DNA of 64,000 bases, taken from positions 1,876 through 65,875 of the forward strand of contig JAFXDO010000048.1 of assembly GCA_017563195.1 (NCBI GenBank), written 5' to 3'. The notes beneath the pieces are model-generated. The model did not search any database, was not told where the DNA came from, and saw only the letters and a program-made list of their open reading frames with translations. The position numbers were made by a program, and so were the translations under genes. The DNA is from Clostridia bacterium. GTDB lineage: Bacteria; Bacillota; Clostridia; Oscillospirales; CAG-382. This document shows, one piece after another, positions 1-64,000 of the stretch. How positions within the stretch are numbered: position 1 is the first letter of the stretch; each line of letters opens with the position of its first letter.

Positions 1-1
1 T

Positions 2-418
2 CTCGTTTTCGTGTTCGGCTTGATACTCGGTGCCGTATGCTATTTCTTCGGACCCGCACTTCTGTCGCTGTTCGGCGTCGAGGGTGACGTTGCGACGAGC
101 GAAACGATGCGAGTCGGTATGCTGAGGCTGACGATCGTAGGTATGCCCTACTTCCTCTGCGGACTTATGGAGGTAATGTCGGGTATGCTGAGAGGCTTGG
201 GCGCATCGCTTGTTTCGGCGGTCGTATCCCTGCTCGGCTCCTGTGTTTTGCGAATTATATGGATATACACGGTTTTCCAAGAATACCGAATGATCGAAAT
301 ACTTTACGTTTCCTACCCCGCGACCTGGATAATAACCGCGGCGGCACACTTTATATGCTTCACCGTCATACTTAAGCGGCGGATCAGGAAAAGCAAGGAA
401 TATTTGGAGGCAGAATGA
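2..418 (+). CDS. MATE-family efflux transporter, C-terminal fragment (5' end outside window)
   Basis: The reading frame is open to the window edge. The translation is TM-rich (MPYFLCGLMEVMSGMLRGLGASLVSAVVSLLGSC), typical of the C-terminal half of MATE/NorM proteins. The stop overlaps the next start (ATGA). Confidence 0.65.
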   Translation, partial: LVFVFGLILGAVCYFFGPALLSLFGVEGDVATSETMRVGMLRLTIVGMPYFLCGLMEVMSGMLRGLGASLVSAVVSLLGSCVLRIIWIYTVFQEYRMIEILYVSYPATWIITAAAHFICFTVILKRRIRKSKEYLEAE

Positions 419-1290
419 CTCACGACGAAATAAAAAGAGCCAACACGCTTGTTTTCGAGCGGCTCGCGCTCCTTTTGAACAACCGTCCCGACTTTATAAA
501 TAAGGAAATGGTGAACGAGCTGACCGAGGGCTTCTCGCTTTCGGTTCCCGAGGCGTTCTCGCTTTTGCTGTGCGCCGCACTCGGCTTCGATACCGAGGAC
601 GACTTTGAAAGAGCGCTGTGGGAATCATATGCACCGTATATGATACACCATCTCGACGAGTCGGTCTTTACCTCCGACCCCTTCTATAAGGCAACGCGCG
701 CAAGCGAGCGAAAATGCATAAACGAGTGGGAGCTTCGCGTCGACAGGCTCGAGCCCTACACGGCATTCGTCTGCGACGACCCTCTGACGCTTCCCGACGG
801 ACGAATAATCCCTCAGATCGGCTTTTTCGATTGCGAGTTCGAGTTTTTGTCGGTCCTGCAGGGCGGCAGAGAGTGGATGACGCTTATGCCCAACGAGATA
901 GTGACCCAGCGCTTACCGATAAAGAAGGCGAGCGGCAGGGTCTGCACCTACGGACTCGGGCTCGGATATTTCGCATTTATGTGCGCCGACAAGGACGAGG
1001 TCGAATCGGTCACCGTCGTCGAGCGTGACGAAAGCGTCGTATCGCTTTTTAAGGAAATACTGCTTCCCTGCTTTACCCATCCCGAAAAAATAGAGATCGT
1101 CGTTGCCGACGCGTTCGAATTTGCCGAAGCAAGCGCGCCCGCAAGAGGCTTTGATTATATTTTTGCCGACATCTGGCACGACCCCTCCGACGGAGTATCG
1201 GCTTACAAGCGCTTCAAAACGCTTGAAAAGCTTTGTCCGAGCACACGGTTCGATTATTGGATAGAAAAAACGCTCAAGCTGTATATGTAA
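415..1290 (+). CDS. Class I SAM-dependent methyltransferase-like / spermidine-synthase-like protein
   Basis: Rossmann motif I-like TYGLGLGYF, followed by VVERDESV and DYIFADIWHD (spermidine synthase-like acidic motifs). The start is coupled to the upstream gene. Confidence 0.5.
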   Translation: MTHDEIKRANTLVFERLALLLNNRPDFINKEMVNELTEGFSLSVPEAFSLLLCAALGFDTEDDFERALWESYAPYMIHHLDESVFTSDPFYKATRASERKCINEWELRVDRLEPYTAFVCDDPLTLPDGRIIPQIGFFDCEFEFLSVLQGGREWMTLMPNEIVTQRLPIKKASGRVCTYGLGLGYFAFMCADKDEVESVTVVERDESVVSLFKEILLPCFTHPEKIEIVVADAFEFAEASAPARGFDYIFADIWHDPSDGVSAYKRFKTLEKLCPSTRFDYWIEKTLKLYM

Positions 1291-1371
1291 CTTTTACATA
1301 TTTCTAACAAATCGAGAACATATTCAGAATATCGACCGACGATAATGTGAGCACAGAAAGGAGGAGTGTAT

Positions 1372-2211
1372 ATGAAAAAAAGAACACTCGCTGTTGTAAC
1401 GGCGGCACTTATCACCGCTGCCGCGCTGGCGCTCACCGCCGGTCTTTCCTTGCTCAACACCTCGGCTACCGACGTAGCTGCAGTCGTATCCGACGCAGTC
1501 ACCGAGGGAATCGAAAACGCACCCGTCGGGGATGCTCTCGAAAATACTCCTGCCGAAGAGGTCGTTGAAGAGGCGGCTCCCGTCGTCGACACGACTCTTC
1601 CCCCGCTTGACACACTCGCTACCGTTATGGTCGTCGAGGAGGAATGGGGCGGCACACACGAATACGTGCTGTGGAAGGATATCGTAATCGACGTTTTCGA
1701 GCATTCCACCGGCAAGCTCGTCGGTCAGGTATGGATCACCGATGATGAGCTTTACGAGGAATTCTGCGAAACCTTCGATGCGGATTTCGATTACACCGCT
1801 GAGCTTTTCGACCCCAACGACGAAAACGCGACCCCCGTTTGTCTCCCCGAGGCGAAATACCGCGTTGAATTTTACTGGGTAGAGCGCACCACCGCACGTC
1901 CCAGCGGCTGCTTCGGAAGCCTTGCGTTCTCCTACGGCATCGAAAACAACGAGATCTATGAATTCACCCAGACCGGTTACCCTCTCGGCAACGGCGAAAC
2001 GGTTATCGCGTTTATGGAATCTCTCGTAGCCGAAAAGATCGCACAGCTTGAAAGCGGCGTTTGCGACGAGCTCGAGGCAAGCGATTCCTTTGCAACGGTT
2101 ATTAAGCTCGACGGCGTTGACAGCTATTGGAACGGCACGACGCTTCCCACCGGCGAATTCATCGAGGGCGTTGACCGCTACACCGAAAGATTCCCCTATA
2201 TTGCAGACTAA
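1372..2211 (+). CDS. Membrane-anchored/secreted protein of unknown function (paralog A of 3584..4423)
   Basis: AAAGGAGG lies 7 nt upstream of ATG 1372; the track start at 1366 is a GTG two codons earlier. The N-terminus is a signal-anchor (MKKRTLAVVTAALITAAALALTAGLSLLN), followed by an acidic linker. The conserved C-domain carries VIDVxxHxTGKLVGQ, C-x-LPE-x-YR-x-E-x-Y and a terminal RFPY. Confidence 0.6.
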   Translation: MKKRTLAVVTAALITAAALALTAGLSLLNTSATDVAAVVSDAVTEGIENAPVGDALENTPAEEVVEEAAPVVDTTLPPLDTLATVMVVEEEWGGTHEYVLWKDIVIDVFEHSTGKLVGQVWITDDELYEEFCETFDADFDYTAELFDPNDENATPVCLPEAKYRVEFYWVERTTARPSGCFGSLAFSYGIENNEIYEFTQTGYPLGNGETVIAFMESLVAEKIAQLESGVCDELEASDSFATVIKLDGVDSYWNGTTLPTGEFIEGVDRYTERFPYIAD

Positions 2212-2250
2212 ATCACTTTTCCCCCTTGAATAAATCCCTCAAAAGACAAA

Positions 2251-2281
2251 GGGCGCGATATTTATCGCGTCCTTATTTTTT
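2251..2281. terminator. Bidirectional rho-independent terminator between convergent genes
   Basis: Stem gggcgcgat / atcgcgtcc with loop attt. T-run on the + strand and A-run (T-run on the - strand) flank it. Confidence 0.7.
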
Positions 2282-2289
2282 GTAATTGT

Positions 2290-3444
2290 TTATTCGGGCT
2301 TTTTGATGCTGTCCTTGATGCAGTCGTAGATGTACTGCGCGAAGGTCTTGTAGGTTTCGTCCTTCGGATGGAGACCGTCGGTGAATACCTCCTTATGCTC
2401 CTCCGACCAAGGGAACATGTCGATGGTGGGAAGCTCTCTTTCCTCTGCGATCTGCTTAAGAAGCGGATGCGAGTACTTGACGATGTTTGCCGTCCACGCC
2501 TCTGCGCTCCAGCCGTCTGCGCCGACCTTAAAGAGCGATGCGGGAAGGATCATATAGATCTGAACGTCGGGATTGATCTTTACAAACGCGTCGAGAAGCT
2601 CGTTTGTGCTCGCTATAAACACGTTGGTGCGGTCGTACTGAGGATCCTCCCAGTTCTTGTAGGGCTGATTGGGGGTGGGATTCGCATCGTTGGTGCCGAG
2701 TGCGAAAAGCACTACGTCGGGCTTGAGCTCGCGTGCTTCAAGATACTGCTTCGACTTGCGGTATGCATATTCGTCGATGCTGCAGATGGAATAGCCGCTG
2801 AGACCCGCGTTGAGCACGTAATAATCGTAGCCGAGCATTTCCTGAATGTAAGCGGGATAGGTCATATTCACGGTATCGGTGGAGTTGATACCCTGAGTGA
2901 TGCTGTCGCCAACGCAGGCAACCTTGATTATCTTCTTTTCGCCTTCGATTTTCTGATCGTTAAACACGCCGTCCTCCGACTCTCTGATCCTTTCGAGCAA
3001 TGCCTCGTAGCCTGCATAGCAGCCGTTCACGCTCGTACTGTTGATAAACAGCTTGCTTCCGCTGACGATTATCTCGTAGCCGCCTATTTCAAGCTCCTTC
3101 TTATTGTCCACACATACGTCGCGGTTGTGAAGCCAGCCGAAGATTATCTCGTTTTCGGTTTCGGGAACCGCATCGGTGCGCGTCGTGAGCTCTACGCCGA
3201 AGGTGTCCTTGACGTAGGAAACGAACTCGTTAGCAACGCTTTTGTAGTTAAAGTTGTTCGTCATGCTCTTGTAAACGACGGTGAAGTCTGCAAGCTTGAT
3301 GCCGTTGATCACGGGCTCCTTGGGAGGCTCGACCGATTCCTCGGAGGAGGCGTCGGTAATATCCGACTCGTCACCCTTGCCGTCGCACGCCGCAAACGAC
3401 AGAAGCATCATGCCGCAAAGCAATAAGCAAAGAAATCTTTTCAT
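2290..3444 (-). CDS. SGNH/GDSL-family hydrolase lipoprotein
   Basis: Lipobox MMLLSFAAC. SGNH blocks ACVGDSITQG (block I), LGTNDAN (block III) and DGLHP (block V). An N-terminal domain of about 150 aa is unassigned. Confidence 0.75.
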   Translation of the reverse strand: MKRFLCLLLCGMMLLSFAACDGKGDESDITDASSEESVEPPKEPVINGIKLADFTVVYKSMTNNFNYKSVANEFVSYVKDTFGVELTTRTDAVPETENEIIFGWLHNRDVCVDNKKELEIGGYEIIVSGSKLFINSTSVNGCYAGYEALLERIRESEDGVFNDQKIEGEKKIIKVACVGDSITQGINSTDTVNMTYPAYIQEMLGYDYYVLNAGLSGYSICSIDEYAYRKSKQYLEARELKPDVVLFALGTNDANPTPNQPYKNWEDPQYDRTNVFIASTNELLDAFVKINPDVQIYMILPASLFKVGADGWSAEAWTANIVKYSHPLLKQIAEERELPTIDMFPWSEEHKEVFTDGLHPKDETYKTFAQYIYDCIKDSIKKPE

Positions 3445-3583
3445 TATTTTTCTCCTTCTTCGTTTTTCTTGATTCTATACCAAATTTTCTCTTTTGTCAA
3501 CGGTTTTACACATCTATAACAACTTCGGAATATATCCATAACATTGACAAATTAATATATTTTCACTGAAAGGAGAATAGCTT

Positions 3584-4423
3584 ATGAAAAACAAATCCTT
3601 GGCAATTATCACCGCATCTATCATAACCGCATCGGCGCTCATCCTCACTGCGGGGCTTTCACTGCTCAACAGCGCGGCTATCGACGAAACGCTTCCCGAG
3701 TCGGATGCTCCGATCGAATCGGTCGTCGAGACGCCCGAGACGCCCGAGACGCCCGAGATCCCCGAAGACGTGTCCGACGTTGAAATCGACGTTGAAGCAG
3801 ATACCGACGAAGTGATCCTTCCCGACACCGAAGAAGAGGTCGAGAACGAGGAAAGCGTCTCTGTTTATCCCGATTTCGAATACGCAGAGGGCGACGCGAA
3901 GACGGTATACGTTGACGGCGACGACGTTTCCAACGGCGTGGTTATCGACGTTTACTCTCACAAGACCGGCAAGCTCGTCGGTCAGTTGGCGTTCACATCT
4001 GCCGATATCAGCGCCTACATCAGCTCGCTTATGCGTATTGAATTCAAGCCCGAAAACGAGCTTTGGATCGGCGAGGACGTTTGTCAGCCTCTTCCCGAGG
4101 GCGATTACAGGATCGAGGTATATGCAGGCACCTGGTTCTCCTACACCTACGGCGAAAGCGGTATATTCGAGCTTACCCAGTGCACGCTGACCTTCGCGGG
4201 CGGCGAGGCGCTTACCGGCTATATCGATTACCTTATCGCCGACTATATTGCCGAGCTTGAGGCCGGCAACGTAGAGGCTCCCGCGGCAGAGGATGCTGTT
4301 TCCAAGCTGCTTTACGGCGGACTCGAGGGATATTGGGAGGGCTATTTCAACGAGGTATGCCAGATGTATATCCCCGCGGCAGGCAGACATTGCGACCGCT
4401 TCCCTTATCTTGAAAACGAATGA
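3584..4423 (+). CDS. Membrane-anchored/secreted protein of unknown function (paralog B of 1372..2211)
   Basis: GAAAGGAG RBS. N-terminus MKNKSLAIITASIITASALILTAGLSLLN. The acidic linker contains ETPETPETPEIPE, encoded by 9-bp tandem repeats near 3729-3765. It has the same C-domain motifs and RFPY end as paralog A. Confidence 0.6.
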   Translation: MKNKSLAIITASIITASALILTAGLSLLNSAAIDETLPESDAPIESVVETPETPETPEIPEDVSDVEIDVEADTDEVILPDTEEEVENEESVSVYPDFEYAEGDAKTVYVDGDDVSNGVVIDVYSHKTGKLVGQLAFTSADISAYISSLMRIEFKPENELWIGEDVCQPLPEGDYRIEVYAGTWFSYTYGESGIFELTQCTLTFAGGEALTGYIDYLIADYIAELEAGNVEAPAAEDAVSKLLYGGLEGYWEGYFNEVCQMYIPAAGRHCDRFPYLENE

Positions 4424-4438
4424 TCGGTCATACGAAAA

Positions 4439-4471
4439 GGACAGAGAACTCAAAGTTCTCTGTCTTTTTTT
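4439..4471. terminator. Rho-independent terminator
   Basis: Stem gacagagaac / gttctctgtc with loop tcaaa, followed by a T7 run. Confidence 0.8.
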
Positions 4472-4514
4472 CGTCCCCGAGATGATCCGAGGCTTATTGT
4501 GGGTGCGGTGAGCC

Positions 4515-4949
4515 TTAAAGGTAGCGACGCATCTCGATCGCGAGGTCGTCCTCAAGCTTGATGAGTCGGTTTGCAATCCCCTTCGACTCGCTGTCTGCCG
4601 CCTTGTACTGATTCATATAGCGCTGAAGCGATTTTACACCCATGTTGCAGCCGTCGGTGATAAGGTCGGCTACGGTTTTGTCGGAATCGTCGAGCGCCAT
4701 TTTCACGTTGGTTTTGATCCAGCTCATCCCCTTTGCGGCGGGCGCGGGCTCCTTGCCCTTGTCGCAATGCTCGGACAGCTTTTGCTTGATGTCGGACAAA
4801 AGTATTTCGTGCTGGTTTCTGCAATCCGAAAGATAGGAGCGCATTTGGTCGGATCTTACGTCGGGAAGCACGTCGTTGATCGACGCCACTCCCATTTTCA
4901 CTCCCGCATCACACTCGCGTAACAGCTTTAAGGTATCGTTTTCCTGCAT
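4515..4949 (-). CDS. Cytoplasmic helical protein of unknown function
   Basis: Clean 144-aa ORF with AGGAGGAAAAAT directly before the ATG. No signal peptide; predicted all-helical. Possibly a four-helix bundle, but the family was not recognised with confidence. Confidence 0.55.
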   Translation of the reverse strand: MQENDTLKLLRECDAGVKMGVASINDVLPDVRSDQMRSYLSDCRNQHEILLSDIKQKLSEHCDKGKEPAPAAKGMSWIKTNVKMALDDSDKTVADLITDGCNMGVKSLQRYMNQYKAADSESKGIANRLIKLEDDLAIEMRRYL

Positions 4950-5010
4950 ATTTTTCCTCCTGCTTTTTTATTTTTATTATTAACCGAAAAAACAGGTTGA
5001 TGCATTTTTG

Positions 5011-5039
5011 TTGACAAAATTTCAAAGCGAGTGTAAAAT
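5011..5039 (+). promoter_or_regulatory. Sigma-A-type promoter for 5069..6982
   Basis: TTGACA (5011-5016), 17-nt spacer, TAAAAT (5034-5039). Confidence 0.6.
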
Positions 5040-5068
5040 GGTATCAGCGATCAATATGAGGTGCAGAT

Positions 5069-6982
5069 ATGAAAAATCGTGCAATTTCTTTGTTAATTAC
5101 GGGACTGCTTCTTTTAACCCCATTGTTTAACGCCTGCGGAGGCGATGACTTAAGCGAGAGCGACAGCTCGGACGGGTCGATGACCGAATCGGGCGAAGGC
5201 TCGGGCGTTTCGGACTTTTCCGAGGAAAGCGAGGACTACGTTGTGGAAGAAGCGATAAACGATCCCATCACCCGCCCGACGGGATATCCCACGCTGTGCG
5301 GCAGCTTTATGCAGCCCGGCGCTTTCAAGAATTATTCAAGAGCGCAGATGGAAGCCCATTTACAGACGATGTACGACGTCGGCATCGATATGCTGATTCT
5401 TCAATGGTCCTTTACGACCGAGGACGGCAAGGTGACCGACGCATATTTCGACGAGGATTTCGGCGAGGACCGCGCAAGCAGCTACGATGCAAGCGGAGAA
5501 TCGCTTCTCGAAACCATTCTTGCAGCCGCGCAGAGGGTCGGCGTCAAGGTGTTCGTCGGGCTCAACGATTCGAGCGAGTGGTGGAACCTCGGCGTGCTTG
5601 ACAGAGGCTGGATCGACACTCAGGCGGAGCTCGGCATGAAGGGCGCGCAACAGATATATGAAAAGTATTCCAAAAAGTACCCCGATGCGCTTTACGGCTG
5701 GTATTTCGTATTTGAGTTTTACAATATGGACGTGCCCGACGCCGTCGTGGCCAACGCATCGTATCTTTTGAATCTTTACCGCAACGGGCTTGCCGAGATA
5801 GACGGCGATATGCCTATGATGCTTTCGCCCTATATCGCGTCAAGCGGAGCTACTCCCGAAAAGACCGGTGAGCTTTGGACGAAGGTGTTTGCAGACACCG
5901 ATTTCAGAAGCGGAGACATATTCTGCTGTCAGGATTCGGTCGGTGCGGGACATATTACTATGGATCAGCTCGAGGGCTATTACAGCGCCATAAAGGACGC
6001 CGTCGACACGAAGGAGGGCTTGCTGTTCTGGGCGAACAACGAGGATTTCACGCTTGCCACCTCAAGCACGGCACCCTTTGACAGATTCATAAAGCAGCTC
6101 GATATTACCGACAAATACGTTTCTGCGCATATCACGTTTGCTTATTCGCACTATCAGCACCCCGATATGCAAAAGCTTGGTCAGCACGAGGCGTACAGAT
6201 ATTACTACGAAAACGGCGTTATTCCCGAATGTCTCCTTTCCGCCCCCGAGGTAGATATTGTCACCGAAAGCAACGGCAACGTAAGGATAAGCGGCAGCAT
6301 CACAAACGTCGATAAAACAGCCCAAGGCGTACGCATTTACAAAAACGGCGAGCTTATTCAAGAGCTTGACCTGAGCAACGCGTACGGCAAAGACAGCCTT
6401 GAATTCGAAGCTGTCGACACCAATTTAAGCGGCAGCGGTGTTGCCGATTACAAAATAACCGCGGTCGACTATTTCGGAAACGAAAGCACACCGTTTGAAA
6501 AAACCGTCGAATATACCGCGAGAAACGGCGTCAACGTCGCGCTCGACAAGCCCTACACGCTGTTGACCGAGCCCGAAAGCAATTACCCCGATGAGAAAAA
6601 CAGCACGCTTACGAACGGAAAGCACGGGCTCGAGGCATACTTCGATCCCTCCTGGGTCGGATTCCTTACCAAGCCCGAGATTGTCATCGACCTCGGATCG
6701 GTCACCGACGGCATTTACAGCGTCGAGATCAACACGCTCGGCGGCGGCAGTGCGGCGGTCTATGCTCCTACCGGCATAAAAATATCGGTTTCGAATAACG
6801 GAACCGACTTCACCGAGGTAAAGACCCAGAGCTTCGATCCCGATATGGGCAGCGATACCTCGTATACCGTCAAGCGCGCCGTAACACTCGACTCCGACGT
6901 GTCGGCACGCTACGTAAAGATCGAAATTACCACCAACCAAAGCTGGATTTTCCTCGACGAGATATCGGTCTACGCAGAATAA
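5069..6982 (+). CDS. Lipoprotein with a glycoside-hydrolase-like TIM-barrel domain (DUF4434-like), a mid Ig-like region and a C-terminal F5/8 type C (discoidin) domain
   Basis: Lipobox LTPLFNAC plus an acidic S/E-rich linker. The N-domain has GSFMQPGAF...GIDMLILQW, which I recall as DUF4434-like (unverified). The C-terminus NVALDKPYT...ARYVKIEITTNQSWIFLDEISVYA is typical of discoidin carbohydrate-binding modules. Confidence 0.6.
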   Translation: MKNRAISLLITGLLLLTPLFNACGGDDLSESDSSDGSMTESGEGSGVSDFSEESEDYVVEEAINDPITRPTGYPTLCGSFMQPGAFKNYSRAQMEAHLQTMYDVGIDMLILQWSFTTEDGKVTDAYFDEDFGEDRASSYDASGESLLETILAAAQRVGVKVFVGLNDSSEWWNLGVLDRGWIDTQAELGMKGAQQIYEKYSKKYPDALYGWYFVFEFYNMDVPDAVVANASYLLNLYRNGLAEIDGDMPMMLSPYIASSGATPEKTGELWTKVFADTDFRSGDIFCCQDSVGAGHITMDQLEGYYSAIKDAVDTKEGLLFWANNEDFTLATSSTAPFDRFIKQLDITDKYVSAHITFAYSHYQHPDMQKLGQHEAYRYYYENGVIPECLLSAPEVDIVTESNGNVRISGSITNVDKTAQGVRIYKNGELIQELDLSNAYGKDSLEFEAVDTNLSGSGVADYKITAVDYFGNESTPFEKTVEYTARNGVNVALDKPYTLLTEPESNYPDEKNSTLTNGKHGLEAYFDPSWVGFLTKPEIVIDLGSVTDGIYSVEINTLGGGSAAVYAPTGIKISVSNNGTDFTEVKTQSFDPDMGSDTSYTVKRAVTLDSDVSARYVKIEITTNQSWIFLDEISVYAE

Positions 6983-7002
6983 ACAAAAAGGCATACACCA
7001 AG

Positions 7003-7046
7003 GGCGATGCACCACAGTGATAAATCGCCTTAAAATCGCCATTTTT
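7003..7046 (+). terminator. Candidate terminator of 5069..6982 with two alternative 3' arms
   Basis: ggcgat (7003-7008) can pair with atcgcc at 7024-7029 or at 7035-7040. The second arm is followed by attttt. Confidence 0.35.
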
Positions 7047-7050
7047 GCTT

Positions 7051-7130
7051 GCTTGAATCAAAAAACGCTTAAAACAGATGCAGATTGGACAAACACGACC
7101 CGAAGCTGTAGTAAACTACTGCGAGCGGTC
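7051..7130. repeat. Intergenic direct repeat, copy 1 (80 nt)
   Basis: gcttgaatcaaaaaacgcttaaaacagatgcagattggacaaacacgacccgaagctgtagtaaactactgcgagcggtc. It is identical to copy 2 except for one A in the A-run. Confidence 0.9.
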
Positions 7131-7196
7131 AAATGTGTCAATACAAAAAACGTCCATAACGGATGCAGAATGAAAAATCGGCACCCGCCGCTGTTT

Positions 7197-7275
7197 GCTT
7201 GAATCAAAAACGCTTAAAACAGATGCAGATTGGACAAACACGACCCGAAGCTGTAGTAAACTACTGCGAGCGGTC
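7197..7275. repeat. Intergenic direct repeat, copy 2 (79 nt)
   Basis: Same sequence as 7051-7130 and 146 nt downstream of it. Its first ~22 nt recur inverted at 7324-7346. Confidence 0.9.
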
Positions 7276-7290
7276 GAGTTTGTTCAAAAG

Positions 7291-7314
7291 AAAAAGGCGG
7301 AGACCGCCTTTTTC
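7291..7314. terminator. Bidirectional terminator
   Basis: aaaaaggcgg aga ccgccttttt: a GC stem flanked by an A-run and a T-run. It sits between convergent genes ending at 6982 and 7341. Confidence 0.75.
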
Positions 7315-7340
7315 TGTTATGCGCTGTTTTAAGCGTTTTT

Positions 7341-8645
7341 TTATTCGTCGTCTTCTTCGCCGAGGTTAATCACCTTACGAGGAATGATGTCGCCCGACTT
7401 GGTAAGTGCGATCTTGGTGAGCATAGGACCGACAAGCTCGTAAATGAGAACCGCGAAGAGTGTGATGTTACGGATCATAGCGCCTGCCTCGCCGAGCTTT
7501 TCAGCCGCCATAAGCGACATACCGAGCGCAACGCCCGCCTGCGGGAGAAGGGTGATGCCGAGGTACTTGACGATGCTGGGCTCACACTTGGTAGCCTTTG
7601 CGCTGACCGATGCACCGAGGATCTTACCTGCAGAGCGTGCAAGGATATATACCACACCGACAAGAACAACAAGGATATTGCCGAACATATCGAACTTCAG
7701 CTCCGCACCCGAAAGCACGAAGAAGAGGATGAAGAGCGGTGCAGTCCATCTGTCGGTCTTGCCCATGATCTCGTCCGAGAAATCGCACATATTGCAGAAT
7801 ACCGTGCCGAGCATCATACAGACGAGGAGCGAGGAGAACTTGACGTGAACGTCGCCGATGTGAGTCTCGAACATAGAGAGCGCAACCGCCATGATAACGA
7901 AGGTTATCGAGAGTGCAAGACGCTTACTGTTGGATTTGAAGTACTTTTCGGCAAGGCTGAAGAGCACACCGAGCACAAGACCTAAGAGAAGCGAGAGGAT
8001 TACCTCGAGCAGAGGCTCAACAACAACGGATATCGCGCTGAGCGCAACGCCGCTTTGGATCGACTGAGCGATACCGAAGGATACGGCGAAAACGACAAGT
8101 CCGACCGCGTCGTCGATCGCAACGACGGGAAGAAGAATGTCGGTCAGCTTACCCTTTGCCTTGTACTGACGAACGACCATAAGCGTTGCGGCAGGTGCGG
8201 TTGCGGTTGCAACTGCGCCGAGTACAAGTGCGGAAGGGGTGTTGATGACGTCCTCGGGAAGGAACTGACAAAGCACGATAAGCGCAAGGTCAACGACCAA
8301 AGTAGCGACAAGCGCCTGGAATATACCGATAATAGTCGCCTGCTTACCTATCTTTTTAAGCTGGGAAATACGGAACTCGTCACCGATGGCGAACGCGATG
8401 AAGCCGAGCGCGACCTTGGAAAGCACGCTGTTTGCTTCAACCGCCTCTGCGGTAGCAAAGCCGAGACCGTACTGCTCGAGATTGAGCAGAGCGGTAAGCT
8501 TACCGAGACAGTAGGGTCCGATAAGCACGCCCGCGATAAGGTAGCCGGTAACTGCGGGAAGCTTGAATTTCTTTACAAGACGCGACATAAGAAGACCTGC
8601 GGTCATCGCAATCGCGATAGGCATCAGTTGTGCCATGGTTTCCAT
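7341..8645 (-). CDS. Cation:proton antiporter (CPA2 / Na+-H+ exchanger family)
   Basis: 434-aa polytopic membrane protein. The N-terminus LPAVTGYLIAGVLIGPYCLG is characteristic of Kef/NapA-type antiporters. RBS AAGGTGG. Confidence 0.85.
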   Translation of the reverse strand: METMAQLMPIAIAMTAGLLMSRLVKKFKLPAVTGYLIAGVLIGPYCLGKLTALLNLEQYGLGFATAEAVEANSVLSKVALGFIAFAIGDEFRISQLKKIGKQATIIGIFQALVATLVVDLALIVLCQFLPEDVINTPSALVLGAVATATAPAATLMVVRQYKAKGKLTDILLPVVAIDDAVGLVVFAVSFGIAQSIQSGVALSAISVVVEPLLEVILSLLLGLVLGVLFSLAEKYFKSNSKRLALSITFVIMAVALSMFETHIGDVHVKFSSLLVCMMLGTVFCNMCDFSDEIMGKTDRWTAPLFILFFVLSGAELKFDMFGNILVVLVGVVYILARSAGKILGASVSAKATKCEPSIVKYLGITLLPQAGVALGMSLMAAEKLGEAGAMIRNITLFAVLIYELVGPMLTKIALTKSGDIIPRKVINLGEEDDE

Positions 8646-8682
8646 ATAAAATCCACCTTACTTTTTAATTTACCAAGCGAAG

Positions 8683-8711
8683 ATGATAACATATTATTTG
8701 CGATTTTTCAA
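8683..8711 (-). promoter_or_regulatory. Sigma-A-type promoter of the antiporter gene
   Basis: On the minus strand: TTGAAA, 17 nt, then TGtTATCAT (extended -10). Confidence 0.6.
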
Positions 8712-8817
8712 GCGTTTTTGTCGATTTTATAAAATTTCTCAAAACGCGTCATTAACACCTCAGCAAACCGCAATAAAGGCAACAAAATCCACAAAAAACG
8801 GCAAAGATACACAAAAG

Positions 8818-8860
8818 AAATCGAGCTCCGTGAAAAAATGAAGCTCGATTTTGTTTTTAT
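8818..8860 (-). terminator. Terminator downstream of 8916..9807
   Basis: Arms atcgagct / agctcgat with a 14-nt loop, followed on the minus strand by ttcttttgtg. Confidence 0.6.
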
Positions 8861-8915
8861 TGATGTCTTGGCACAAGCTCCTGTGTCCGAAGGATCGCAG
8901 TGTGACGCCTGTTTA

Positions 8916-9807
8916 TTAAGGAATATCCTCGACGATCTTTTCGGGCGGAGTGTCCAAAAGCTCGGGCTTGCGAACGAGAACGTTGAAATAACGCAGAGCG
9001 ACCGAGTAGGCGTGACCGTCGGCGATACGCTCGTCGCAGGTGATACGGTAATCCATATAGGCGTGCTTTTCGGGGGTGCCTTCCTTGTTGGTTTCGTACT
9101 TGTTGTAGCGCTTACCGAAGGCGAAGAATATGGGAATATTGCCGAAATCGTAAAGATGATGATAAATCGGAGGAATGCCCAAGGAAGCAAGCGAGGTTAT
9201 GACCATACTGCCGTGGAAGGGAGACACCTTTACAAGATCGCGCGGAAGAATGCCGTAATAGTCGAGCTTCTTCAAAAACCAAGCGATGATACGCATGATG
9301 CAACGCGGGATCTTATTCAAAAGCTTAACGATCTTGTCGAAATCCTCTTCCTCGTTCAAGGCGTCGGAAATGACCTTTTGAGTGATGTGATACACCTCCT
9401 CAGCCGTTGCGTCGGGCTCGTAAACGAGCTTGATAACGGTGTCGTCTGCGTTAAGCTTCATTTCCTTTTTTATGGTCATCGCGATTTCGATATTGTTTCG
9501 CGCATAAATGCGGTGTCCGCGGATGAAGCGGTTCATTTCGGGATGCTGAGAATACATTCTGACGAATGCCGCGAGATAAAGGTGCATAACGCTGAATTCC
9601 TTCAAGCCCTTTTCGCGCATCTTCTTTACGTATTCCTCGGCGACACCGATATCGATCGTGCCGGTAAAGTAGTTGCTCGAAGCGGTTCTCTGATCCATCA
9701 AATAAATGCCGACGTAATGCATCGGGTCAAGCGAGCGGACGCGTCTTCCCTCTTTTTTATTCTTGTTCTTGAGTTCCTTCTGCATTTTCTTTTCTTCTTT
9801 AGTCATG
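8916..9807 (-). CDS. Stand-alone 2-oxoacid dehydrogenase acyltransferase (E2/CAT-like) catalytic-domain protein
   Basis: AAGGAG RBS before ATG at 9807 (MTKEEKK); the track start at 9848 is further upstream and lacks an RBS. It has an E2-like C-terminal fold signature, but the active-site box reads DERIADGH instead of DHRxxDG. No lipoyl or subunit-binding domains are present. Confidence 0.55.
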
Positions 9808-9994
9808 CATAATCTCCTTAATTCAAGAATCGTCTGTGATTTTATCACAATTTAATAAATATTGCAAGAGTTTGTTGATTTTTTGAAATTATATAGCTTT
9901 TTTGTTAATCCAAGGTTAATTAATGGGGTCAGCCTCTTGAAATCCCGATAAAAATATGGTATTATATGATGTCAATTTATTATGGAGGAATCAT

Positions 9995-11536
9995 ATGAAG
10001 ACTAAACTTTTTGCGCTTCTCGTCGTTATCTGCCTTCTCGCAGTTCCCTTCTTTGCGGCTTGTGAGAACGACTCCGACGAAAGCAAGGGCACCGCTTCCG
10101 GCGAAGGAATGCAGGGCGAATACCAGAACGCAGACGGCAAATACGTGGGCTCCTACAGCGTAAGCGACTGGAAGGGCGAAACCATCACCTTCCTTACCTG
10201 CAGCGTTAACACCACCTATGAATCCGAAATTCTTTACAACACCTACGAAGACGGCACCACCAAGTCGATGCCCGAGCTTCTTAACGAAAACCTCAAGTTC
10301 CGTTCGGACTTCGTCGAAGAGACTCTCGGCGTAAAGATCAAGGAAATGAAGGTTCACGACACCTCCCGTCCCGGCGGCGGTATGTGCACCGCTATCCGTA
10401 ACGGTAACCTTTCGGCTACCACCGACTACCAGATCGTTGTTCCCTGCCTTTACGACGGCGCTACTCTCGCGGTCGAGGGTCAGCTTCACAACCTTCTCGG
10501 CGAGGATTTTGAAAATCTCCAGATCGAAGCTCCCTGGTGGAACCAGGACTTCAACTCCAATATGACCTTCGGCGGTCAGCTTTACTTCACCATCGGCGAC
10601 CTCGGTACCGTTAACAAGGGCTCGACCGCGGCAATGTTCTTCAACCTCGAGCTTTGGGAAAAGTACGGCCTCTCCGAAACCTACGGCGGCAACCCCTACG
10701 AGCTCGTTCGTGACGGCAAGTGGACGGTTGACACCGTTTTCGAGGCTGCACAGACCATGGGTCAGGACGTAACCAACGACGGCAAGATCGACTACAGCGA
10801 TGAATTCGGCTGGGGCGGTCAGCTTGACGATATGTGGAGCATCTTCTACGCATCCGGCGAAAAGATCGCCAAGAACGGCGCAGACGGATACCCCGAGCTT
10901 TCGATGTACAACGAACGCAGTGCAAAGCTTATGGGCAAGCTTCAGGAATTCGTTCAGGACACCGATCACTACATCTCCGCTAACGACTACTTCGGCGTAG
11001 TTCAGTGGCCCAGCGTGCTTGTTGAAGAAGGCTTTACCGACGGCAGAGCGCTCTTCTACAACGGCAGCGTCGGCACCGTTATCAACCTCGGCGTTATGGA
11101 GCAGCACTTCGGTATACTTCCCCTTCCCAAGGCAGACGCAGAGCAGGAGAACTACTACTCTCTCGTTAACCCCTGGACCTCGACCTGCTTCGCTGTTCCT
11201 ACCTGCGTAAGCGGCGACAGCCTTACTCTCGCTATCGACGTACTTAACGTTATGGGTGCAGAAAGCCTTAACACCGTCGCTCCCAACTATCAGGAAATTC
11301 TCGAATACATGAAGATACGCGACGACGACTCCGCAGACATGCTCAACAACTACATCCTTCCCAACCGCGGATGTGACGTCGGCATGGTCTACAAGTGGGG
11401 CGCACTCGATACCCTTCTTCACGATATGGCTTCGGCAAACGTAGGCACCTTCGCTTCCTCTTACGAAGCAAAGGCTACCGCTGCTCAGAACGATCTTGAA
11501 GAAACCGTATCCTTCTTCGAATCCAACGCTAAATAA
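9995..11536 (+). CDS. Extracellular solute-binding lipoprotein (large family-1 ABC substrate-binding protein), orphan
   Basis: GGAGGAATCAT-ATG at 9995. Lipobox VPFFAAC. About 510 aa with the motifs YQIVVPCLYDG and APWWNQ. Paralog of 54851..56374 and, more distantly, of 24384..25898. No permease or ATPase genes are adjacent. Confidence 0.8.
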   Translation: MKTKLFALLVVICLLAVPFFAACENDSDESKGTASGEGMQGEYQNADGKYVGSYSVSDWKGETITFLTCSVNTTYESEILYNTYEDGTTKSMPELLNENLKFRSDFVEETLGVKIKEMKVHDTSRPGGGMCTAIRNGNLSATTDYQIVVPCLYDGATLAVEGQLHNLLGEDFENLQIEAPWWNQDFNSNMTFGGQLYFTIGDLGTVNKGSTAAMFFNLELWEKYGLSETYGGNPYELVRDGKWTVDTVFEAAQTMGQDVTNDGKIDYSDEFGWGGQLDDMWSIFYASGEKIAKNGADGYPELSMYNERSAKLMGKLQEFVQDTDHYISANDYFGVVQWPSVLVEEGFTDGRALFYNGSVGTVINLGVMEQHFGILPLPKADAEQENYYSLVNPWTSTCFAVPTCVSGDSLTLAIDVLNVMGAESLNTVAPNYQEILEYMKIRDDDSADMLNNYILPNRGCDVGMVYKWGALDTLLHDMASANVGTFASSYEAKATAAQNDLEETVSFFESNAK

Positions 11537-11554
11537 TCAATTTACGTTAATCAC

Positions 11555-11588
11555 GAAGCCCGAATAACCTTTTCGGGCTTCTTTCTTT
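11555..11588 (+). terminator. Rho-independent terminator
   Basis: Stem gaagcccgaa / ttcgggcttc, followed by tttcttt. Confidence 0.8.
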
Positions 11589-11602
11589 AATCGAGGTGGC
11601 TT

Positions 11603-12457
11603 ATGAAGATCTTATCATTCGGCGAAATACTCTGGGATATTTTCCCCGAGGAAAAGAAAATAGGCGGCGCGCCCTTCAACTTCGCGTCTCACGTTGCCCG
11701 TCTCGGTGCCGAAAGCTATATGGTCTCCTGCGTCGGAAACGACGAAAACGGCGTTGACGCACTTAAGGAGGTCGAAAGGCTCGGTATCAAGCGCGATTAT
11801 ATCTCGGTCGACCGTAAATATCCCACCGGCTATTGCGCGGTAACGCTCGACAACGGAAAGCCGAGCTACGACCTTGTGAGAGACGTGGCATACGACCACA
11901 TTCCCGACGTCTGCCCGAGAGAAAGCTTCGACGCGCTTTATATGGGCACGCTCGCGCTCCGCTCCCCCGACTCCCGCAGAAGCTTCGAAAAGCTTTTGAA
12001 ATACGTCAAGACGCGCGAGGTGTTCTTCGACGTGAACTTCCGCGGCAATTTCTATACACGCGAGCTTGTGAACACACTTTTACGTGAAACGACTATACTT
12101 AAAATAAGCGACGAGGAGATCGGATTCTTCGGCAAGCGCGACCACGTCAACGTATGTCTCGACCTTTCGAAAAGCTATCCGAAGCTCAAGTATATCTGCC
12201 TGACGCTCGGCGGCGACGGCGCGATGATATACGATTGCCGCAACAAGACGGTGCTTTATTCCGAAAAGCCGAAGGTTGACGTCGTTTCAACGGTAGGCGC
12301 GGGCGACAGCTTTGCGGCGTGCTTCCTTGCAAGCTATCTTTCGAACCTCCCCGTCGAAAAATGTCTCGACCGTGCGGTAAGGCTTTCAAGCTACGTTGTG
12401 ACTCAGCTCGGTGCCGTTCCCGATTACGACCCTCAGACGCTTTTTGCGGGAATCTGA
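11603..12457 (+). CDS. PfkB-family carbohydrate kinase (fructokinase-like)
   Basis: N-terminus FGEILWDIFPEEKKIGGAPFNFA and C-terminal VSTVGAGDSFAA (PfkB signature 2). Confidence 0.8.
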   Translation: MKILSFGEILWDIFPEEKKIGGAPFNFASHVARLGAESYMVSCVGNDENGVDALKEVERLGIKRDYISVDRKYPTGYCAVTLDNGKPSYDLVRDVAYDHIPDVCPRESFDALYMGTLALRSPDSRRSFEKLLKYVKTREVFFDVNFRGNFYTRELVNTLLRETTILKISDEEIGFFGKRDHVNVCLDLSKSYPKLKYICLTLGGDGAMIYDCRNKTVLYSEKPKVDVVSTVGAGDSFAACFLASYLSNLPVEKCLDRAVRLSSYVVTQLGAVPDYDPQTLFAGI

Positions 12458-12514
12458 ACCGAAATCAAGCGATAATACCGTTTTTGCCGTTCTGCTTTTT
12501 CTTGAAAAAAACTG

Positions 12515-12543
12515 TTGCATTTCGCGGCAAAATGTATTAAAAT
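12515..12543 (+). promoter_or_regulatory. Sigma-A-type promoter for the small membrane protein gene
   Basis: TTGCAT, 17 nt, TAAAAT. Confidence 0.55.
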
Positions 12544-12571
12544 ATACGTAATATTATTTGGAGGTTATACC

Positions 12572-12811
12572 ATGGAAATCCTTAAGAAGTACTTTCCGTT
12601 TTCTTTCGTAGAAAAGAAAGACGTCGTCGCACTCATCATCAACATCGTTATTCAGCTCGTTATCGGTCTCGTTATCGGCTGGGTCATCAGTCTTTGCGGC
12701 GGCATTCCCGTGATCAAGTGGATCGTAGGCCTTGTCGGCGGTCTCGTTGATCTTTATTTCCTCGTGGGCATCGTTCTTTCCTGCCTCGATTACTTCAAGG
12801 TTCTTAAGTAA
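12572..12811 (+). CDS. Small two-TM membrane protein (79 aa), unknown function
   Basis: GGAGG lies 7 nt before ATG 12572; the track start at 12515 is upstream of the RBS. Two hydrophobic helices. The gene has its own promoter and a strong terminator. Confidence 0.55.
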   Translation: MEILKKYFPFSFVEKKDVVALIINIVIQLVIGLVIGWVISLCGGIPVIKWIVGLVGGLVDLYFLVGIVLSCLDYFKVLK

Positions 12812-12830
12812 TTAAGCATACGGCTCACAA

Positions 12831-12864
12831 AAGGCATTCTCGCGCGAGAATGCCTTCTTTTTTT
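12831..12864 (+). terminator. Rho-independent terminator
   Basis: Stem aaggcattctcg / cgagaatgcctt, followed by a T-run. Confidence 0.85.
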
Positions 12865-12887
12865 ATTGTATATCGCATTGAATTTTG

Positions 12888-12916
12888 TTGACTTTCGGGG
12901 TATGAAGTGGTACAAT
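12888..12916 (+). promoter_or_regulatory. Sigma-A-type promoter of polA
   Basis: TTGACT, 17 nt, then TGgTACAAT (extended -10). Confidence 0.6.
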
Positions 12917-12946
12917 AATACTGAATAATTATGTGAGGAATCGACG

Positions 12947-15430
12947 ATGGGAAAAGCATTGATTTTTGACGGAAACAGCATACTTAACCGCGCATTTTAC
13001 GGCGTCCGTCCGCTCACCTCGCCCGAGGGACTGCCGACCAACGCGCTCTTCGGCTTTGTGGGTATGATAAACAAGGCGTTTTCCCAAATAGGCGGTGCGC
13101 CGACATATGCCGCGATCGCCTTCGACCTCAAGGAAAAGACCTTCCGACACAAGGCGTGCGAAAGCTATAAGGCGACGCGAAAGCCGATGCCCGAGGATCT
13201 TGCCGCGCAGATGCCCTTCGCGCACTCGCTTGCCGAGGCGTTGGGCATAAATGTCATAGAGATCGCGGGGTACGAGGCGGACGACGTGCTCGGCACTCTG
13301 TCGAAGTGCTTCACCGAAAAAGGCGATCACACCTTTATCGTGACCGGTGACCGCGACAGCTTCCAGCTTATAAACGAAAGCGTAACCGTACTGCTCGCCG
13401 CCAACGACGACACTCACGTCACGACCCCCGCAGAAATAAAGGAAAAATACGGTATCACACCGAGACAGCTTATCGACCTCAAGGCGATAATGGGCGACTC
13501 GTCGGATAACATCGCAGGCGTACCCGGGATCGGCGAAAAGGGTGCGATAAAGCTGATGACCGAATACGGCTCGCTTGACAATATTTACGAGAATCTCGAT
13601 AAGATAACCGGCAGCACAAACAAAAAGCTTGTCGAGGGCAAGGAAAGCGCATATACCTCGCGATTTCTGGCAGAAATAAAGCTTGACGTCCCCTTGGGAT
13701 GCAAAATATGCGACTGTGTATATAACGGTCCCGATCTTCCTGCCCTGCGCGAGCTTTACACCAAATTGGGCTTCAGGCAATATCTTGAAAGGCTCGAAAG
13801 CGTCGCTCCCGAGGCGGCTGAAGACGAGGAATACTCAGAGCTTGCAGAGCTTTCCGACGTAAAAGGAAAAACGGCATACGTCCACCGCGACGAGGAAACG
13901 CTGTTTGTCTTCGCAGACGGAAAATGCTACCGCGGAGACGCGCTTGACGGAATAAAAGCGCTGGCTCGCTGCGAAAGGCTCGTCTGCTGGTCTTCCAAGG
14001 AGATATTGCATCTTGCCAAGGACGCGAACATCGAGTTGGATGCCGAGATACAGGACGTTTCGCTGGTCTCTTACGTCTGCTCGCCCGCAGATAACGGCGT
14101 CACCTTCGGAAAGGTGCTGCTCGACAATCTGGGCGTCAGCTCAAGCGAGGTAAAGGTGTCCTACCTGCCAAAGCTTTACGAAAGGCTTTGCGAAAAGCTG
14201 ACCGACGCGCAAAAGCGGCTTTACGAGGAGATCGAGCTTCCGCTCGCCAAGCTTCTTTGCGATATGGAGCATTACGGCTTCAAGGTCGATACAGAAGAGC
14301 TTGAACGCTTCGGCGAAAGGCTTGAGCAGACAATAAGGCTCACAGAGGAAGCGATTTACGAGCTTGCGGGTGAAAGATTCAACATCAACTCTCCCAAGCA
14401 GCTCGGAAATATACTTTTCGAGAAGCTTATGCTTCCCCACTACCGAAAGACGAAAAGCGGCTATTCGACCGACGTTTCGGTGCTTGAAAAGCTTGTTAAT
14501 TACCACCCGATAATCGAGCTTATTCTGGAATACCGCAAGGATACAAAGCTTAAAAACACCTACTGCGACGGCTTGAGCAAGCAGGTGGCTTCCGACGGCA
14601 GGATACACACCACCTTTAAGCAAACCCAAACCCTTACCGGCAGGCTTTCCTCGGCAGAGCCGAATCTGCAAAACATCCCCGTGCGAAGCGATAAGGGCAA
14701 GGAGCTGCGCAAATTCTTTGTTTGCGGCGACGGAAACGTCCTTATCGACGCCGACTATTCGCAGATCGAGCTTCGGGTGCTCGCACACGTCGCAAACGAC
14801 GAAACGCTGATAAACGCCTTCAAAAACGGCGAGGATATACACACCGTCACGGCAAGTCAGGTGTTCGGCGTACCGATCGAGGCGGTCAGCTCCGAAATGC
14901 GCAAGCGGGCAAAGGCGGTCAACTTCGGTATAATTTACGGGATCGGCGATTATTCGCTTTCGCAGGATCTGAAGATCCCGAAAAAGACGGCGGCTGAGTA
15001 TATAGCCAACTATCTGAACAAATATCAAGGCGTCAAGGAATATCTCGAATCGACAAAGGCGTTCGCGCGCGAAAACGGATACGTCGAAACCATGTTCGGG
15101 CGCAGAAGATACGTTCCCGAGATAAACGCAAGCAACAAAAATATGCAGGCGTTCGGCGAAAGAATCGCGATGAATACACCGATTCAGGGTGCGGCGGCGG
15201 ACCTGATAAAGATCGCGATGATCCGCACCGACAAAATGCTGAAGGAAGCGGGCCTGAACGCGCGACTGATACTTCAGATACACGACGAGCTTATCATCGA
15301 ATCACCCATTGAAGAGGCATTGCAGGCAGAAAAGATACTGCGCGAGGCAATGCAGGGCGCGGCAAAGCTTTACGTACCGCTTCAGGTTGACATAGGCGGC
15401 GGCATCAGCTGGTACGACGCCAAGGATTAA
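12947..15430 (+). CDS. polA: DNA polymerase I
   Basis: N-terminal 5'-3' exonuclease domain (LIFDGNSILNRAFYG, GIPGIGEKGA). Pol A motifs DYSQIELRVLAH, RRxAKxxNFGIIYG and QIHDELI. At 827 aa, the middle 3'-5' exo-like region is short. Confidence 0.95.
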   Translation: MGKALIFDGNSILNRAFYGVRPLTSPEGLPTNALFGFVGMINKAFSQIGGAPTYAAIAFDLKEKTFRHKACESYKATRKPMPEDLAAQMPFAHSLAEALGINVIEIAGYEADDVLGTLSKCFTEKGDHTFIVTGDRDSFQLINESVTVLLAANDDTHVTTPAEIKEKYGITPRQLIDLKAIMGDSSDNIAGVPGIGEKGAIKLMTEYGSLDNIYENLDKITGSTNKKLVEGKESAYTSRFLAEIKLDVPLGCKICDCVYNGPDLPALRELYTKLGFRQYLERLESVAPEAAEDEEYSELAELSDVKGKTAYVHRDEETLFVFADGKCYRGDALDGIKALARCERLVCWSSKEILHLAKDANIELDAEIQDVSLVSYVCSPADNGVTFGKVLLDNLGVSSSEVKVSYLPKLYERLCEKLTDAQKRLYEEIELPLAKLLCDMEHYGFKVDTEELERFGERLEQTIRLTEEAIYELAGERFNINSPKQLGNILFEKLMLPHYRKTKSGYSTDVSVLEKLVNYHPIIELILEYRKDTKLKNTYCDGLSKQVASDGRIHTTFKQTQTLTGRLSSAEPNLQNIPVRSDKGKELRKFFVCGDGNVLIDADYSQIELRVLAHVANDETLINAFKNGEDIHTVTASQVFGVPIEAVSSEMRKRAKAVNFGIIYGIGDYSLSQDLKIPKKTAAEYIANYLNKYQGVKEYLESTKAFARENGYVETMFGRRRYVPEINASNKNMQAFGERIAMNTPIQGAAADLIKIAMIRTDKMLKEAGLNARLILQIHDELIIESPIEEALQAEKILREAMQGAAKLYVPLQVDIGGGISWYDAKD

Positions 15431-15454
15431 ATATAATTGACGAGGGAATAAATT

Positions 15455-17008
15455 ATGGCACTTAAGAATTTAAACGGCAGAAAGGTACGCGAGCTTCTCG
15501 TTTACCCCGACTACACCGACAGAGAGCTCACCGGCAAGCTTACCGGCGGTAACTACTCCGAGGGTCTTGCATCCATCTCGGCGGTAATGAAGCAGGGCGG
15601 TCACGACGTCAAGCTTCTGCACCTGCTCTATCTCCACACCGAGCAGGAATTCAAGGAAAAATTAAAGGCAATGGGCGAATTCGACATTATCGGATTTTCT
15701 ATCCGCACCACCGCGTTCCCCGACAGCCAACTTTACATCAAGTGGGCTAAGGAGGTCCTTCCCGACGCGTTTATAACTGCGGGAAGCTACCATTGCACCC
15801 TCGCGCCCGATGAGGTTATGTCGCTTACCGAAATCGACGCTCTCACCATCGGCGACGGCGAATACGCCGCACTCGAGCTTGCCGACAAGATGAGCGCGGG
15901 CGAGGACTACACCAACATCCTCAGCATGTGGTTCAGAATGGAGGACGGCAGTATCAAGAAGAACCCCGTCGCTCCCCTTTTCGAGGATCTCGACAGACTC
16001 CCCATCCCCGACTTTGATCTTTTCGATTACGATAATCTCGACAGCGTCAAGGTAGGCACGGCGATCGTTATGATGAGCCGCGGCTGCCGCTACAACTGCA
16101 CCTACTGCGGCAACTCGCAGTTCAGAAACGTATACCCCAACAAGAAGATATATTCGCGCTTCCGCTCGCCTCAGAACGGTATCCTTTATCTCAAGACGCT
16201 TCTCGAAAAGCATCCCCAGATCAAGGTCATCAACTTCCGCGACGCTATCTTCAATATGATGCCCGACTGGACCGAGGAATTCCTTGACCTTTACACCAAG
16301 GAGATCCACCTTCCCTTCACCGGTAACATCCGCTTCGACATCCTCACCGAGGACTCGGTACGCAAGATGAAGGAGGCGGGCTGCTACACCATCGATATGG
16401 GCCTCGAAAGCGGCGATCAGGAAATGCGCTTCAAGTACCTCAAGCGCTATATGACCGACGAAATGATAATCAACTGCAGCAAGTGGTTCCACAAATACGG
16501 TATCGCTCAGCTTACCTACAATATAATCGGTCTTCCCTACGAGGATAAGTACCGCGCGCTCAAGACCATCAAGCTCAACGCAAAGGCGGGCGCAGACAGA
16601 GTTATCCCCAACATCTTCTATCCCTACCCCGGAACCAAGCTTTACGATATCGCAATGGAGGGCGGCTTCATCCCCGAGGGCGGCGTTTCGCCCGATGCTC
16701 GCGTTCCCCTCGTTCAGCCCCAGTTCCCCGAGCACGAGGTGCTTTATCTTCAGGCATATTTCGCACACTTCGTGCGCAGATACAAGTGGGCTTACGCTAT
16801 GCCCGAATGGCTCGGCAAGCCTTATGAAAAATGGCTCGATGCAAGAGCGACCGGCAAGCACGTCCCCTACAAGCTGCTCGTCAAGCTTCACGACGGCTAT
16901 TCCAAGGTGCGCAACCGACTCAAGAACATTCTTATCGACCACCTGCCCAAGCTTTATATGAAGCTTCGCGTATGGAAGCACCGCAAGAAGGCTAAAAAAG
17001 TAGACTGA
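15455..17008 (+). CDS. B12-binding-domain radical SAM protein
   Basis: CxxxCxxC box MSRGCRYNCTYCGN, preceded by a Rossmann-like cobalamin-binding N-domain. Confidence 0.85.
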   Translation: MALKNLNGRKVRELLVYPDYTDRELTGKLTGGNYSEGLASISAVMKQGGHDVKLLHLLYLHTEQEFKEKLKAMGEFDIIGFSIRTTAFPDSQLYIKWAKEVLPDAFITAGSYHCTLAPDEVMSLTEIDALTIGDGEYAALELADKMSAGEDYTNILSMWFRMEDGSIKKNPVAPLFEDLDRLPIPDFDLFDYDNLDSVKVGTAIVMMSRGCRYNCTYCGNSQFRNVYPNKKIYSRFRSPQNGILYLKTLLEKHPQIKVINFRDAIFNMMPDWTEEFLDLYTKEIHLPFTGNIRFDILTEDSVRKMKEAGCYTIDMGLESGDQEMRFKYLKRYMTDEMIINCSKWFHKYGIAQLTYNIIGLPYEDKYRALKTIKLNAKAGADRVIPNIFYPYPGTKLYDIAMEGGFIPEGGVSPDARVPLVQPQFPEHEVLYLQAYFAHFVRRYKWAYAMPEWLGKPYEKWLDARATGKHVPYKLLVKLHDGYSKVRNRLKNILIDHLPKLYMKLRVWKHRKKAKKVD

Positions 17009-17009
17009 T

Positions 17010-17840
17010 ATGGCGGGAACACTTTACGTCGTCCCCACCCCGATAGGAAACCTCGGCGACATGACGCTTCGCGCAAAGGAAACGCTCGAAAGCGTCTCCT
17101 TCGTCGCGTCTGAGGACACCCGTGTGGGCGGAAAGCTTTTGATGCTTTTGGGAATAAAAAAGCCGTTGCTCAGCTATCACGAGCACACCTCGCGCAACGC
17201 GACCGAGGCGATCGTTTCACGCATACTCGCAGGCGAGGACTGCGCGCTGATAACCGACGCGGGCACGCCCGCGGTATCCGACCCCGGCGAAAGGCTGGTT
17301 GCCGAATGCGCCGAGGCGGGCATAACCGTCTGCGCGCTCCCCGGCCCCTGCGCCGCAATAGTTGCGATTTCTGCATCGGGGCTCAAGTCGAGACGCTTCT
17401 GCTTCGAGGGCTTTCTTCCCGAAAACGCACGCGAAAGAAGAGAGCATATCGCAGAGCTTGCGCGCGAGAAGCACACCTTTATCCTTTATATTTCTCCGCA
17501 CGACGCCGAAAGGTATCTTGCAGAGCTTGCAGACGCGCTCAACGACAGAAAATGCGTGCTATGCAAGGAGCTGACCAAGCTTCACGAGCGGTATTTCCGC
17601 GGCACGGTCGCATCGATCAACGAGCAGTTCAAGTCGCTTTCCCCCTCCGAAAAGAAGGGTGAATTCGTCTTTATCTGCGAGGGCGCGCCCGAGGAGGAGG
17701 CGTTCTGGCAGGATATGACGGTCGAGGAGCACGTCGAGCATTATATCGCGCTCGGGATGTCGAAGATGGACGCCTGCAAGGCGGTTTCGCGCGATCGAAA
17801 GGTCGGCAAGGGCGAAATATACAAGATAATCAACCGATAA
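17010..17840 (+). CDS. rsmI: 16S rRNA (cytidine1402-2'-O)-methyltransferase
   Basis: N-terminus LYVVPTPIGNLGDMTLRA...ASEDTR and ITDAGTPAVSDPG, hallmarks of RsmI tetrapyrrole-methylase-fold proteins. Confidence 0.9.
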   Translation: MAGTLYVVPTPIGNLGDMTLRAKETLESVSFVASEDTRVGGKLLMLLGIKKPLLSYHEHTSRNATEAIVSRILAGEDCALITDAGTPAVSDPGERLVAECAEAGITVCALPGPCAAIVAISASGLKSRRFCFEGFLPENARERREHIAELAREKHTFILYISPHDAERYLAELADALNDRKCVLCKELTKLHERYFRGTVASINEQFKSLSPSEKKGEFVFICEGAPEEEAFWQDMTVEEHVEHYIALGMSKMDACKAVSRDRKVGKGEIYKIINR

Positions 17841-17860
17841 TTCACGAAAGGACAACGATT

Positions 17861-19276
17861 ATGAAAGGGCTTTGGATCAGACTTGTTACAATCATCATAA
17901 CGGCTTGTCTGCTGATCCCGATACCCGTCGTCTCTGCCGAGAACGACGCCGTAAGCATCACGATGAGCTGTGTGGGAAGCCCCTACGCAGGCGGTGAGAT
18001 CGCGCTCAGGGTCACCGTACGGAAGCCTGTATCCGCGCTTGCGGGAATCGAGTTTGTTCTTTCCTACGACCCCGACTCCGTAACACCTACGGTGACGAAA
18101 AGCACCGAGGACGGCGGAGAAATGGACGTGCTTATAAAAACTGCGCCCAAGGGCTGGGAGCAGATGAGCTATCACAGCGAGGGCTACTACCATTTCCGTT
18201 TTGCAATGCCCGATACCGGTGACGAATATCTCGATGCCGACGGCGAGCTCGTGTTGGAGATCCCGTTTGCCGTCGACAAGGCGGGCGAGTTCCTTTTTGA
18301 AATCGCCGATTCCGACGTTATCGCCATCGCGGCAAGCGATCTGACGCCGATGACGGGAAAGGGCGCATCGCTCTCCGTGGTTGCCGCAAGCGAGGCGCAA
18401 AAGCTTGCAATCGGCATATCGAGCGGCGAGATCGCGTACGAGGGCTCGCTTTACTACCTCAAGCTTGACGCGACCAATCTCGGCGACGAAAACGGCATCA
18501 TCGGGCTTGAATTCGATCTCTTTTACGACAAATCGAGCTTTGCCCCGACCGTGACAGACAACAAATCCGAGCAGATGAATTCATTTATGAAGTCGATGCC
18601 GAAGGACTCCTGGGAGCAGATGTGCTCACTCGACGCAGACAAGGGCTGCTACACGATAAGGCTTGCCGCTCTGCACGCCGAGTCGCTTACCGAATGCGAA
18701 TCGCTCGTTTCGGGAAGCAGGCTGACGCTTTCCATTCCCTTCCGCGTCATCGCAAGCGAGGGCAGTATCGCCGATTTTTACGTTGATGCTTCGTCGGTGA
18801 TCGCGTTAAACGGCAATAACAAGATCGTTTCGGGAAGCGGCAGCGCGATTTCGGTCTCGATCGAAAAGGCGACCGAATCGATGATCCCCGAGCATCTCGG
18901 ATACGAGATCAAGGGCAACTACCTGCTAAACGTTTCGGAGCTCACCGAAGTTGCGGAGTTTCTCGCGCCCCTCAGCTCCTACCGACTGACCGACAGCGAC
19001 GGCAATATGGTCATGGGCGGATACGTCTGCACGGGATACGTACTGACCGACGGCGAAACGGCGCTTACCGTCATCGTTCGCGGCGACGGAGACAGATCGG
19101 GCACGGTAGACACCTACGACTACGTGCTCGCGAGACGCGTATATTTCGCAACCTTTTCTCCTTCTCCCGAGCAGCTGCTTGCATTGGCGCTGACAAACGG
19201 CACGAGCGTGACCACCTACGACTATATTCTCATCAGACGCCATTTCTTCGGAACTGTCGATCTGAACAAGGTATAA
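17861..19276 (+). CDS. Secreted protein with two cohesin-like modules and a C-terminal dockerin-like module
   Basis: Signal peptide ending VVSA-EN. There are two modules of about 150 aa with G-x-I-x-L-x-V...GIEFxLxYD (cohesin-like). The C-terminus GDGDRSGTVDTYDYVLARRVYF...NGTSVTTYDYILIRRHFFG resembles a duplicated dockerin Ca-binding repeat whose second copy is degenerate. Confidence 0.5.
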   Translation: MKGLWIRLVTIIITACLLIPIPVVSAENDAVSITMSCVGSPYAGGEIALRVTVRKPVSALAGIEFVLSYDPDSVTPTVTKSTEDGGEMDVLIKTAPKGWEQMSYHSEGYYHFRFAMPDTGDEYLDADGELVLEIPFAVDKAGEFLFEIADSDVIAIAASDLTPMTGKGASLSVVAASEAQKLAIGISSGEIAYEGSLYYLKLDATNLGDENGIIGLEFDLFYDKSSFAPTVTDNKSEQMNSFMKSMPKDSWEQMCSLDADKGCYTIRLAALHAESLTECESLVSGSRLTLSIPFRVIASEGSIADFYVDASSVIALNGNNKIVSGSGSAISVSIEKATESMIPEHLGYEIKGNYLLNVSELTEVAEFLAPLSSYRLTDSDGNMVMGGYVCTGYVLTDGETALTVIVRGDGDRSGTVDTYDYVLARRVYFATFSPSPEQLLALALTNGTSVTTYDYILIRRHFFGTVDLNKV

Positions 19277-19279
19277 GCA

Positions 19280-19726
19280 ATGAAAAAGACAGTAATACTT
19301 TTACTTGTGCTCGCACTGACGCTTTCCTTCACCGCCTGCACAAGAGATATTGAGCAAGCCGACGGCATTGCCAAGGAATTCGTCACAGCCTTCCTCGCGC
19401 GTGACGAGGAGGGGATGAAAAAGCACATTCATCCCGACTATCTTGATTCGGCTTTGCCCGATGACGAGTTTTATTCGGCGCTTGAAAAGCAGCATTTAAG
19501 CTTCGAAAGCGGCTTGACCGAGCTTTACGTCGTCGGCAAGACCGACTACAAGGAGATTCGCAACGCCCTCAAATGCAGCTACGTTGCAAGGGTGAACGAG
19601 CTGTTTTACAGCGTCGAGCTTATAATCGTCGACGATAAAAACGGCACGGGTGTTGCTTCCTTCGCGATGGTTTTCAACAACAACCCCGACTATTACTATA
19701 ACGAATACCTGGAGACCGGTAAATGA
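19280..19726 (+). CDS. Small lipoprotein, unknown function
   Basis: Lipobox LSFTAC. Tightly spaced within the 17861-21659 gene string. Confidence 0.55.
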   Translation: MKKTVILLLVLALTLSFTACTRDIEQADGIAKEFVTAFLARDEEGMKKHIHPDYLDSALPDDEFYSALEKQHLSFESGLTELYVVGKTDYKEIRNALKCSYVARVNELFYSVELIIVDDKNGTGVASFAMVFNNNPDYYYNEYLETGK

Positions 19727-20595
19727 CGAAAAGGATACCTGCCAAGATCAAAAATTTCATAATGGTAACGATAGGCAGTATCATGTACGCTATCGGCATC
19801 TCGCTGTTTCTCGACCCTGCGAACCTTGCGTCGGGCGGCGTTTCGGGTATCGCGATAATTATCACCAGTATAACCGACGTGCTCCCCACCGGTACGTGGA
19901 TCATTATAATCAATATACCCATAATGATCGCGGGCGTATGGAAGCTCGGCGCAAAGATACTGCTTCCCACCTTTTACGCGCTTGCGATAAGCTCGGGCAC
20001 GATGACGCTGCTTGAAATGTTCAACGTCCCGCCCGTAACGAACGATACCCTGCTCGCCTGCGCGGGCGGTGCCGTAGTCGCGTCTGCGGGCATCGGCTTG
20101 GTGTTCCGCGGCGGTGCAACCACTGCGGGAACCGACATTATCGTCAAGCTTTTAAGGCTCAAGTTCAGGCATATTTCCACCGGTGCCATATTCCTCTTCA
20201 CCGACGGTATGGTCTGCCTTGCTTCGGGCATTGCATTCAACGACATCAACAAGGCGCTCTTTGCCGGTATCGCGGTATTCATCCAGATGAACGTCCTCAA
20301 TATGGTGCTTTACGGCTCCGACGAGGCGAGAATGGTCTATATCATCAGTGAGCGCGACGATATTATCGCACAGCGTCTTCTGAACGAGATCGACGCAGGC
20401 GCAACCTTCCTTCACGGCAACGGTGCGTACACCGGAAAGGACCGCAAGGTTCTGATGTGCGTGCTCAAAATGCGCTCACTTCCGCAGGCGCGCGAGATAG
20501 TAAGGCAAGAAGACAGCGACGCGTTTATGATAGTCACCAAGGCGACGAGCGTCTTCGGTGAGGGCTTCAAGAGTCACGTCGAGGACGACCTATGA
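19723..20595 (+). CDS. YitT-family membrane protein (DUF2179 C-terminal domain)
   Basis: Polytopic N-domain with GGVSGIAII and GGATTAGTDI motifs, plus a soluble C-terminal domain. The start overlaps the upstream stop (ATGA). Confidence 0.8.
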   Translation: MTKRIPAKIKNFIMVTIGSIMYAIGISLFLDPANLASGGVSGIAIIITSITDVLPTGTWIIIINIPIMIAGVWKLGAKILLPTFYALAISSGTMTLLEMFNVPPVTNDTLLACAGGAVVASAGIGLVFRGGATTAGTDIIVKLLRLKFRHISTGAIFLFTDGMVCLASGIAFNDINKALFAGIAVFIQMNVLNMVLYGSDEARMVYIISERDDIIAQRLLNEIDAGATFLHGNGAYTGKDRKVLMCVLKMRSLPQAREIVRQEDSDAFMIVTKATSVFGEGFKSHVEDDL

Positions 20596-21659
20596 TATAC
20601 GAGATCATTGAGCCGCTTATCCCGTATACAGAAGCGCTCAAGAGCGAAACGCGACCCATTCTGCTTTACGGAATGGGCAACGGCGCAGAAAAAATATATT
20701 CTCACCTGCTAAAAAACGGTATAGAGATCAAGGGAGTCGTCGCATCCGACGGCTTCGTGCGGGACCAACAGTTTTTGGGCTTTACAGTAAAAAGCATTTC
20801 GGAGTACGCGTCGGTATACGGCGAGCTTTGCCTTGTGCTCTGCTTCGGGCTTGAGGGCGAAAAATCGCATTTTTTGAGCGAGCTTGCAGAAAAGCACACT
20901 CTCATCTCCCCTAACCTGCCCGTCTTCGGCGACGGTGTCTTCGACAAGGCTTATATGCTCGAAAACGCAGAAAAGCTCGAAAGGCTTTACAGTATCCTCG
21001 AGGACGATATTTCAAAGGAATTATTTGTGCGCCTGCTCAAATATAATATTACGGGCGACATCGGATATATTATCGGAAACGAATTTGGCGTTGCCCCCGC
21101 GGAATTCTTCCGTCACGACGCCCGTCACATCGACGTCGGCGCATACGACGGCGACACGGTTGCGGAATTCATCGGCAAAAGCAACAGCTTCAGCGACGTT
21201 GTAGCTTTCGAGCCCGACGAAACGACCTACAAAAAGCTTTGTGCCAACACAAGCGGCGTGCGCGACTGCATCTGCGTCAACGCGGCTGTGGGCAGAATGC
21301 GCGGCGAAATATCCTTTGCCTCGGGAGGCGGACGCGCATCGCATTGCGGCGAGGGCGGAAGCGGCACCGAAATGCGCGGGATCGACGAATTCTGCGGATT
21401 CACCCACATTAATGCGGAGGGTGTAGCGGTCGGAAGCATAAAGATCGACGCGGAGGGCATGGACGAAGAGGTCCTTTACGGCGCAGTCAACACGATATAT
21501 TGCTGCAAGCCCAACCTCGCAGTAGCGCTTTACCACCGCGCCTACGACCTGCTCGAGCTTCCCCTGCTAATACGAAAGCACAACCCGAAATACAAATTTT
21601 ATCTACGAAAGCTCGAATACGTCCCTGCTTGGGACATATTCCTGTATGCAATCAGATAG
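20592..21659 (+). CDS. FkbM-family methyltransferase
   Basis: C-terminal half HIDVGAYDGDTVAEF...AFEPDETTYKKL...IKIDAEGMDEEVL matches the FkbM motif pattern. Overlapping ATGA start. Confidence 0.7.
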   Translation: MIYEIIEPLIPYTEALKSETRPILLYGMGNGAEKIYSHLLKNGIEIKGVVASDGFVRDQQFLGFTVKSISEYASVYGELCLVLCFGLEGEKSHFLSELAEKHTLISPNLPVFGDGVFDKAYMLENAEKLERLYSILEDDISKELFVRLLKYNITGDIGYIIGNEFGVAPAEFFRHDARHIDVGAYDGDTVAEFIGKSNSFSDVVAFEPDETTYKKLCANTSGVRDCICVNAAVGRMRGEISFASGGGRASHCGEGGSGTEMRGIDEFCGFTHINAEGVAVGSIKIDAEGMDEEVLYGAVNTIYCCKPNLAVALYHRAYDLLELPLLIRKHNPKYKFYLRKLEYVPAWDIFLYAIR

Positions 21660-21670
21660 AGGAGCATTTT

Positions 21671-22174
21671 ATGTCATTCAAACAAATCGATATCAACACG
21701 CTTAACACCGAGGTGTTCAACGACATCGGCAAAAAATGGATGCTTATCAGCGCCGAAAAGCCCGACGGAGGCATCAACACGATGACGGCATCGTGGGGCG
21801 GACTCGGCGTGCTTTGGAACAAAAACGTATTTTTCTGCTTCATCCGTCCTCAGCGCTACACGCACGAGTTCACCGAGGCAAGCGACAAAATATCGCTCTC
21901 CTTCTTCTCCGAGGAATACCGCGACGCGCTGACGGTTTGCGGAAGAAAGAGCGGCAGAGACTGCGACAAGATAGCTCTTGCGGGACTCACCCCGATATCC
22001 GAAGACGGCAACGTCGGCTTTGCCGAGGCGGAGCGCATCATATACGGAAGGAAGATCTATGCGGGCAAGCTTGACCCGAGCTGCTTCATTTCGGACGATA
22101 TCGAAAAGCATTACAACAACGATTACCACACGGTCTATATTTGCGAAATAGAAAAAATCGTAGAAAAGGAATAA
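21671..22174 (+). CDS. Flavin reductase-like (FMN-binding split-barrel) protein
   Basis: GAGGAG RBS before ATG 21671; the track ORF starting at 21500 overlaps the previous gene. NTMTASWGGLG motif. Confidence 0.65.
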   Translation: MSFKQIDINTLNTEVFNDIGKKWMLISAEKPDGGINTMTASWGGLGVLWNKNVFFCFIRPQRYTHEFTEASDKISLSFFSEEYRDALTVCGRKSGRDCDKIALAGLTPISEDGNVGFAEAERIIYGRKIYAGKLDPSCFISDDIEKHYNNDYHTVYICEIEKIVEKE

Positions 22175-22178
22175 TAAA

Positions 22179-23462
22179 ATGCAGGTAAGCGGACTTATAA
22201 AAGCAATCAACGAAGGCGCATTCGACAAATCGATAGCCTCGCTTTATCCCGAAAAGGATATTCTCAACAGACGCGAGCGCATCATCACCCTCGCAAACAA
22301 CTTTTCAGAGCTTTACGGCGATATGGAGGTCACACTCTTCTCGGTTCCCGGAAGGACCGAGCTTTCGGGTAACCACACCGACCACAACAACGGCCGCGTG
22401 CTTGCCGCATCCGTCGACATCGACATTATTGCCATCGCAGCAAAGGTCGACAGCAACGAGGTTCGCATCAAGTCGGTTGGATATCGCGAGGACAACGTCG
22501 ACATTTCGTCGCCCTCGCCCGAAAACGTACGCAAGGGCAGCTCGTCCGCGATAATTGCGGGCATCGCCGATTATTTCAACAAGAACGGCTACGCAAGCGG
22601 CGGCTTTTACGCATATACGACAAGTGACGTTATGACCGGCTCGGGGCTTTCCTCCTCCGCCGCGTTTGAGGTTATGTGTGCGAGGATCTTCTCCGAGTTT
22701 TATAACGGCGGAAGAGTCAGCGCGATGGAGCTTGCAAAGGCAGGCAAATACGCCGAAAACGAATACTTCGGCAAGCCCTGCGGACTTATGGACCAGGCGG
22801 CGTGCGCCTCGGGCGGATGCCTTTGGATGGACTTCGAAAACAGCCTCGACCCCAAAACCGAAAAAATAGACTTTGATATCACCAAATACGGCTACAGCCT
22901 CTGCATCGTAAACACCGGCGGCAACCACGCCGACCTTACCGACGACTATGCGTCTGTTCCCGCAGAAATGCACTCCATCGCCGCACTTATGGGCAAGCAA
23001 ACGCTTCGCGCCTGCGACGAGGACGATTTTATGGGCAGGATTTCCTACATGCGTTCCATCGTCGGCGACAGAGCAATTATGCGCGCGATGCACTATTTTG
23101 CCGAAAACCGCAGAGTCGACAAGCAAAAGGCTGCGCTTGTTTCGGGCAACATCGACGAGTATTTCGCTCTTGTCAAGCAGTCGGGTGACTCCTCGTTCAA
23201 GTTCCTCCAGAACGTCTACACCAACCGTAACGTTGAGGAGCAGGGCATCTCGCTCGCCTTGGCTATAACCGAACGCTTCGGCGCGACCTGCCGCGTACAC
23301 GGCGGCGGCTTTGCCGGCACGATACAGGCGTACGTTAAAAACGACGAGGTTGCAGCTTACAAGTCGGCTATCGAAGCGGTATTCGGCGAAGGCGCCTGCA
23401 ACGTATACACCATCCGTCCCTACGGCGCAGCCGTTGTTACCGAAAACGAAATCAAGGGTTAA
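22179..23462 (+). CDS. galK: Galactokinase-family GHMP kinase
   Basis: GRTELSGNHTDHNNGRVLAASVD (galactokinase signature variant) and GHMP ATP motif GSGLSSSAAFEV. Confidence 0.75.
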   Translation: MQVSGLIKAINEGAFDKSIASLYPEKDILNRRERIITLANNFSELYGDMEVTLFSVPGRTELSGNHTDHNNGRVLAASVDIDIIAIAAKVDSNEVRIKSVGYREDNVDISSPSPENVRKGSSSAIIAGIADYFNKNGYASGGFYAYTTSDVMTGSGLSSSAAFEVMCARIFSEFYNGGRVSAMELAKAGKYAENEYFGKPCGLMDQAACASGGCLWMDFENSLDPKTEKIDFDITKYGYSLCIVNTGGNHADLTDDYASVPAEMHSIAALMGKQTLRACDEDDFMGRISYMRSIVGDRAIMRAMHYFAENRRVDKQKAALVSGNIDEYFALVKQSGDSSFKFLQNVYTNRNVEEQGISLALAITERFGATCRVHGGGFAGTIQAYVKNDEVAAYKSAIEAVFGEGACNVYTIRPYGAAVVTENEIKG

Positions 23463-23470
23463 GCTTTTAA

Positions 23471-24268
23471 ATGTCTGAAGCCAAAATATACACTCTGTTT
23501 TCCTCCTCAAAGGGAAACTGCTGCTACATTAAATACGGCCGCGATGAAATACTTATCGACTGCGGTGTATCGGCGCGCTCGATAGAGCAGATGCTCAAGA
23601 GCCTCGGTACGAGCCTTTGCAATATGAACGCTATCCTCATCACGCACGAGCACAGCGACCATATACGTGGGCTGAACACGATCACCAAGTATTTCGATAT
23701 TCCCATATACGCGCCCGACAAGTGTCTCGATTACATAGCCTGCCAGATGGCGTGCAATGCTGAGCCTCGCGAGCTGAAGAGCAACGACGCGCTTGAGCTT
23801 CGCGATCTTGCGATATGCCCCATCGCCACTCCGCACGACGCACGCGGAAGCGTTGGATTCCGTATCCGCGCGGGCGAGGAAAAGATAGGCTATTTTACCG
23901 ACATCGGACACCTTTCCGAGGGCGTGCTTCGCGGGCTTTCGGGCTGCAGACGCGTGGTCATCGAATCGAATCACGACGTTGAAATGCTCAAAAACGGCAG
24001 ATATCCCTATGCGTTAAAGCGCCGTATACTCGGCGAGCTCGGGCATCTTTCCAACGAACGGTGCGCACAGCTGCTTCCCCACCTTGTCAACCACGGAAGC
24101 ACTTCGTTTATGCTCGCGCATCTGAGCGAGGAAAACAACACCCCCGAAATCGCATTTAACGAAAGTCTCGTTTCGCTTCACGGTCACGGGATCGAGGTAA
24201 ACAGCGACAAATTGGACGCTGTCCGTCTGCAAACGGCGGCGGTGTGCGGGATATGTGAATTGAAGTGA
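23471..24268 (+). CDS. MBL-fold metallo-hydrolase
   Basis: HEHSDH zinc motif, followed by conserved H and D residues. Confidence 0.8.
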   Translation: MSEAKIYTLFSSSKGNCCYIKYGRDEILIDCGVSARSIEQMLKSLGTSLCNMNAILITHEHSDHIRGLNTITKYFDIPIYAPDKCLDYIACQMACNAEPRELKSNDALELRDLAICPIATPHDARGSVGFRIRAGEEKIGYFTDIGHLSEGVLRGLSGCRRVVIESNHDVEMLKNGRYPYALKRRILGELGHLSNERCAQLLPHLVNHGSTSFMLAHLSEENNTPEIAFNESLVSLHGHGIEVNSDKLDAVRLQTAAVCGICELK

Positions 24269-24270
24269 CA

Positions 24271-24296
24271 AAAAGAGCCTTAACAGGCTCTTTTTT
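24271..24296 (+). terminator. Rho-independent terminator
   Basis: Stem agagcct / aggctct with loop taac, followed by a T6 run. Confidence 0.8.
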
Positions 24297-24318
24297 GTGC
24301 CGCTTATTCAACTGTCGG

Positions 24319-24347
24319 TTGACAGCTTCGCGAAAAAGATATATAAT
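24319..24347 (+). promoter_or_regulatory. Consensus sigma-A promoter of 24384..25898
   Basis: TTGACA, 17 nt, TATAAT. Confidence 0.7.
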
Positions 24348-24383
24348 ATTGTGTAGGAAAAAGCATTGGAAAAGAGGTATTTT

Positions 24384-25898
24384 ATGCTCAGAAGAATCTC
24401 GGCTTTGTTGCTTTGCACGTTACTTTGCATCTCGACCTTGCTTCTCGTTTCCTGTAACAAGGATGGCGGCGAGGGCAGCAATTCGGGAATCAAAGAATTC
24501 GGCTCGGCAAGCGACAAGGGCTTTTTGAACGAACAGATCGACTGGCAGGGTGAAACCATCACCGTCCTCGGCTATAACGGCGAGTTCTCGTATCACTCGA
24601 TTCAGATCGCCACCGAGGAGCAGACCGGCGAGGCTTTGAACGACGCGTTTTACGAAAGAAACGCAAAGATAGAAGAGCTTTTCAACCTCAACATCAAGGT
24701 TGAGCTTCCCGGCACCGGCGAGGACACCGGCGTTATGATAAAGAACGCGGTTCTCGGCAACTCCGCAGACTACGATGCGGTCGTCGCACCCCTGTACATA
24801 TTGGGTCTTTATCTCCCCGAGGATATCTTCCTCGACTTCAACTCGATCGAAAACGATTACCTCCACCTCGACGAGGCTTGGTGGGATCAGGAGCTTCAGA
24901 AGCAGGTTGCGGTCAACGGAAGCGTTTACTTCATCGCAGGTGACGCACTTATCGAGGACGACGAGGCGACCTGGGCAATGTTCTTTAACAAGGATATGTA
25001 CAACTCGAACGCTAACCTCGCGGAGCGCGGAAGCATTTACGACATCGTCAAGAACGGCGAATGGACCCTTGACGTTATGTACGAAATGATCAGCGACGTT
25101 GAGTACTCGACGGGCGAGCAGAAGGTATGGCATCCCGACTCCGAGGACAAGTGGGGTATGGTAACTCAGATGCTCGACTTCTATCTCTTCATGCAGGGCT
25201 GCGGTCAGACTATGATCGACAACACCGGTGACGTTCCCGAGCTTCGCGGCGGCACCGAGGAAAACATCAACACCTTCTATGACGTAGCCGCCGTGCTTCT
25301 CGATGAGGAAAACGTCGGCTGTGCGGAGCTTCACGTAAGCTGGAACGACGGTCACCCCTACCAGATGAAGCGCCAGATATTCGGTAACGGCAACGCGCTC
25401 TTTATGCCGAACCAGCTCGCGGTCATCGGTCAGTCGGAAATAAGCGAGGCGGAGATCAACTACGGTTTGCTCCCCATGCCCAAGAAGAATGAGAATCAGG
25501 AGTACTACACCTCGGGCGTCGAGGTATATCACTACTCTGCAATCGCACTTCCCGCGACTGCACAGGGCAAAAAGCTTGAGGCTACCTGCTATGCACTCGA
25601 GGCGATGGCGTACTACGGAAACCAGATCGTCAACGACGACTACTACGAAAGAACTCTTACCTACAGACGCTTCAAGGACGATGAATCGGGCGATATGCTC
25701 GAGCTTATCCTCAGCAACAAGACCTATGATATGGGCGCGATCTTTAACTTCAAGGGCGGCGAGGGCATGCACGGCACGCTCGGCTTCTACACCGACCTTT
25801 ACATCGAAAAGAGAACCGACATCGTTTCTCACTGGGAAAGCGTAGTCAACTCGTATCAGACCGGCATCAACAAATTCGTTGAGCAATGTAATTCCTAA
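24384..25898 (+). CDS. Extracellular solute-binding lipoprotein, orphan (third paralog)
   Basis: AAGAGG RBS before ATG 24384. Lipobox LLLVSC. Same overall architecture as 9995..11536, but more divergent. Confidence 0.75.
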   Translation: MLRRISALLLCTLLCISTLLLVSCNKDGGEGSNSGIKEFGSASDKGFLNEQIDWQGETITVLGYNGEFSYHSIQIATEEQTGEALNDAFYERNAKIEELFNLNIKVELPGTGEDTGVMIKNAVLGNSADYDAVVAPLYILGLYLPEDIFLDFNSIENDYLHLDEAWWDQELQKQVAVNGSVYFIAGDALIEDDEATWAMFFNKDMYNSNANLAERGSIYDIVKNGEWTLDVMYEMISDVEYSTGEQKVWHPDSEDKWGMVTQMLDFYLFMQGCGQTMIDNTGDVPELRGGTEENINTFYDVAAVLLDEENVGCAELHVSWNDGHPYQMKRQIFGNGNALFMPNQLAVIGQSEISEAEINYGLLPMPKKNENQEYYTSGVEVYHYSAIALPATAQGKKLEATCYALEAMAYYGNQIVNDDYYERTLTYRRFKDDESGDMLELILSNKTYDMGAIFNFKGGEGMHGTLGFYTDLYIEKRTDIVSHWESVVNSYQTGINKFVEQCNS

Positions 25899-25920
25899 AC
25901 AGACTCTTTAAATGCAAATA

Positions 25921-25975
25921 CGGCACACAGTCGAGCAAGCCTTACGGGCAATGCGTCACGGTGTGCCGTTTTTTT
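25921..25975. terminator. Bidirectional terminator closing the SipW/TasA-like operon and the SBP gene
   Basis: Arms cggcacac / gtgtgccg enclose a structured ~32-nt loop. T7 run on the + strand and a moderately U-rich tail on the - strand. Confidence 0.65.
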
Positions 25976-25980
25976 ATATC

Positions 25981-27408
25981 TTAATATTCAGCGGGCATTC
26001 TCTTTGCAACCGCAAGGAGAACCGCTCCGATCAACGCCATCGTCGCCATCGCGATATAGAAGCCGATCATACTCTTGTCGCCCGGCTCTATAGGCTCTTC
26101 AACGACGTGATATACGTTGGTAAATTCGAACACGCTGTCCTCAGCCGCTTCGCCGTTAACGGTTATATCGGCTACGAGTGTGTTATCGACAACGTCTACC
26201 GAAATGACGATCTCATACACGGTGTCGCTGTAGGTCACGCCGACAACATTGCCCTTCTTTTCGCTCAGCTTATAGCTGTACTCGCCGATATCCTCGTGGG
26301 TGAACACGATATCGAGCTTTGCCGCACCGTTTTTATCGGTCACAAGCTCAAGTGTTTCGCCGCTTTCGACGCTTTCAAGGAGGAACACGAAGCCCTCGGG
26401 TCCGATTTCCTTATCGCCCGTATTGTTGACGGTCTTATCGACAGTCACCGTGACGCTGATGTCCTCGGGGTCGGGAACGAAGGTGTTATTGAAGACAACG
26501 TAAAGCTCGTATATATCGTTTTCCTCGTCGTAAGCCGAGGTGACGTTCTGCTTTGCCTCGACCGAAGCGATTTCAAGCTTGCCGTCCATATCGTCATCGC
26601 TTACGCTTATAGCGAAGTAGTTAACCGTCTTGTCGTAATCGACGTTTTCGAGATCCCCCTCGATTTCCGAGATCCTGAAGCTGTAATCGCCGATGTTGCC
26701 GAATTCAAATTCCTGCAGAGCAGCGCTGAGGTTAAATTTGTTATAATCGGCATTTGCGGCATCATACTCAACCTTTGCCGTAGCGAGCTCTGTCCATTCA
26801 CCGTCTACGCTTGCTTCAAGCAGGAATTCGAAGAAGTCGCCCTCTGCCCAGTCTCTGCCCTCGAGCTGCTTTTCGCCCTCAAGGAAGACGTTGTCGAGAG
26901 TGAGCGTCGAAGGAGTGTAAACGTTTATAAAATCAGCCCTTGCGCCGCCGTCGGGAAGGATACTGAGCGTCTGAGTCGACTCGATGCCCTCTTTCAGTGC
27001 AAAGCCGTTGCGCGTCGTGATTTCGGTTACCTTTACCTCGGTGCCCTCTACTATGCCGTCTATTCCGATAGCGCTGTTCGCTGCAAGAGTGACGACGAAG
27101 CTGCCGTCCGAGTCGCACTGTACGACGCCCTTGTCGGTCAAAAGCGTCGTGCCGGAGTAAGCGCTTCCGAGCTCGACCTTGAAGTCAAAGGTAATATCGG
27201 CGGGAATAACGTAATCGTCGCCGTAAGGATGCTCGACGGTTTTGCTGATAACGAGACTGCTTACCGGACTTTTCGTTGGATTGAATATATTTACGATAGA
27301 ATCGGTCTGCGTGACGATAAACGCAAGCGTCGACTGCACTGCAGAGCTGATTATCAGCACGAGTGCAAGTATCATCATTATGCTTTTCTTGCTTCTGATC
27401 CTGTTCAA
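25981..27408 (-). CDS. Pilin-isopeptide-repeat surface protein with SipW-type N-terminal signal and C-terminal membrane anchor
   Basis: TTG start with an AAAGGAG RBS 9 nt upstream. The N-terminus SSAVQSTLAFIVTQTDSIVNIFNP resembles the signals of the upstream genes. The body has one Cna-B-like repeat and two Spy0128/TIGR03786-like repeats (LEGEKQLEGRDWAEGDFFEFLLEA; GPEGFVFLLES...GEYSYKLSEKKGNVVGVTYSDTVYEIVISV...FTNVY). The C-terminus is PGDKS, then a 22-aa hydrophobic helix, then a KR tail. No LPXTG. Confidence 0.6.
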   Translation of the reverse strand: MNRIRSKKSIMMILALVLIISSAVQSTLAFIVTQTDSIVNIFNPTKSPVSSLVISKTVEHPYGDDYVIPADITFDFKVELGSAYSGTTLLTDKGVVQCDSDGSFVVTLAANSAIGIDGIVEGTEVKVTEITTRNGFALKEGIESTQTLSILPDGGARADFINVYTPSTLTLDNVFLEGEKQLEGRDWAEGDFFEFLLEASVDGEWTELATAKVEYDAANADYNKFNLSAALQEFEFGNIGDYSFRISEIEGDLENVDYDKTVNYFAISVSDDDMDGKLEIASVEAKQNVTSAYDEENDIYELYVVFNNTFVPDPEDISVTVTVDKTVNNTGDKEIGPEGFVFLLESVESGETLELVTDKNGAAKLDIVFTHEDIGEYSYKLSEKKGNVVGVTYSDTVYEIVISVDVVDNTLVADITVNGEAAEDSVFEFTNVYHVVEEPIEPGDKSMIGFYIAMATMALIGAVLLAVAKRMPAEY

Positions 27409-27435
27409 AATCGCCTGCTCCTTTCAAGATATTTT

Positions 27436-27497
27436 CGGTGTTCAAGAGATACAAAGCGCGTTTATATCCCTTGAACACCGCCCCTCTTAACGAGGGG
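27436..27497 (-). promoter_or_regulatory. Two-hairpin intercistronic element, copy D
   Basis: Minus-strand RNA: cccctc-gttaa-gagggg, then cggtgttcaag...cttgaacaccg (an 11-bp outer stem plus an 8-bp inner stem). It ends 27 nt before the TTG start at 27408. Confidence 0.6.
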
Positions 27498-27526
27498 TGG
27501 CGGATAGAATCGTCAAATCGAAATGA

Positions 27527-28270
27527 TTATGCCCAGGGGTTGGTAGGAAGACCCGAAGCGGTGAAAGCTTCATCTGCGGTATCAAAGCCGGAAGCCTGAA
27601 CTGCCTGAGCGTATACGGGGATCTTAATACCGTTCGAGAAGTCGTAATTGATAACGGTGTCGCCGAGAGTGTAGTTGGTGCCGTCGAAGTCAACCTTGGA
27701 GTCAAGGTAGAAGCCAACGAATGCTGCGGTGGTGGTGTCGCCTGCAGCGAGGATGCCGCCGTAGGTGAATACGTAAAGGTTGTAATCAACGCCGTCGATT
27801 TCAACAGTCTCAACGCCCTTCCAGGAGTACTGGGTAGCGGGGATTGCATTTTCGCCTTCGGGGATGTACTTGTTGCCAAGGTTCCAGTGAAGTGCGTTGG
27901 TAGCAGCGGACGTGATGGATTCCTCGAGTGCAGCGGGAACTGCAACGATAACGCGAACGTATGCATCGTTTGCGCCGGTGTTTTCAACACTTACGATCTT
28001 GTCAACGTAGTTCTTGGCAACGGGCATACCAAAGGAGTCCTTTTCGCCCTGTGCAGAGCCGACTATGGGCATAAGGAGCTTGTTCTGCTCAAAATCCTCG
28101 AGTGCGGTGCCGTCTTCGTTACGCTGCTGCTCGATAAGATCGATCTGAACGTTACCGATGGTCATAACGTTGATTTCTTCGTCGGTGTCGGTGAGATAAG
28201 CAACGGTGCCTGCGATTGCGAGAGCCGCAACGAGAACGATGCTTACCGTCATAAGCAAATACTTTTTCAT
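27527..28270 (-). CDS. TasA/camelysin-like secreted protein with SipW-cognate signal peptide (247 aa)
   Basis: N-terminus MKKYLLMTVSIVLVAALAIAGTVAYLTDTDEE, then NVMTIGNVQIDLIE. VENTGANDAYVRV motif. C-terminal AQAVQASGFDTADEAF. Confidence 0.75.
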   Translation of the reverse strand: MKKYLLMTVSIVLVAALAIAGTVAYLTDTDEEINVMTIGNVQIDLIEQQRNEDGTALEDFEQNKLLMPIVGSAQGEKDSFGMPVAKNYVDKIVSVENTGANDAYVRVIVAVPAALEESITSAATNALHWNLGNKYIPEGENAIPATQYSWKGVETVEIDGVDYNLYVFTYGGILAAGDTTTAAFVGFYLDSKVDFDGTNYTLGDTVINYDFSNGIKIPVYAQAVQASGFDTADEAFTASGLPTNPWA

Positions 28271-28324
28271 GGTGTTTGCTTCCTTTCTTTATTTTTTTAT
28301 TTTTTCGTACTTTATGCCGTTTTC

Positions 28325-28389
28325 GCGGCAATCAAGAAGCGCAATACGGCTTACGTCCCTTGATTGCCGCCCATCCCCGAGGGGGATGG
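28325..28389 (-). promoter_or_regulatory. Two-hairpin intercistronic element, copy C
   Basis: Minus-strand RNA: ccatcccc-ctc-ggggatgg, then gcggcaatcaag...cttgattgccgc. Confidence 0.6.
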
Positions 28390-28426
28390 TACGGACTTGG
28401 TTGCCTTTTTACACGGATCAACTCGA

Positions 28427-29932
28427 TTAACCGATCAAGTTACCGTCGAGATCATAGTAAACGGAGTCGTTGAAGCCGAAACGAATGGGCTTTGCGCTAT
28501 CGGAAGTATTGTTGTTGTCATAGATGTCCAAATTCAAAGTGGAATCATCCTTGCCTTCCGAAGTATAGTTATGTACCCAGAACACTCTACCGTTATGGAA
28601 ATCGGTATTTTCAATGGTGACGTTGTTCATATCGTAGCCGGAGTTGAAGACACGAACTGCACAGTAGGTGGTTGTGAAATCACAGTTGTTCACATTCAAA
28701 GTAGCTTCGCCCCAGTTGTTCAGGTGAGCAACGAAGTTCATGTCGGTTCCGCTGACATTTGCAGTCACGCCTTCAATATTGAGAACGCCGCCTGCAGTCA
28801 CATCAAAGATAGTAGCCATAGCGTTCCATCCCTGATTGTTTTCAGCAGTTAATTCCAAAGAACCGTTCTTAACAGTCATTTCGCCCTTAACGTTGAAGAG
28901 CTCCTGATTACCGGTAGTATTAGCGGTAGCGGAAATCGTGTAGCCGTTCAGATCAAGAACGACACTCTTGCCCTTGGGAAGAGAGAAGGTAACGTTATCT
29001 ACAGCAATATCATCAGCCAAAACAATGTTGCCACCTGCAGCGAAAGCGGTCTTGAATTCTTCAGCAGTGTATACTACTGCAGGAAAATCAACGCCGCTGA
29101 CCCAAGGATGGTTGTTAGCGGTGATTTCGCCGAATGCTGCGTCGAGAGCGGTAGCAGCATCGTCAAAGCCCTTAGCCTGAACCGCCTGAGAAATAACGAG
29201 GATATCGTAGGTGCCGTTGCCGTTGCCGTCGAGAGCTTCAACGTCTTCGTTGGTTGCTTCGGGCGCCAGATAAACCTGGAGAAGGCTGGGGTACGAAACC
29301 TTGCCTGCAGCGAGGATACCGTTAGGGTTAGAGGTAGCGCCAACATAAGTAGCGGAGACGAGAACGTATTCGCAACCGTCGATTACAACGTCGGTTGCAA
29401 CGGTTTCCCATGCCCAGCGAGTGCTGTCACCGTTGGTTCCGATGATTTCGTCGAATCTTTCAGCGGTAACGCCGCCCTGTTCGAATGCAAAGACAGAACG
29501 AACGTAAGCGTCGGTCTTGCCGGTGTTTTCTACGAAAACAAACTTGTCGATAACGTTCTTTACGCTGTCATCAAAAAGCTGAACCGCGCCGGGAGCACCG
29601 ACCTGTGCCCAAGACTGCTGATAAGTGCCGTTATTGCGGTCGTCCCACTTGATCTGACCGTCAGCGAAAACCGCGGGATAAAGGGGCTTTGCCTGAGTGT
29701 ATTCCTGAAGCTCGTCGGGAGTGTAACCGTACTTATCCACGTCGCCCGTAGATACCCAGTTACCGTTTTCGTCGACAACACGTTCGTATTCGTGCTGTGC
29801 GATCTTAACGTTACCAACAGTCATTACGTTGACGTCGGTAGGAGTTTCGAACTGGAGGTATGCAAGAGTTCCGACAACCGCGAGAGCAGCAACGAGAACA
29901 AAGCTTACCGCCATAAGCAAATACTTTTTCAT
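28427..29932 (-). CDS. TasA/camelysin-like N-domain fused to a C-terminal parallel beta-helix domain (501 aa)
   Basis: SipW-type signal MKKYLLMAVSFVLVAALAVVGTLAYLQFETPTD, then NVMTVGNVKIAQHE. VENTGKTDAYVR. After HPWVSG come repetitive beta-helix rungs of about 22 aa each (LNVNNCDFTTTYCAVRVFN, VTIENTDFHNGRVFWV). Confidence 0.7.
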   Translation of the reverse strand: MKKYLLMAVSFVLVAALAVVGTLAYLQFETPTDVNVMTVGNVKIAQHEYERVVDENGNWVSTGDVDKYGYTPDELQEYTQAKPLYPAVFADGQIKWDDRNNGTYQQSWAQVGAPGAVQLFDDSVKNVIDKFVFVENTGKTDAYVRSVFAFEQGGVTAERFDEIIGTNGDSTRWAWETVATDVVIDGCEYVLVSATYVGATSNPNGILAAGKVSYPSLLQVYLAPEATNEDVEALDGNGNGTYDILVISQAVQAKGFDDAATALDAAFGEITANNHPWVSGVDFPAVVYTAEEFKTAFAAGGNIVLADDIAVDNVTFSLPKGKSVVLDLNGYTISATANTTGNQELFNVKGEMTVKNGSLELTAENNQGWNAMATIFDVTAGGVLNIEGVTANVSGTDMNFVAHLNNWGEATLNVNNCDFTTTYCAVRVFNSGYDMNNVTIENTDFHNGRVFWVHNYTSEGKDDSTLNLDIYDNNNTSDSAKPIRFGFNDSVYYDLDGNLIG

Positions 29933-29974
29933 TGTCTTTGCTTCCTTTCTCTATTTTTTTATTTTTCCGATTTT

Positions 29975-30039
29975 GTGCCGTTTTGCGGCAATCAAGAAGC
30001 GTAATAGTGCTTACGTCCCTTGATTGCCGCCCATCCCCG
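29975..30039 (-). promoter_or_regulatory. Two-hairpin intercistronic element, copy B
   Basis: Minus-strand RNA: cccatcccc-tc-ggggatggg, then gcggcaatcaag-gga-cgtaa-gcacta-ttacg-ctt-cttgattgccgc. Confidence 0.6.
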
Positions 30040-30099
30040 AGGGGATGGGACGGACGTTCTGACTTTTTCCGTTCAGCACGGAATAAGTATAATTTGCAA

Positions 30100-31716
30100 T
30101 TACTGCTCGTGAACGGGAGTTACTTCAACGTTCCATTCGATGGTTTCGTGAACAACCTTACCGCATTCGCAGTAGTACATAGCGGAGTCAGCGCCACCGT
30201 TTTCGATAACGTTGCCTTCACCGTTGATCACGCAGTCGTTGCAGCCGTAGTCAGCGCCTTCGAGCTGGATACCGTAAACGAATGCCTTACCGTTTTCGCC
30301 GGTAACGATGGTGTTGTTGTTGAAGTTGATGATAGCCTTATCGAGCTTGGTTGCGGTGTCAGCCTTTGCGGTGAGCTGAACTGCATAGCGATAGGGATCA
30401 TTGAAGGTGCAGCCTTCAACGGTAACGTTGCCGGTAGCACGGATAGGTCTCTGACCGTTGCAGTTGAACACGCAGTTCTTAACAACGATAGAGGTGCCTT
30501 CGTTGGTGTCCCACCAAGAGGTGATAGCGGTGGAGTTGTTGAGGCTCATATCGAAGGTAACGCCGTTGCAGACAACAGTCTGGTTACCCCAGATTGCGAT
30601 AGCGGACTTGCCGGTCTGCGAGATACCGGTGGAGTCAGCGATGGAATCGTCAACCTTAACGGTAACGCCGTTGAGAGTAAGAGTGCCTGCGGTGCTGGAG
30701 GTAGTAGCGATCTGGCCGGAGAGAACAGCGTTCTTGGAGCCGTTGATGGTTACGTCCTTGCCGCCGTCGAGCTTAAGATTGGTGGTGTATGCGCCATCCT
30801 TAAGATTGACGATAACGTTCTGATTTTCTGCGATTGCAGCTGCGAGCTCGGCAGAGTCAGCTACTTCAACAACTACAGGGAAATATTCCTCTGCGCCGCT
30901 GACCCAAGGATGGTTATTAACGGTGATGTCGCCGAATGCTGCGTCGAGAGCGGTAGCAGCGTCGTCAAAGCCCTTAGCCTGAACTGCCTGAGAAATTACG
31001 AGGATGTCGAAGGTGCCGTTGCCGTTGCCGTCGAGAGCTTCCATATCCTCGTTGGTTGCCTCAGAGCTGAGGTAAACCTGAGAAAGGTTGGGATAGGTGG
31101 TCTCGCCTGCGGGAAGGATGCCGTTGTCATGTCTTACGCCGTCAGCGCCTTTGTAAATATACTCGAGGAGTTCGTAGTTATTGTTGTCGATGGTAACAAC
31201 GCCGATGATGTTACGAGTCCAGTTCATATGGTAGGACGTACCGATGAGAGAGCTGTCGGCAGAACCGATCTCAAGTGCAACGATAGTACGAACGTAAGCA
31301 TCGGTCTTACCGGTGTTTTCAACGGTAACGAACTTATCCTGCGCGTTTTCGGAAACGAAAACCTGCATTCCGCCGTAGGAATCAACCTGAGTCATTCTTA
31401 CGGTAGTAGCATCCCAGGTACCTGCACCGTGGTTAACGGGGTTGCCGTTAGCGTCGATCTCGGTTACGGGCAAAATGGGCTTCGCCTGAGTGAAGTCCTG
31501 AAGCACGTAGCTGGTTACGTTGTCGATCGTTTCGGTCTTGTACGAGCCGTCAGCGTTAACTGCGCGTTCGTATTCGTGCTGTGCGATCTTTACGTTGCCA
31601 ACGGTCATTACGTTGACGTCGGTAGGGGTTTCGAACTGGAGGTATGCAAGAGTTCCGACAACTGCGAGAGCAGCAACGAGAACAAAGCTTACCGCCATAA
31701 GCAAATACTTTTTCAT
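30100..31716 (-). CDS. TasA/camelysin-like N-domain fused to a C-terminal parallel beta-helix domain (538 aa)
   Basis: The first ~50 aa are identical to those of 28427..29932. After HPWVSG the C-terminal half is divergent and carries beta-helix rungs (VVKNCVFNCNGQRPIRATGNVTVEGCTFND, INFNNNTIVTGENG). Confidence 0.7.
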   Translation of the reverse strand: MKKYLLMAVSFVLVAALAVVGTLAYLQFETPTDVNVMTVGNVKIAQHEYERAVNADGSYKTETIDNVTSYVLQDFTQAKPILPVTEIDANGNPVNHGAGTWDATTVRMTQVDSYGGMQVFVSENAQDKFVTVENTGKTDAYVRTIVALEIGSADSSLIGTSYHMNWTRNIIGVVTIDNNNYELLEYIYKGADGVRHDNGILPAGETTYPNLSQVYLSSEATNEDMEALDGNGNGTFDILVISQAVQAKGFDDAATALDAAFGDITVNNHPWVSGAEEYFPVVVEVADSAELAAAIAENQNVIVNLKDGAYTTNLKLDGGKDVTINGSKNAVLSGQIATTSSTAGTLTLNGVTVKVDDSIADSTGISQTGKSAIAIWGNQTVVCNGVTFDMSLNNSTAITSWWDTNEGTSIVVKNCVFNCNGQRPIRATGNVTVEGCTFNDPYRYAVQLTAKADTATKLDKAIINFNNNTIVTGENGKAFVYGIQLEGADYGCNDCVINGEGNVIENGGADSAMYYCECGKVVHETIEWNVEVTPVHEQ

Positions 31717-31768
31717 TGTCTTTGCTTCCTTTCTTTATTTTTTTATTTTTTTGATTTTTTGCCGTTTT

Positions 31769-31831
31769 GCGGCAATCAAGAAGCGTAATAGTGCTTACGA
31801 TCCTTGATTACCGCCTCTCTGTTACAGAGAG
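31769..31831 (-). promoter_or_regulatory. Two-hairpin intercistronic element, copy A
   Basis: Minus-strand RNA: ctctctg-taa-cagagag (different sequence, same hairpin position), then gcggtaatcaag...cttgattgccgc with one G-U pair. Confidence 0.6.
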
Positions 31832-31837
31832 CGGTCA

Positions 31838-32599
31838 TTAATTGTTGAATACCTTTTCGGGGTCGATGCTCGGGAATGCCGCCTCAAGCGCCTCTTCGGC
31901 GGTGAGGTTGCCCATATTATCGGACTGAACAGCCTGCGCCTTGACGTAAATATCGAACGAATCGCCGAAGGACTCGCACATTTCGTTGGTCACAGCCTTG
32001 TCGAGGTAGACCTGCTTGAGCGAGGGTACCGTGGTTTCGCCGGGCTGAACGGGGTTAAGATAGGTTACGACCGCAACTGCGCAGGTGCTGCCGTTTACGT
32101 TATAAAATCCGTCGAGCCATTTCCACTCGCCGATTTCCGACGTGCTGTTCTTATCGTTTACGACAACGTGAATATAGGGATCCGCCACGGCATTTTCGCC
32201 GACCTCTACTGCAATAAGGGTGCGGACGTAGGCGGCGTTGGTGCCGGTATTGGTGACGGTCACGAATTTATCGATAACGCCGGAGTTATCGGCAACGACC
32301 TTCCAAGCAGAGTCGTTGGGAACCACCCATTCATCGGCGGGAGCCCATTCGATGCTGCTTCCGCTGTAATAGGTAGGATAAATGGGGCTGTTTTCATACT
32401 GAACGAGAGTGTGCTCGTTTTCTGTACAATCGACGCGAGCCTGCTCGTTTATGCGGACCTCTACCCTGCCGACGGTGACCACCGAGCCCGAGTTTTCCGC
32501 CTCAGACGAAAGATAAGCCACGGTACCCGCAACCGACAAAGCGGAAACGAGTATAACAGCGAGGAATATTAAAATTAAGCCTTTAACGCCGATTTTCAT
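31838..32599 (-). CDS. TasA/camelysin-like secreted protein with SipW-cognate signal peptide (253 aa)
   Basis: N-terminus LSVAGTVAYLSSEAEN, then SVVTVGRVEVRINE. VTNTGTNAAYVRT. C-terminal AQAVQSDNMG...AEEALEAAF. Confidence 0.7.
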   Translation of the reverse strand: MKIGVKGLILIFLAVILVSALSVAGTVAYLSSEAENSGSVVTVGRVEVRINEQARVDCTENEHTLVQYENSPIYPTYYSGSSIEWAPADEWVVPNDSAWKVVADNSGVIDKFVTVTNTGTNAAYVRTLIAVEVGENAVADPYIHVVVNDKNSTSEIGEWKWLDGFYNVNGSTCAVAVVTYLNPVQPGETTVPSLKQVYLDKAVTNEMCESFGDSFDIYVKAQAVQSDNMGNLTAEEALEAAFPSIDPEKVFNN

Positions 32600-32644
32600 A
32601 GCCTTTCTCCTTTCGTCCGAATATTAATCAAAATAATTTACCGA

Positions 32645-33223
32645 TCAGCCGTTTGCCTGATTTGCCTCTGCAAGCGCCCAAGCCTCTGCGGGGGTATCGA
32701 TAGCGTCGATATCGCTATCGCGCTGAACCGCGTATGCAGTGAAGGTGAGCGTGGGCTTTTCGGTCAATGCATTGAGCATTTCCTTGGTGACCTCGTCCTT
32801 GACCTTGACCTTATTATCCTCGAGCACGTAGTATTCGACGTCGCTGTCACTCTTTGTGCTTTCAAGGTAATAAACTCCGACGTAGCCGTCGAGCGGGGTC
32901 CATTCGGAGGACACGGTGTATTCCATAAAGGTCGAAAAATCAGCGGATTCCTCGATCTTGACGAAAACGTAAGCGTTTTCACTTTCCGCGAGGACGGTAA
33001 CGACAGGGTCCTTATCGATAGTCTTGCCGGGTACCATATCGTATTCGTTTATCGAGGGATCGCCGTCGCCGTCGTCGGTTTCCTCAAGCGTTATGTCAAT
33101 GTCACCGTAGGTGAAGGTATTCACAACGGGCTCGGTGGTGTCGCTGAGCCAAGCAACGGTGCCTCCGACAATTCCGCAAAGTATCAAAGCGATAGCGGCG
33201 AACATCAAGGCTGTTCTTTTCAT
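32645..33223 (-). CDS. TasA/camelysin-like secreted protein with SipW-cognate signal peptide (192 aa)
   Basis: N-terminus GIVGGTVAWLSDTTEP, then VNTFTYGDIDITLEE. C-terminal AYAVQRDS...PAEAW. AAGGAGG RBS. Confidence 0.7.
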   Translation of the reverse strand: MKRTALMFAAIALILCGIVGGTVAWLSDTTEPVVNTFTYGDIDITLEETDDGDGDPSINEYDMVPGKTIDKDPVVTVLAESENAYVFVKIEESADFSTFMEYTVSSEWTPLDGYVGVYYLESTKSDSDVEYYVLEDNKVKVKDEVTKEMLNALTEKPTLTFTAYAVQRDSDIDAIDTPAEAWALAEANQANG

Positions 33224-33238
33224 ATCAACGGTACCTCC

Positions 33239-33892
33239 TTACTTAATTTCTTCTTCGAACGCAGACCATGCCTCATCGGCGTTTCCTTCAAAGCCCGACG
33301 CCTGTATCGCGTGTGCCTCGAAGATGATCCTCAATCCCGAGAGAGTCTTGATCTGTTCGTTGTTTATATCACCCGAAAGCGTGATCGAGGTGATGAAGGG
33401 CTCGAGCGGAATTTCGTCCTGAGTCGAATTTCCTGCGATTTTATAATAGCGATATTCGTAATACGCGCTTCCGTCTTCGTTAAGCGTTTCCGAAACGTAC
33501 TGCCAAACGTTCGCATCATAGCCTGTTGCGAAATCGGTCGGCTTAAAATCGTCACCGTAGATCGTCTTAAGATCGCGTGCCTTATTCACGGTCACGATGA
33601 GTCTGATATAGGATTCCTCGCTGTTTGTAAGCAGCGTAACGGTAGGATCCATCGCATAGGTTCTGCCGGGGAGAAGATGGTAGTCGTTCGCCTTCACTCG
33701 CTCCGCACCGGGAACAAGCGTGCCGTCGCTGTTGGCTTTGGCCTCGTCAAGCTTGATATCGACCTTGCCGACGGTAAATATGTTCGTGGCAGAATCGTCA
33801 TCGATCATCACCATAAGCGTTGCAGATACCGCACAAATAAGCAGCAATATCGCACAAACCGATGCAACGATTATCTTTGTCGAGCTTTTCAT
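33239..33892 (-). CDS. TasA/camelysin-like secreted protein with variant SipW-type signal (217 aa)
   Basis: N-terminus ICAVSATLMVMIDDDSAT, then NIFTVGKVDIKLDE. C-terminal AHAIQASGFEGNADEAWSAF. AGGAAAGGAG RBS. Confidence 0.65.
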   Translation of the reverse strand: MKSSTKIIVASVCAILLLICAVSATLMVMIDDDSATNIFTVGKVDIKLDEAKANSDGTLVPGAERVKANDYHLLPGRTYAMDPTVTLLTNSEESYIRLIVTVNKARDLKTIYGDDFKPTDFATGYDANVWQYVSETLNEDGSAYYEYRYYKIAGNSTQDEIPLEPFITSITLSGDINNEQIKTLSGLRIIFEAHAIQASGFEGNADEAWSAFEEEIK

Positions 33893-33949
33893 ATCCTCTC
33901 TCCTTTCCTATTTATATAGATATATTAAACACCGAGCATTAAACCAACA

Positions 33950-34531
33950 TTAAATTTGTTGGTTCTCTTCGGATTTTTCTTCGGTTTTTTCGGCTTCCCG
34001 GCCGCCGTTTTCCTCGCCGTCGTGCTTTTTGATGTAGTCCGAGACAACGTCCACGAGCATTACGAACAGCACCAGCGCAATTCCGACCGCAATAGCCAGA
34101 TATACGCCGGGGGGCGACTGAATATAGGTTGCGAGATAGCCCAAAAGCGGCAAGCCGAAGACAGCCTTGCCCACTATCTTGCTTTCGTGGACCGGTGCCG
34201 AATCGGGCACGTCGTTGGCTACGCCCTGCGTGCGGAACCACAGCTCGGTCGGGTTACTTTCGTCGGGGTAGATTTCGATGATACGGTGGGTCGCCGTCTG
34301 CGTCGCGGTAATATTGAAGGTGATATCGTCGCCGACCTCGAGCGACTGCGGCTCGACCTGCTTTACGTAGATCAACCCGCCCGTGTGATATTCGGGCTCC
34401 ATCGAGCCTGAAAGCACGGTGTATACCTCGAAGCCGAGCAGCTTCATTCCGACAAGCAGAAACGCCAGCAAAACGACCACCGCAACCAAAACGTATGCAA
34501 TTACCTTAAGCGTGGTGCCCAAATACTTCAT
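33950..34531 (-). CDS. sipW: Signal peptidase I, SipW (archaeal/ER-type S26B) subclass
   Basis: The YTVLSGSMEPEYHTGGLIYV catalytic Ser box and the THRIIE His box are typical of SipW-type enzymes. It has N- and C-terminal TM helices and a charged tail. The start is ambiguous: I prefer ATG 34531 (MKYLGTT). In-frame ATGs at 34573 and 34648 lack a convincing RBS or lie upstream of the predicted promoter. Confidence 0.8.
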   Translation of the reverse strand: MKYLGTTLKVIAYVLVAVVVLLAFLLVGMKLLGFEVYTVLSGSMEPEYHTGGLIYVKQVEPQSLEVGDDITFNITATQTATHRIIEIYPDESNPTELWFRTQGVANDVPDSAPVHESKIVGKAVFGLPLLGYLATYIQSPPGVYLAIAVGIALVLFVMLVDVVSDYIKKHDGEENGGREAEKTEEKSEENQQI

Positions 34532-34585
34532 AATAAATATATGCTTTCTCCGCAAAAGGGGAAAATCCCCCATATTCCAAAGTGT

Positions 34586-34614
34586 ATGATAACACTTTCC
34601 CAACACTTTTTCAA
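34586..34614 (-). promoter_or_regulatory. Sigma-A-type promoter of the sipW/TasA-like operon
   Basis: On the minus strand: TTGAAA, 17 nt, then TGtTATCAT (extended -10). Confidence 0.6.
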
Positions 34615-34720
34615 GAGGAAAAGGAAAAAAAGAAAGGGTTTTGTTCATCTTTTTTTAACATTTTTTGACTTTTCGGCGAATTTAACCGTTTCTTATCCGA
34701 GGAACGGTCGAAAAGACCTG

Positions 34721-34749
34721 TTGCGAAACGCAAAAAAATGTGATAGAAT
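34721..34749 (+). promoter_or_regulatory. Sigma-A-type promoter of the HD-domain gene
   Basis: TTGCGA, 17 nt, then TGaTAGAAT. The -35 sits inside the small palindrome ttgcgaaacgcaa. Confidence 0.5.
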
Positions 34750-34766
34750 GAGGCGAGGTGAGAGAG

Positions 34767-35969
34767 ATGCTTTACAACAATCTACCGAAGGAGCTTGAGG
34801 AGAAGATGCTTGCCGACTTAAAAAGCGGCAGTCTGCCCGAATACGGCTTTGACAGCGCAAACGCATTGCGCCGCAACGCCTCTCACGATAAGCCCACTAC
34901 CCTTAGAACTGCGTTTATACGCGATGCCGAAAAGATATTGCATTGCCCGTATTACAACCGCTACGCCGACAAAACGCAGGTCTTTTCGTTTTACAAAAAC
35001 GACGACATAACAAGGCGCGCTCTGCACGTTCAGCTGGTATCGCGGATCGCACGCACCATCGGACGCGCGCTCAATCTGGAGCTCGATCTTATTGAAGCGA
35101 TCGCGCTGGGGCACGACATCGGGCACACCCCGTTCGGGCACGCCGGAGAAAGCTTTCTCGATTCGCTTTTGTATGCAGAATCGGGCAGGCATTTTTCGCA
35201 CAACATCCATTCGGTCCGCGTGCTCGACGAGATATTTCCTCTCAACCTTACCCTGCAGACGCTTAACGGGATAGCATCGCACGACGGCGAAATGGAGCTT
35301 GACGAGTACCGACCGAAAGAGATATCGGGTTTTGAGGAATTCGATTCCCTGATAAAGCTCTGCAACGAGGACAAAGCCAACGTCAGAAGGCTCATCCCCT
35401 GCACGCTTGAGGGCTGTGTCGTGCGCATTTCCGACATCATCGCTTATCTCGGCAAGGATCGGCAGGATGCCGAAAGAGCCAAGCTTCAAAGCGGCGACGC
35501 GTATACCGACGGAACCATCGGGAAATCGAACTCCGAGATCATCAACAATCTCACCGTGAACATCGTCACCCACAGCTACAACAAGCCCTACATCAAGATG
35601 GACAAGGCGCATTTCGACGCGCTTAAGCAGGCGAAAAACGACAATTACGCCTTGATATACAAGACCGAAAGTGTCGAAGCGGCGCTGAAGGGCATCATCG
35701 CACCGATGATGAGCGACATTTTCTACAAAATGCTCGACGACCTCAAAAAGGGAGACAAGACCTCGCCCGTGTACAGGCACCATATAGCCTTCGTCGACAG
35801 GCCCTACTATGCCGAAAAGCGCAGAGAGCCCTATCTTAATTCGCCGCACGAGACGATCGTTGCCGACTACATCGCGAGCATGACCGACGATTATCTTATC
35901 GATCTGCACGCACATCTTTTCCCGAACAGCTCGCTGACTATTGAATACAAAGGATATTTCGATGATTAA
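34767..35969 (+). CDS. dGTP triphosphohydrolase-like HD-domain protein
   Basis: GAGGTG RBS before ATG 34767. HD motif ALGHDIGHTPFGHAGE, plus HNIHSVRV and SHDGE. Confidence 0.8.
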   Translation: MLYNNLPKELEEKMLADLKSGSLPEYGFDSANALRRNASHDKPTTLRTAFIRDAEKILHCPYYNRYADKTQVFSFYKNDDITRRALHVQLVSRIARTIGRALNLELDLIEAIALGHDIGHTPFGHAGESFLDSLLYAESGRHFSHNIHSVRVLDEIFPLNLTLQTLNGIASHDGEMELDEYRPKEISGFEEFDSLIKLCNEDKANVRRLIPCTLEGCVVRISDIIAYLGKDRQDAERAKLQSGDAYTDGTIGKSNSEIINNLTVNIVTHSYNKPYIKMDKAHFDALKQAKNDNYALIYKTESVEAALKGIIAPMMSDIFYKMLDDLKKGDKTSPVYRHHIAFVDRPYYAEKRREPYLNSPHETIVADYIASMTDDYLIDLHAHLFPNSSLTIEYKGYFDD

Positions 35970-36618
35970 AGGCGTTATTTTCGATTTTGACGGAACCCTG
36001 TTCGACACGATGCCCTTTTGGGCAAAGCTCGGGTTGAGTATGATAAAAAAGGCGGGGCTCACCCCGATCGAGGGGCTCGACGATGCCGTGCTCTTTATGA
36101 CGCTTGAGGAAAGCTGTCAATTCATAAAAAAGGAATATCACCTCGAGCAGACCGTCGAGGAGCTTATAGACAACGTCGTAAGCGAGGTGACGCAGTTTTA
36201 CTGCCTTGAGGCGAAGCCGAAGGACGGGGTGTGCGAGCTTCTGCACGAGCTTAAGCGGCGCGGCATAAAATGCGTAGTCGCGACGGCAAGCGACAGAAGG
36301 CTCATCGAGATCGCGCTCAAGCGGCATAGGCTTTACGAATGCTTCGACCGAATATTCACCTGCTCGGAGCTTGGTCTGAACAAGCGAAGCGGCGAAATAT
36401 ACGAGCGCTGTGCCTCGCACATGGGGCTTACCCCCGAAACGACCGCCGTGTTCGAGGACATCCTCGTCGCGACGCGCTCTGCGAAGGAGTCGGGCTTTTT
36501 CACCGTTGCCGTCGAGGATATCGAAAGCGCCGAGGACAAGGAAGAAATAATTAAGCTCGCCGACCTGTATATCCCAAGCGGCGGAGATTTTGATGCGTTT
36601 TGGAGCTGTATTGAATGA
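35962..36618 (+). CDS. HAD-superfamily hydrolase (beta-phosphoglucomutase-like subfamily IA)
   Basis: MIKGVIFDFDGTLFDT (motif I DxDGT). The ATG at 35962 overlaps the upstream stop by 8 nt. Confidence 0.8.
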   Translation: MIKGVIFDFDGTLFDTMPFWAKLGLSMIKKAGLTPIEGLDDAVLFMTLEESCQFIKKEYHLEQTVEELIDNVVSEVTQFYCLEAKPKDGVCELLHELKRRGIKCVVATASDRRLIEIALKRHRLYECFDRIFTCSELGLNKRSGEIYERCASHMGLTPETTAVFEDILVATRSAKESGFFTVAVEDIESAEDKEEIIKLADLYIPSGGDFDAFWSCIE

Positions 36619-37241
36619 AAAAATGTGTGATAATCGGCGGTGCACCGATAAATGATTACGAAAATACAAGGCGTCACATCGGAGACGACGACTTCGTGAT
36701 AGTCTGCGATTGCGGGCTTAAGCATCTTGACGGGCTGAAGCTCGAGCCGAGCCTTATCGTCGGCGATTTCGACTCGCACAAGCGTCCCGAGATCGACGTC
36801 GAAACCATCGTGCTCCCCCGCGAAAAGGACGATACCGACACCTTTTTCGCGGTCAAGGAGGCGGTCGCACGCGGCTTTGACGACTTTTTGCTCGTCGGAG
36901 TGATCGGCAAGCGAATCGACCACAGCCTCGCCAATCTTTCGATACTGCTGTATCTCGACGATCTGAAGCTGCGCGCAAGGGCTTTGGACGATTATTCGTC
37001 GCTCGAGATAGTCTCTCGGCAGGTTGCGCTCGTCGACGACTCGCACCCCTTCTTTTCGTTGCTCGCCATCGACGGCAAGGCGGGCGGAATCAGCATAAAA
37101 AACGCGCTCTTCCCTCTCGAAAACGGAGTTATCTCGCCCGACTATCAATACGGTGTAAGCAACGAGGTTTTGAAGGGAGAAACCGCCGAGATCCGTGTTT
37201 CAAGCGGCAGGCTTTTGCTTGTGAAGGTAATAAAGGAATAA
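36615..37241 (+). CDS. thiN: Thiamine diphosphokinase
   Basis: IVGDFDS, EKDDTDT and GRIDHSLANL motifs of thiamine pyrophosphokinases. ATGA overlap start. Confidence 0.85.
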   Translation: MKKCVIIGGAPINDYENTRRHIGDDDFVIVCDCGLKHLDGLKLEPSLIVGDFDSHKRPEIDVETIVLPREKDDTDTFFAVKEAVARGFDDFLLVGVIGKRIDHSLANLSILLYLDDLKLRARALDDYSSLEIVSRQVALVDDSHPFFSLLAIDGKAGGISIKNALFPLENGVISPDYQYGVSNEVLKGETAEIRVSSGRLLLVKVIKE

Positions 37242-37270
37242 AAAAAGGGCTGCGGTTGCAGCCTTTTTTG
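37241..37270. terminator. Bidirectional terminator
   Basis: aaaaaa-gggctgc-ggtt-gcagcc-tttttt. Confidence 0.8.
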
Positions 37271-37271
37271 T

Positions 37272-38087
37272 TTATCTTGCTTCCTGCATCTTTTCGGTCA
37301 TTCTCGCGATCTGGCTTTCGAAGAAATTTACGTAGTTTTCGTAAAAATAATTCGTATCGGTGGAGGAATCCCCGATTATCGCGATCAGCTCGAGCGCCTT
37401 TTCGGTCTCGCCTATCGCAGACGCATATTCGCCCTTCTCCTCGAAGCATTCGGCGAGGTGCCACATCATCTGTATCAGATTCTCGAACGACACCCATTTC
37501 TGCTTTTCCGCCGCTTCGTATTTCGCGCTTCCGTTAAGCACGTAAGCTATCTCGGTAAGTCGCGTAAAATATATCTCGGGGATCTGCTCGATAGCCCTTT
37601 TCGCGCTGTGCATATCGCCCTTTGCCTTATAGGAATACGCAAGAAAGCGCAGAGCGTCGTATTTGATGCCGTGATCGGTCGCCTTTTCGATAAGCTTTGT
37701 CGCTATCCCTATCGCCTCGTCGGGATTTCCCGAATAGTCGATAACGTAAAGCAGGTTATTGAGAAGTATATCGTTTTCGGGATATTTGCGGAGTCCCGAT
37801 TCGAGTATGCGTCTACTCTGCTCGGGGTCGCTCTGACGGTATTTGTACGCCTCGTCGGCTATACGCTCGACCTCCTGCTCGATCTCCTGCAGATTAAAAT
37901 CGAAAAGCTCGTCCATCGTCACACCGAAATAGCTTGCAAGTATCGGCGCAAGGCTGATATCGGGCAGTGCGATGTTGTTTTCCCATTTGCTGACAGCCTG
38001 AAAGGATATCCCTATGCTCGTGGCAAGCTGCTCCTGCGTGATGCCGCGTTGCTTTCTTAGTTCTCTGATCTTGTTTCCTATGTTCAT
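37272..38087 (-). CDS. XRE-family HTH regulator fused to a TPR-like helical repeat domain
   Basis: N-terminus IRELRKQRGITQEQLATSIGISFQAVSKWEN (Cro/C1 HTH), followed by about 200 aa of helical repeats. Confidence 0.75.
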   Translation of the reverse strand: MNIGNKIRELRKQRGITQEQLATSIGISFQAVSKWENNIALPDISLAPILASYFGVTMDELFDFNLQEIEQEVERIADEAYKYRQSDPEQSRRILESGLRKYPENDILLNNLLYVIDYSGNPDEAIGIATKLIEKATDHGIKYDALRFLAYSYKAKGDMHSAKRAIEQIPEIYFTRLTEIAYVLNGSAKYEAAEKQKWVSFENLIQMMWHLAECFEEKGEYASAIGETEKALELIAIIGDSSTDTNYFYENYVNFFESQIARMTEKMQEAR

Positions 38088-38298
38088 ACGTTCCCCGTTT
38101 TTTCAGTAGTTCCAACAGTATAGCATTATATTTTCGTTTTTTCAATAACCTCGCAAACGACTCCTGCTCAACTCTCGGTTGAAGAAAAAATTTCAATGCT
38201 TTTTGTGAATAAAAAAGTCGGGAAATGCACATAACATTACAAATCCAACACAATTGTGTGCTACGATTTTAAAAATATACAAAAAACGGAGGATATAA

Positions 38299-40281
38299 AT
38301 GAAAAAGAGAAAAAGCCCGAGAATGATTTCGATTATTCTCGCTGTATTGATGACGCTTACCCTTTTTGCCGCCTGCGGCGATAAGGAGGGCGATAATTCC
38401 ACCGGAGAAAGCATCAAGGACGATATTTCGGACCTCGAAAGCTCGATAATGGACGACGTTTCGTCTATGCTTCCCGATCTGTCCGACGGCATCGTTTCCG
38501 ACAACGCGTCCGACGGATTCATTTCCGACGGCAGCTCCGATGACAGCTCCGACGCAGACGTAAGCGACGACTCCCCGATTCCCGACGAAAGCGGCACCGT
38601 TTCGGTGCCCGACGGGTCGGAGGATCCCGACGATGATGACGATCCCGACGTCGAGGAGCTTGACGCGTTCAGGCTCTCAAGCATCGACGATCTCACCGAC
38701 GAAAGCGGCAGCAGAAGCTACACGGTATACGCGCCATACACCGACGAATACACGCTCGAATGCGAAAACGTCAAGAGGCTGACGATCACGCAAAAGGGCG
38801 AGACGATCAAAAAGGGCAACGGCAAGCTTTCGGTATCGTTGAAGGCGGACGAGATCTACACGCTTACCGTCACCACCGACGAAAAGAATCAGGATTTCAA
38901 GATCACCACCACCGCAAAGAACCACGTCGTAACGCTTCCCTACGGTGTTGCCGATCCCATCTCGGTCAAAGACCTTGATCTTTACGGCAACGGCGAAAAT
39001 CCCCTTACCGCCGCAGAGGTCAACTACATAAAGCGAAAGGGCGGCACCTACGTTTATTCCAACAACCCCGAGCAGTTCCGCCCCGAGCACGTCAACAAGG
39101 CGTTTATGCGCAACGACGGTCTGACCGGCGAGGTCTACGTCACATTTGAGCACGCGAACTATTCGGGCTCGGACGTTTATCTCGGCTATCAGCTCAAGAA
39201 CAACGGCGATCACGACGTTTACATCACCATTACGAACGTCGGTTATCAGTGGATCGGCACCTGGTTCGGTCAGCTTGCGTGGTATAATTTCTACAACACC
39301 TCGTTCAATCTTCCCGACGACTACTTCAGCTCCAACGGCGCGATCGCACCGAAATACGCAGGGCTCGATTACGCATACCGCGACTATAATCCCCGCGTTT
39401 ATCAGCCCACGACCTACCGTCTCCCCGCAGGAGAATACATCTGGGTCATCGGCGGAACCTCGGCGGATGCCTACCGTAACATTAACGTCGACAACTCGGC
39501 AAACCGATTCGTCAACAACATACGCTGTGCGAACGGCAACGTAAAGTTCACCGTAACGGGCGGCGAGGTCAGCGGCACAATGTATTGCTACAACAACGTC
39601 TCGAAGATCGCGGGCGATCCCGCACCGCTCGGCTACGTTGCCGCGGGATATGCACAGCAGTACTCTGGCATCGCATACCATCACGGCATCATCGACAACT
39701 ATATGACCTGGACCTTCAACGATTCGTCCAAGGCGGGCATGCTTCCCGTAACCTACACCACCGAATACGCCGACAGCGTTCCCTCGAGCGCGGCGCCCTA
39801 TTTCGCGTACAACAGCACCCCGCACACGGTCAACTCGACGAGCTGGATGACCCACCTTAACCCGCAGAACAACCATCAGGCGGTCGGTATGGACATGGTT
39901 GAATTCATCTGGCACGATCAGAAGGGAAACGAGGTGGTCATCGACAACCACCACGCCGACGGCGGCGGAACCCCTGCAAACACGGCGAACTGGATGATCG
40001 AATATCAGGACCATTTCACCTTCGTCAATCAGGGCGACACAGAACGCAAGGTCACGCTTCACCTGCGCGACCACGGCACTCTCGCGATACTCATCCGCGA
40101 CAGCGTCACGGGCGAGGTCATCGATAATGCCTACACCGCAGGTCTCGGCGAAAACGGTGCGTACAGCAACTTCCAATACGAGATCACCATCCCCGCTCAC
40201 AGCGTCAAGCAGATAACCCTCGATTATCTCCTCGTCGCCTGCTCCTACGGCAGCGTCGTTCACTCTGCAGCACTTAAGTAA
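38299..40281 (+). CDS. Large lipoprotein of unknown function (660 aa)
   Basis: Lipobox LTLFAAC and GGAGG RBS. A long D/S-rich acidic linker is followed by a C-terminal region of about 480 aa that is beta-rich by composition and has no motif I recognise. Confidence 0.6.
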   Translation: MKKRKSPRMISIILAVLMTLTLFAACGDKEGDNSTGESIKDDISDLESSIMDDVSSMLPDLSDGIVSDNASDGFISDGSSDDSSDADVSDDSPIPDESGTVSVPDGSEDPDDDDDPDVEELDAFRLSSIDDLTDESGSRSYTVYAPYTDEYTLECENVKRLTITQKGETIKKGNGKLSVSLKADEIYTLTVTTDEKNQDFKITTTAKNHVVTLPYGVADPISVKDLDLYGNGENPLTAAEVNYIKRKGGTYVYSNNPEQFRPEHVNKAFMRNDGLTGEVYVTFEHANYSGSDVYLGYQLKNNGDHDVYITITNVGYQWIGTWFGQLAWYNFYNTSFNLPDDYFSSNGAIAPKYAGLDYAYRDYNPRVYQPTTYRLPAGEYIWVIGGTSADAYRNINVDNSANRFVNNIRCANGNVKFTVTGGEVSGTMYCYNNVSKIAGDPAPLGYVAAGYAQQYSGIAYHHGIIDNYMTWTFNDSSKAGMLPVTYTTEYADSVPSSAAPYFAYNSTPHTVNSTSWMTHLNPQNNHQAVGMDMVEFIWHDQKGNEVVIDNHHADGGGTPANTANWMIEYQDHFTFVNQGDTERKVTLHLRDHGTLAILIRDSVTGEVIDNAYTAGLGENGAYSNFQYEITIPAHSVKQITLDYLLVACSYGSVVHSAALK

Positions 40282-40298
40282 ACGGAAAAAGCAAAAAA

Positions 40299-40338
40299 GA
40301 TCCTCGCTTCGTTTTTATGAAGCGGGGATCTTTGTATT
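40299..40338. terminator. Bidirectional terminator
   Basis: Stem gatcctcgcttc / gaagcggggatc with loop gtttttat, flanked by an A-run and a T-rich tail. Confidence 0.75.
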
Positions 40339-41529
40339 TTACTGTATCGTGGTTGCGAGCTTCCAGCGCTCGATATCGCGAGAAAGCAAAGCGCGTTCGA
40401 TCTGCTTGAGTGCGTACGGGAGGCGGTAGCGTTCAATGGGCTTATATTTCTTCAAAAGCTCCGAGCCGAGAACGAACATCGCGTCGACGGCATCGCTGTC
40501 CATATTCGCAAACGTGTTATAATAAAACGAGCCGAGGTGTCGCAGCAGCAGCTTATAAAACACGACGTCGCGAGGCAGTCCCATCGCCTCGGTCTCCTCT
40601 ATACAGCGCTCCAATATCCAGTAGCGCTGAACCGACCTGTCGGGCGCCTTGGACTGAATATGCGAAAAGTTCTTTTCATACCAGCGGTATTCGTACTTTA
40701 CCTTTGGGATATACTCGAAGCTTTTCACAAAACGGAACGCGAGGAAGTGTATTATCGTATCCTCGTACCAATAACCCGGGATAAAGCGAACCGAATCGAA
40801 AATTTCGCGTTTATAGACCTTGCACCAGGGCAAGCCCGGAAAATTCCAGAGGTAGTCGCCGTCCTTATACCGCATCAGGTTATACTTGGGGTAAATATTC
40901 GGAGTGACCGAAAGCACCCTTCCGTCTGCCTGCTTCGACAGATTGTGGCCGCACATTACCATATCGAGGTCCTTTTCGACAGCGACCGACATAAGCGTCT
41001 CGACGATGTCCTCGTGCACGATATCGTCGCAGTCGATGAACATATAATATCTGCCGCGTGCGTTATCGAGTCCGGTGTTGCGCGCCGCGCCGATACCGCC
41101 GTTTTCCCGATGTATGACCCTGACCCTCGGGTCATCCTTATAACGCTTCAGAATCTCCTTCGCAGGCTGATCCGAGCCGTCGTCGACAAGGATAAGCTCG
41201 TAATTGAATCGGGTCTTCTGATTCAGCGCCGCATCGATGGTCTGTCCGATAAGGTCTTCATAATTATATATCGGCATAATGACCGACAGGTCGATGCTGT
41301 CGTCGAGCGGAAGATTGACACGGCTTACAGGCTCGTCGGTTCGCGGATACAGCCTTGAAATGATGTCCCTCGCCTCGCTTGCGTCAAGCGTCACGATGCG
41401 CGACGGGGCAAAAAGCCTCTTTAGGAAATATTTGGCGCAATAAAGGAAATATGCCAGAGTCGCCAGCACGACGCATATCCATTCGATCCTTATACGCTTG
41501 TAGAAGAATATGTAAAAGCCCTGCTTCAT
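40339..41529 (-). CDS. Family 2 glycosyltransferase with N-terminal TM helix
   Basis: SVIMPIYNYEDLIGQTIDAALNQ...ELILVDDGS and FIDCDD (DxD) motifs. Confidence 0.8.
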   Translation of the reverse strand: MKQGFYIFFYKRIRIEWICVVLATLAYFLYCAKYFLKRLFAPSRIVTLDASEARDIISRLYPRTDEPVSRVNLPLDDSIDLSVIMPIYNYEDLIGQTIDAALNQKTRFNYELILVDDGSDQPAKEILKRYKDDPRVRVIHRENGGIGAARNTGLDNARGRYYMFIDCDDIVHEDIVETLMSVAVEKDLDMVMCGHNLSKQADGRVLSVTPNIYPKYNLMRYKDGDYLWNFPGLPWCKVYKREIFDSVRFIPGYWYEDTIIHFLAFRFVKSFEYIPKVKYEYRWYEKNFSHIQSKAPDRSVQRYWILERCIEETEAMGLPRDVVFYKLLLRHLGSFYYNTFANMDSDAVDAMFVLGSELLKKYKPIERYRLPYALKQIERALLSRDIERWKLATTIQ

Positions 41530-42074
41530 CGGTCAAGTTCCTTGAATTTCGGGTGTTTTTTGTCCTTTTCGGAAAGCAATATCTCGGCGTCGACATCCGG
41601 CCATTCTATGCCGATATCGGGGTCGTTCCACATAACGCCGCCTTCGTCCTCGGGATGGTAAAACTCGTCGCATTTGTACACGAATTCGGCTTCGTCCGAG
41701 AGCACCAGAAAGCCGTGTGCAAATCCGCGCGGAACGTAAAACTGACGCTTATTTTCCTCGGAAAGCAGAACGCCTACCCATTTGCCGTAGGTCTCGCTGT
41801 CCTTACGCAGGTCGACCGCGACGTCGAAAACCTCGCCCTTGATAACGCGGACGAGCTTTGCCTGCGGAAACGTCTTTTGAAAATGGAGTCCGCGGAGCAC
41901 GCCCTTGCGCGATTTTGACTGGTTATCCTGAACGAAATCAGAGACGATTCCCGATGCCTTGAAGACCTCTGCCTGATAGGTCTCCATAAAATATCCGCGT
42001 GCATCTCCGAAAACCTTGGGCTCGACGATCACAACGCCGTCAACGTCGGTTTTGATAAAATTAAAGTTACTCAT
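41526..42074 (-). CDS. rfbC: dTDP-4-dehydrorhamnose 3,5-epimerase
   Basis: FGDARGYFMETY, RGLHFQ and PRGFAHGF motifs. Confidence 0.9.
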   Translation of the reverse strand: MSNFNFIKTDVDGVVIVEPKVFGDARGYFMETYQAEVFKASGIVSDFVQDNQSKSRKGVLRGLHFQKTFPQAKLVRVIKGEVFDVAVDLRKDSETYGKWVGVLLSEENKRQFYVPRGFAHGFLVLSDEAEFVYKCDEFYHPEDEGGVMWNDPDIGIEWPDVDAEILLSEKDKKHPKFKELDR

Positions 42075-42966
42075 TTACGCCGATCTCCTTGATATATCTT
42101 TCAAGCGCGTCGCGCCAATCCGGCAGCGGCGTGAATCCGTTTTCCTTAAGCTTGGCTTTGTCAAGCCTGCTGTTGAAGGGGCGCTTCGCCTTTGATGCGC
42201 CGTATTCAGCCGTGGTCACGGGGGTCACAGCCATATCCACACCCGCAGTCCTGAATATTTCACACGCAAAATCGTACCAGCTTATATATCCGCCCTCGTT
42301 CGTTGCGTGATAGCAGCCGTATTTTTCGGTTTCCGACATATCAACGAGCAGGCGTGCAAGGTCGAAGGTATAAGTAGGCGTGCCGATCTGGTCGCAAACC
42401 ACGCGGAGCGAGGAATATTTTTTGCTGAGCTTCAGCATCGTTTTAACAAAGTTGCTTCCGTTCCTGCCGAACACCCAAGCGATACGCACTATGAAATACC
42501 TGTCAAGCAGCTCACGCACCGCAAGCTCGCCCTCGAGCTTGGTCTGTCCGTAAACGTTTTGCGGCTTATACTCGGCACAGTCGGGCTCCCAAGGTGTATC
42601 GCCCTCTCCGTCAAAAACGTAGTCGGTCGATATATATATCATTTTGCATCCGCTTTCACTGCAGGCAAGCGCGATATTGCGGGTGCCGCTTGCATTTATG
42701 GCGCGCACCTTGCAAATATTTTCCTCATCCTCGGCGGCATCAACGGCAGTCCACGCCGCGCAATGGATCACCACGTCGGGGGAATATGCCTTTATCGCGT
42801 CGGAAACTGCGCAAGAATCGGTGATATCGAGACTTACGTAATCACAGTCGAGGCTTTCGCATTTTTCAAGTATATCCGAGCCCACACAACTATGTCCGCG
42901 CCTCTTCAATTCGTTGACCACGTCATATCCGAGCTGTCCGCCCACACCGGTTACAAAGTATTTCAT
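42067..42966 (-). CDS. rfbD: dTDP-4-dehydrorhamnose reductase
   Basis: TGVGGQLG Rossmann motif, VIHCAAWTAVD and STDYVFDG. Confidence 0.9.
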   Translation of the reverse strand: MKYFVTGVGGQLGYDVVNELKRRGHSCVGSDILEKCESLDCDYVSLDITDSCAVSDAIKAYSPDVVIHCAAWTAVDAAEDEENICKVRAINASGTRNIALACSESGCKMIYISTDYVFDGEGDTPWEPDCAEYKPQNVYGQTKLEGELAVRELLDRYFIVRIAWVFGRNGSNFVKTMLKLSKKYSSLRVVCDQIGTPTYTFDLARLLVDMSETEKYGCYHATNEGGYISWYDFACEIFRTAGVDMAVTPVTTAEYGASKAKRPFNSRLDKAKLKENGFTPLPDWRDALERYIKEIGVNE

Positions 42967-42977
42967 AGTGATTTACC

Positions 42978-43640
42978 TTAATCCTTCAGATGTGACTTGT
43001 AAAATTCGCTTTCAAAAAACGAATCATCGATTTCTTTTCCGAGAATATCACGATTTTTTATAATATCCTCAGGAGTCAATTTCGAATAATCGAATTTTAT
43101 CAATTTTTCTATGTATTTTTCCGGAAAACGATATTTAACAACTTTATTTCCGGCATATATCGCATAAGGAGGGACGTCCTTCGCGACAGTGCTTTGTGCC
43201 GCTATCACCGCGCCCTGACCGATATGTGCTCCGGACAGAATTGTCGCACCCATGCCTATCCACACGTCGTCTTCCACCACAATAGGGCCCTTAGTCGGAG
43301 TGCTATGAGGTACGCCTGTTTTAAAATATGCGTCGAACGGATACTGTGAAAGCGTATTTAAAGGATGATTACCGCCCGTAAGAAAGGTTACTCCTGCGGC
43401 AATAGAGCAAAAATGCCCTATTTGCAAACGTTCTGACGGATTGCCGTAATGATAAACATCTATGGTTCCGTAGGTATGGTTTCCTACTTCGGCAATCCAT
43501 CTATAGTCCGCTGTTGCCTTTGTGTAATTATGAGAATTGGCATTTCGCCACAATTCCTCGGCTTTTTTTCTGGCGTTTCGAGCTTCCAAATATCCTTTTA
43601 TAGTTTGAAGTGCATTTTTAATTGATTTAAACAAACCCAT
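42978..43640 (-). CDS. Hexapeptide-repeat (XAT/CatB-Vat-like) O-acetyltransferase
   Basis: Left-handed beta-helix repeats (IGHFCSIAAGV, VWIGMGATILSGAHIGQGAVIAAQSTV) and NHPLNTLSQYPF. GC is visibly lower than in the flanking rfb genes. Confidence 0.75.
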   Translation of the reverse strand: MGLFKSIKNALQTIKGYLEARNARKKAEELWRNANSHNYTKATADYRWIAEVGNHTYGTIDVYHYGNPSERLQIGHFCSIAAGVTFLTGGNHPLNTLSQYPFDAYFKTGVPHSTPTKGPIVVEDDVWIGMGATILSGAHIGQGAVIAAQSTVAKDVPPYAIYAGNKVVKYRFPEKYIEKLIKFDYSKLTPEDIIKNRDILGKEIDDSFFESEFYKSHLKD

Positions 43641-43651
43641 ACGAAGCCTCT

Positions 43652-44671
43652 TTATCTGTTTCCGTACATTTTTTCGTAGTAGCTTTTATATTCGCCCGAG
43701 ATGATGCTTTCCCACCATTCGCGGTTATTCAAATACCAATCGATGGTCTTCTTGATACCGTCCTCAAATCTTGTTTCGGGAAGCCATCCGAGCTCCTCGT
43801 TGATCTTCGTCGGGTCGATCGCATAGCGGAGGTCGTGGCCCTTACGGTCGGTGACGTAGGTAATAAGGCTTTCGGGCTTGCCGAGATAAGCGCAGATCAT
43901 CTTCACTATCTCGATATTCTGCTTTTCGTTATGACCGCCGACGTTATAGACCTCGCCTACCCTGCCCTTATGAATAATAAGGTCGATCGCCTTGCAATGA
44001 TCCTCGACGTAGAGCCAGTCGCGCACGTTTTTGCCCTCGCCGTAAACCGGCAACGGCTTGTCGTTCAGCGCGTTTGCGATCATCAAGGGTATGAGCTTTT
44101 CGGGGAAATGGTAGGGTCCGTAGTTGTTCGAGCAACGCGAGATCGTTACGGGAAGCCCATAGGTACGATGATACGCAAGCACCAGAAGGTCGGCAGACGC
44201 CTTGGACGACGAGTAGGGGCTGCTCGTGTGAAGCGGAGTCGTTTCGGTGAACAGAAGCTCGGGTCTGTCGAGCGGAAGATCGCCGTAGACCTCGTCGGTC
44301 GAGACCTGATGGTAGCGCTTGATGCCGTATTTCAAGCAAGCGTTAAGCAACACGGCGGTGCCCATAATATTCGTCTGCAGAAAGACCGTCGGGTCCTCGA
44401 TGCTCCTGTCAACGTGGCTTTCCGCCGCAAAGTTGACGATGACGTCGGGCTTTTCCTCTTCAAACAGCGCATTCACCGCCTCGGAATCGCAGATATCCGC
44501 CCTTACAAAGCGGAAATTGGGGTTATCCATAACCGATTCAAGCGTGCTGAGGTTACCCGCATAGGTCAGCTTATCCAGACAAACGATCCTATAATCGGGA
44601 TAGCGCTTGAGCATATGAAAAATAAAGTTGCTTCCTATAAATCCGGCGCCGCCGGTCACAATAATCGTCAT
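43652..44671 (-). CDS. rfbB: dTDP-glucose 4,6-dehydratase
   Basis: TGGAGFIGSNF, STDEVYG and YSSSKASAD catalytic motifs. Confidence 0.95.
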   Translation of the reverse strand: MTIIVTGGAGFIGSNFIFHMLKRYPDYRIVCLDKLTYAGNLSTLESVMDNPNFRFVRADICDSEAVNALFEEEKPDVIVNFAAESHVDRSIEDPTVFLQTNIMGTAVLLNACLKYGIKRYHQVSTDEVYGDLPLDRPELLFTETTPLHTSSPYSSSKASADLLVLAYHRTYGLPVTISRCSNNYGPYHFPEKLIPLMIANALNDKPLPVYGEGKNVRDWLYVEDHCKAIDLIIHKGRVGEVYNVGGHNEKQNIEIVKMICAYLGKPESLITYVTDRKGHDLRYAIDPTKINEELGWLPETRFEDGIKKTIDWYLNNREWWESIISGEYKSYYEKMYGNR

Positions 44672-44680
44672 ATTTGCCTC

Positions 44681-45571
44681 TTACTTGTCTATGTATTTGC
44701 CGTTGATAACGTCCAGCAGATACTGTCCGTATTGGTTCTTTTTAAGCTCCTCGTAGATACGCAGCACGTCTTCCCTGCCGATCCAGCCGTTAAGATATGC
44801 GATCTCCTCAAGGCACGCGATCTTACGGTGCTGATGAGTCTCGACGGTCTTGACAAAGTTGGTCGCATCGACCAGACTTTCGTGCGTTCCTGTGTCGAGC
44901 CATGTATAGCCCTGACCGAGAAGCACGACGTTAAGCTCCTTATTGTCGAGATAGATTCGGTTGAGGTCGGTTATCTCAAGCTCGTTTCGCTTCGACGGCT
45001 TCAGAGACTTAGCGTATTCGACCACGCGGTTATCGTAGAAATACAGACCGGTAACGCAGTAGTTAGATTTGGGATTTTGAGGCTTTTCCTCGATGCTGAC
45101 AGCCTTTCCCTGCTCATCGAATTCAACGATACCAAACCGTTCGGGGTCGTCGACGTAATAGCCGAATATGGTCGCATTTCCCGAACCTTCCGCGCTTTCG
45201 ACAGCGTTAACAAGGCGCTCCTTAAGCCCGTGACCCGAGAAGATATTATCGCCCAAAACCATTGCAACGCAATCGTTTCCGATAAACTCCTCGCCGATTA
45301 TAAACGCCTGCGCGAGTCCGTCGGGGCTCGGCTGAACGGCGTACGAGAGATTTATGCCGAATTGTTTTCCGTCGCCCAAAAGATCCTCGAATCGCGGAGT
45401 GTCCTGAGGGGTCGAGATTATAAGAATATCGCGTATTCCCGCCATCATCAGCACGGACAGCGGATAGTAGATCATCGGTTTGTCGTAAACCGGAAGCAGC
45501 TGCTTTGACGTGACCTTAGTAAGCGGATAGAGCCTTGTCCCCGATCCGCCCGCAAGAATAATACCCTTCAT
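44681..45571 (-). CDS. rfbA: Glucose-1-phosphate thymidylyltransferase
   Basis: [18 protein letters not shown] and LGDNIF motifs. Confidence 0.95.
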
Positions 45572-45588
45572 ATCGCACCTCGCGTTTT

Positions 45589-46875
45589 TTATTTGATGAT
45601 TCGTTTGATCAAGCGCTTGATGTATCTAAGTTCGAAACAATGTCTTAGCAAAAACGGCTTTTGCCCCGAAAGATAAGCTCCGAAGGCAGCATACGCATCC
45701 TTGTATGCCTCCCAAAGATAATCGGTATATTTCGTATACCAATCCTCCATAAACCAACGATATCCGTATTCCTTTTTATACGCTTTCATATACTTTTTAA
45801 AACAGCGGCGCAAATGTCGTTCAGACGTATATTTTTCGTCCGGCGGTTGTAGCCCGTTGTCCTTTGCAAACTTTTCCAATTGCTCTGTAAAAGCAATTAT
45901 AAACGGTCCGCTCATATTTGTAGGATAAACAGCGAAGTGCGAATCCACATAAGTTACGTCAAGCGACTTCATAGCGTTGACATTGACTTGTATTTCGTTA
46001 TTGAGTACAAGTCGTTCGGCGATAATCAGCTTTTGACCATCGCGCGCAAATAACATATTGTGCGGAAGCGAACCGGATAAGGTTGCGCAAACGTCAGAGT
46101 TGCGAATGTAATAAATCATCCGAGAAAGCGGCAATTGCTCAGGGAACAATATTTTATAGCCGTTTCTTTCGAAAAAATCGTCCAGCGTTTCCAATCCGAA
46201 TTCAAGTCCGCTTGCCTTGCCGAGCTTGCTGCGACTGAAATAGATTTTATCCGCAGGTTCCCATGCAGCATCAATCTTAACGTTTGATGCGATCTTTTCG
46301 AAAATATTCTTATATTGCTCTGAATAATAATTGCACCAAGAATATCCGAGCTCCGGAACGATCAATTCTCTATATTCTGTCGGGCGATTAATGATTTCGA
46401 TTTTGTCCCAAACTCCAAGCAACTCAAAAAACGCTCTGTAATTACCGGTAATTTCACGTTCGGCGCCCGATTCTAAGAAAAACACATATTTATCTACATT
46501 CGAATCGTTTTCCAAAAAGTACCAAAGTCTGGCAACAGCCTCGACCAAAAAATGACCCCAATGATGCACCAGATATCCGCAATATACAGCCCTGCAATCA
46601 TCATGGAAAGGTGCTTCAAAATCATACTTTCCTTGAACTCTGCGTTCGACTGCCGAAAGCGCAATATACTCGCCGTTTGCGTCAACAACACCGCCTCGAC
46701 CGAACAAACTATTATCGCCCGAAAAATGCTTCAAAGGCAAAACAACAGCATTATTACCTTGCCAAACCGCCAATGATTCGCGCTTGACAAATTCTGCATT
46801 GTGGCGTTTTTTCAAATTTTCCGCCTTTAATGGACGCAGGTAAGAATAGTCGATGCTATACATAGGGCTCCTCAT
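45589..46875 (-). CDS. GT61-like (DUF563) glycosyltransferase
   Basis: [17 protein letters not shown] resembles the GT61/DUF563 signature. Low GC. It is the first gene of the rfb operon. Confidence 0.6.
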
Positions 46876-46895
46876 ATTTTACATTTATTCATATT

Positions 46896-46924
46896 ATTAT
46901 ATAACATTTGCAAAACATTGTCAA
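46896..46924 (-). promoter_or_regulatory. Consensus sigma-A promoter of the GT61-rfb operon
   Basis: On the minus strand: TTGACA, 17 nt, TATAAT. Confidence 0.7.
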
Positions 46925-46951
46925 CAGGGAGTGAAAAGCGGAACAAAAGCC

Positions 46952-46980
46952 TTGATTTGAACTTTTGCGTATGGTATAAT
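46952..46980 (+). promoter_or_regulatory. Sigma-A promoter of 47010..48062
   Basis: TTGATT, 17 nt, then TGgTATAAT. Confidence 0.65.
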
Positions 46981-47009
46981 CAAGCGAACAGAACAAAGGG
47001 GGGCACACC

Positions 47010-48062
47010 ATGTCACAGCTTATGAAAAAGGGCGTTTTGCTCTACACCGGATACAGAGGCTACAGCTTTGGAAAGTACTACGTTCCAACCGACGAGGAGC
47101 TTTCAAGGCTTTTGGAGGTCAGCGACGAGATATTGCTTATTCCCATCGCCACATACAACAGATACACCGACAAAAACGGCAACGAGCTCGAGGTCGTCAC
47201 CCGCGAGATCATCGACGCGATGACCGAGGATATGGTGGGCGATCCCAACCGTCTCGAAACGATCAAAAAGGAATACCACGCCACCGCAGACCGCATTCTC
47301 GCAGGAAACTACCACATAAAGGACTACGTTGACGACGCGAACGCTTACGCCGAGCGCCTCGTCGCAATCAACCCGAACGTCAGGCTCTGGTATTCGGTTC
47401 CTCACGCGGAATGCTGGCACGCGCTCACCCACCTTTTCGCAGACGCTTGGGCAGACACCATCGATCTTATAAAGAGCACTCTGCGCGAGGATATCTGGAG
47501 CAACAACGTGCAGGGAATTTACTTTGCGGGCGAGGACGTTATAACCGCGGGATACACCCGCTTCGACTGCGACAAGCCCGAGCAGGACTTCAACAACCCC
47601 ATCGTCAGGTCGATGAGAGCGGTTTCGGACCGAATCCGTTCCTACGGCAAGAGCTGTCTTTGGATCCCCTATTACCACGAGGCGGCTTCATCGTCGAAGA
47701 ATCTCGGCTACGTTGTAAACCTCACCGATATTTTCGACACAGCCATCATTCAGCCCTCCTTCTTCTTCAACCCCGCACGCGTTGACGAGATCGCGATAGT
47801 GAGCGACTGCGTCAGAAAGCAGGCGGTCGTCGACATAAACGGCGATATCATCGGCGGCAAGAAGGTATCGAGGACCGAGATCGGCTTTGAAATGGAGATA
47901 GACGAGCAGTTCTATTCGAAGGAAGGCTACCCCGAGCGCTACTACGCGTATGAAAAGGGCTTCGGCGAATTCGTCGGCAAGCATCCGACGGCGTATTACG
48001 CGGGCTGTCCCGACACGATGATAAAGGCGCTCGACGTTATCGGAAAATTCTACAAGGAATAA
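47010..48062 (+). CDS. Cytoplasmic protein of unknown function (possibly a glycoside-hydrolase-like TIM barrel; DUF4855-like from memory, unverified)
   Basis: Clean 350-aa ORF with a GGGGGG RBS and no signal peptide. Confidence 0.5.
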   Translation: MSQLMKKGVLLYTGYRGYSFGKYYVPTDEELSRLLEVSDEILLIPIATYNRYTDKNGNELEVVTREIIDAMTEDMVGDPNRLETIKKEYHATADRILAGNYHIKDYVDDANAYAERLVAINPNVRLWYSVPHAECWHALTHLFADAWADTIDLIKSTLREDIWSNNVQGIYFAGEDVITAGYTRFDCDKPEQDFNNPIVRSMRAVSDRIRSYGKSCLWIPYYHEAASSSKNLGYVVNLTDIFDTAIIQPSFFFNPARVDEIAIVSDCVRKQAVVDINGDIIGGKKVSRTEIGFEMEIDEQFYSKEGYPERYYAYEKGFGEFVGKHPTAYYAGCPDTMIKALDVIGKFYKE

Positions 48063-48064
48063 TC

Positions 48065-48496
48065 ATGCTTAAGATCAGAAAAGCCGTTCCCGACGACGCA
48101 GGCGCATTGGCGCGACTCAGCCGCGACGGAATGGGATACGAATACGACACCGAAAAAACCAAGGAAAACCTGAAGACCGCGCTGGGCAAGGACTACGAAT
48201 GCGTGCTCGTGGCAGAGCTTGACGGAAATACCGTCGGCTATATCCACGCCTGCGATTACTGCCTGCTGTTTTCCGAAAAGTTCGTCAACGTTCTGGGCAT
48301 CTCGGTCGATCCGACGCTTACAAGGCAGGGCATCGGACGCGCGCTGATGACCGCTGTCGAGGAATGGGCAAGGACGCGAAAAGCGGTCGGCGTCCGTCTT
48401 GTTTCGGGTGAAGCGCGTATCGGCGCTCACGCCTTTTACGAAAAATGCGGGTACAAAAGCAACAAAACACAAAAGAACTTCAAAAAGATATTTTAG
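48065..48496 (+). CDS. GNAT-family N-acetyltransferase
   Basis: The motif A region LTRQGIGRALM matches the acetyl-CoA-binding Q/RxxGxG/A pattern. Confidence 0.85.
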   Translation: MLKIRKAVPDDAGALARLSRDGMGYEYDTEKTKENLKTALGKDYECVLVAELDGNTVGYIHACDYCLLFSEKFVNVLGISVDPTLTRQGIGRALMTAVEEWARTRKAVGVRLVSGEARIGAHAFYEKCGYKSNKTQKNFKKIF

Positions 48497-48506
48497 CGGT
48501 ATTTTG

Positions 48507-48535
48507 TTGACATCGCCATATTACTATGCTATAAT
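48507..48535 (+). promoter_or_regulatory. Consensus sigma-A promoter of 48584..49255
   Basis: TTGACA, 17 nt, TATAAT. Confidence 0.7.
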
Positions 48536-48583
48536 GTCGAAAAAGGCGCAACCGAAACGGTTGCGGAAAAGAGGTAAAAAAAC

Positions 48584-49255
48584 ATGAAGAAATTCTTACT
48601 TGCAATGCTTGCTTTGGTGCTTGCATTCTCCTTCGTTTTCGTCGGCTGCGACAGCGCGGATACCGACTCTGACGACAAGAGCGACAGCAAGGCTGCTTCC
48701 TCCTCCGAGGTTGAATCCTCCGAGCCCGAGGTTATCGACCTTACCGGCAGCTGGGAAGCAGAAATCGATATCGGCGAACTGCTCACTCAGTCGATCGCCG
48801 CATCGCTCAACGCCGAAATCGAAACCATCGAATTCAAGGCTACGATTGCTTTGAAATTCGACGGCGAAAAGTCTTCCATGAAGATGACCTCCAAGGAGGA
48901 CAGCGAAAAGGTTGTTGACATTATGCTCGATCTTGCTTACCAGATCGTTCTGGAGCAGGGCGTTGAAATGACCTTCGAGGATTACCTTGTTCTCGTTGAG
49001 CAGGAAAACCTCATGCCCGACCTTGAAGCTCAGGCAGATCAGGTCATCAAGTCTCTCGAGGTTGAGACCGACACCGGCGACTATACCGTTGAAGGCAACG
49101 TAATCAAGTACAGCGACGGCGACTTCGAAATCGAATTCAAGGACGATTCCTTCACCGTTAAGAAGATCACTCTCGACGATGAGGATTCTCTTGAGGATAT
49201 GGAAAAGCAGGTCTTCGATCTTATCGAGGGCAGCACCTTCAAGAAGGCAAAATAA
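48584..49255 (+). CDS. Acidic lipoprotein, unknown function
   Basis: Lipobox FVFVGC, then a D/S-rich linker. Confidence 0.55.
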   Translation: MKKFLLAMLALVLAFSFVFVGCDSADTDSDDKSDSKAASSSEVESSEPEVIDLTGSWEAEIDIGELLTQSIAASLNAEIETIEFKATIALKFDGEKSSMKMTSKEDSEKVVDIMLDLAYQIVLEQGVEMTFEDYLVLVEQENLMPDLEAQADQVIKSLEVETDTGDYTVEGNVIKYSDGDFEIEFKDDSFTVKKITLDDEDSLEDMEKQVFDLIEGSTFKKAK

Positions 49256-49267
49256 TCAAATTCACAC

Positions 49268-49305
49268 AAAAAACCTTGAAGCTTATAGGCTTCAAGGTTT
49301 TTTTC
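49268..49305. terminator. Bidirectional terminator
   Basis: Stem aaccttgaagc / gcttcaaggtt with loop ttatag, flanked by an A-run and a T-run. Confidence 0.85.
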
Positions 49306-49308
49306 TTT

Positions 49309-49929
49309 TTAATTGACGTAGCTCAGAAGTTCTTCAAAGCTGTTGACCGACGCGCCGTAATAGTGCACTCCGTCGCGGTCGAAGAGTATCGGCGCGATGC
49401 CGACCTCCTCGGCGGACAAAAGGTTTTCGCTTCTGTTGTCGATGAAGATGCATTCGTACGCCGAGCGGCCGATGCGCTCGAGAGCAAGGTCGAATATTTT
49501 AAGGTCGGGCTTGCGGCATTTCACGTCGGCGCTGACTATCTTATGCTTGAAATACTTGTTCAGATCCCATTTTTCGCAGATATACTCGCTCCATTCCGAA
49601 ATATCGTTCGAGAGCAGAACGAGCTCGTACTTATCCCGCACCGCCTCGGCAAACGCTATAAAGCCCTCGTCGAGCGTAAGATAATTATCGATATAGCGCC
49701 TTGTATGAAGCTCTGAAGCATCAAGACCGAGCCTTGCGCAAAATTCGCAGAGATTTATTGCTCCGAGCGATGCTTGATCGAAAAGCCTTTCCTTATGAAC
49801 AAGCTCCTCGACACGGTCATACGCCGCCTTGCCGAGCTCGTCGCGAGCATAGGCAAGAAAGCGGCCCTTGGATTCCTTCAGGATCACGCCGTACATATCG
49901 ATAAGAATTGTAGTGTATTGCTTTATCAT
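49309..49929 (-). CDS. HAD-superfamily hydrolase
   Basis: N-terminal ILIDMYGVIL (motif I variant) and C-terminal CIFIDNRSENL. Confidence 0.7.
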   Translation of the reverse strand: MIKQYTTILIDMYGVILKESKGRFLAYARDELGKAAYDRVEELVHKERLFDQASLGAINLCEFCARLGLDASELHTRRYIDNYLTLDEGFIAFAEAVRDKYELVLLSNDISEWSEYICEKWDLNKYFKHKIVSADVKCRKPDLKIFDLALERIGRSAYECIFIDNRSENLLSAEEVGIAPILFDRDGVHYYGASVNSFEELLSYVN

Positions 49930-49941
49930 TGTGATTTTCCT

Positions 49942-52281
49942 TTATTCACGATTTTTCCATTCCTCAAGTGAATAGTTCTCATATTCGGCGATGGCATCCG
50001 CCTTCGCGTAGTCTCCGTCGGTGCAATGAACGATAAATTCGCCGCTTCCCTCGTACCACAGATATTCCTTCTCGATTGAAGCATATGCGTTGCTTTGGCT
50101 TTGAACTATCCTGCTCCACTCCTCCTTGGTACCGTCGTAATATACGTCGGTGAGGCTTACGCAGCCGTAGCACATACTGACGGGTATAGCCTTTATGCTC
50201 GACGGAATATACAGAGCTTCGAGCGAGACGCACTCGTTCAGCAAGCCCTTGCCCACGTATTCTGTGCCCTCGGGGATGACGAATTCGGTTAGCGAGACGC
50301 AATCGCTGAACAAATATTTATATCCGAGTCCAAGCACGGTCGAATCGATGCCTTGAAGCGAGCCGCATTCCCAAAACGCGTATTCATTAACGCTTATTTT
50401 GTTGTTTGAGTTAACGTGTATGCTTTTGAGCGAATCGGCACCCCAGAACGCTCTGTCGCCGATATAGGTAAGCGACGGCGGAAAATGGATCTCCTCAAAT
50501 TCGCGATACGGCTTGGTATCGTCGAAGCGGTTGTACCTTCTGAACGCGCCCGAGCCGATCGAAGCGACCGGCTTTCCCTCGTAGGTCGCGGGGATCACGA
50601 TCACGCTGTCGGTACAGCTTCCGAAGCCCTCGACGGTGCAGTAATCCTTGCCGACCGAAATCTCGAGTCCCTCACTCGGAGTAAGCGATTCGTATTCAGC
50701 CCTCAGCATTTCTTCGTTTTTGTACCCGCAGTTAACGCAGGTCTCGAATTGGAGCTTGTTTTCCTCGTCGAAATGCTCGCCCCTAAACGAAGATGCGCCG
50801 CAGTCGCATTCCTTCCAATGCTCGTCCTCGTCAAATTTGTATTCCGAATCATAGGTGTGAAGATGAGCGCCGTTTTCGTCGGTATCTCTCACGCTTCCGT
50901 CGTCATTGTAATCCGAAACGCGGTAATAATCGAGCGCAGCAATGCGATTCTCGCCCAAGTCTATCCTGAGCTCGGCTTTATATTTACCGTCGTCGCCGAG
51001 GACGAAAAACACCTCGTCGACCTTTACGCCGCAGATATCGATTTTCTCGCCGATGCCGTTGTAATCGTTATAATACTCAAATCCGGTGCCGTAGTCATCG
51101 GTCGAATAATACACGGGCTCGCCCGTGCAGGCATAGGATTTTCCCTGAACCGTAACGCTTCCGTCGCGGTTGAAGGTGAAATCGTAGGTCTGCGACGCAT
51201 CGAAATCGTCTTCAATCGCAGAATCGATCCATTGTCCCTCAACAAAGCGCCAGACGCCCTCGACACGCGTGGTGTCACGCGTTACAACGTAGGTCGACGG
51301 AATAACCGAGTGCTCCTTTGAGGATTCTTCGGATTCTTCGGTTTCGTCTTCATTGTCGTTGCGTATCAGCGAGGTGACGCCGACGGCGCCGCCGATGACC
51401 ACGCCTGCGGCTACGATTCCGGCAACTATCTTTGCGGCAATGCCCACGCCGATTCCGGTAGCAGCGGTTGCCGCGGTAGCCGAAGCGGCGGTCGCTCCCG
51501 TTGCGGCAGCGGCGGTCGTTGCGGTCGTTGCGGTCGCGGCGGTCGTTGCGGTAGCGGTCGTTGCAGTAGTTGCGGTAGCGGTCGTCGCGGTAGCGGCGGT
51601 GACTGCCGCAACAGCCTCCGACACGCTCGGGATCGCCATAGACGCAAGCTCCTGCTTGAAGAGCAGCTGCATAAGAAGCGGCAGAGCCATTGCGCCGTGA
51701 AGCTTGGTTCCGGTCCTTCTTTCGTATTCCTCAACCTTGGTCTTCAAGGACTTGCGCGAGTAGCGCAAACGGCTTTTTACCGTTTCCTCGCCGACTCCCT
51801 GAATCGTCGCTATCTGACGGACCGACATACGCTCGTAGAAATAAAGCAGAGTCGCCTCCTTCTGCTCGTCGGAGAGAGACTCGACGATAGAATAAAGCTC
51901 CGATTTGAATTCCTTGTCCTCGAGCGCCTTATCGGGGATATTTGCATCGTTGTCGTCGGGAAGCACGTCAAGCAGAGTTTCGTTATCCTCGTCCGCCGAA
52001 AGGAGCATTTCCTTTTCTTTCCTGAAATGGGAAACGCACTTATTGTGCAATATACGCTTCACCCACACCGGAAAAAGGTTGGGAACGCGCAGAGTCTTAA
52101 GCTTTTTGATGACCTCCATACAGACGTCCTGTGTCACGTCGTATGCGAGATGCTCGTCGTTAACAGCCTTTCTTGCGTGGAAATAAAGGTCCTCGTAAAC
52201 CGCAGTAAGCAGCTTATCCATCGCATCTCTGTCTCCGCTCTGTGCCTTTTCGACAAGCGGCGTAAGCTTGTTATAATCCAT
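49942..52281 (-). CDS. Sigma-70-family (ECF-like) sigma factor fused to an Ala/Thr-rich linker, a TM helix and an extracytoplasmic domain ending in BspA-type leucine-rich repeats
   Basis: GGAG RBS 8 nt before ATG 52281 (MDYNKL); the track start at 52308 is a TTG. Region 2 (DAMDKLLTAVYEDLYFHARK, DVTQDV) and region 4 HTH (MSVRQIATIQGVGEETVKSRLRYSRK) are present. Then come the (A/T)n tract, the TM GIGVGIAAKIVAGIVAAGVVIGGAVGV, and LRR_5-like repeats (IPATYEGKPVASIGSGAF, IPEGTEYVGKGLLNECVSLEALYIPSSIKAI). Confidence 0.7.
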   Translation of the reverse strand: MDYNKLTPLVEKAQSGDRDAMDKLLTAVYEDLYFHARKAVNDEHLAYDVTQDVCMEVIKKLKTLRVPNLFPVWVKRILHNKCVSHFRKEKEMLLSADEDNETLLDVLPDDNDANIPDKALEDKEFKSELYSIVESLSDEQKEATLLYFYERMSVRQIATIQGVGEETVKSRLRYSRKSLKTKVEEYERRTGTKLHGAMALPLLMQLLFKQELASMAIPSVSEAVAAVTAATATTATATTATTATATTAATATTATTAAAATGATAASATAATAATGIGVGIAAKIVAGIVAAGVVIGGAVGVTSLIRNDNEDETEESEESSKEHSVIPSTYVVTRDTTRVEGVWRFVEGQWIDSAIEDDFDASQTYDFTFNRDGSVTVQGKSYACTGEPVYYSTDDYGTGFEYYNDYNGIGEKIDICGVKVDEVFFVLGDDGKYKAELRIDLGENRIAALDYYRVSDYNDDGSVRDTDENGAHLHTYDSEYKFDEDEHWKECDCGASSFRGEHFDEENKLQFETCVNCGYKNEEMLRAEYESLTPSEGLEISVGKDYCTVEGFGSCTDSVIVIPATYEGKPVASIGSGAFRRYNRFDDTKPYREFEEIHFPPSLTYIGDRAFWGADSLKSIHVNSNNKISVNEYAFWECGSLQGIDSTVLGLGYKYLFSDCVSLTEFVIPEGTEYVGKGLLNECVSLEALYIPSSIKAIPVSMCYGCVSLTDVYYDGTKEEWSRIVQSQSNAYASIEKEYLWYEGSGEFIVHCTDGDYAKADAIAEYENYSLEEWKNRE

Positions 52282-52282
52282 A

Positions 52283-52444
52283 TCAGTTCTCCGTAAGGTT
52301 TTCTTCAATACTATAAATGACGCGCCTCAGGTCGCGCAGAAGCGTTTCGGCATAACGAGGTGCCATTGCGCAGTTGAGTTTTTCTTCGTCGTAGATCCGT
52401 GTCAAAAGCTTCGAGATGATCTTCTCGTATTCAACGCATTTCAT
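52283..52444 (-). CDS. Small helical protein (53 aa), below the ORF-track size cut-off, translationally coupled to the sigma fusion
   Basis: GAGGAG lies 8 nt before ATG 52444. Translation: MKCVEYEKIISKLLTRIYDEEKLNCAMAPRYAETLLRDLRRVIYSIEENLTEN. Its TGA stop is 1 nt from the sigma gene ATG. Confidence 0.4.
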   Translation of the reverse strand: MKCVEYEKIISKLLTRIYDEEKLNCAMAPRYAETLLRDLRRVIYSIEENLTEN

Positions 52445-52471
52445 AGCTTTTCACTCCTCGGACAGGTGTAT

Positions 52472-53086
52472 TTACGCTTTCTTCTTATTAAAAAGCGACT
52501 TGACCGAGTCGACAAAGCGCTCGCCCTTGATCGTGCAAACGTCGATCCAAGCGAAAAGCACTGCGAGCACAACGAAGATTGCGGTGACCCAAAGAGCGTT
52601 GAAGAAGGTATCCTGAATATTCATCATTGCGTAAACTATAAGGGAGCAGAGCGCGGACATACCGCCGGTTGCGATAGACATGGGGAGGAAAAGGATGATA
52701 ACGAAAATACAGAACTTGATGTAAAGCGTGAAGAGGTTAAGCGCTTCGAAGGACTGCCAGAATGCCTTTGCCCAGCCCCAGCACTTGGGGAGGATGAAGC
52801 CGACCCATTTCCAGATGGGCCAGATGATTGCCGCCACGATAAAGCCCATGGACGAGTTGATGAATGCCTTGGCAAAGCCGGTATAGCCGATTGCCGCGTA
52901 AGACGCAACGATGCCGATGACAGCCGCGATCGCCATAAATATAAGTCGAGCGATCGCGCCTCTCTTTTTCTTTTTCTGCTTTTTCAGCAATGCGTCAAGC
53001 TCATAGCTTGTAAAGCCGCCGTTGGTTTCGGTGTCGTTGGTTTCGACGTTGATTTCGGTTTCGTAGTTGTTTTCGCAGTTGTTCAT
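52472..53086 (-). CDS. Polytopic membrane protein, unknown function
   Basis: AAGGAG RBS. An acidic N-terminus and a KKQKKKKR stop-transfer are followed by 4-5 TM helices. The opposite-strand ORF 52466..53092 is a shadow. Confidence 0.55.
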   Translation of the reverse strand: MNNCENNYETEINVETNDTETNGGFTSYELDALLKKQKKKKRGAIARLIFMAIAAVIGIVASYAAIGYTGFAKAFINSSMGFIVAAIIWPIWKWVGFILPKCWGWAKAFWQSFEALNLFTLYIKFCIFVIILFLPMSIATGGMSALCSLIVYAMMNIQDTFFNALWVTAIFVVLAVLFAWIDVCTIKGERFVDSVKSLFNKKKA

Positions 53087-53246
53087 GATTGACTCCTTTT
53101 TTGTTTGTTTTTTTGATTCTGTAGTGTAAGACGCAGCAAAAACAAAAAAGGGTCTAAATTTTCAAAAAATTTTTAAAAAATATTTTTATTGATTTTTTTC
53201 GACGTAATTACATAGCATAAACGGAGCAAAAAGCCCCGTTTATCTG

Positions 53247-53990
53247 TCAGTCGAGTATCCACATTTTCAGAATCGCGAGCATTTCGCGCAGTCCGTTGGG
53301 AATAACCGTATGCCAAGGCGTCGACGCGTGAATATGCGTGACGTCGTCAAAGCCCTCCGCACGTGCATAAACCTCCGCGCGGTATATATGGAAGCTGTTG
53401 CTGACGATCGCGACCGAATAATCCGAACCAAAGCGAGAATCGAGTATCTCCCTTGTAAATCTCAGGTTCTCCTCGGTGCTCGTCGAGTTTTCTTCCTTGA
53501 TTATCCTGCTTGCGGGCACGCCCTTGGATATCAGATAGCGCTCCATCGCCAGTGATTCGGTTATGTCCTCATAGGGGCCCTGACCGCCGCTGACCGCGAT
53601 ATAGGTGTCGCCGTTCCTTCGGTAATATTCCAGTGCCGTATCAAGCCGTGCCTGCAGATTTTTGCCGATCGTCTCGCCCTTTATCCCCGCGCCGAGCACG
53701 ATGATAACGTCCTCGTCGTAGGTGACGTTATCCTCGCTCCCGTACAGGTAGATGCAGGTGACGAAAATAAAGATTATCAGCAGTCCGATGCCGCAGGTCC
53801 GCTTCAGCCACTTTGGCATAATGCTTGAAAGCTTTTTATGAAACACGCCGTAGCTCAAAAGCGCAAGCCCGAGAATATACGCCGCGGCGGTTCCGACGGT
53901 GAAGTTCGAGCCGAAGGAATACGCCACAGCCGAAGCAAGCAGCACCGCGCCGAGCGCGATGCTTCCGTATTTTTCGGTTACAGGACGCAT
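53247..53990 (-). CDS. YdcF/DUF218 (ElyC/SanA-like) membrane-anchored protein
   Basis: N-terminal TM helices, then VIIVLGAGIKGE...AVSGGQGPYEDITESLAMERYL, typical of DUF218. Confidence 0.75.
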   Translation of the reverse strand: MRPVTEKYGSIALGAVLLASAVAYSFGSNFTVGTAAAYILGLALLSYGVFHKKLSSIMPKWLKRTCGIGLLIIFIFVTCIYLYGSEDNVTYDEDVIIVLGAGIKGETIGKNLQARLDTALEYYRRNGDTYIAVSGGQGPYEDITESLAMERYLISKGVPASRIIKEENSTSTEENLRFTREILDSRFGSDYSVAIVSNSFHIYRAEVYARAEGFDDVTHIHASTPWHTVIPNGLREMLAILKMWILD

Positions 53991-54823
53991 TTGCCGGTCA
54001 CTTCCTTAATAATAGAAGCGAGGTATTCCTTAGCGGCGATAATATCCTTCGCCTGCTGCTCGCCCTCGATCTCGCGCTCGATGGTGATATATCCGTCGTA
54101 GCCGAGCTCGTGCAGACCCTTGATAACTCCGTAGAAGTCTACCTTACCCTGACCGATCGCGGTCTCCTCACCGAGATCGTGACCGTTGACGGGATATTTG
54201 CCGTCCTTCGCGTGAAGGTTACGAACGTATTTGCCGAATACGTCGAGTGCGTCAACGGGGTTCGCCTTACCGTAAAGGATAACGTTTGCCGTGTCAAGGT
54301 TTACGCCGAGGTTGTCGGCACCCGCGGTCTCAAAGCAGCGAAGCATGGTAACGGGGGTCTCCTGACCGGTTTCGAAAAGCAGCCACTGACCGTTTTCCTT
54401 CAAGTGGTCTGCCACCCTCTTGACAGCGTTGCAGAAGGGAACGAATTCGGGATCGTTGGGGTTTTCGGGAATGAAGCCCATATGGGTAACGACGTTGACA
54501 ACTCCGAGCTTTGCCGCAAAGTCGGCACCGTCGCAGAGGTTCTTAACGCGCATTTCGCGGTATTCGGGAGGAACGAGTCCGAGGTTCTGATGTCCCTCGT
54601 AGAAGTTCCAGGTGCAGGGGCCCTCCCAGCCGCACCAGAACGCCGAGATTTCAACGCCGTATTCCTTAAGAAGCGCATTCAGCTGCTCTGCATTTTCATT
54701 GGTCCAGTGCGCGGGGTTCCAGGAAAGAAGCTGGCAGTTATCAAAGCCCTGCTCTCTCAACACCTTGAACTTATTGGGCATATCGCTCATTTCACCGAGC
54801 ATTACGCAAACGCCTATTTTCAT
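53978..54823 (-). CDS. Sugar phosphate isomerase/epimerase (xylose-isomerase-like TIM barrel)
   Basis: 281 aa. VVTHMGFIP, LFETGQE, LDTANV and ITIERE metal-ligand pattern. Confidence 0.8.
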   Translation of the reverse strand: MKIGVCVMLGEMSDMPNKFKVLREQGFDNCQLLSWNPAHWTNENAEQLNALLKEYGVEISAFWCGWEGPCTWNFYEGHQNLGLVPPEYREMRVKNLCDGADFAAKLGVVNVVTHMGFIPENPNDPEFVPFCNAVKRVADHLKENGQWLLFETGQETPVTMLRCFETAGADNLGVNLDTANVILYGKANPVDALDVFGKYVRNLHAKDGKYPVNGHDLGEETAIGQGKVDFYGVIKGLHELGYDGYITIEREIEGEQQAKDIIAAKEYLASIIKEVTGKCVL

Positions 54824-54850
54824 AATAATACTCCTTTATTCAAAAATTAT

Positions 54851-56374
54851 TTATCCTTTGCTCTTATAGAATTCCTTGGTTTCTTCAAGCGCGCTTTCCG
54901 CGGCGGATCTCTTTGCCTCAAACTGAGACGAGAAGGAGCCGAGGGGGTTATACGCCATATTCTGAAGCAGAATATCGAGCTCGCCCCACTGATATACCAT
55001 ACCGACATCGCAGGCGCGGTTGGGGAGAATATATTCGTTTATCATTTCGGCGGATTCCTCGTCGCGGGTCTTCATATAGGAAAGAACCGTCTCCTGATAA
55101 TCCTTTGCCACGGTGTTCTTCGATGCGGCACCCAAAACGTTGAGTGCGTCGACGGTCATTGTAAGCTTATCCTCGGTAACGCAGATGGGGATCGCGAAGC
55201 AGGATGCGCCCCACGGGTTAACGAGCGAATAATAGTCCTCCTGCGCGGTATCGAGCTTGGGCTCGGGAACGACGCCGAAGCGCTGCTCCATATTACCGAG
55301 CCTTACTACGGTGCCGACGGCATCGTTAAAGAAGAGGGCTCTTCCTGTGATGAATGCGTTTCGCGTAAGGTCAACGGGGGTCGACGTCACGCCGAAGTAA
55401 TCGTTGGCGGAAATATAATATCCCTCGCCCTGAACGAATTCCTGAAGCTTTTCCATAACCTTCGCCGAGCGCTCGTTATACATAGTGATCTCGGGGTATC
55501 CCTCAGCGTCGGCGCTTGCGATCTTTTCGCCCGAGCCGAAGAATATCGCCCACATATCGTCGAGCTGACCGCTCCAGCCCACCTCATCCTGATAATCGAC
55601 CTTGCCGTCGCTGTTTATGTCGCGGCCCATGGTCTTTGCCGCCTCAAAAACGAGGTCGGTGGTCCACTTTCCCTCACGCACGAGCTGATACGGGTCGCCG
55701 CCGTAGGTTTCGGAGAGGCCGTTCTTATCCCAAAGCTCATAATTGAAGAAAAGGGTCTGAGTGCAGGATTTGTTTATCAAGCCGATGTCGCCGATGGTAA
55801 AATAGAGCTGATCGGCATAGGTCATCGCTTCGTTGAATTCCTGATTCCACCAAGGCGCGTCTATCTGCAGTCCGTCAAGCCCGCGGAGATTGTAAAGGTG
55901 ACCGCCCAAGGCAAGGCTTGCGCCGTCGTAAAGGCAGGGCACGACGACCTGATAGTCCTCGGTGGACGCGAGGTTGCCGTTTATGACCTCCTTGAGGAAC
56001 TCGCCGTTCTTACGGGTCGGGCTGTAGCACTGTATCTCCTCGAGGACCAGTCCGAGTTCCTCCTCGAGTATCGCGGCACGCGCACGCAGGTCGTCGTTGA
56101 TGATCTGCGGATAGGTCTGCTCCGCGCCGTCGTCGTAGGTGTTGGTGACTATTTCGGATTCATAAACCGTCGACGTGTTGTTCGTGAAAAACGTGATGGT
56201 TTCGCCGTCGTATCTCTTGCCGCTCGTCGTTGCGACGTAATCGCCGTCTGCGTTGCGGTATTCGTCCATCGCACCCGCAGTCGAGCTCGTATCCTCCTTC
56301 GAGCCGTCACACGCAGCCATCGCAAGCATAAAGCAGAGTATCATCAAAAACGATATGATTCTGTTCGGCTTCAT
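54851..56374 (-). CDS. Extracellular solute-binding lipoprotein, orphan (close paralog of 9995..11536)
   Basis: AAGGAG RBS. Lipobox LAMAAC. Shares the YQVVVPCLYDGASLA and APWWNQEFN blocks with 9995..11536. Confidence 0.8.
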   Translation of the reverse strand: MKPNRIISFLMILCFMLAMAACDGSKEDTSSTAGAMDEYRNADGDYVATTSGKRYDGETITFFTNNTSTVYESEIVTNTYDDGAEQTYPQIINDDLRARAAILEEELGLVLEEIQCYSPTRKNGEFLKEVINGNLASTEDYQVVVPCLYDGASLALGGHLYNLRGLDGLQIDAPWWNQEFNEAMTYADQLYFTIGDIGLINKSCTQTLFFNYELWDKNGLSETYGGDPYQLVREGKWTTDLVFEAAKTMGRDINSDGKVDYQDEVGWSGQLDDMWAIFFGSGEKIASADAEGYPEITMYNERSAKVMEKLQEFVQGEGYYISANDYFGVTSTPVDLTRNAFITGRALFFNDAVGTVVRLGNMEQRFGVVPEPKLDTAQEDYYSLVNPWGASCFAIPICVTEDKLTMTVDALNVLGAASKNTVAKDYQETVLSYMKTRDEESAEMINEYILPNRACDVGMVYQWGELDILLQNMAYNPLGSFSSQFEAKRSAAESALEETKEFYKSKG

Positions 56375-56415
56375 AATTATTCTCCTTAGCGTTGGTGTGT
56401 TTTCTTTACCTTATT

Positions 56416-56444
56416 ATATTATCATATAAAAAACGCAAATGCAA
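56416..56444 (-). promoter_or_regulatory. Sigma-A-type promoter of 54851..56374
   Basis: On the minus strand: TTGCAT, 17 nt, TAATAT. Confidence 0.5.
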
Positions 56445-56446
56445 CA

Positions 56447-56475
56447 CAAAAACGGATCCTATCGACCCGTTTTTG
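56447..56475 (-). terminator. Terminator of the HTH/kinase operon
   Basis: On the minus strand: aacgggtc-gatag-gatccgtt (one G-U pair), followed by tttgtgttg. Confidence 0.6.
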
Positions 56476-56500
56476 AATTTTCCGTGAATATTTTCGCAAT

Positions 56501-57448
56501 TTATTTCATCGGCTTGATCGAAACTGTTTCTCCGCCGACGAGAGAACGCGATTCGTCGCTCGTTATCTCGAACGCGCTGTCGAACGGTGCGTTCGTCACG
56601 GCTGAGCGCGACGGGCCCATCGGAACGCGGCAAATTCGTCCGTCTATCATTCTGTAAAGATAGGTGCTGTGCCAGACCGCGTTCGTGATCGCCGTTTCGG
56701 TCGGGATGGCGTTTCCGCCCTCGTTTCCGCTCTGGTCGATGGCGTTGACCCGCTTGAATTCAGCTTCGAGTCCCCTTCCGTGACCGGGAGACGAAAAGAC
56801 GGGGCTTTCAAAGTCGGCAGGGTCGTTCCAGCCGTATTTTTTCCTCGTCTCGACCGACGACGCGAGCGAAGACACCTCGATAACCTCGATATGAAGCCTC
56901 AGTCTGTCGGGCTCGGGCGAAAAGACGGATATTTTCAATACGTCGCCCGGAAGATAATAATTCTCGGTAAATTTCCAATGTGCGTTGGCGAAGCAATTGT
57001 CTCCGACGGCGGAAACCGAATATTTTCCGTCGTGAGCGTCGTAGCCGCCGACGTCTTGATCGACTTCGGTAATATAGCGCCAAAACGGGCGAAAGGCGAT
57101 GCAGCCCTTGCTTATCATGCCCTTAGCCCTGTCGATAACCCCGAGTGACAGCGAAAGCCCGACGTCCGATTCGTCTGCCGCGTGTCCGCCGAGATAGACC
57201 GACGGGTTATCGAGGCTCTTCACCTCGGGATCTATATCGGGGTGCCCGTCAAGACCGTCCTTATAACGCGAAAGCCTTATTTCGGGAAGCGTCACAGTGC
57301 CCTCGATACCGAGCCACCCGTCTAACGACGACACCACCTTGTGATACCACGCTCCGCCGAAAACCGGATGCGGCGTCGGAAACAGCCTTTCTCCCTCGAT
57401 TTCGGCATCATGGATCATAGCCTCGGAAAAATCCTTATATTCTCTCAT
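56501..57448 (-). CDS. Cytoplasmic protein of unknown function (315 aa), last gene of the kinase operon
   Basis: Clean ORF 9 nt downstream of the kinase gene. No signal peptide and no motif I recognise. Confidence 0.5.
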   Translation of the reverse strand: MREYKDFSEAMIHDAEIEGERLFPTPHPVFGGAWYHKVVSSLDGWLGIEGTVTLPEIRLSRYKDGLDGHPDIDPEVKSLDNPSVYLGGHAADESDVGLSLSLGVIDRAKGMISKGCIAFRPFWRYITEVDQDVGGYDAHDGKYSVSAVGDNCFANAHWKFTENYYLPGDVLKISVFSPEPDRLRLHIEVIEVSSLASSVETRKKYGWNDPADFESPVFSSPGHGRGLEAEFKRVNAIDQSGNEGGNAIPTETAITNAVWHSTYLYRMIDGRICRVPMGPSRSAVTNAPFDSAFEITSDESRSLVGGETVSIKPMK

Positions 57449-57457
57449 ATAAACCTC

Positions 57458-58174
57458 TCAAAGCGCTTTTTTCACTTCATCGACGGTCTGATATCTCTTG
57501 CTCGGGTCGATACTCGTGCATTTTTCGATTATCCTGCCCGCTCTGCCCGATGCCGTTCCCTCGCAGGGGTGCCTGCCTGTAAGCATCACGTTGAGCAGGA
57601 CGCCCAAAGCGTAAATATCGGTACGGGAATCGCTTTGTGCAATGCCCATCTGCTCGGGCGAGGCGTAGCCCACCGTGCCCATTACGACGGTATCACGCGA
57701 GGCGCTTTTATGCACGCGGGATGCGTTGAAGTCGATAAGCACGACCCTTCCGTTCTTATCGATCATTACGTTTTCGGGCTTGATATCGCGATGCACTATC
57801 CCCTGACCATGGAGCAGCGCAAGCGCGTCGCACAGCGAGGATATGATACGCTTCGCGCCGATATATCTGTATTTTCCGGTTTCGAGCACGTCGGCGACCG
57901 TGATCCCGTCGATAAATTCCTCCAGCACGATACAGCCGTCGTCAAGCCCGACAACGTCGTAGACGTACGGAAGATTTTTCTGCTTTACGGTGCAGACGAA
58001 TTCGTATGCGTCGCTTTTTTCGGGCAGAGAATGCAAAACGAGGTCTTTCTGCTTTTCCTTGTGGCGCAGTCTGATCGTCTTACAGCCGTTTTTCTCTGCC
58101 AGCCGCCTTACGACCGAATAGGTCGCAAGGAGCCTATCCAAATATTCCTCTCTCGTCATTTTTCGTTGTACCAT
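57458..58174 (-). CDS. Minimal Hanks-type serine/threonine protein kinase (kinase domain only, 238 aa)
   Basis: HRDIKPENVMI catalytic loop, DFNASR (DFG variant) and GTVGYASPEQ activation segment. No TM or PASTA domains. Confidence 0.85.
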   Translation of the reverse strand: MVQRKMTREEYLDRLLATYSVVRRLAEKNGCKTIRLRHKEKQKDLVLHSLPEKSDAYEFVCTVKQKNLPYVYDVVGLDDGCIVLEEFIDGITVADVLETGKYRYIGAKRIISSLCDALALLHGQGIVHRDIKPENVMIDKNGRVVLIDFNASRVHKSASRDTVVMGTVGYASPEQMGIAQSDSRTDIYALGVLLNVMLTGRHPCEGTASGRAGRIIEKCTSIDPSKRYQTVDEVKKAL

Positions 58175-59100
58175 TCCTCATATTCAGCCTCGCCGCCGTC
58201 GCAAAGCGATTTGAAGGTGCGGTGATCGCGGTTATGGCACTCGGACGAGCAATGGACCGTAAGCGTTGCGCGGCGGTATTCCTTCACAGGAAAGAAGCTT
58301 GCGGGTGCGCCGAGCTCCTCGCCGCAAATATACAGATCGGTCAGATTGTAGCAAAACCTCAAAGCATCGCAGGCTATCGTCGAAACGTGCTTCGGGATCA
58401 CCACGACCTTAACGGTGTCGCGGATATGCTCCTCACCGAAGGTGCCGTCAAGGATACCGACGACGCGATAGCCGTCGATGGTTTCGGGGATTATATAGAC
58501 CCCGTCGGGCGAAACGGTGTTCACCGCGGTGATGACGACGCCGTTTTCGGTGCGCGATTCCGAGCCGCGGAGATCGTCAGCCCAGGTAGCCTCACGGTAG
58601 GAATATTCGACGATATCGGTGGTCGCGTGGATGGGAGGAAAGTGGTATTCGGGCTCGGGCTCGGCGTTATCACCGTCGGAAGCGTCCCCGCTTACGCTTT
58701 CGGATACGCTTTCGGACGGGTTGTTAGTCGATTCGTCGACCGATTCGTTGGTTGATTCGTCGACCGATTCGTTGGTTGATTCGTCGACCGACTCGTTGGT
58801 CGATTCGTTGGTCGATTCGTTGTTCGATTCAACGACAGAGGCATCAAGAGCGTCCGACGCGGCGGAAGAAGCGGCATCGTCGTAAGAGCCTGCGTTTCTG
58901 TCGTCGTTTCCTGCAAGCGCGACGAAAAGCAGAGTAAGAGCGATTACAAGCACGAGCACCGACGCGATAACGGCGACGGTCGTGCGTCTGCTTTTATTCT
59001 TTATTTCGACAACCCTTTTTTCATCGAGCGGCGACATACAGTAAAGGCAAAAGCGCGAGCTTTCCTCTATTTCGGCACCGCAAAACGGGCATTTCTTCAT
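58156..59100 (-). CDS. Zinc-ribbon / TM / acidic-repeat / LRR-like ectodomain protein
   Basis: N-terminus MKKCPFCGAEIEESSRFCLYCMSPL (zinc ribbon), TM VAVIASVLVLVIALTLLFVAL, tandem ESTNESVD repeats, and a C-terminal BspA-type LRR-like region (IIPETIDGYRVVGILDGTF, VVVIPKHVSTIACDALRFCYNLTDLYI). Its 3' end overlaps the kinase start by 19 nt. Confidence 0.6.
   Translation of the reverse strand: MKKCPFCGAEIEESSRFCLYCMSPLDEKRVVEIKNKSRRTTVAVIASVLVLVIALTLLFVALAGNDDRNAGSYDDAASSAASDALDASVVESNNESTNESTNESVDESTNESVDESTNESVDESTNNPSESVSESVSGDASDGDNAEPEPEYHFPPIHATTDIVEYSYREATWADDLRGSESRTENGVVITAVNTVSPDGVYIIPETIDGYRVVGILDGTFGEEHIRDTVKVVVIPKHVSTIACDALRFCYNLTDLYICGEELGAPASFFPVKEYRRATLTVHCSSECHNRDHRTFKSLCDGGEAEYEEWYNEK
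58730..58830. repeat. Coding tandem repeat (24-bp units decaying to 12-bp units)
   Basis: gattcgtcgaccgattcgttggtt occurs 3 times, followed by gattcgttggtc-like 12-mers. On the minus strand this encodes (N)ESTNESVD repeats. Confidence 0.9.
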
Positions 59101-59103
59101 ATT

Positions 59104-59526
59104 TCACCCCAAGGTTTCGAGCTGATACTCGTACAGCAGCTCGTTTATTTCGATAACCGACAGCCCTTTACATATACCGTATATGATCACGCTGTCGAAG
59201 GGGAGCTTTACGTAAAGCGGAGAATATCCGGCGCACTTCAGCATATGCTGTGTTTCGTCCAGATCGAGCCCCATTGCGAGCGTCAGACAGAGAAGCTTGC
59301 TTCTTTCGGGCACACGCAGTCCCGAAAAGATCTGGTAGGCGTACACCTCGGAAATTTCGGATCTTCTTATGACCTCCGATTTCTTTAAGCCCTTCTCGTC
59401 AAGCTTTTGCGACAGCATATCGCAAAGCAGCGAGTCTACCATATATTCCTTATTTTCGTTATAAAAGCTCTTGAAATCGTCACAGAGCCCGAGCTCCTCG
59501 ACGATCCTCGACGTGTCCTTGCGCAT
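59104..59526 (-). CDS. Putative HTH-domain protein (XRE-like core), first gene of the kinase operon
   Basis: The central segment GLKKSEVIRRSEISEVYAYQIFSG resembles a Cro/C1 HTH. It lies 3 nt upstream of the zinc-ribbon gene. Confidence 0.5.
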   Translation of the reverse strand: MRKDTSRIVEELGLCDDFKSFYNENKEYMVDSLLCDMLSQKLDEKGLKKSEVIRRSEISEVYAYQIFSGLRVPERSKLLCLTLAMGLDLDETQHMLKCAGYSPLYVKLPFDSVIIYGICKGLSVIEINELLYEYQLETLG

Positions 59527-59545
59527 TTATCTCACCTCTGAATGA

Positions 59546-59574
59546 AGTATACCAAAGACGCGTTTTTTTGTCAA
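59546..59574 (-). promoter_or_regulatory. Near-consensus sigma-A promoter of the HTH/ZnR-LRR/kinase operon
   Basis: On the minus strand: TTGACA, 17 nt, TATACT. A 15-bp palindrome abuts the -35. Confidence 0.65.
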
Positions 59575-59575
59575 C

Positions 59576-59590
59576 TATGCTGACAGCATA
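59576..59590. promoter_or_regulatory. Perfect 7-1-7 palindrome (candidate operator)
   Basis: tatgctg-a-cagcata, located between the divergent genes 59104..59526 and 59652..60506. Confidence 0.45.
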
Positions 59591-59651
59591 AGACTTTTGT
59601 CGAGGAATCTGCTATTATATCCGCAAAGCCTTGGATTTTGGGGGTATTTTT

Positions 59652-60506
59652 ATGCGCATCGAGCAGGGAATCATACGAGAATTTGACAGATACGACGAAA
59701 TAGTTATCCCGCGCGACTGTATCGGAATATCGCCCGACGCGTATGAGGATCTTGCCGCAACCGCAGACGAGCGAAAATGCATTGACGTTGAATTCGGCAA
59801 CGAAAGGCTTATTGTGCGCAAAAACTGCCTTATCGAGCGGGAAAGCGGCAGGCTGATTCTGGGGTGCAAAAGCAGCGATATTCCCGACGACGGAAGCGTT
59901 AAAATAATAGGAAGCCACGCGTTTCGCGGGATAGGCGGGCTCGAATCCGACGACCGCGACTGCTTTTCGTCGGTTACCCTGTCCGACGGGCTTGAGGTCA
60001 TCGAGCATCACGCGTTTGCAGACAGCGGACTTAGGCACATAGAGCTTCCGGACAGCGTCAGGTCGATCGGCGCGATGGCGTTTATGCTGACCCGACTCGG
60101 CATCGACGGCGAGACCGTCACTATTCCCGAATCCACCGAGCATATCGGTGCGGGAATGCTTGCGGGGTGCACAGAGCTTTGCAGACTGCGCGTAAGCGGC
60201 AGAAACAAGCGTTACGCGTCGGAAAGCGATTGCATCTTCGACGTAAAAGAAAAAAGACTCGTCGCGGTGCATTGCGGAAAATTCGGAGAAATGCTTCCCT
60301 CCTGCGTCGAAAGCGTCGAAATTCTTTGCTTTTTCGGGCATCGGAGCAAGTCAAGATATTACTTCGGCGAAAAAATCAGGGAAATAAGGAAATCACCGCT
60401 TGACCTGCCGAGCTTCTTCGAGTTCCCGATAATCATCGTATCGCCCGAAAACAGCTACGCCCACAATTTCGCAAAAGAAAACGGCATTGAGTACGAAAAG
60501 GCATAA
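59652..60506 (+). CDS. BspA-type leucine-rich-repeat protein without signal peptide
   Basis: ATG 59652 (MRIEQGI) follows GGGGGT. LRR_5-like repeats are present (IIGSHAFRGIGGLES, LEVIEHHAFADSGLRHIELPDSVRSIGAMAF, IPESTEHIGAGMLAGCTELCRLRV). Confidence 0.65.
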   Translation: MRIEQGIIREFDRYDEIVIPRDCIGISPDAYEDLAATADERKCIDVEFGNERLIVRKNCLIERESGRLILGCKSSDIPDDGSVKIIGSHAFRGIGGLESDDRDCFSSVTLSDGLEVIEHHAFADSGLRHIELPDSVRSIGAMAFMLTRLGIDGETVTIPESTEHIGAGMLAGCTELCRLRVSGRNKRYASESDCIFDVKEKRLVAVHCGKFGEMLPSCVESVEILCFFGHRSKSRYYFGEKIREIRKSPLDLPSFFEFPIIIVSPENSYAHNFAKENGIEYEKA

Positions 60507-60524
60507 AAAAAGCAGTGCATTGCA

Positions 60525-60734
60525 CTACTTTCTTGCGGGGTCATTGCTTTCGCCCAAAAGGTAATCTACGCTGACGTTGTAAAAACGGGACAGCTTGATG
60601 AGGATCGACGTGGGGATATCGTTTTCGCCGGTTTCGTATTTTGAATATCCGGTCTGCGACATGCCGAGCATATCGGCAAGCTTCTTTTGGATAAGATCCT
60701 TATCCTCGCGCATGTCGCGTATTCTTTTATACAT
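60525..60734 (-). CDS. XRE-family HTH transcriptional regulator (69 aa)
   Basis: RIRDMREDKDLIQKKLADMLGMSQTGYSKYETGENDIP is a classic Cro/C1 HTH. Confidence 0.85.
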   Translation of the reverse strand: MYKRIRDMREDKDLIQKKLADMLGMSQTGYSKYETGENDIPTSILIKLSRFYNVSVDYLLGESNDPARK

Positions 60735-60783
60735 TTCGCCCCTCCGTTCATTTTTTTAATTCTTATTTATAATTATACATTAA

Positions 60784-60826
60784 CCTAAAACAGAGTATTG
60801 ACATTTAACCTGTTTTAGGCTATAAT
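60784..60826 (+). promoter_or_regulatory. Consensus sigma-A promoter bracketed by a 10-bp inverted repeat (operator candidate)
   Basis: TTGACA (60798-60803), 17 nt, TATAAT (60821-60826). The arms cctaaaacag (60784-60793) and ctgttttagg (60810-60819) flank the -35. Confidence 0.7.
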
Positions 60827-60856
60827 GTGATAAAAATTTACAAAAGGAGAACAAAT

Positions 60857-61717
60857 ATGGCAGACAAGAAGAAGTTCAACTTTGTTGAACCGATCAAAAA
60901 CATTCCTACGGTTTTGAAGACCTTCCCCAAGGGCCTCATCAACCTCTGGAAGGAACCCGTGACCAACGTTGCGCAGGTCGAGCAGCGCAAGAAGGACCTC
61001 TGGGCTTGGCTTTACCTCTTCGCAGGCATAGCTGTTCTTATGGGTCTTCTCGGCGGCATCGTATCCGCAATCTCGGCTATCACAAGCATTTTCCTTTTCA
61101 TCGGCGTTGCAGGCATTATGTACTGCGGCTTCCTGCTTTTCATTGCGGGCAAGGCGGGCGACAGATTCAAGGCTCTTACCTGTGAAGACTGCGACACCCT
61201 CTTCGAGCTTGAAAACAAGGAGGACTTCAGCAAGTACGTTTCCTACGATATCATCAAGGAAGACGTCACCTCGAACCTTTCTCACCCCGCAAGCGAAAAC
61301 GGCGTAGTACGCGAGGTCACCGCATCCGGTAAGGCTTCGGTTATCGTCGAGATCAAGCTCACCTGCCCCAAGTGCGGCAAGGTAAGAACCCTTCACTACT
61401 CCATCGAGCCCTTCAAGTGCGAAAGGAAGGAGACCAACGTTCTCGTCAGAGACCTTGCAGTAGTCAAGGCTACCGTTGAAACCTCTGTTAAGGAAGTGGT
61501 TGCAATGTACAAGGATCCCGCACAGCGCAGTGAGATCCCCTACACCATCCACAGCATCCACCACCCCAACCACGCTAACAGAAGCAAGCCTCAGACCGGC
61601 AACAGCTTCCCCCATGTCAACGGCGTCAAGATCACCTATAACAGAACCGTCGATGAATTGGTCAAGGGCTACTTCACCGAAAACGAGCTCAACGGCAATC
61701 TTACCGTTGCAGGCTGA
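60857..61717 (+). CDS. Membrane protein with C-terminal CxxC...CxxC zinc-ribbon-like domain, unknown function
   Basis: AAAGGAG RBS before ATG 60857; the track start at 60827 is upstream of the RBS. Two TM helices (WLYLFAGIAVLMGLLGGIV, IFLFIGVAGIMYCGFLLFIAG), then LTCEDCDTLF...LTCPKCGKV. Confidence 0.55.
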   Translation: MADKKKFNFVEPIKNIPTVLKTFPKGLINLWKEPVTNVAQVEQRKKDLWAWLYLFAGIAVLMGLLGGIVSAISAITSIFLFIGVAGIMYCGFLLFIAGKAGDRFKALTCEDCDTLFELENKEDFSKYVSYDIIKEDVTSNLSHPASENGVVREVTASGKASVIVEIKLTCPKCGKVRTLHYSIEPFKCERKETNVLVRDLAVVKATVETSVKEVVAMYKDPAQRSEIPYTIHSIHHPNHANRSKPQTGNSFPHVNGVKITYNRTVDELVKGYFTENELNGNLTVAG

Positions 61718-61757
61718 TAGTCAACCGAATAACCTCTTCCAAATAATATTAAAAGGG

Positions 61758-61786
61758 TCGGCAGCGCAAGCTGTCGATTCTTTTTT
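61758..61786 (+). terminator. Rho-independent terminator
   Basis: tcggcagc-gcaa-gctgtcga (GNRA-type loop), followed by ttctttttt. Confidence 0.75.
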
Positions 61787-61797
61787 GCGCAAATCGG

Positions 61798-61826
61798 TTG
61801 AAAGGAAAACCGCTTTGTGGTATAAT
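61798..61826 (+). promoter_or_regulatory. Sigma-A promoter of nrdG
   Basis: TTGAAA, 17 nt, then TGgTATAAT (extended -10). Confidence 0.65.
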
Positions 61827-61844
61827 ACACACGAGGTGAGAAAA

Positions 61845-62534
61845 ATGATAATCGAAGGACTTCAGAAAACCACTCTGCTCGACTACCCCGGCTGCGTCGC
61901 CTGCACGCTGTTTTCGCACGGCTGTAATCTTCGCTGCCCGTTTTGCCACAACGCGGGGCTGGTCATACGTAAGCCCGAAAACGTAATAGATATTGAAGAA
62001 ATAAGCGCATTCCTTCAAAAAAGGAAGGGCATCCTCGACGGCGTCTGCCTTACGGGCGGTGAGCCGCTTTTACAAAAGGACGCGTTGGAGTTCATCCGGT
62101 TTCTGAAGAGCTTCGGCTACAAAATAAAGCTCGACACCAACGGCTTTTATCCGGATAAGCTCAAGTCGGCGATCGACGAGGGGCTGCTCGACTATATCGC
62201 TATGGACATAAAATCGAGCAAGGAGGGCTACGGCAGGACGGTAGGTATACCGGATATAGACATCTCCCCCGCCGAGGAAAGCGTGAAGCTTATTATGAGC
62301 TCGGGCGTCGATTACGAATTCCGCACAACGGCAGTCAAGGGACTGCATCTTGTGTCCGATTTCGAAAAAATAGGCGAATGGATCGCGGGTGCGAAGCGTT
62401 ATTTCATACAGCAATTCATCGACTCGGGTGACATAATATCGGAGGGGCTTTCGGCGTTTTCAAGGGAGGAAACACAAAAACTCCTTGCGGCAGTAAGCGA
62501 AAGAGTTCCCTCGGCTCAGATACGCGGCTTATAG
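61845..62534 (+). CDS. nrdG: Anaerobic ribonucleoside-triphosphate reductase activating protein (radical SAM)
   Basis: GAGGTGAG RBS before ATG 61845. MIIEGLQKTTLLDYPGCVACTLFSHGCNLRCPFCHN (CxxxCxxC with the NrdG-type upstream context). The long track ORF from 61476 is an upstream extension overlapping the previous gene. Confidence 0.9.
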   Translation: MIIEGLQKTTLLDYPGCVACTLFSHGCNLRCPFCHNAGLVIRKPENVIDIEEISAFLQKRKGILDGVCLTGGEPLLQKDALEFIRFLKSFGYKIKLDTNGFYPDKLKSAIDEGLLDYIAMDIKSSKEGYGRTVGIPDIDISPAEESVKLIMSSGVDYEFRTTAVKGLHLVSDFEKIGEWIAGAKRYFIQQFIDSGDIISEGLSAFSREETQKLLAAVSERVPSAQIRGL

Positions 62535-62559
62535 GTGCGTGGGAAAAATAACCAAATTC

Positions 62560-62608
62560 AACACAAGATATTGTGCAAAGTTACAAAACCACAATATCTT
62601 GTGTTTTT
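62560..62608 (+). terminator. nrdG terminator hairpin whose two arms each match an NrdR box
   Basis: aacacaagatattgtg ... cacaatatcttgtgtt, followed by a T-run. Each arm matches the NrdR-box consensus acaCwAtATaTwGtgt at 14 of 16 positions by my count. Confidence 0.6.
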
Positions 62609-62611
62609 CTA

Positions 62612-62640
62612 TTGACAACCGCGCTATATTATGTTATCCT
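62612..62640 (+). promoter_or_regulatory. Candidate promoter of nrdD
   Basis: TTGACA, 17 nt, then TGtTATCCT (weak -10 with a TG extension), immediately downstream of the NrdR-box pair. It would leave a 5' leader of about 150 nt. Confidence 0.45.
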
Positions 62641-62788
62641 CTATCTTGCCGACCGACGCGTAGCGTTTGGCAAAAAGTGCTCGGTTACGGCTGAATAAGC
62701 CTCGCAAACGACCTCTTTTCGGGCATAATAACCCAAAGGAGTTTAAATAGAGTAATAAAAAATTTAACTTATAGAAAGGTAACAGATC

Positions 62789-64000
62789 ATGTATCAGGTT
62801 GTAAAAAGGAACGGCCAGACAGCCGAATTCGACATCAAAAAAATCACGCAGGCATTGCAGAAGGCATTCGAGGCTTGCGACAGACCCACCCATCCCAGCG
62901 TAATCGATTTCCTCGCACTCAAAGTTACCTCCGATTTCGAATCCAAGATCAAGGACGGACTCATAGCGGTTGAAGACATTCAGGACTCTGCGGAAAGCGT
63001 GCTTTCCCAGGCAGGATATTCCGACGTTGCAAAGGCGTACATTCTTTACCGCCGTCAGCGCGAAAAGCTTCGTAACATGAAGTCCACCATGCTCGACTAC
63101 AAGGCATTGGTCGACAAGTACGTCAAGAACGTTGACTGGCGCGTTAAGGAAAACTCCACCGTTACCTATTCGGTCGGCGGTCTTATCCTCTCCAACTCGG
63201 GCTCCATCACCGCTAACTACTGGCTTTCGGAGATCTACGATGACGAGATCGCAAACGCACACCGCAACTGCGATATCCACATCCACGACCTCTCGATGCT
63301 CACCGGCTACTGCGCAGGCTGGTCGCTTAAGCAGCTCATTCAGGAGGGCTTGGGCGGCGTTCCCGGCAAGATCACCTCTTCCCCCGCAAGCCACCTCGCT
63401 ACCCTCTGCAACCAGATGGTAAACTTCCTCGGCATCATGCAGAACGAATGGGCGGGCGCTCAGGCGTTCTCCTCCTTCGATACCTACCTTGCTCCCTTCG
63501 TAAAGGTTGACAACCTCAACTACGATCAGGTCAAGAAATGCATCGAATCCTTCATCTACGGCGTTAACACTCCCTCGCGTTGGGGTACTCAGGCGCCCTT
63601 CTCGAACATCACCCTTGACTGGACGGTTCCCAACGACTTGGCAGAGCTCAACTGCATCGTCGGCGGCAAGGAAATGGACTTCAAGTACAAGGACTGCAAG
63701 GCCGAGATGGATATGATAAACAAGGCGTTTATCGAAATTATGATCGAAGGCGACGCAAACGGCAGAGGCTTCCAGTATCCTATCCCCACCTACTCCATCA
63801 CCGCAGATTTCGACTGGTCGGAAACCGAGAACAACAAGCTTCTCTTCGAAATGACCAGCAAGTACGGCACCCCCTACTTCTCCAACTACATCAACTCCGA
63901 TATGGAGCCCTCGGACGTTCGTTCGATGTGCTGCAGACTCCGTCTCGACCTTCGTGAGCTCCGCAAGAAGTCGGGCGGCTTCTTCGGCAGCGGCGAAAGC
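62789..64000 (+). CDS. nrdD: Anaerobic ribonucleoside-triphosphate reductase (class III), N-terminal 404 codons; 3' end outside window
   Basis: It is absent from the ORF track because there is no stop codon in the window. I translated it by hand from ATG 62789 (RBS GAAAGG). It has an ATP-cone (MYQVVKRNGQTAEFDIKKITQAL), then HIHDLSMLTGYCAGWSL, FQYPIPTY, RSMCCRLRLD and GGFFGSGE. The track ORF 62624..63394 (-) is its antisense shadow. Confidence 0.92.
   Translation, partial: MYQVVKRNGQTAEFDIKKITQALQKAFEACDRPTHPSVIDFLALKVTSDFESKIKDGLIAVEDIQDSAESVLSQAGYSDVAKAYILYRRQREKLRNMKSTMLDYKALVDKYVKNVDWRVKENSTVTYSVGGLILSNSGSITANYWLSEIYDDEIANAHRNCDIHIHDLSMLTGYCAGWSLKQLIQEGLGGVPGKITSSPASHLATLCNQMVNFLGIMQNEWAGAQAFSSFDTYLAPFVKVDNLNYDQVKKCIESFIYGVNTPSRWGTQAPFSNITLDWTVPNDLAELNCIVGGKEMDFKYKDCKAEMDMINKAFIEIMIEGDANGRGFQYPIPTYSITADFDWSETENNKLLFEMTSKYGTPYFSNYINSDMEPSDVRSMCCRLRLDLRELRKKSGGFFGSGES

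Follow-up and report, generated by a model that had tools for sequence, protein, structure and literature searches.

A candidate TapA-like anchor stalk with a Thr-less sorting signal closes a SipW/TasA-like operon in gut and rumen Clostridia

In Bacillus subtilis, the accessory protein TapA is encoded together with SipW and the fibre subunit in the operon tapA-sipW-tasA. It is processed by SipW, and its N-terminal residues resemble the donor strand of the subunit. The first donor strand that TasA receives has been proposed to come from the N-terminus of TapA (PMC9674648). In BsaA, a donor-strand lock was shown to be made of N35-E56-K74 (PMC11580942). Two other proteins have been proposed to tether fibres, a BsaB homologue of C. 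perfringens ATCC 13124 and the LPXTG anchor of an AbpX cluster of Clostridium amylolyticum; both are encoded in SipW/signal-peptidase operons beside subunits of the TasA superfamily and end in a sortase-type signal (PMC11580942; bioRxiv 10.64898/2026.01.04.697558). For bacterial AbpX clusters, AF3 predicts that LPXTG anchors and fibre subunits form donor-strand complexes (bioRxiv 10.64898/2026.01.04.697558). In Bacillus cereus, CapP (BC_1280) is an operon-linked accessory factor of a sortase-independent TasA/CalY fibre; it localises to the cell wall, associates with a subunit and has been described as modulating polymerisation in a chaperone-like manner (PMC13082335).

The protein considered here is the product of an ORF of 475 residues (25981..27408; minus strand, like all features below unless a feature is given without strand) in a stretch of 64 kb of DNA, which we call the window. 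It combines a SipW-type signal, a donor-like strand, three Ig-like domains of the isopeptide type, a degenerate sorting motif, a transmembrane helix and a basic tail. We read it as a TapA-like stalk that would nucleate a SipW-dependent donor-strand-exchange fibre of the TasA/BsaA kind and anchor it at the end next to the cell, and we give this reading about an even chance. A preliminary description had considered the protein a membrane-anchored base or stalk of the TasA-like fibre; its conserved place at the end of sipW/TasA-like operons, the N-x-F strand, the three triads and the C-terminal membrane helix all support that view. The TTG start assigned there also stands, since a Shine-Dalgarno sequence, AGGAG (27418..27422), lies 9 nt before it at 27408. 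The ATG at codon 11, used in another gene call (P0002), was rejected: it has no Shine-Dalgarno sequence and would delete the basic n-region that all homologues possess. The family comprises about 167 clusters at 50% clustering (E <= 1e-10) among 1.84 billion representatives, and is distributed in gut and rumen Clostridia.

The operon starts with a SipW-type signal peptidase I (33950..34648). It scores 93.3 bits with TIGR02228, whose cut-off is 51.85; the gene as called has 201 aa and probably starts at 34555. Six TasA-like genes follow: t1 (33239..33892, 217 aa), whose N-terminal strand contains ATNIF; t2 (32645..33223, 192 aa), with the family invariants N35, F37, G40, E48, K71 and E82; t3 (31838..32599, 253 aa), whose N-terminal strand has no N-x-F motif; t4 (30100..31716, 538 aa), a paralogue of t5; t5 itself (28427..29932, 501 aa), with a TasA-like N-terminal part and a C-terminal extension; and t6 (27527..28270, 247 aa), whose signal is of the SipW-cognate class (21.7 bits with TIGR04088, cut-off 19). 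The fold of t2 matches TasA-type proteins weakly (best E = 3.8e-3): the nearest matches of its model in Foldseek are 7UEG, an archaeal bundling pilin (probability 0.89), and 8AUR, the TasA fibre (probability 0.80, TM 0.44). Single-sequence searches of the PDB with t2 and t6 returned nothing meaningful. The TasA-like neighbours share the invariant N-x-F and, in addition, an invariant Glu and Lys. These residues, N35/E48/K71 in t2 and N37/E50/K81 in the t1 family, resemble the lock of BsaA, although the t1 of the window has Met in place of the near-invariant family Lys81.

The order sipW, t1, t2, larger TasA-like genes and finally the target gene is conserved. TasA-like genes lie upstream in 49 of the 51 family loci having > 1.5 kb of upstream sequence and are immediately adjacent in 46; sipW lies upstream in 29 of the 32 having > 8 kb; TasA-like genes downstream of the target-family gene occur in no locus. 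Apart from SipW, the TasA-like proteins and the target protein, the operon encodes nothing. One locus, L036, contains a fusion of a TasA-like protein with the stalk. As Rosetta-stone evidence it was given little weight, its TasA-like part being without the last conserved strand, and it may be a deletion. The target gene had been described as the last of its operon, and this is what we find: beyond it lie a long hairpin (ACGGCACAC ... GTGTGCCGT; 25920..25975, no strand assigned) and a convergent gene. The hairpin, placed at 25920..25969, is flanked by a T-run on the plus strand and an A-run/ATTTGCATTT on the minus strand; to judge from its sequence, it probably terminates transcription from both sides of this convergent gene pair. 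A simple scan missed it because its loop exceeds 8 nt. Upstream, the target has its own copy of a two-hairpin RNA element (27436..27502), again as first described, and the other three of the four copies precede the three genes before the target. An E-value scan with Rfam returned nothing for 24-36 kb, and the intergenic element therefore belongs to no described RNA family.

The N-terminus of the target had been likened to the SipW-type signals of the six upstream genes. A custom HMM, built solely from N-termini of TasA-like proteins of related loci and used on a database of 4,440 ORFs, bears this out: it matches residues 6-42 of the target with E = 2.9e-7, all six upstream genes of the window (E 3.5e-27 to 4.9e-13) and, at E < 1, 54 of 60 members of the target family. 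Among 21 giant FctA adhesins it matched just L058, which is itself in a SipW operon; the 20 adhesins outside such operons, those with ordinary signal peptides, yielded no match. The curated SipW-cognate model TIGR04088 did not match the target at E <= 0.1. Residues 1-29 (27322..27408) form a basic n-region and a hydrophobic helix, according to the custom HMM and the AF2 model (helix 3-34). By analogy with TasA (GTWA/AF, the slash marking the cleavage site) and the neighbour genes (GTVA/WL), a cut of the SipW type is predicted after S-T-L-A29.

The adjoining residues 30-44, FIVTQTDSIVNIFNP (27277..27321), are a candidate donor strand by conservation, register and disorder in the model. N40 and P44 are kept in >= 90% of the family and F42 is invariant, which equals the conservation of core residues; residues 35-47 are disordered in the AF2 monomer (pLDDT < 50). 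Counted from the predicted cleavage site, N is residue 11 and F residue 13, as in the 192-aa t2, and the target shows T-x-A/[FYW]-[ILV] ... N-x-F in the register of that subunit. Sequence comparison thus supports a post-cleavage N-x-F strand common to the target and the fibre subunits.

The shared N-terminal motif could, of course, reflect recognition by SipW alone. The target would then be an independent surface stalk or adhesin that shares the operon and the export route but does not engage in strand exchange. The similarity to the TasA-derived HMM does take in the signal peptide itself, and a TasA-like jelly-roll domain is absent from the target by profile scan and in the AF2 model. The conservation of N40, F42 and P44, however, reaches 11-15 residues past the predicted cleavage, that is beyond what signal-peptidase recognition needs (-3/-1 rule), and argues against a mere SipW determinant. 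Likewise, N-x-F stands at the same distance from the predicted cut as in the fibre subunits, such operons strictly end with this gene, and there are precedents in TapA (PMC9674648) and in the LPXTG anchors (bioRxiv 10.64898/2026.01.04.697558). We consider an independent adhesin rather unlikely.

The body of the target had been announced as made of Cna-B/Spy0128-type repeats. The Spy0128/FctA part of this label holds; the Cna-B part does not, as the profile scan gave no Cna_B match, and Spy0128/FctA-type is thus the accurate name. Pfam places DUF7601 at residues 51-163 and PF12892 (FctA/Spy0128-like) on two stretches with 61.9 bits (cut-off 22.1), and the NCBIfam model TIGR03786 scores 57.4 bits (cut-off 31.85). 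Domain 1 (residues 52-164, 26917..27255; DUF7601) carries K56 in its first and N162 in its last strand, together with E129, which is present in >= 90%. In domain 2 (residues 174-310, 26479..26889; FctA) the triad is K180/E248/N308, and in domain 3 (residues 317-433, 26110..26460; FctA/TIGR03786) K325/E383/N431. Apart from E129, all these residues are invariant across 93 sequences and lie on the expected strands. The AF2 model (pLDDT 88) consists of three beta-sandwich domains, and Foldseek retrieves T-antigen/Spy0128, PitB, SpaC and FctB (E between 5e-13 and 1e-6), FctB with a TM of 0.72 for one domain. The profile alignment pairs E383 with the Glu in YRYTVSE of the T-antigen and N431 with the Asn in its LFKN; we take these T-antigen residues to be the catalytic Glu117 and the isopeptide Asn168 of Spy0128. 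Structure prediction, suggested early on as a check, locates Lys, Glu and Asn in all three domains.

With this fold and these triads, which are those of Spy0128 (FctA/T-antigen) and FctB of Streptococcus pyogenes, the target might be taken for a conventional sortase-polymerised pilin, be it a backbone or a basal subunit. FctB is the basal, wall-anchoring pilin. Both pilins, however, carry signal peptides of the ordinary kind, and the sortase that links them Thr-to-Lys is a dedicated one encoded next to them. The target starts with a SipW-type N-terminus and a donor-like strand instead; a regex search of it found neither the YPKN pilin motif nor a canonical E-box; its gene sits in a TasA-like operon; and no pilus-specific sortase is adjacent in the window or in the 60 family loci, with the exception of L036. 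A conventional pilin is, accordingly, extremely improbable.

The C-terminus is more intricate. It reads ...VVEEPIEPGDKS, then M447-A468, then KRMPAEY. Residues 439-446, PIEPGDKS (26071..26094), occupy the site of x-P-x-T-G-D-[ND]-S in the homologues, minus the Thr. They are followed by a hydrophobic transmembrane helix of 22 residues (447-468, 26005..26070), evident from the sequence and from AF2 (predicted helix 445-470), and by a short basic tail, predicted to be cytoplasmic (residues 469-475, 25984..26004). That the protein lacks LPXTG, as stated at the outset, is true for the target itself, which scores 12.7 bits with the LPXTG_anchor model TIGR01167 (cut-off 15.9). It is not true for the family: its consensus is x-P-x-T-G-D, then a transmembrane helix, then a basic tail, with T-G in 113/163 (69%) of the non-redundant C-termini and in 78/106 (74%) of the representatives having helix and basic tail. 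The clade of the window has P-[IV]-[DE]-P-G-D without Thr. The proposed alignment of homologous C-termini showed P-G-D to be conserved within this clade and to align with the PxTGD of most homologues. Metagenome scans for further members of the Thr-less clade found none. P-G-D is also seen in two other representatives, P0257 and P0266. The Gly position varies as well, namely in 10-15% of the family members (T-S-D, T-A-D, T-D-D); such variants resemble the LPQTxE motif of Lactobacillus plantarum.

On this alignment, PGDKS derives from a genuine sortase signal by loss of the Thr and is no unrelated motif, since the homologues have x-P-x-T-G-D in the same position and sortase-type adhesins of the same taxa share the motif. 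The latter are giant FctA-repeat proteins in Oscillospiraceae and Acutalibacteraceae MAGs (for example L063 and L079). Like the target family they combine FctA domains with P-x-T-G-D, helix and basic tail; they differ by their size of 2,000-4,000 aa, their ordinary signal peptides and their location outside SipW operons. The giant adhesin of L079 has an adjacent sortase.

Within the window, no sortase was found by five checks, in agreement with the early remark that none is nearby. Two of them were a TLxTC-type regex and a jackhmmer search started from a verified sortase. Pfam domains precomputed for the same contig covered 22.6-64 kb, those of a contig with the same gene set, read as near-identical, covered 7.3-23 kb, and 1-7 kb was covered by hmmscan of ORFs >= 220 aa. 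An approximate query sequence of S. aureus SrtA gave no matches as a seed; the useful one was the sortase of L079. Of 82 loci only two have a sortase, L079, next to the giant adhesin, and L036, 3.4 kb downstream; among the family operon loci only one has a sortase within 10 kb. The preliminary description had asked whether better-assembled relatives have a canonical LPXTG variant plus an adjacent sortase. An LPXTG-type variant is there; the adjacent sortase, L036 apart, is not.

Housekeeping sortases, however, are usually unlinked to the genes of their substrates. The target might still be such a substrate: a housekeeping sortase encoded elsewhere would accept P-x-x-P-G-D and link stalk and fibre covalently to the peptidoglycan. 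The whole family has the tripartite signal, adhesins of the same taxa use P-x-T-G-D, and the absence of a sortase from 58 of 60 family loci fits a housekeeping enzyme. P-G-D shows no variation within the Thr-less clade and turns up again in P0257 and P0266, which suggests constraint, so that the motif could still function rather than be decayed; the Gly position tolerates variation, too. Yet the motif of the target lacks precisely the Thr that supplies the carbonyl attacked by the sortase Cys, and we know of no characterised sortase that cleaves after Pro. With the score for TIGR01167 below its cut-off and no sortase within 64 kb, we regard continued sortase processing of the target as improbable.

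A dedicated non-canonical sorting enzyme encoded elsewhere, which would recognise P-G-D, had been the second of the two early proposals. The conservation of P-G-D in the clade would fit, and the C-terminal 44 residues weakly match the C-termini of ArtA/PGF-CTERM S-layer glycoproteins (E = 0.03, 12.5 bits). These matches are far under the cut-offs (400 bits) and reflect just the helix and the basic tail. At E <= 10, NCBIfam scans of the target, of eight homologues and of these 44 residues by themselves returned, as to sorting domains, solely sub-threshold LPXTG_anchor and PGF-CTERM-type tails. The archaeosortase/PGF-CTERM reading of the tail was rejected, because PGD aligns as PxTGD minus Thr. 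Nor does the operon contain any extra enzyme at any of about 50 loci. The proposal finds no support, and we consider it very unlikely.

We thus return to the anchor stalk. The target would be exported and its signal cut after A29 by the SipW of the operon. The freed strand, F30-P44, disordered in the monomer, would then complement a TasA-like subunit by entering its acceptor groove, in the way proposed for TapA, and N40 may lock it there through an Asn-Lys isopeptide of the BsaA type. For both steps we rely on the similarity of the motifs and on the published analogues. The three Spy0128/FctA Ig-like domains, whose fold and triads are seen in sequence and model and whose bonds are presumed, would act as a rigid stalk through the wall, while the C-terminal helix and the basic tail would keep the protein membrane-bound. 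In most homologues the P-x-T-G-D signal would allow a housekeeping sortase encoded elsewhere to move the protein onto peptidoglycan. In the lineage of the window the Thr is gone (E-P-G-D), and the protein most likely remains a membrane anchor. With an N-terminus like the linking strand of the subunits and a worn-down sortase tail, the protein most likely ties the fibre to the cell.

One may go a step further and imagine a fully covalent pilus built without sortase. N40 of the stalk would form an isopeptide with a groove Lys of a TasA/BsaA-like subunit, thus creating a covalent chain from a permanent membrane anchor via the three stalk domains, with their internal cross-links, to the locked donor-strand fibre; the recurring Thr-less P-G-D tails would then mark lineages that have abandoned sortase transfer. 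We think this extension rather unlikely.

The differences from the known systems should be kept in mind. No sequence or domain similarity between TapA and the target was detected, and TapA has, to our knowledge, neither Spy0128/FctA isopeptide domains nor a C-terminal helix or sorting signal. TasA fibres do without an isopeptide lock, unlike the one proposed here. The BsaB homologue is a TasA-like protein itself, and srtB lies beside its operon, whereas the body of the target is a three-domain stalk of the FctA type; and, compared with the BsaB and AbpX anchors, a sortase is almost never linked in the target family and the motif Thr is missing in the lineage of the window. No homology to CapP was detected, and neither an isopeptide stalk nor a C-terminal anchor is described for CapP (PMC13082335). 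LPXTG anchors in TasA-like clusters have already been raised in two preprints. Since the hosts are uncultured and the general idea is already in preprints, the practical value is modest.

The biological question is how TasA-type matrix fibres attach to cells. The role of TapA is only partly understood, and BsaA fibres are membrane-associated. If our reading is true, the target would be cleaved between A29 and F30, it would form N40-dependent heteromers with a TasA-like subunit, and its fractionation with membrane or wall would be set by PGD versus PxTGD. One polypeptide would unite two paradigms of Gram-positive fibres, the isopeptide stalk with sorting signal of the sortase pilins and the donor-strand N-terminus of the SipW/TasA system. 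The family is a concrete and widespread candidate for the fibre anchor in gut and rumen Clostridia.

The stalk gene (25981..27408, minus strand) encodes a protein of 475 amino acids and begins with TTG, 9 nt behind an AGGAG. An ATG at codon 11 was rejected as start; it has no ribosome-binding site and its use would remove the basic n-region present in all homologues. Pfam assigns residues 51-163 to DUF7601 and detects two FctA/Spy0128-like stretches (61.9 bits, cut-off 22.1). The NCBIfam model of the streptococcal pilin isopeptide domain also matches (57.4 bits, cut-off 31.85). In the AlphaFold2 model, built from a 93-sequence alignment (mean pLDDT 88), residues 3-34 form an N-terminal helix and 35-47 are disordered; three beta-sandwich domains (52-164, 174-310 and 317-433) and a C-terminal helix (445-470) follow. 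Its Foldseek matches in the PDB are pilins of Gram-positive bacteria, among them the T-antigen/Spy0128 of S. pyogenes, PitA/PitB, SpaC and the basal pilin FctB (TM 0.72, one domain).

In the same 93-sequence alignment K56/N162, K180/E248/N308 and K325/E383/N431 are invariant, and E129 is at least 90% conserved. In each domain of the model, the Lys sits on the first strand, the Asn on the last and the Glu on an internal one. When the family profile is compared with PDB sequences, two T-antigen residues align with triad members of domain 3: the Glu of YRYTVSE pairs with E383, the Asn of LFKN with N431. We take these two to be the catalytic Glu117 and the isopeptide Asn168 of Spy0128. A lack of isopeptide triads in the repeats, which the preliminary description named as evidence against its reading, is therefore not what is seen; the Lys, Glu and Asn residues are conserved and placed on the expected strands. 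Isopeptide bonds are predicted for all three domains from sequence and model.

The gene is the last of an operon on the minus strand, which starts with a SipW-type peptidase (TIGR02228, 93 bits, cut-off 52) and continues with six proteins having SipW-type N-termini, t1 to t6 (217, 192, 253, 538, 501 and 247 amino acids). Relatives keep this order: sipW, t1 and t2 come first, then between one and five larger TasA-like genes, and the stalk homologue is last. Upstream sequence of over 1.5 kb is available for 51 family loci; in 49 of them TasA-like genes lie upstream on the same strand, directly adjacent in 46 of these 49. Where it exceeds 8 kb (32 loci), sipW is found upstream in 29. Downstream of the stalk homologue, TasA-like genes were found in no family locus. 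A site TTGAAA-17-TATCAT with an upstream TG (34614..34586, minus strand) is a candidate operon promoter by its sequence; it lies inside the 232-aa sipW ORF, 31 nt upstream of 34555, the start from which gene callers obtain a SipW of 201 amino acids.

The top structural matches of the t2 model (pLDDT 82) are 7UEG, an archaeal bundling pilin (probability 0.89), and 8AUR, the TasA fibre (TM 0.44, probability 0.80), along with chaperone-usher subunits complemented by a donor strand. Though weak, the matches indicate the right superfamily, and a protein identical to t2 is named "SipW-dependent-type signal peptide-containing protein" at NCBI. N35, E48, K71 and E82 are invariant in the t2 family; in the t1 family N37 and E50 are invariant and K81 is near-invariant. 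By analogy, Lys81 is a candidate acceptor for a lock of the BsaA type. The t1 of the window (33239..33892) has Met at this position, where at least 90% of its family have Lys, and the N-terminal strand of t3 (31838..32599) is devoid of the N-x-F motif; some subunits of this operon may not be lockable. The 501-aa (28427..29932) and 538-aa (30100..31716) proteins are identical over their first ~50 residues, and the regions upstream of their genes are nearly so; the pair probably arose by recent duplication. In the strain variant L084 one gene of 495 aa (3290..4777) takes the place of the two, so that the copy number of the large subunits differs between strains.

The N-terminus of the stalk protein resembles those of its neighbours. 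An HMM made solely from TasA-like N-termini of related loci matches residues 6-42 with E = 2.9e-7 when 4,440 ORFs are searched, and 54 of 60 family members match at E < 1. Only one of 21 giant FctA adhesins does so, that of locus L058, which is situated in a SipW operon; the remaining 20 have ordinary signal peptides, and such peptides elsewhere among the 4,440 ORFs score E >= 1.9. Cleavage is predicted at S-T-L-A29/F30 from the analogous GTWA/AF site of TasA. The similarity extends beyond this site into FIVTQTDSIVNIFNP, where F42 is invariant and N40 and P44 are each at least 90% conserved. N40 and F42, the 11th and 13th residues past the predicted cut, are in the register of N35 and F37 of t2. 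In the model of the monomer the segment has no ordered structure, which is also the case for donor strands.

The C-terminus reads as first described: PIEPGDKS, 22 hydrophobic residues (M447-A468) and KRMPAEY. More than 160 homologues were collected from Clostridia, Oscillospiraceae and Acutalibacteraceae MAGs of gut and rumen, and their alignment has x-P-[PQ]-T-G-D-[ND]-S-N, a helix and a basic tail where the window protein has PGDKS. T-G is present in 113 of 163 non-redundant C-termini (69%), 88 of them with P-x-T-G; in 24, P-x-T precedes a residue other than Gly (S, A, D, N, R and others). A P-G-D without Thr occurs in six, namely in the window protein, the near-identical P0001 and P0002, and a group of P0007, P0010 and P0012 (49-52% identical); the remainder are other variants or truncated. 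A more diverse set, obtained with residues 1-170 as query and clustered at 50% (145 representatives), gives the same picture: helix and basic tail are present in 106, of which 78 show T-G, and two further P-G-D tails appear (P0257, P0266). Giant FctA-repeat adhesins of the same taxa (2,000-4,000 aa) also end in P-x-T-G-D, helix and basic tail, and the one in L079 adjoins a verified sortase. P-x-T-G-D is therefore the LPXTG-type sorting signal in use here, and the PGDKS of the window protein derives from it by loss of the Thr. The LPXTG_anchor model gives the window tail 12.7 bits, slightly under its cut-off of 15.9; having no such motif, the protein is not strictly an LPXTG protein. The earlier "lacking LPXTG" is thus correct for the protein itself but not for its family, which has an LPXTG-type signal that degraded in this lineage. 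Three relatives encode such a giant FctA-repeat adhesin (2,400-3,100 aa, ordinary signal peptide) as the next gene downstream of the stalk gene (L003 12072..21407; L004 12050..21350; L047 8253..15494).

The Thr of the sorting motif is the residue that sortases acylate. Because it is lost, retention of the tail as a membrane anchor is the simplest reading of the sequence. P-G-D may nonetheless still work as a signal: P439, P442, G443 and D444 are invariant in the window clade and P-G-D recurs elsewhere. As first noted, the 64-kb window holds no sortase by motif regex, by jackhmmer seeded with the L079 sortase, by precomputed Pfam annotation (22.6-64 kb on the same 83-kb contig; 7.3-23 kb on a contig that has this gene set and is taken to be near-identical) or by hmmscan of ORFs of at least 220 aa (1-7 kb); the observation as a whole was confirmed. 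With flanks up to 10 kb searched, only two of 82 related loci, L079 and L036, have a sortase, which argues against sortase-linked assembly of the pilus type. A sortase-assembled pilin was rejected; there is neither an adjacent sortase nor a YPKN motif. An unlinked housekeeping sortase would be compatible with both surveys. In L036, a 617-aa ORF (9455..11308) begins with a t1-like TasA domain, which has its own SipW-type N-terminus and passes straight into the stalk at about residue 49; the ORF follows sipW immediately and lies 3.4 kb upstream of the Pfam-verified sortase (14705..16102). Since the TasA-like part is without its last conserved strand, a deletion may have produced this ORF, and it need not be a functional fusion.

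TasA fibres assemble by donor-strand exchange, and the N-terminus of TapA was proposed to donate the first strand (PMC9674648). In BsaA of C. perfringens an Asn35-Lys74 isopeptide, catalysed by Glu56, locks the strand; the triad is kept in more than 100 homologues of Clostridia (PMC11580942). From these precedents and the invariant residues of t1 and t2, we infer a TapA-like nucleator and anchor, to which, taking all its steps, we give an even chance. SipW would free the strand, which would complement a TasA-like subunit and possibly be locked through N40; the three cross-linked domains would form the stalk, and the C-terminus would fix it to the envelope. Having a donor strand and no acceptor domain, the protein could cap only the groove end of a fibre; with its C-terminal anchor, this would place it at the cell-proximal end, growth proceeding outward as in the TapA model. 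The original interpretation is thus supported in part: its base-or-stalk reading is favoured, and its statement on LPXTG needed qualification at the family level.

A structured RNA element precedes the last four genes of the operon only (31837..31760, 30048..29985, 28394..28317 and 27502..27436, minus strand; MFE z-scores -5.6 to -6.8). In three copies a short outer stem encloses two hairpins, the one GC-rich and the other longer; the copy upstream of the stalk gene shows no clear counterpart of this closing stem. The core GGCGGNRWTCAAGG is matched 4 times where 0.27 matches are expected, and the stems vary between copies with compensatory changes. No Rfam family matches; L001 and L004 each have the exact core pattern in front of a TasA-like gene. 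Possibly, the element acts in mRNA processing or stability and thereby sets the ratios of the subunits. Between the operon end and a metallo-beta-lactamase-fold gene lies a gene for a predicted 510-aa lipoprotein (24366..25898, plus strand; LLVSC/NKDGG) without Pfam match; L084 and the syntenic L001 have no gene there. A secreted 471-aa protein (17861..19276, plus strand) has cohesin-like repeats and its counterpart in L001 a dockerin match, which suggests that the organism has surface components of the cellulosome type.

TasA/BsaA genes often share operons with genes for LPxTG and SpaA-domain proteins, signal peptidases and sortases, and an LPXTG-bearing BsaB homologue was speculated to anchor BsaA via SrtB (PMC11580942). 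Bacterial AbpX clusters contain LPXTG anchors with AF3-predicted donor-strand complexes with the subunit (bioRxiv 10.64898/2026.01.04.697558). In the literature we found no description of an FctA-type stalk family with a SipW/donor-type N-terminus; its members are annotated as hypothetical or "FctA domain-containing". We class the protein as an accessory anchor of TasA-superfamily fibres, a known concept in a new family. The family is relevant to the question of how the cell holds its TasA-type fibres, and the predictions that follow from it are sharp and testable, although recent papers already contain the anchor concept and the hosts are uncultured.

Follow-up and report, generated by a model that had tools for sequence, protein, structure and literature searches.

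TasA-like fibers are matrix and appendage proteins, and TasA-like loci are widespread in Clostridia genomes and MAGs, many of them from gut samples; we know of no work on how subunit ratios are set in the TasA-like operons of Clostridia. One such operon lies on the minus strand of the window, by which we mean the whole 64,000-nucleotide stretch of DNA analyzed here. A sequence-only reading had proposed that four of its intercistronic gaps carry the same two-hairpin element. The question raised by this locus is whether that repeat is a conserved structure and, if so, what it does for the operon.

Organization of the operon

The operon and the sequence that follows it comprise these features:

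33950-34648, minus strand: first gene in the operon, encoding a sipW-type signal peptidase I; no element follows it (TIGR02228, E = 1.3e-26)
33239-33892, 32645-33223 and 31838-32599, minus strand: three small proteins with SipW-type signal peptides (TIGR04088, weak match to PF12389)
30100-31716, minus strand: 538-aa paralogue, followed by a copy of the element
28427-29932, minus strand: 501-aa paralogue, followed by a copy of the element
27527-28270, minus strand: 247-aa paralogue, followed by a copy of the element
25981-27408, minus strand: last gene in the operon, with a TTG start, encoding a pilin-like protein that has isopeptide domains (PF12892 FctA, E = 1.3e-16; TIGR03786, E = 1.3e-15)
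25916-25973, between the operon end and a convergent plus-strand gene: inverted repeat forming a hairpin, ACGGCACAC...GTGTGCCGT, then ATTTGCATTT; probably the real terminator of the operon

The sipW-type gene also matched the NF046067 SipW model (E = 2.8e-28), below that model's cut-off; translation probably begins at the ATG near 34531, and a promoter-like TTGAAA-17-TATCAT lies nearby, at 34614-34586. The gaps between the three small signal-peptide genes are short and contain no hairpins in their sequence. The 538-, 501- and 247-aa paralogues have a near-identical signal-peptide region in common. We call these proteins TasA-like on the basis of their SipW-cognate signal domain and of PF12389 (Peptidase_M73/camelysin), which is matched by 21 of the 30 members of an alignment of the 247-aa protein with 29 homologues; the 247-aa protein of the window itself gave no PF12389 match, and a PDB sequence search with the TasA-like profile gave no hits.

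Four copies of a tandem hairpin

The proposed element is present in all four gaps. Each copy lies on the coding (minus) strand and consists of a GC-rich hairpin, H1, that abuts a hairpin of about 20 bp, H2. The copies are read from the sequence, and the spacers of copies A to C from an alignment of the four gaps:

31769-31831, minus strand: copy A; H1 31815-31831 (CTCTCTG-TAA-CAGAGAG), H2 31769-31814
31717-31768, minus strand: copy A spacer, carrying AAAACGGC, then an A-rich run and the RBS AAAGGAAG
29985-30049, minus strand: copy B; H1 30030-30049 (CCCATCCCC-TC-GGGGATGGG), H2 29985-30029
28325-28389, minus strand: copy C; H1 28371-28389, H2 28325-28370
29933-29984 and 28271-28324, minus strand: near-identical spacers of copies B and C, respectively
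27436-27497, minus strand: copy D; H1 27481-27497 (CCCCTC-GTTAA-GAGGGG), H2 27436-27480
27409-27435, minus strand: copy D spacer, with the RBS AAAGGAG, then the TTG start at 27408

These positions are exactly those first proposed for copies A, C and D; copy B had been placed 10 nt away, at 29975-30039. The H1 sequences had been quoted correctly, and the single U-G pair described in the outer stem of copy A is present. What had been counted as four paired substitutions between the H2 outer stems of copies B/C and D are three compensatory pairs (CAA/TTG to TGT/ACA), and the inner stem of copy D does pair, over 9 bp including two G-U pairs instead of 8 bp. H1 starts 5 to 6 nt past the stop of tasA-like gene 3 in copy A, 50 nt past the stop of the 538-aa gene in copy B, 37 nt past that of the 501-aa gene in copy C, and 27 to 29 nt past that of the 247-aa gene in copy D. 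By both sequence and covariance model, the early sipW/tasA1, tasA1/tasA2 and tasA2/tasA3 gaps lack the element, as the sequence-only reading had stated.

The folds of the four copies are far more stable than those of shuffled sequences, beyond chance. The minimum free energy (MFE) of the gaps ranges from -39 to -48 kcal/mol, with z scores of -6.8, -5.9, -4.7 and -5.8 for copies A to D, and none of 200 shuffles was as stable. The pattern TCAAGG-N10-30-CTTGA occurs 7 times, compared with 0.6 expected, and 4 of the 7 are the elements; the H2 arms of copies D and B are the first and fourth longest inverted repeats in the window. H2 has 19 to 20 stacked positions in the MFE folds (20 continuous pairs in copy D), a double-stranded stem of about two helical turns, as in an RNase III substrate.

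Copies A to C are nearly identical over H2, the A-rich spacer and the RBS, and on into the codons for the next gene's signal peptide; the alignment indicates that they were duplicated or converted together with this downstream 5' leader and signal-peptide region. In the MFE structures, AAAACGGC in the copy A spacer can pair with the end of the 3' arm of H2, as GCCG-CAAAA-CGGC, or alternatively it can close a junction with the CCG upstream of H1. A three-way junction closed by CCGU/ACGG, seen in the MFE folds of copies A and C, is kept as a possibility only, since the flank pairings are short and variable across the family described below. Anti-SD sequestration by the 3' arm of H2 was rejected, the distance to the RBS being variable and the complementarity, judged by eye, inconsistent.

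The element is conserved in other Clostridia

Related genomes were searched with iterated covariance models. MAFFT placed H1 of the four copies into four different registers, so the first model was seeded from copy B alone and the other copies were realigned by Infernal; model R3 was then built from nine genomes outside the window, with an H1 of 8 bp directly abutting an H2 of 13+5 model pairs. The element was recovered on the TasA coding strand in 58 of 80 TasA-like loci of other Clostridia, 56 by R3 and two more by R2. R3, built from other genomes only, recovers exactly the four window copies, at 31.7 bits for A (E = 7.6e-6), 48.1 for B (9.6e-10), 37.2 for C (3.8e-7) and 30.2 for D (1.8e-5); copy A scored 76.1 bits with R1. 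With filters off, the covariance search of the whole 64 kb found no further site, and nothing else exceeded 13 bits with R3. In the 64 kb and a further ~1.2 Mb of flanks, all strong matches are confined to TasA-like clusters and to their coding strand. Several copies per operon are found elsewhere too, for example three in L060. Among the carriers is the cultured Brotomerdimonas butyrica (L022). A custom RNAfold detector of adjacent hairpins after ORFs was too noisy to use, as it flagged 163 of the 1009 ORFs on the plus strand and 65 of the 756 on the minus strand.

In an alignment of 33 genomes, 94.4% of cells pair, and double changes are found in all 26 of the 26 pairs; none of 500 shuffles reached this level of pairing, and slid controls gave 32 to 51%. 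RNAalifold independently predicted the same two helices. H1 is 8 bp long and about 80% GC, often with a UUCG or CUCG tetraloop; H2 abuts it without a linker and has 14 bp, one wobble or mismatch position, and 4 bp. Across orders, H1 retains CUGC...GCAG, the apex of H2 retains CCCGR/YCGG, and position 15 of H2 is a C-A or U-G wobble in 27 of the 33 genomes. With one position left out, G-U pairs outnumber A-C mismatches 55:12 in this alignment, which places the signal in the sense-strand RNA, and where matches above 30 bits overlapped on the two strands the plus-strand score was always the higher (74.3 versus 43.3 bits, for example); the evidence points to an element that acts as a sense-strand RNA structure.

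From this comparison of genomes, the predicted structure is a real, conserved and widespread RNA family, the "TasA-3' tandem hairpin," present in dozens of Clostridia genomes. The outcome that would have spoken against the sequence-only reading, relatives lacking any structure at these positions, did not occur; the presence of the same element in 58 of 80 related loci, with abundant compensatory changes, bears out its view of a conserved structure as opposed to a mere by-product of gene duplication.

The element follows TasA-like genes

In 61 of 68 instances the preceding ORF encodes a SipW-type signal peptide. The distance from the stop codon to H1 is tight (median, 24 nt), whereas that from H2 to the next start has a median of about 60 nt and a range of 17 to 260 nt, bar one case that reflects a spurious overlapping 91-aa ORF call; the genes downstream are of several kinds. 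The tight upstream distance, the variable downstream distance and the varied downstream genes together indicate that the element is anchored to the upstream gene. A conserved gap element was rightly proposed, and its placement is better described as downstream of TasA-like genes than as upstream of the last four genes of the operon. The window copies share the family placement, on the coding strand about 5 to 60 nt past the stop of a TasA/camelysin-like gene with a SipW-type signal peptide. The location of copy D is the one kept in other genomes (L071, L003 and many more loci).

Neither a canonical terminator, a promoter nor a catalogued RNA

The 10 nt after H2 contain 0, 0, 0 and 2 U residues in the four window copies, and across the family the tail usually starts with CUG and continues as mixed sequence with no U-run. 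A terminator scan called no terminator-like site at any element, and hairpin-plus-U-tract terminators are used elsewhere in the same window. A sigma-70 promoter scan of the four gaps (-35/-10, spacing of 16 to 18 nt) gave only a weak 9/12 match, at 30113-30086, and the region holds 10 promoter-like sites compared with 11.7 expected by chance. By its sequence the element is not a canonical intrinsic terminator, nor is it a sigma-70 promoter, in agreement with the earlier reading. As to features of a riboswitch or attenuator, short alternative pairings are present, and the distance from element to RBS varies.

No Rfam 15 family matched at its gathering score. The window gave no hit, the element region gave chance-level hits only, and 11 carrier loci gave tRNAs only; in 6 carrier loci no subthreshold family recurred. 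Mahella-1 was considered for copy C and rejected, its score being 18.6 bits against a gathering score of 70.7 and the match being absent from other members. In the literature we found no paper that ties camelysin or TasA to an RNA motif, and no entry for Peptidase_M73 or camelysin is contained in the first 200 of the 408 supplementary files of a human-microbiome structured-RNA survey. A metagenome scan with GGCGGNNNTCAAGGN{12,30}TCTTGANNNCCG returned soil, freshwater and marine contigs; among the matches listed, none had H1 or a TasA context. The cis-RNA family is uncatalogued and absent from Rfam 15.

A candidate processing and stabilization signal

Among the functional suggestions made for the element, processing or stabilization of the mRNA fits best, by analogy only. 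We tentatively favor, at a little short of an even chance, an operon-internal signal of this kind that shields the 3' end of the upstream cistron. The four copies would be RNA elements on a polycistronic operon mRNA and would punctuate the operon posttranscriptionally. RNA polymerase would still read through the element; an endoribonuclease would then cut the transcript, either RNase Y in the single-stranded flanks or RNase III within the ~20-bp H2, and the very stable hairpins would stop 3'-to-5' exonucleases. A cut between H1 and H2 is unlikely, since there is no single-stranded linker between them, which is a point against this reading. Because the hairpins would block exonucleases, the upstream cistron, encoding a TasA-like fiber subunit, would accumulate above the downstream genes, and unequal amounts of fiber subunits would result, which is the logic behind SRPS (selective RNA processing and stabilization). 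As in SRPS systems, the window copies are stable intergenic stem-loops inside a polycistronic operon for a multisubunit product. Against SRPS, geometry and partial sequence are conserved across orders, which is more than a generic exonuclease block needs. The co-duplication of copies A to C with the downstream leader would also be in keeping with a function for the downstream gene, and copy D ends only about 10 nt before the RBS; both observations were counted against SRPS.

The closest parallel is the cip-cel operon of Ruminiclostridium (R.) cellulolyticum, where intergenic stem-loops serve as cleavage signals and end protectors (PMC10311766, PMC4423207), those at 3' ends being the more complex ones (PMC10311766). 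In both cases stable stem-loops lie in the intercistronic gaps of a long Clostridia operon for subunits of an extracellular assembly (PMC4423207, PMC10311766), often two to a gap and mostly without a U-tract, and in both the cistron whose 3' end they occupy is the more abundant one, abundance and processing being what we infer for the present operon. The cip-cel stem-loops are reported to have no common sequence or structure (PMC10311766), whereas the element forms a single family across many genera, in which the geometry is fixed, bases are conserved and the hairpins adjoin without a linker. In the sipW-bsaABCRSD operon of Clostridium perfringens, a predicted terminator occupies the same place, directly after the TasA-like subunit gene bsaA, and separates an abundant promoter-proximal 1.4-kb sipW-bsaA mRNA from a rarer 7.3-kb read-through transcript (PMC7395162). 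The comparison is one of position and description: the bsaA site is described as a transcriptional terminator, and the element has no U-tract. In rho-independent terminators, too, a GC-rich hairpin comes immediately after a stop codon, but the element is operon internal, lacks the U-tract and has two abutting hairpins. RNase III processing hairpins between cistrons are found in the early mRNAs of phage T7 and at the SP82 sites in Bacillus. Like these sites, the element has a ~20-bp hairpin with one internal irregularity between cistrons, and cleavage of that type would leave a hairpin-protected 3' end upstream; unlike them, it has the additional GC-rich H1 and conserved sequence features.

Alternative explanations

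The bsaA site also lends itself to another explanation, a leaky, factor-dependent terminator (attenuator) at which some of the polymerases would halt past the TasA-like gene while the rest read through. The coincidence of position, with short abundant and long read-through mRNAs (PMC7395162), would fit it, as would one cip-cel stem-loop that also serves as an internal terminator (PMC10311766) and the internal terminators by which cellulolytic Clostridia set the stoichiometry of ABC transporters (PMC9045158). Moderately U-rich tails do occur in a few family members, such as CUGUUUUAGG in L004; the consensus tail and the U-poor window copies argue the other way, as do the failure of a consensus scan to call any of the elements and the canonical U-tract terminators found elsewhere in the window, and we regard attenuation as unlikely. 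The hairpins could instead belong to the downstream gene as a 5' leader, the transcript being cut upstream of H1 and the hairpins guarding the downstream mRNA against the 5'-exonuclease RNase J, or else the hairpins tuning its translation. The near identity of copies A to C from H2 into the next signal-peptide codons would suit such a role, as would the abundant cip-cel transcripts with stem-loops at both ends (PMC10311766) and the position of copy D and of the L071 and L003 copies ahead of a pilin-like gene with a conserved TTG start. The variable next-start distance and downstream gene type, set against the tight upstream-stop distance, and the fact that the element is not consistently complementary to the downstream RBS make this rather improbable.

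More doubtful again is the view that a dedicated factor, either an RNA-binding protein or a nuclease acting with a specificity complex, specifically recognizes the element as a module or conformational switch; as a switch, the element would rely on pairings near the H1/H2 junction that exclude one another. Here the opening bases of the 5' arm of H2 are paired to the 5' flank (column 5-47 is CG in 11 sequences and GC in 10), and column 47 covaries with column 127 as well. The CUG that follows H2 is able to pair with the CAG at the foot of H1, and in about 30% of members, window copies A to C among them, the end of H2 takes part in a small third hairpin. Both the wobble position and the sequence of the apex are conserved. 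The z scores of the Y:tail duplex are -3.9, -2.0 and -3.0 in copies A, B and C. Against a switch, these alternative helices are short (3 to 6 bp) and partly conserved, with mean z scores of -1.7 for a:b', -0.9 for Y:tail and -0.6 for a:tail; the operons encode no candidate binding protein, and no terminator or SD-sequestering expression platform was found. That the tandem hairpin is a dedicated recognition module as opposed to a generic stabilizer, a specific binding or cleavage site for a putative factor controlling fiber-subunit ratios in Clostridia, we hold to be about as improbable as the leader. The features in question are a branch-migratable junction, in which the 5' flank and the 3' arm of H2 compete for the same bases and the base of H1 and the 3' flank do likewise, and the conserved C-A/U-G wobble and apex of H2. 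Such a module could also respond to a signal, and since a C-A+ wobble depends on protonation, pH is one candidate. A feature of the DNA itself, whether a palindromic protein site, a mobile repeat of the REP/MITE type or a leftover of gene duplication, would explain why H2 is a near-perfect inverted repeat and why a rearrangement in strain variant L202 seems to have come about through the repeated copies. However, the arms covary instead of keeping one sequence, the G-U pairs are biased to one strand, no copy lies outside TasA-like clusters in the 64 kb and ~1.2 Mb of flanks, and the element keeps the same syntenic position in dozens of genomes whose carriers share only 35 to 60% protein identity; a DNA-level role is already disfavored and highly improbable.

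Significance

One strongly covarying RNA element occupies the same operon position in dozens of genomes labeled with several Clostridia families. It extends the known repertoire by a cis-RNA family not yet catalogued and offers a concrete handle on posttranscriptional control in organisms that are hard to study. If the element does define or protect mRNA ends, it would be a compact, portable part for setting gene ratios in synthetic Clostridia operons.

The TasA-like operon and its tandem hairpins

The TasA-like genes of the window form a single operon on the minus strand, in which the 538-, 501- and 247-aa paralogues have nearly identical N termini. Its features, in order of transcription, are as follows.

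34614-34586, minus strand: promoter-like site at the operon start, TTGAAA-17-TATCAT
Minus strand: first gene, SipW-type signal peptidase (TIGR02228, E = 1.3e-26)
Minus strand: next, three small proteins, each with a SipW-cognate signal peptide
31769-31831, minus strand: copy A of the element, after the third small gene
30100-31716, minus strand: 538-aa paralogue
30086-30113, minus strand: weak promoter-like match, TTCACG-16-TATACT (9/12), overlapping the end of the 538-aa gene and within regional chance expectation
29985-30049, minus strand: copy B, after the 538-aa gene
28427-29932, minus strand: 501-aa paralogue
28325-28389, minus strand: copy C, after the 501-aa gene
27527-28270, minus strand: 247-aa paralogue
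27436-27497, minus strand: copy D, after the 247-aa gene
Minus strand: last gene, pilin-like protein with isopeptide domains (PF12892, E = 1.3e-16) and a TTG start
25916-25973: hairpin with a U-rich tail at the operon end, facing a convergent gene

We place the end of the operon at 25981, because the long ORF read on the minus strand at 24420-25886 probably just shadows the plus-strand gene at 24366-25898, which has a perfect TTGACA-17-TATAAT promoter (24319-24347) and a lipoprotein-like N terminus. On the plus strand, Rfam PrrB/RsmZ gives a sub-threshold match at 37166-37272 (23 bits, where the gathering score is 44; E = 0.058); it takes in a bidirectional terminator hairpin (37242-37269) and is probably due to chance.

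In each of the four gaps a GC-rich hairpin, H1, is followed with no linker by a second hairpin of ∼20 bp, H2. The spans that a sequence-only reading had proposed for copies A, C, and D proved exact; copy B is present, but had been placed 10 nt away from its real position. That reading had also counted four paired substitutions between the H2 outer stems of copies B and C and that of copy D, where we count three compensatory pairs. The structure is far beyond chance: folding z-scores of the gaps ran from -4.7 to -6.8, with none of 200 shuffles as stable, the pattern TCAAGG...CTTGA gave 7 matches against 0.6 expected, and a covariance model run with filters off found the four copies as the sole sites in 64 kb. 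As had been noted, the first genes lack the element; the three upstream gaps are short and contain no hairpin.

The element in other genomes

We found 1543 homologues of the 247-aa protein; the top match from another species is 60% identical. Pfam Peptidase_M73/camelysin (the TasA family) was matched by 21 of the 30 members of an alignment of this protein and 29 homologues; the window protein itself gave no match to that family. With this alignment we retrieved 80 loci from species-representative genomes, whose titles name Oscillospiraceae, Acutalibacteraceae, Faecousia, Ruminococcus, Christensenellales, Anaerovoracaceae, and others. A model built from copy B alone gave two-hairpin matches on the TasA strand of four loci (L071, L003, L052, and L068), each directly downstream of a TasA-like gene; the elements of L071 and L003 directly precede a pilin-like gene that starts with TTG, exactly as copy D does. 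Iteration of the model gave further matches. The iterated model R3, trained on nine genomes with the window excluded, placed the element on the plus strand of 56 of the 80 loci (E ≤ 1e-3), and the iterated model R2 contributed two more, L003 and L052. Applied to the window with filters off, R3 returned exactly the four copies, at 48.1 to 30.2 bits, all else scoring 13 bits or less. Other genomes thus have the structure at these positions, which goes against the refuting alternative set out by the sequence-only reading, namely that homologous operons would lack it. Nor are the four window copies unique, since several other operons hold two or three, each after a TasA-like paralogue (L060, at 10824-12688, L034, L054, L021, and L046). 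We discounted a weak match at 2813-2908 of L072, a contig end where long G and C runs lead into poly-A, apparently an assembly artefact.

An ORF with a SipW-type signal lay upstream in 61 of 68 instances, the others being contig ends or cases that our crude ORF caller missed. The median distance from stop codon to H1 was 24 nt; that from H2 to the next start was ∼60 nt, with a range of 17 to 260 nt once one spurious ORF call was set aside. The gene that follows may be small and TasA-like, longer than 1000 aa, or pilin-like. The element is thus a feature of the 3' side of TasA-like genes, and in the typical operon it divides sipW and the first TasA-like genes from downstream accessory genes.

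Several local features accompany these loci. The TTG start of the pilin-like gene after the element recurs in three of three genomes (window, 27408; L071, 7724; L003, 11675) and is a weak start codon that has been conserved. A motif that contains Cys, YYCECGKVVHETIEWNVEV, forms the end of the 538-aa protein (window 30100-30200) and is conserved at the C terminus of the 518- to 520-aa paralogues of L061 and L062, just before their elements; GC-rich hairpins come after these genes, as after the 538-aa gene. A 1640-nt metagenome contig of the same species (L202, 1-1200; 247-aa protein 99% identical) runs from the 538-aa C terminus through a B-type element directly into the 247-aa gene, so that the 501-aa gene is absent, through either recombination between repeated elements and leaders or collapse of a repeat in assembly. 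Its H2 differs from that of the window solely in the loop (GCACTA to GCTATA). In L010 a run of ∼13 GTAT repeats at ∼2070-2140, immediately 5' of a TasA-like gene's RBS, could be a slippage-prone tract.

Covariation and anatomy

In a 33-genome alignment, which was fitted to the covariance model, standard pairs occupied 94.4% of cells and all 26 pairs showed changes on both sides; none of 500 shuffles reached any of five measures, and pairing fell to 32-51% when the partners were offset by 1-3 columns. RNAalifold independently predicted the same helices, 8 bp in H1 and 14 bp, a 1x1 position, and 4 bp in H2. G-U pairs outnumbered A-C mismatches by 55 to 12, one position left out, and the plus-strand score exceeded the minus-strand score at all shared sites above 30 bits.

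H1 is 79% GC, usually has the base CUGC...GCAG, and most commonly has a loop of 4 nt (14/33), mostly UUCG or CUCG. H2 usually starts with (G)CCAUAUGAG or GGCAUAC and often has the apex CCCGR-loop-YCGG; at its position 15, 21 of the 33 genomes have a C-A mismatch and 6 more have U-G, these being isosteric wobbles. The tail 3' of H2 usually opens with CUG and lacks a run of U. Within the family the window copies form a divergent subtype of unchanged geometry, with CGGCAAUCAAGG at the H2 base and a mismatch one position away from that of the family (A-C in B and C, U-C in A, none in D).

Alternative pairings around the H1/H2 junction are real but short, and are not the basis of the main model. 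A stretch of three to six bases 5' of H1 could form pairs with the start of the 5' arm of H2; at columns 5 and 47, 11 sequences have CG and 10 have GC, and column 47 covaries as well with column 127, to which it is paired within H2. The CUG after H2 can pair with the CAG at the H1 foot, and a small third hairpin is possible from the H2 end in ∼30% of members, including window copies A to C (GCCG-CAAAA-CGGC).

Possible roles of the tandem hairpin

As the sequence-only reading had held, the element is neither a classic terminator nor a promoter. It lacks a U-tract and lies inside an operon, a scan found no terminator-like site at the elements, and U-tract terminators are used elsewhere in the same genome; the promoter scan of the four gaps gave only the chance-level match at 30086-30113, and a sigma-70 promoter was rejected. 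A dispersed repeat was rejected because, in the 64 kb and about 1.2 Mb of flanking sequence from the other loci, every copy lies in a TasA-like cluster, and a relic of duplication because the element is syntenic and covarying in genomes with just 35-60% protein identity.

A leaky, factor-dependent terminator is conceivable and on balance unlikely. A 5' leader serving the downstream gene is rather improbable. In its favor, H2, the spacer, the RBS, and the signal-peptide codons were duplicated together in copies A to C; against it, the distance to the upstream stop is tight, and both the distance to the next gene and the kind of that gene vary. The conserved wobble, conserved apex, and alternative pairings would suit a specific recognition module or switch, which we regard as doubtful, slightly more so than a leader. 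A feature acting at the DNA level is very improbable: the excess of G-U over A-C and the higher plus-strand scores place the signal in the RNA of the sense strand rather than in duplex DNA.

The nearest worked examples are also from Clostridia. The intergenic stem-loops of the R. cellulolyticum cip-cel operon both signal endonucleolytic cleavage, thought to be by RNase Y, and protect the new ends; 3' ends bear more complex stem-loops, and the elements set subunit stoichiometry (PMC10311766; PMC4423207). In the TasA-like operon of C. perfringens, a 1.4-kb sipW-bsaA mRNA accumulates alongside a 7.3-kb read-through transcript, and a terminator is predicted immediately after bsaA (PMC7395162). By analogy, and given where the tandem hairpin lies, how stable it is, its anchoring to the upstream stop codon, and the missing U-tract, we tentatively favor a role in which it may define and protect the upstream cistron's 3' end, with read-through still allowed. 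RNase III could act on H2 itself, which spans about two helical turns; H1 would stay as a 3' cap after a cut there.

We found no earlier description of the element: no Rfam 15 family matches it, a full-text literature search pairing camelysin or TasA with RNA motif gave no result, and the searched part of the supplement to one human-microbiome structured-RNA survey contains no camelysin or M73 entry. Intercistronic stem-loops that tune operon output are an already known kind; what appears to be new is one conserved family of fixed geometry, which we name the TasA-3' tandem hairpin, tied to a single gene family across many Clostridia.
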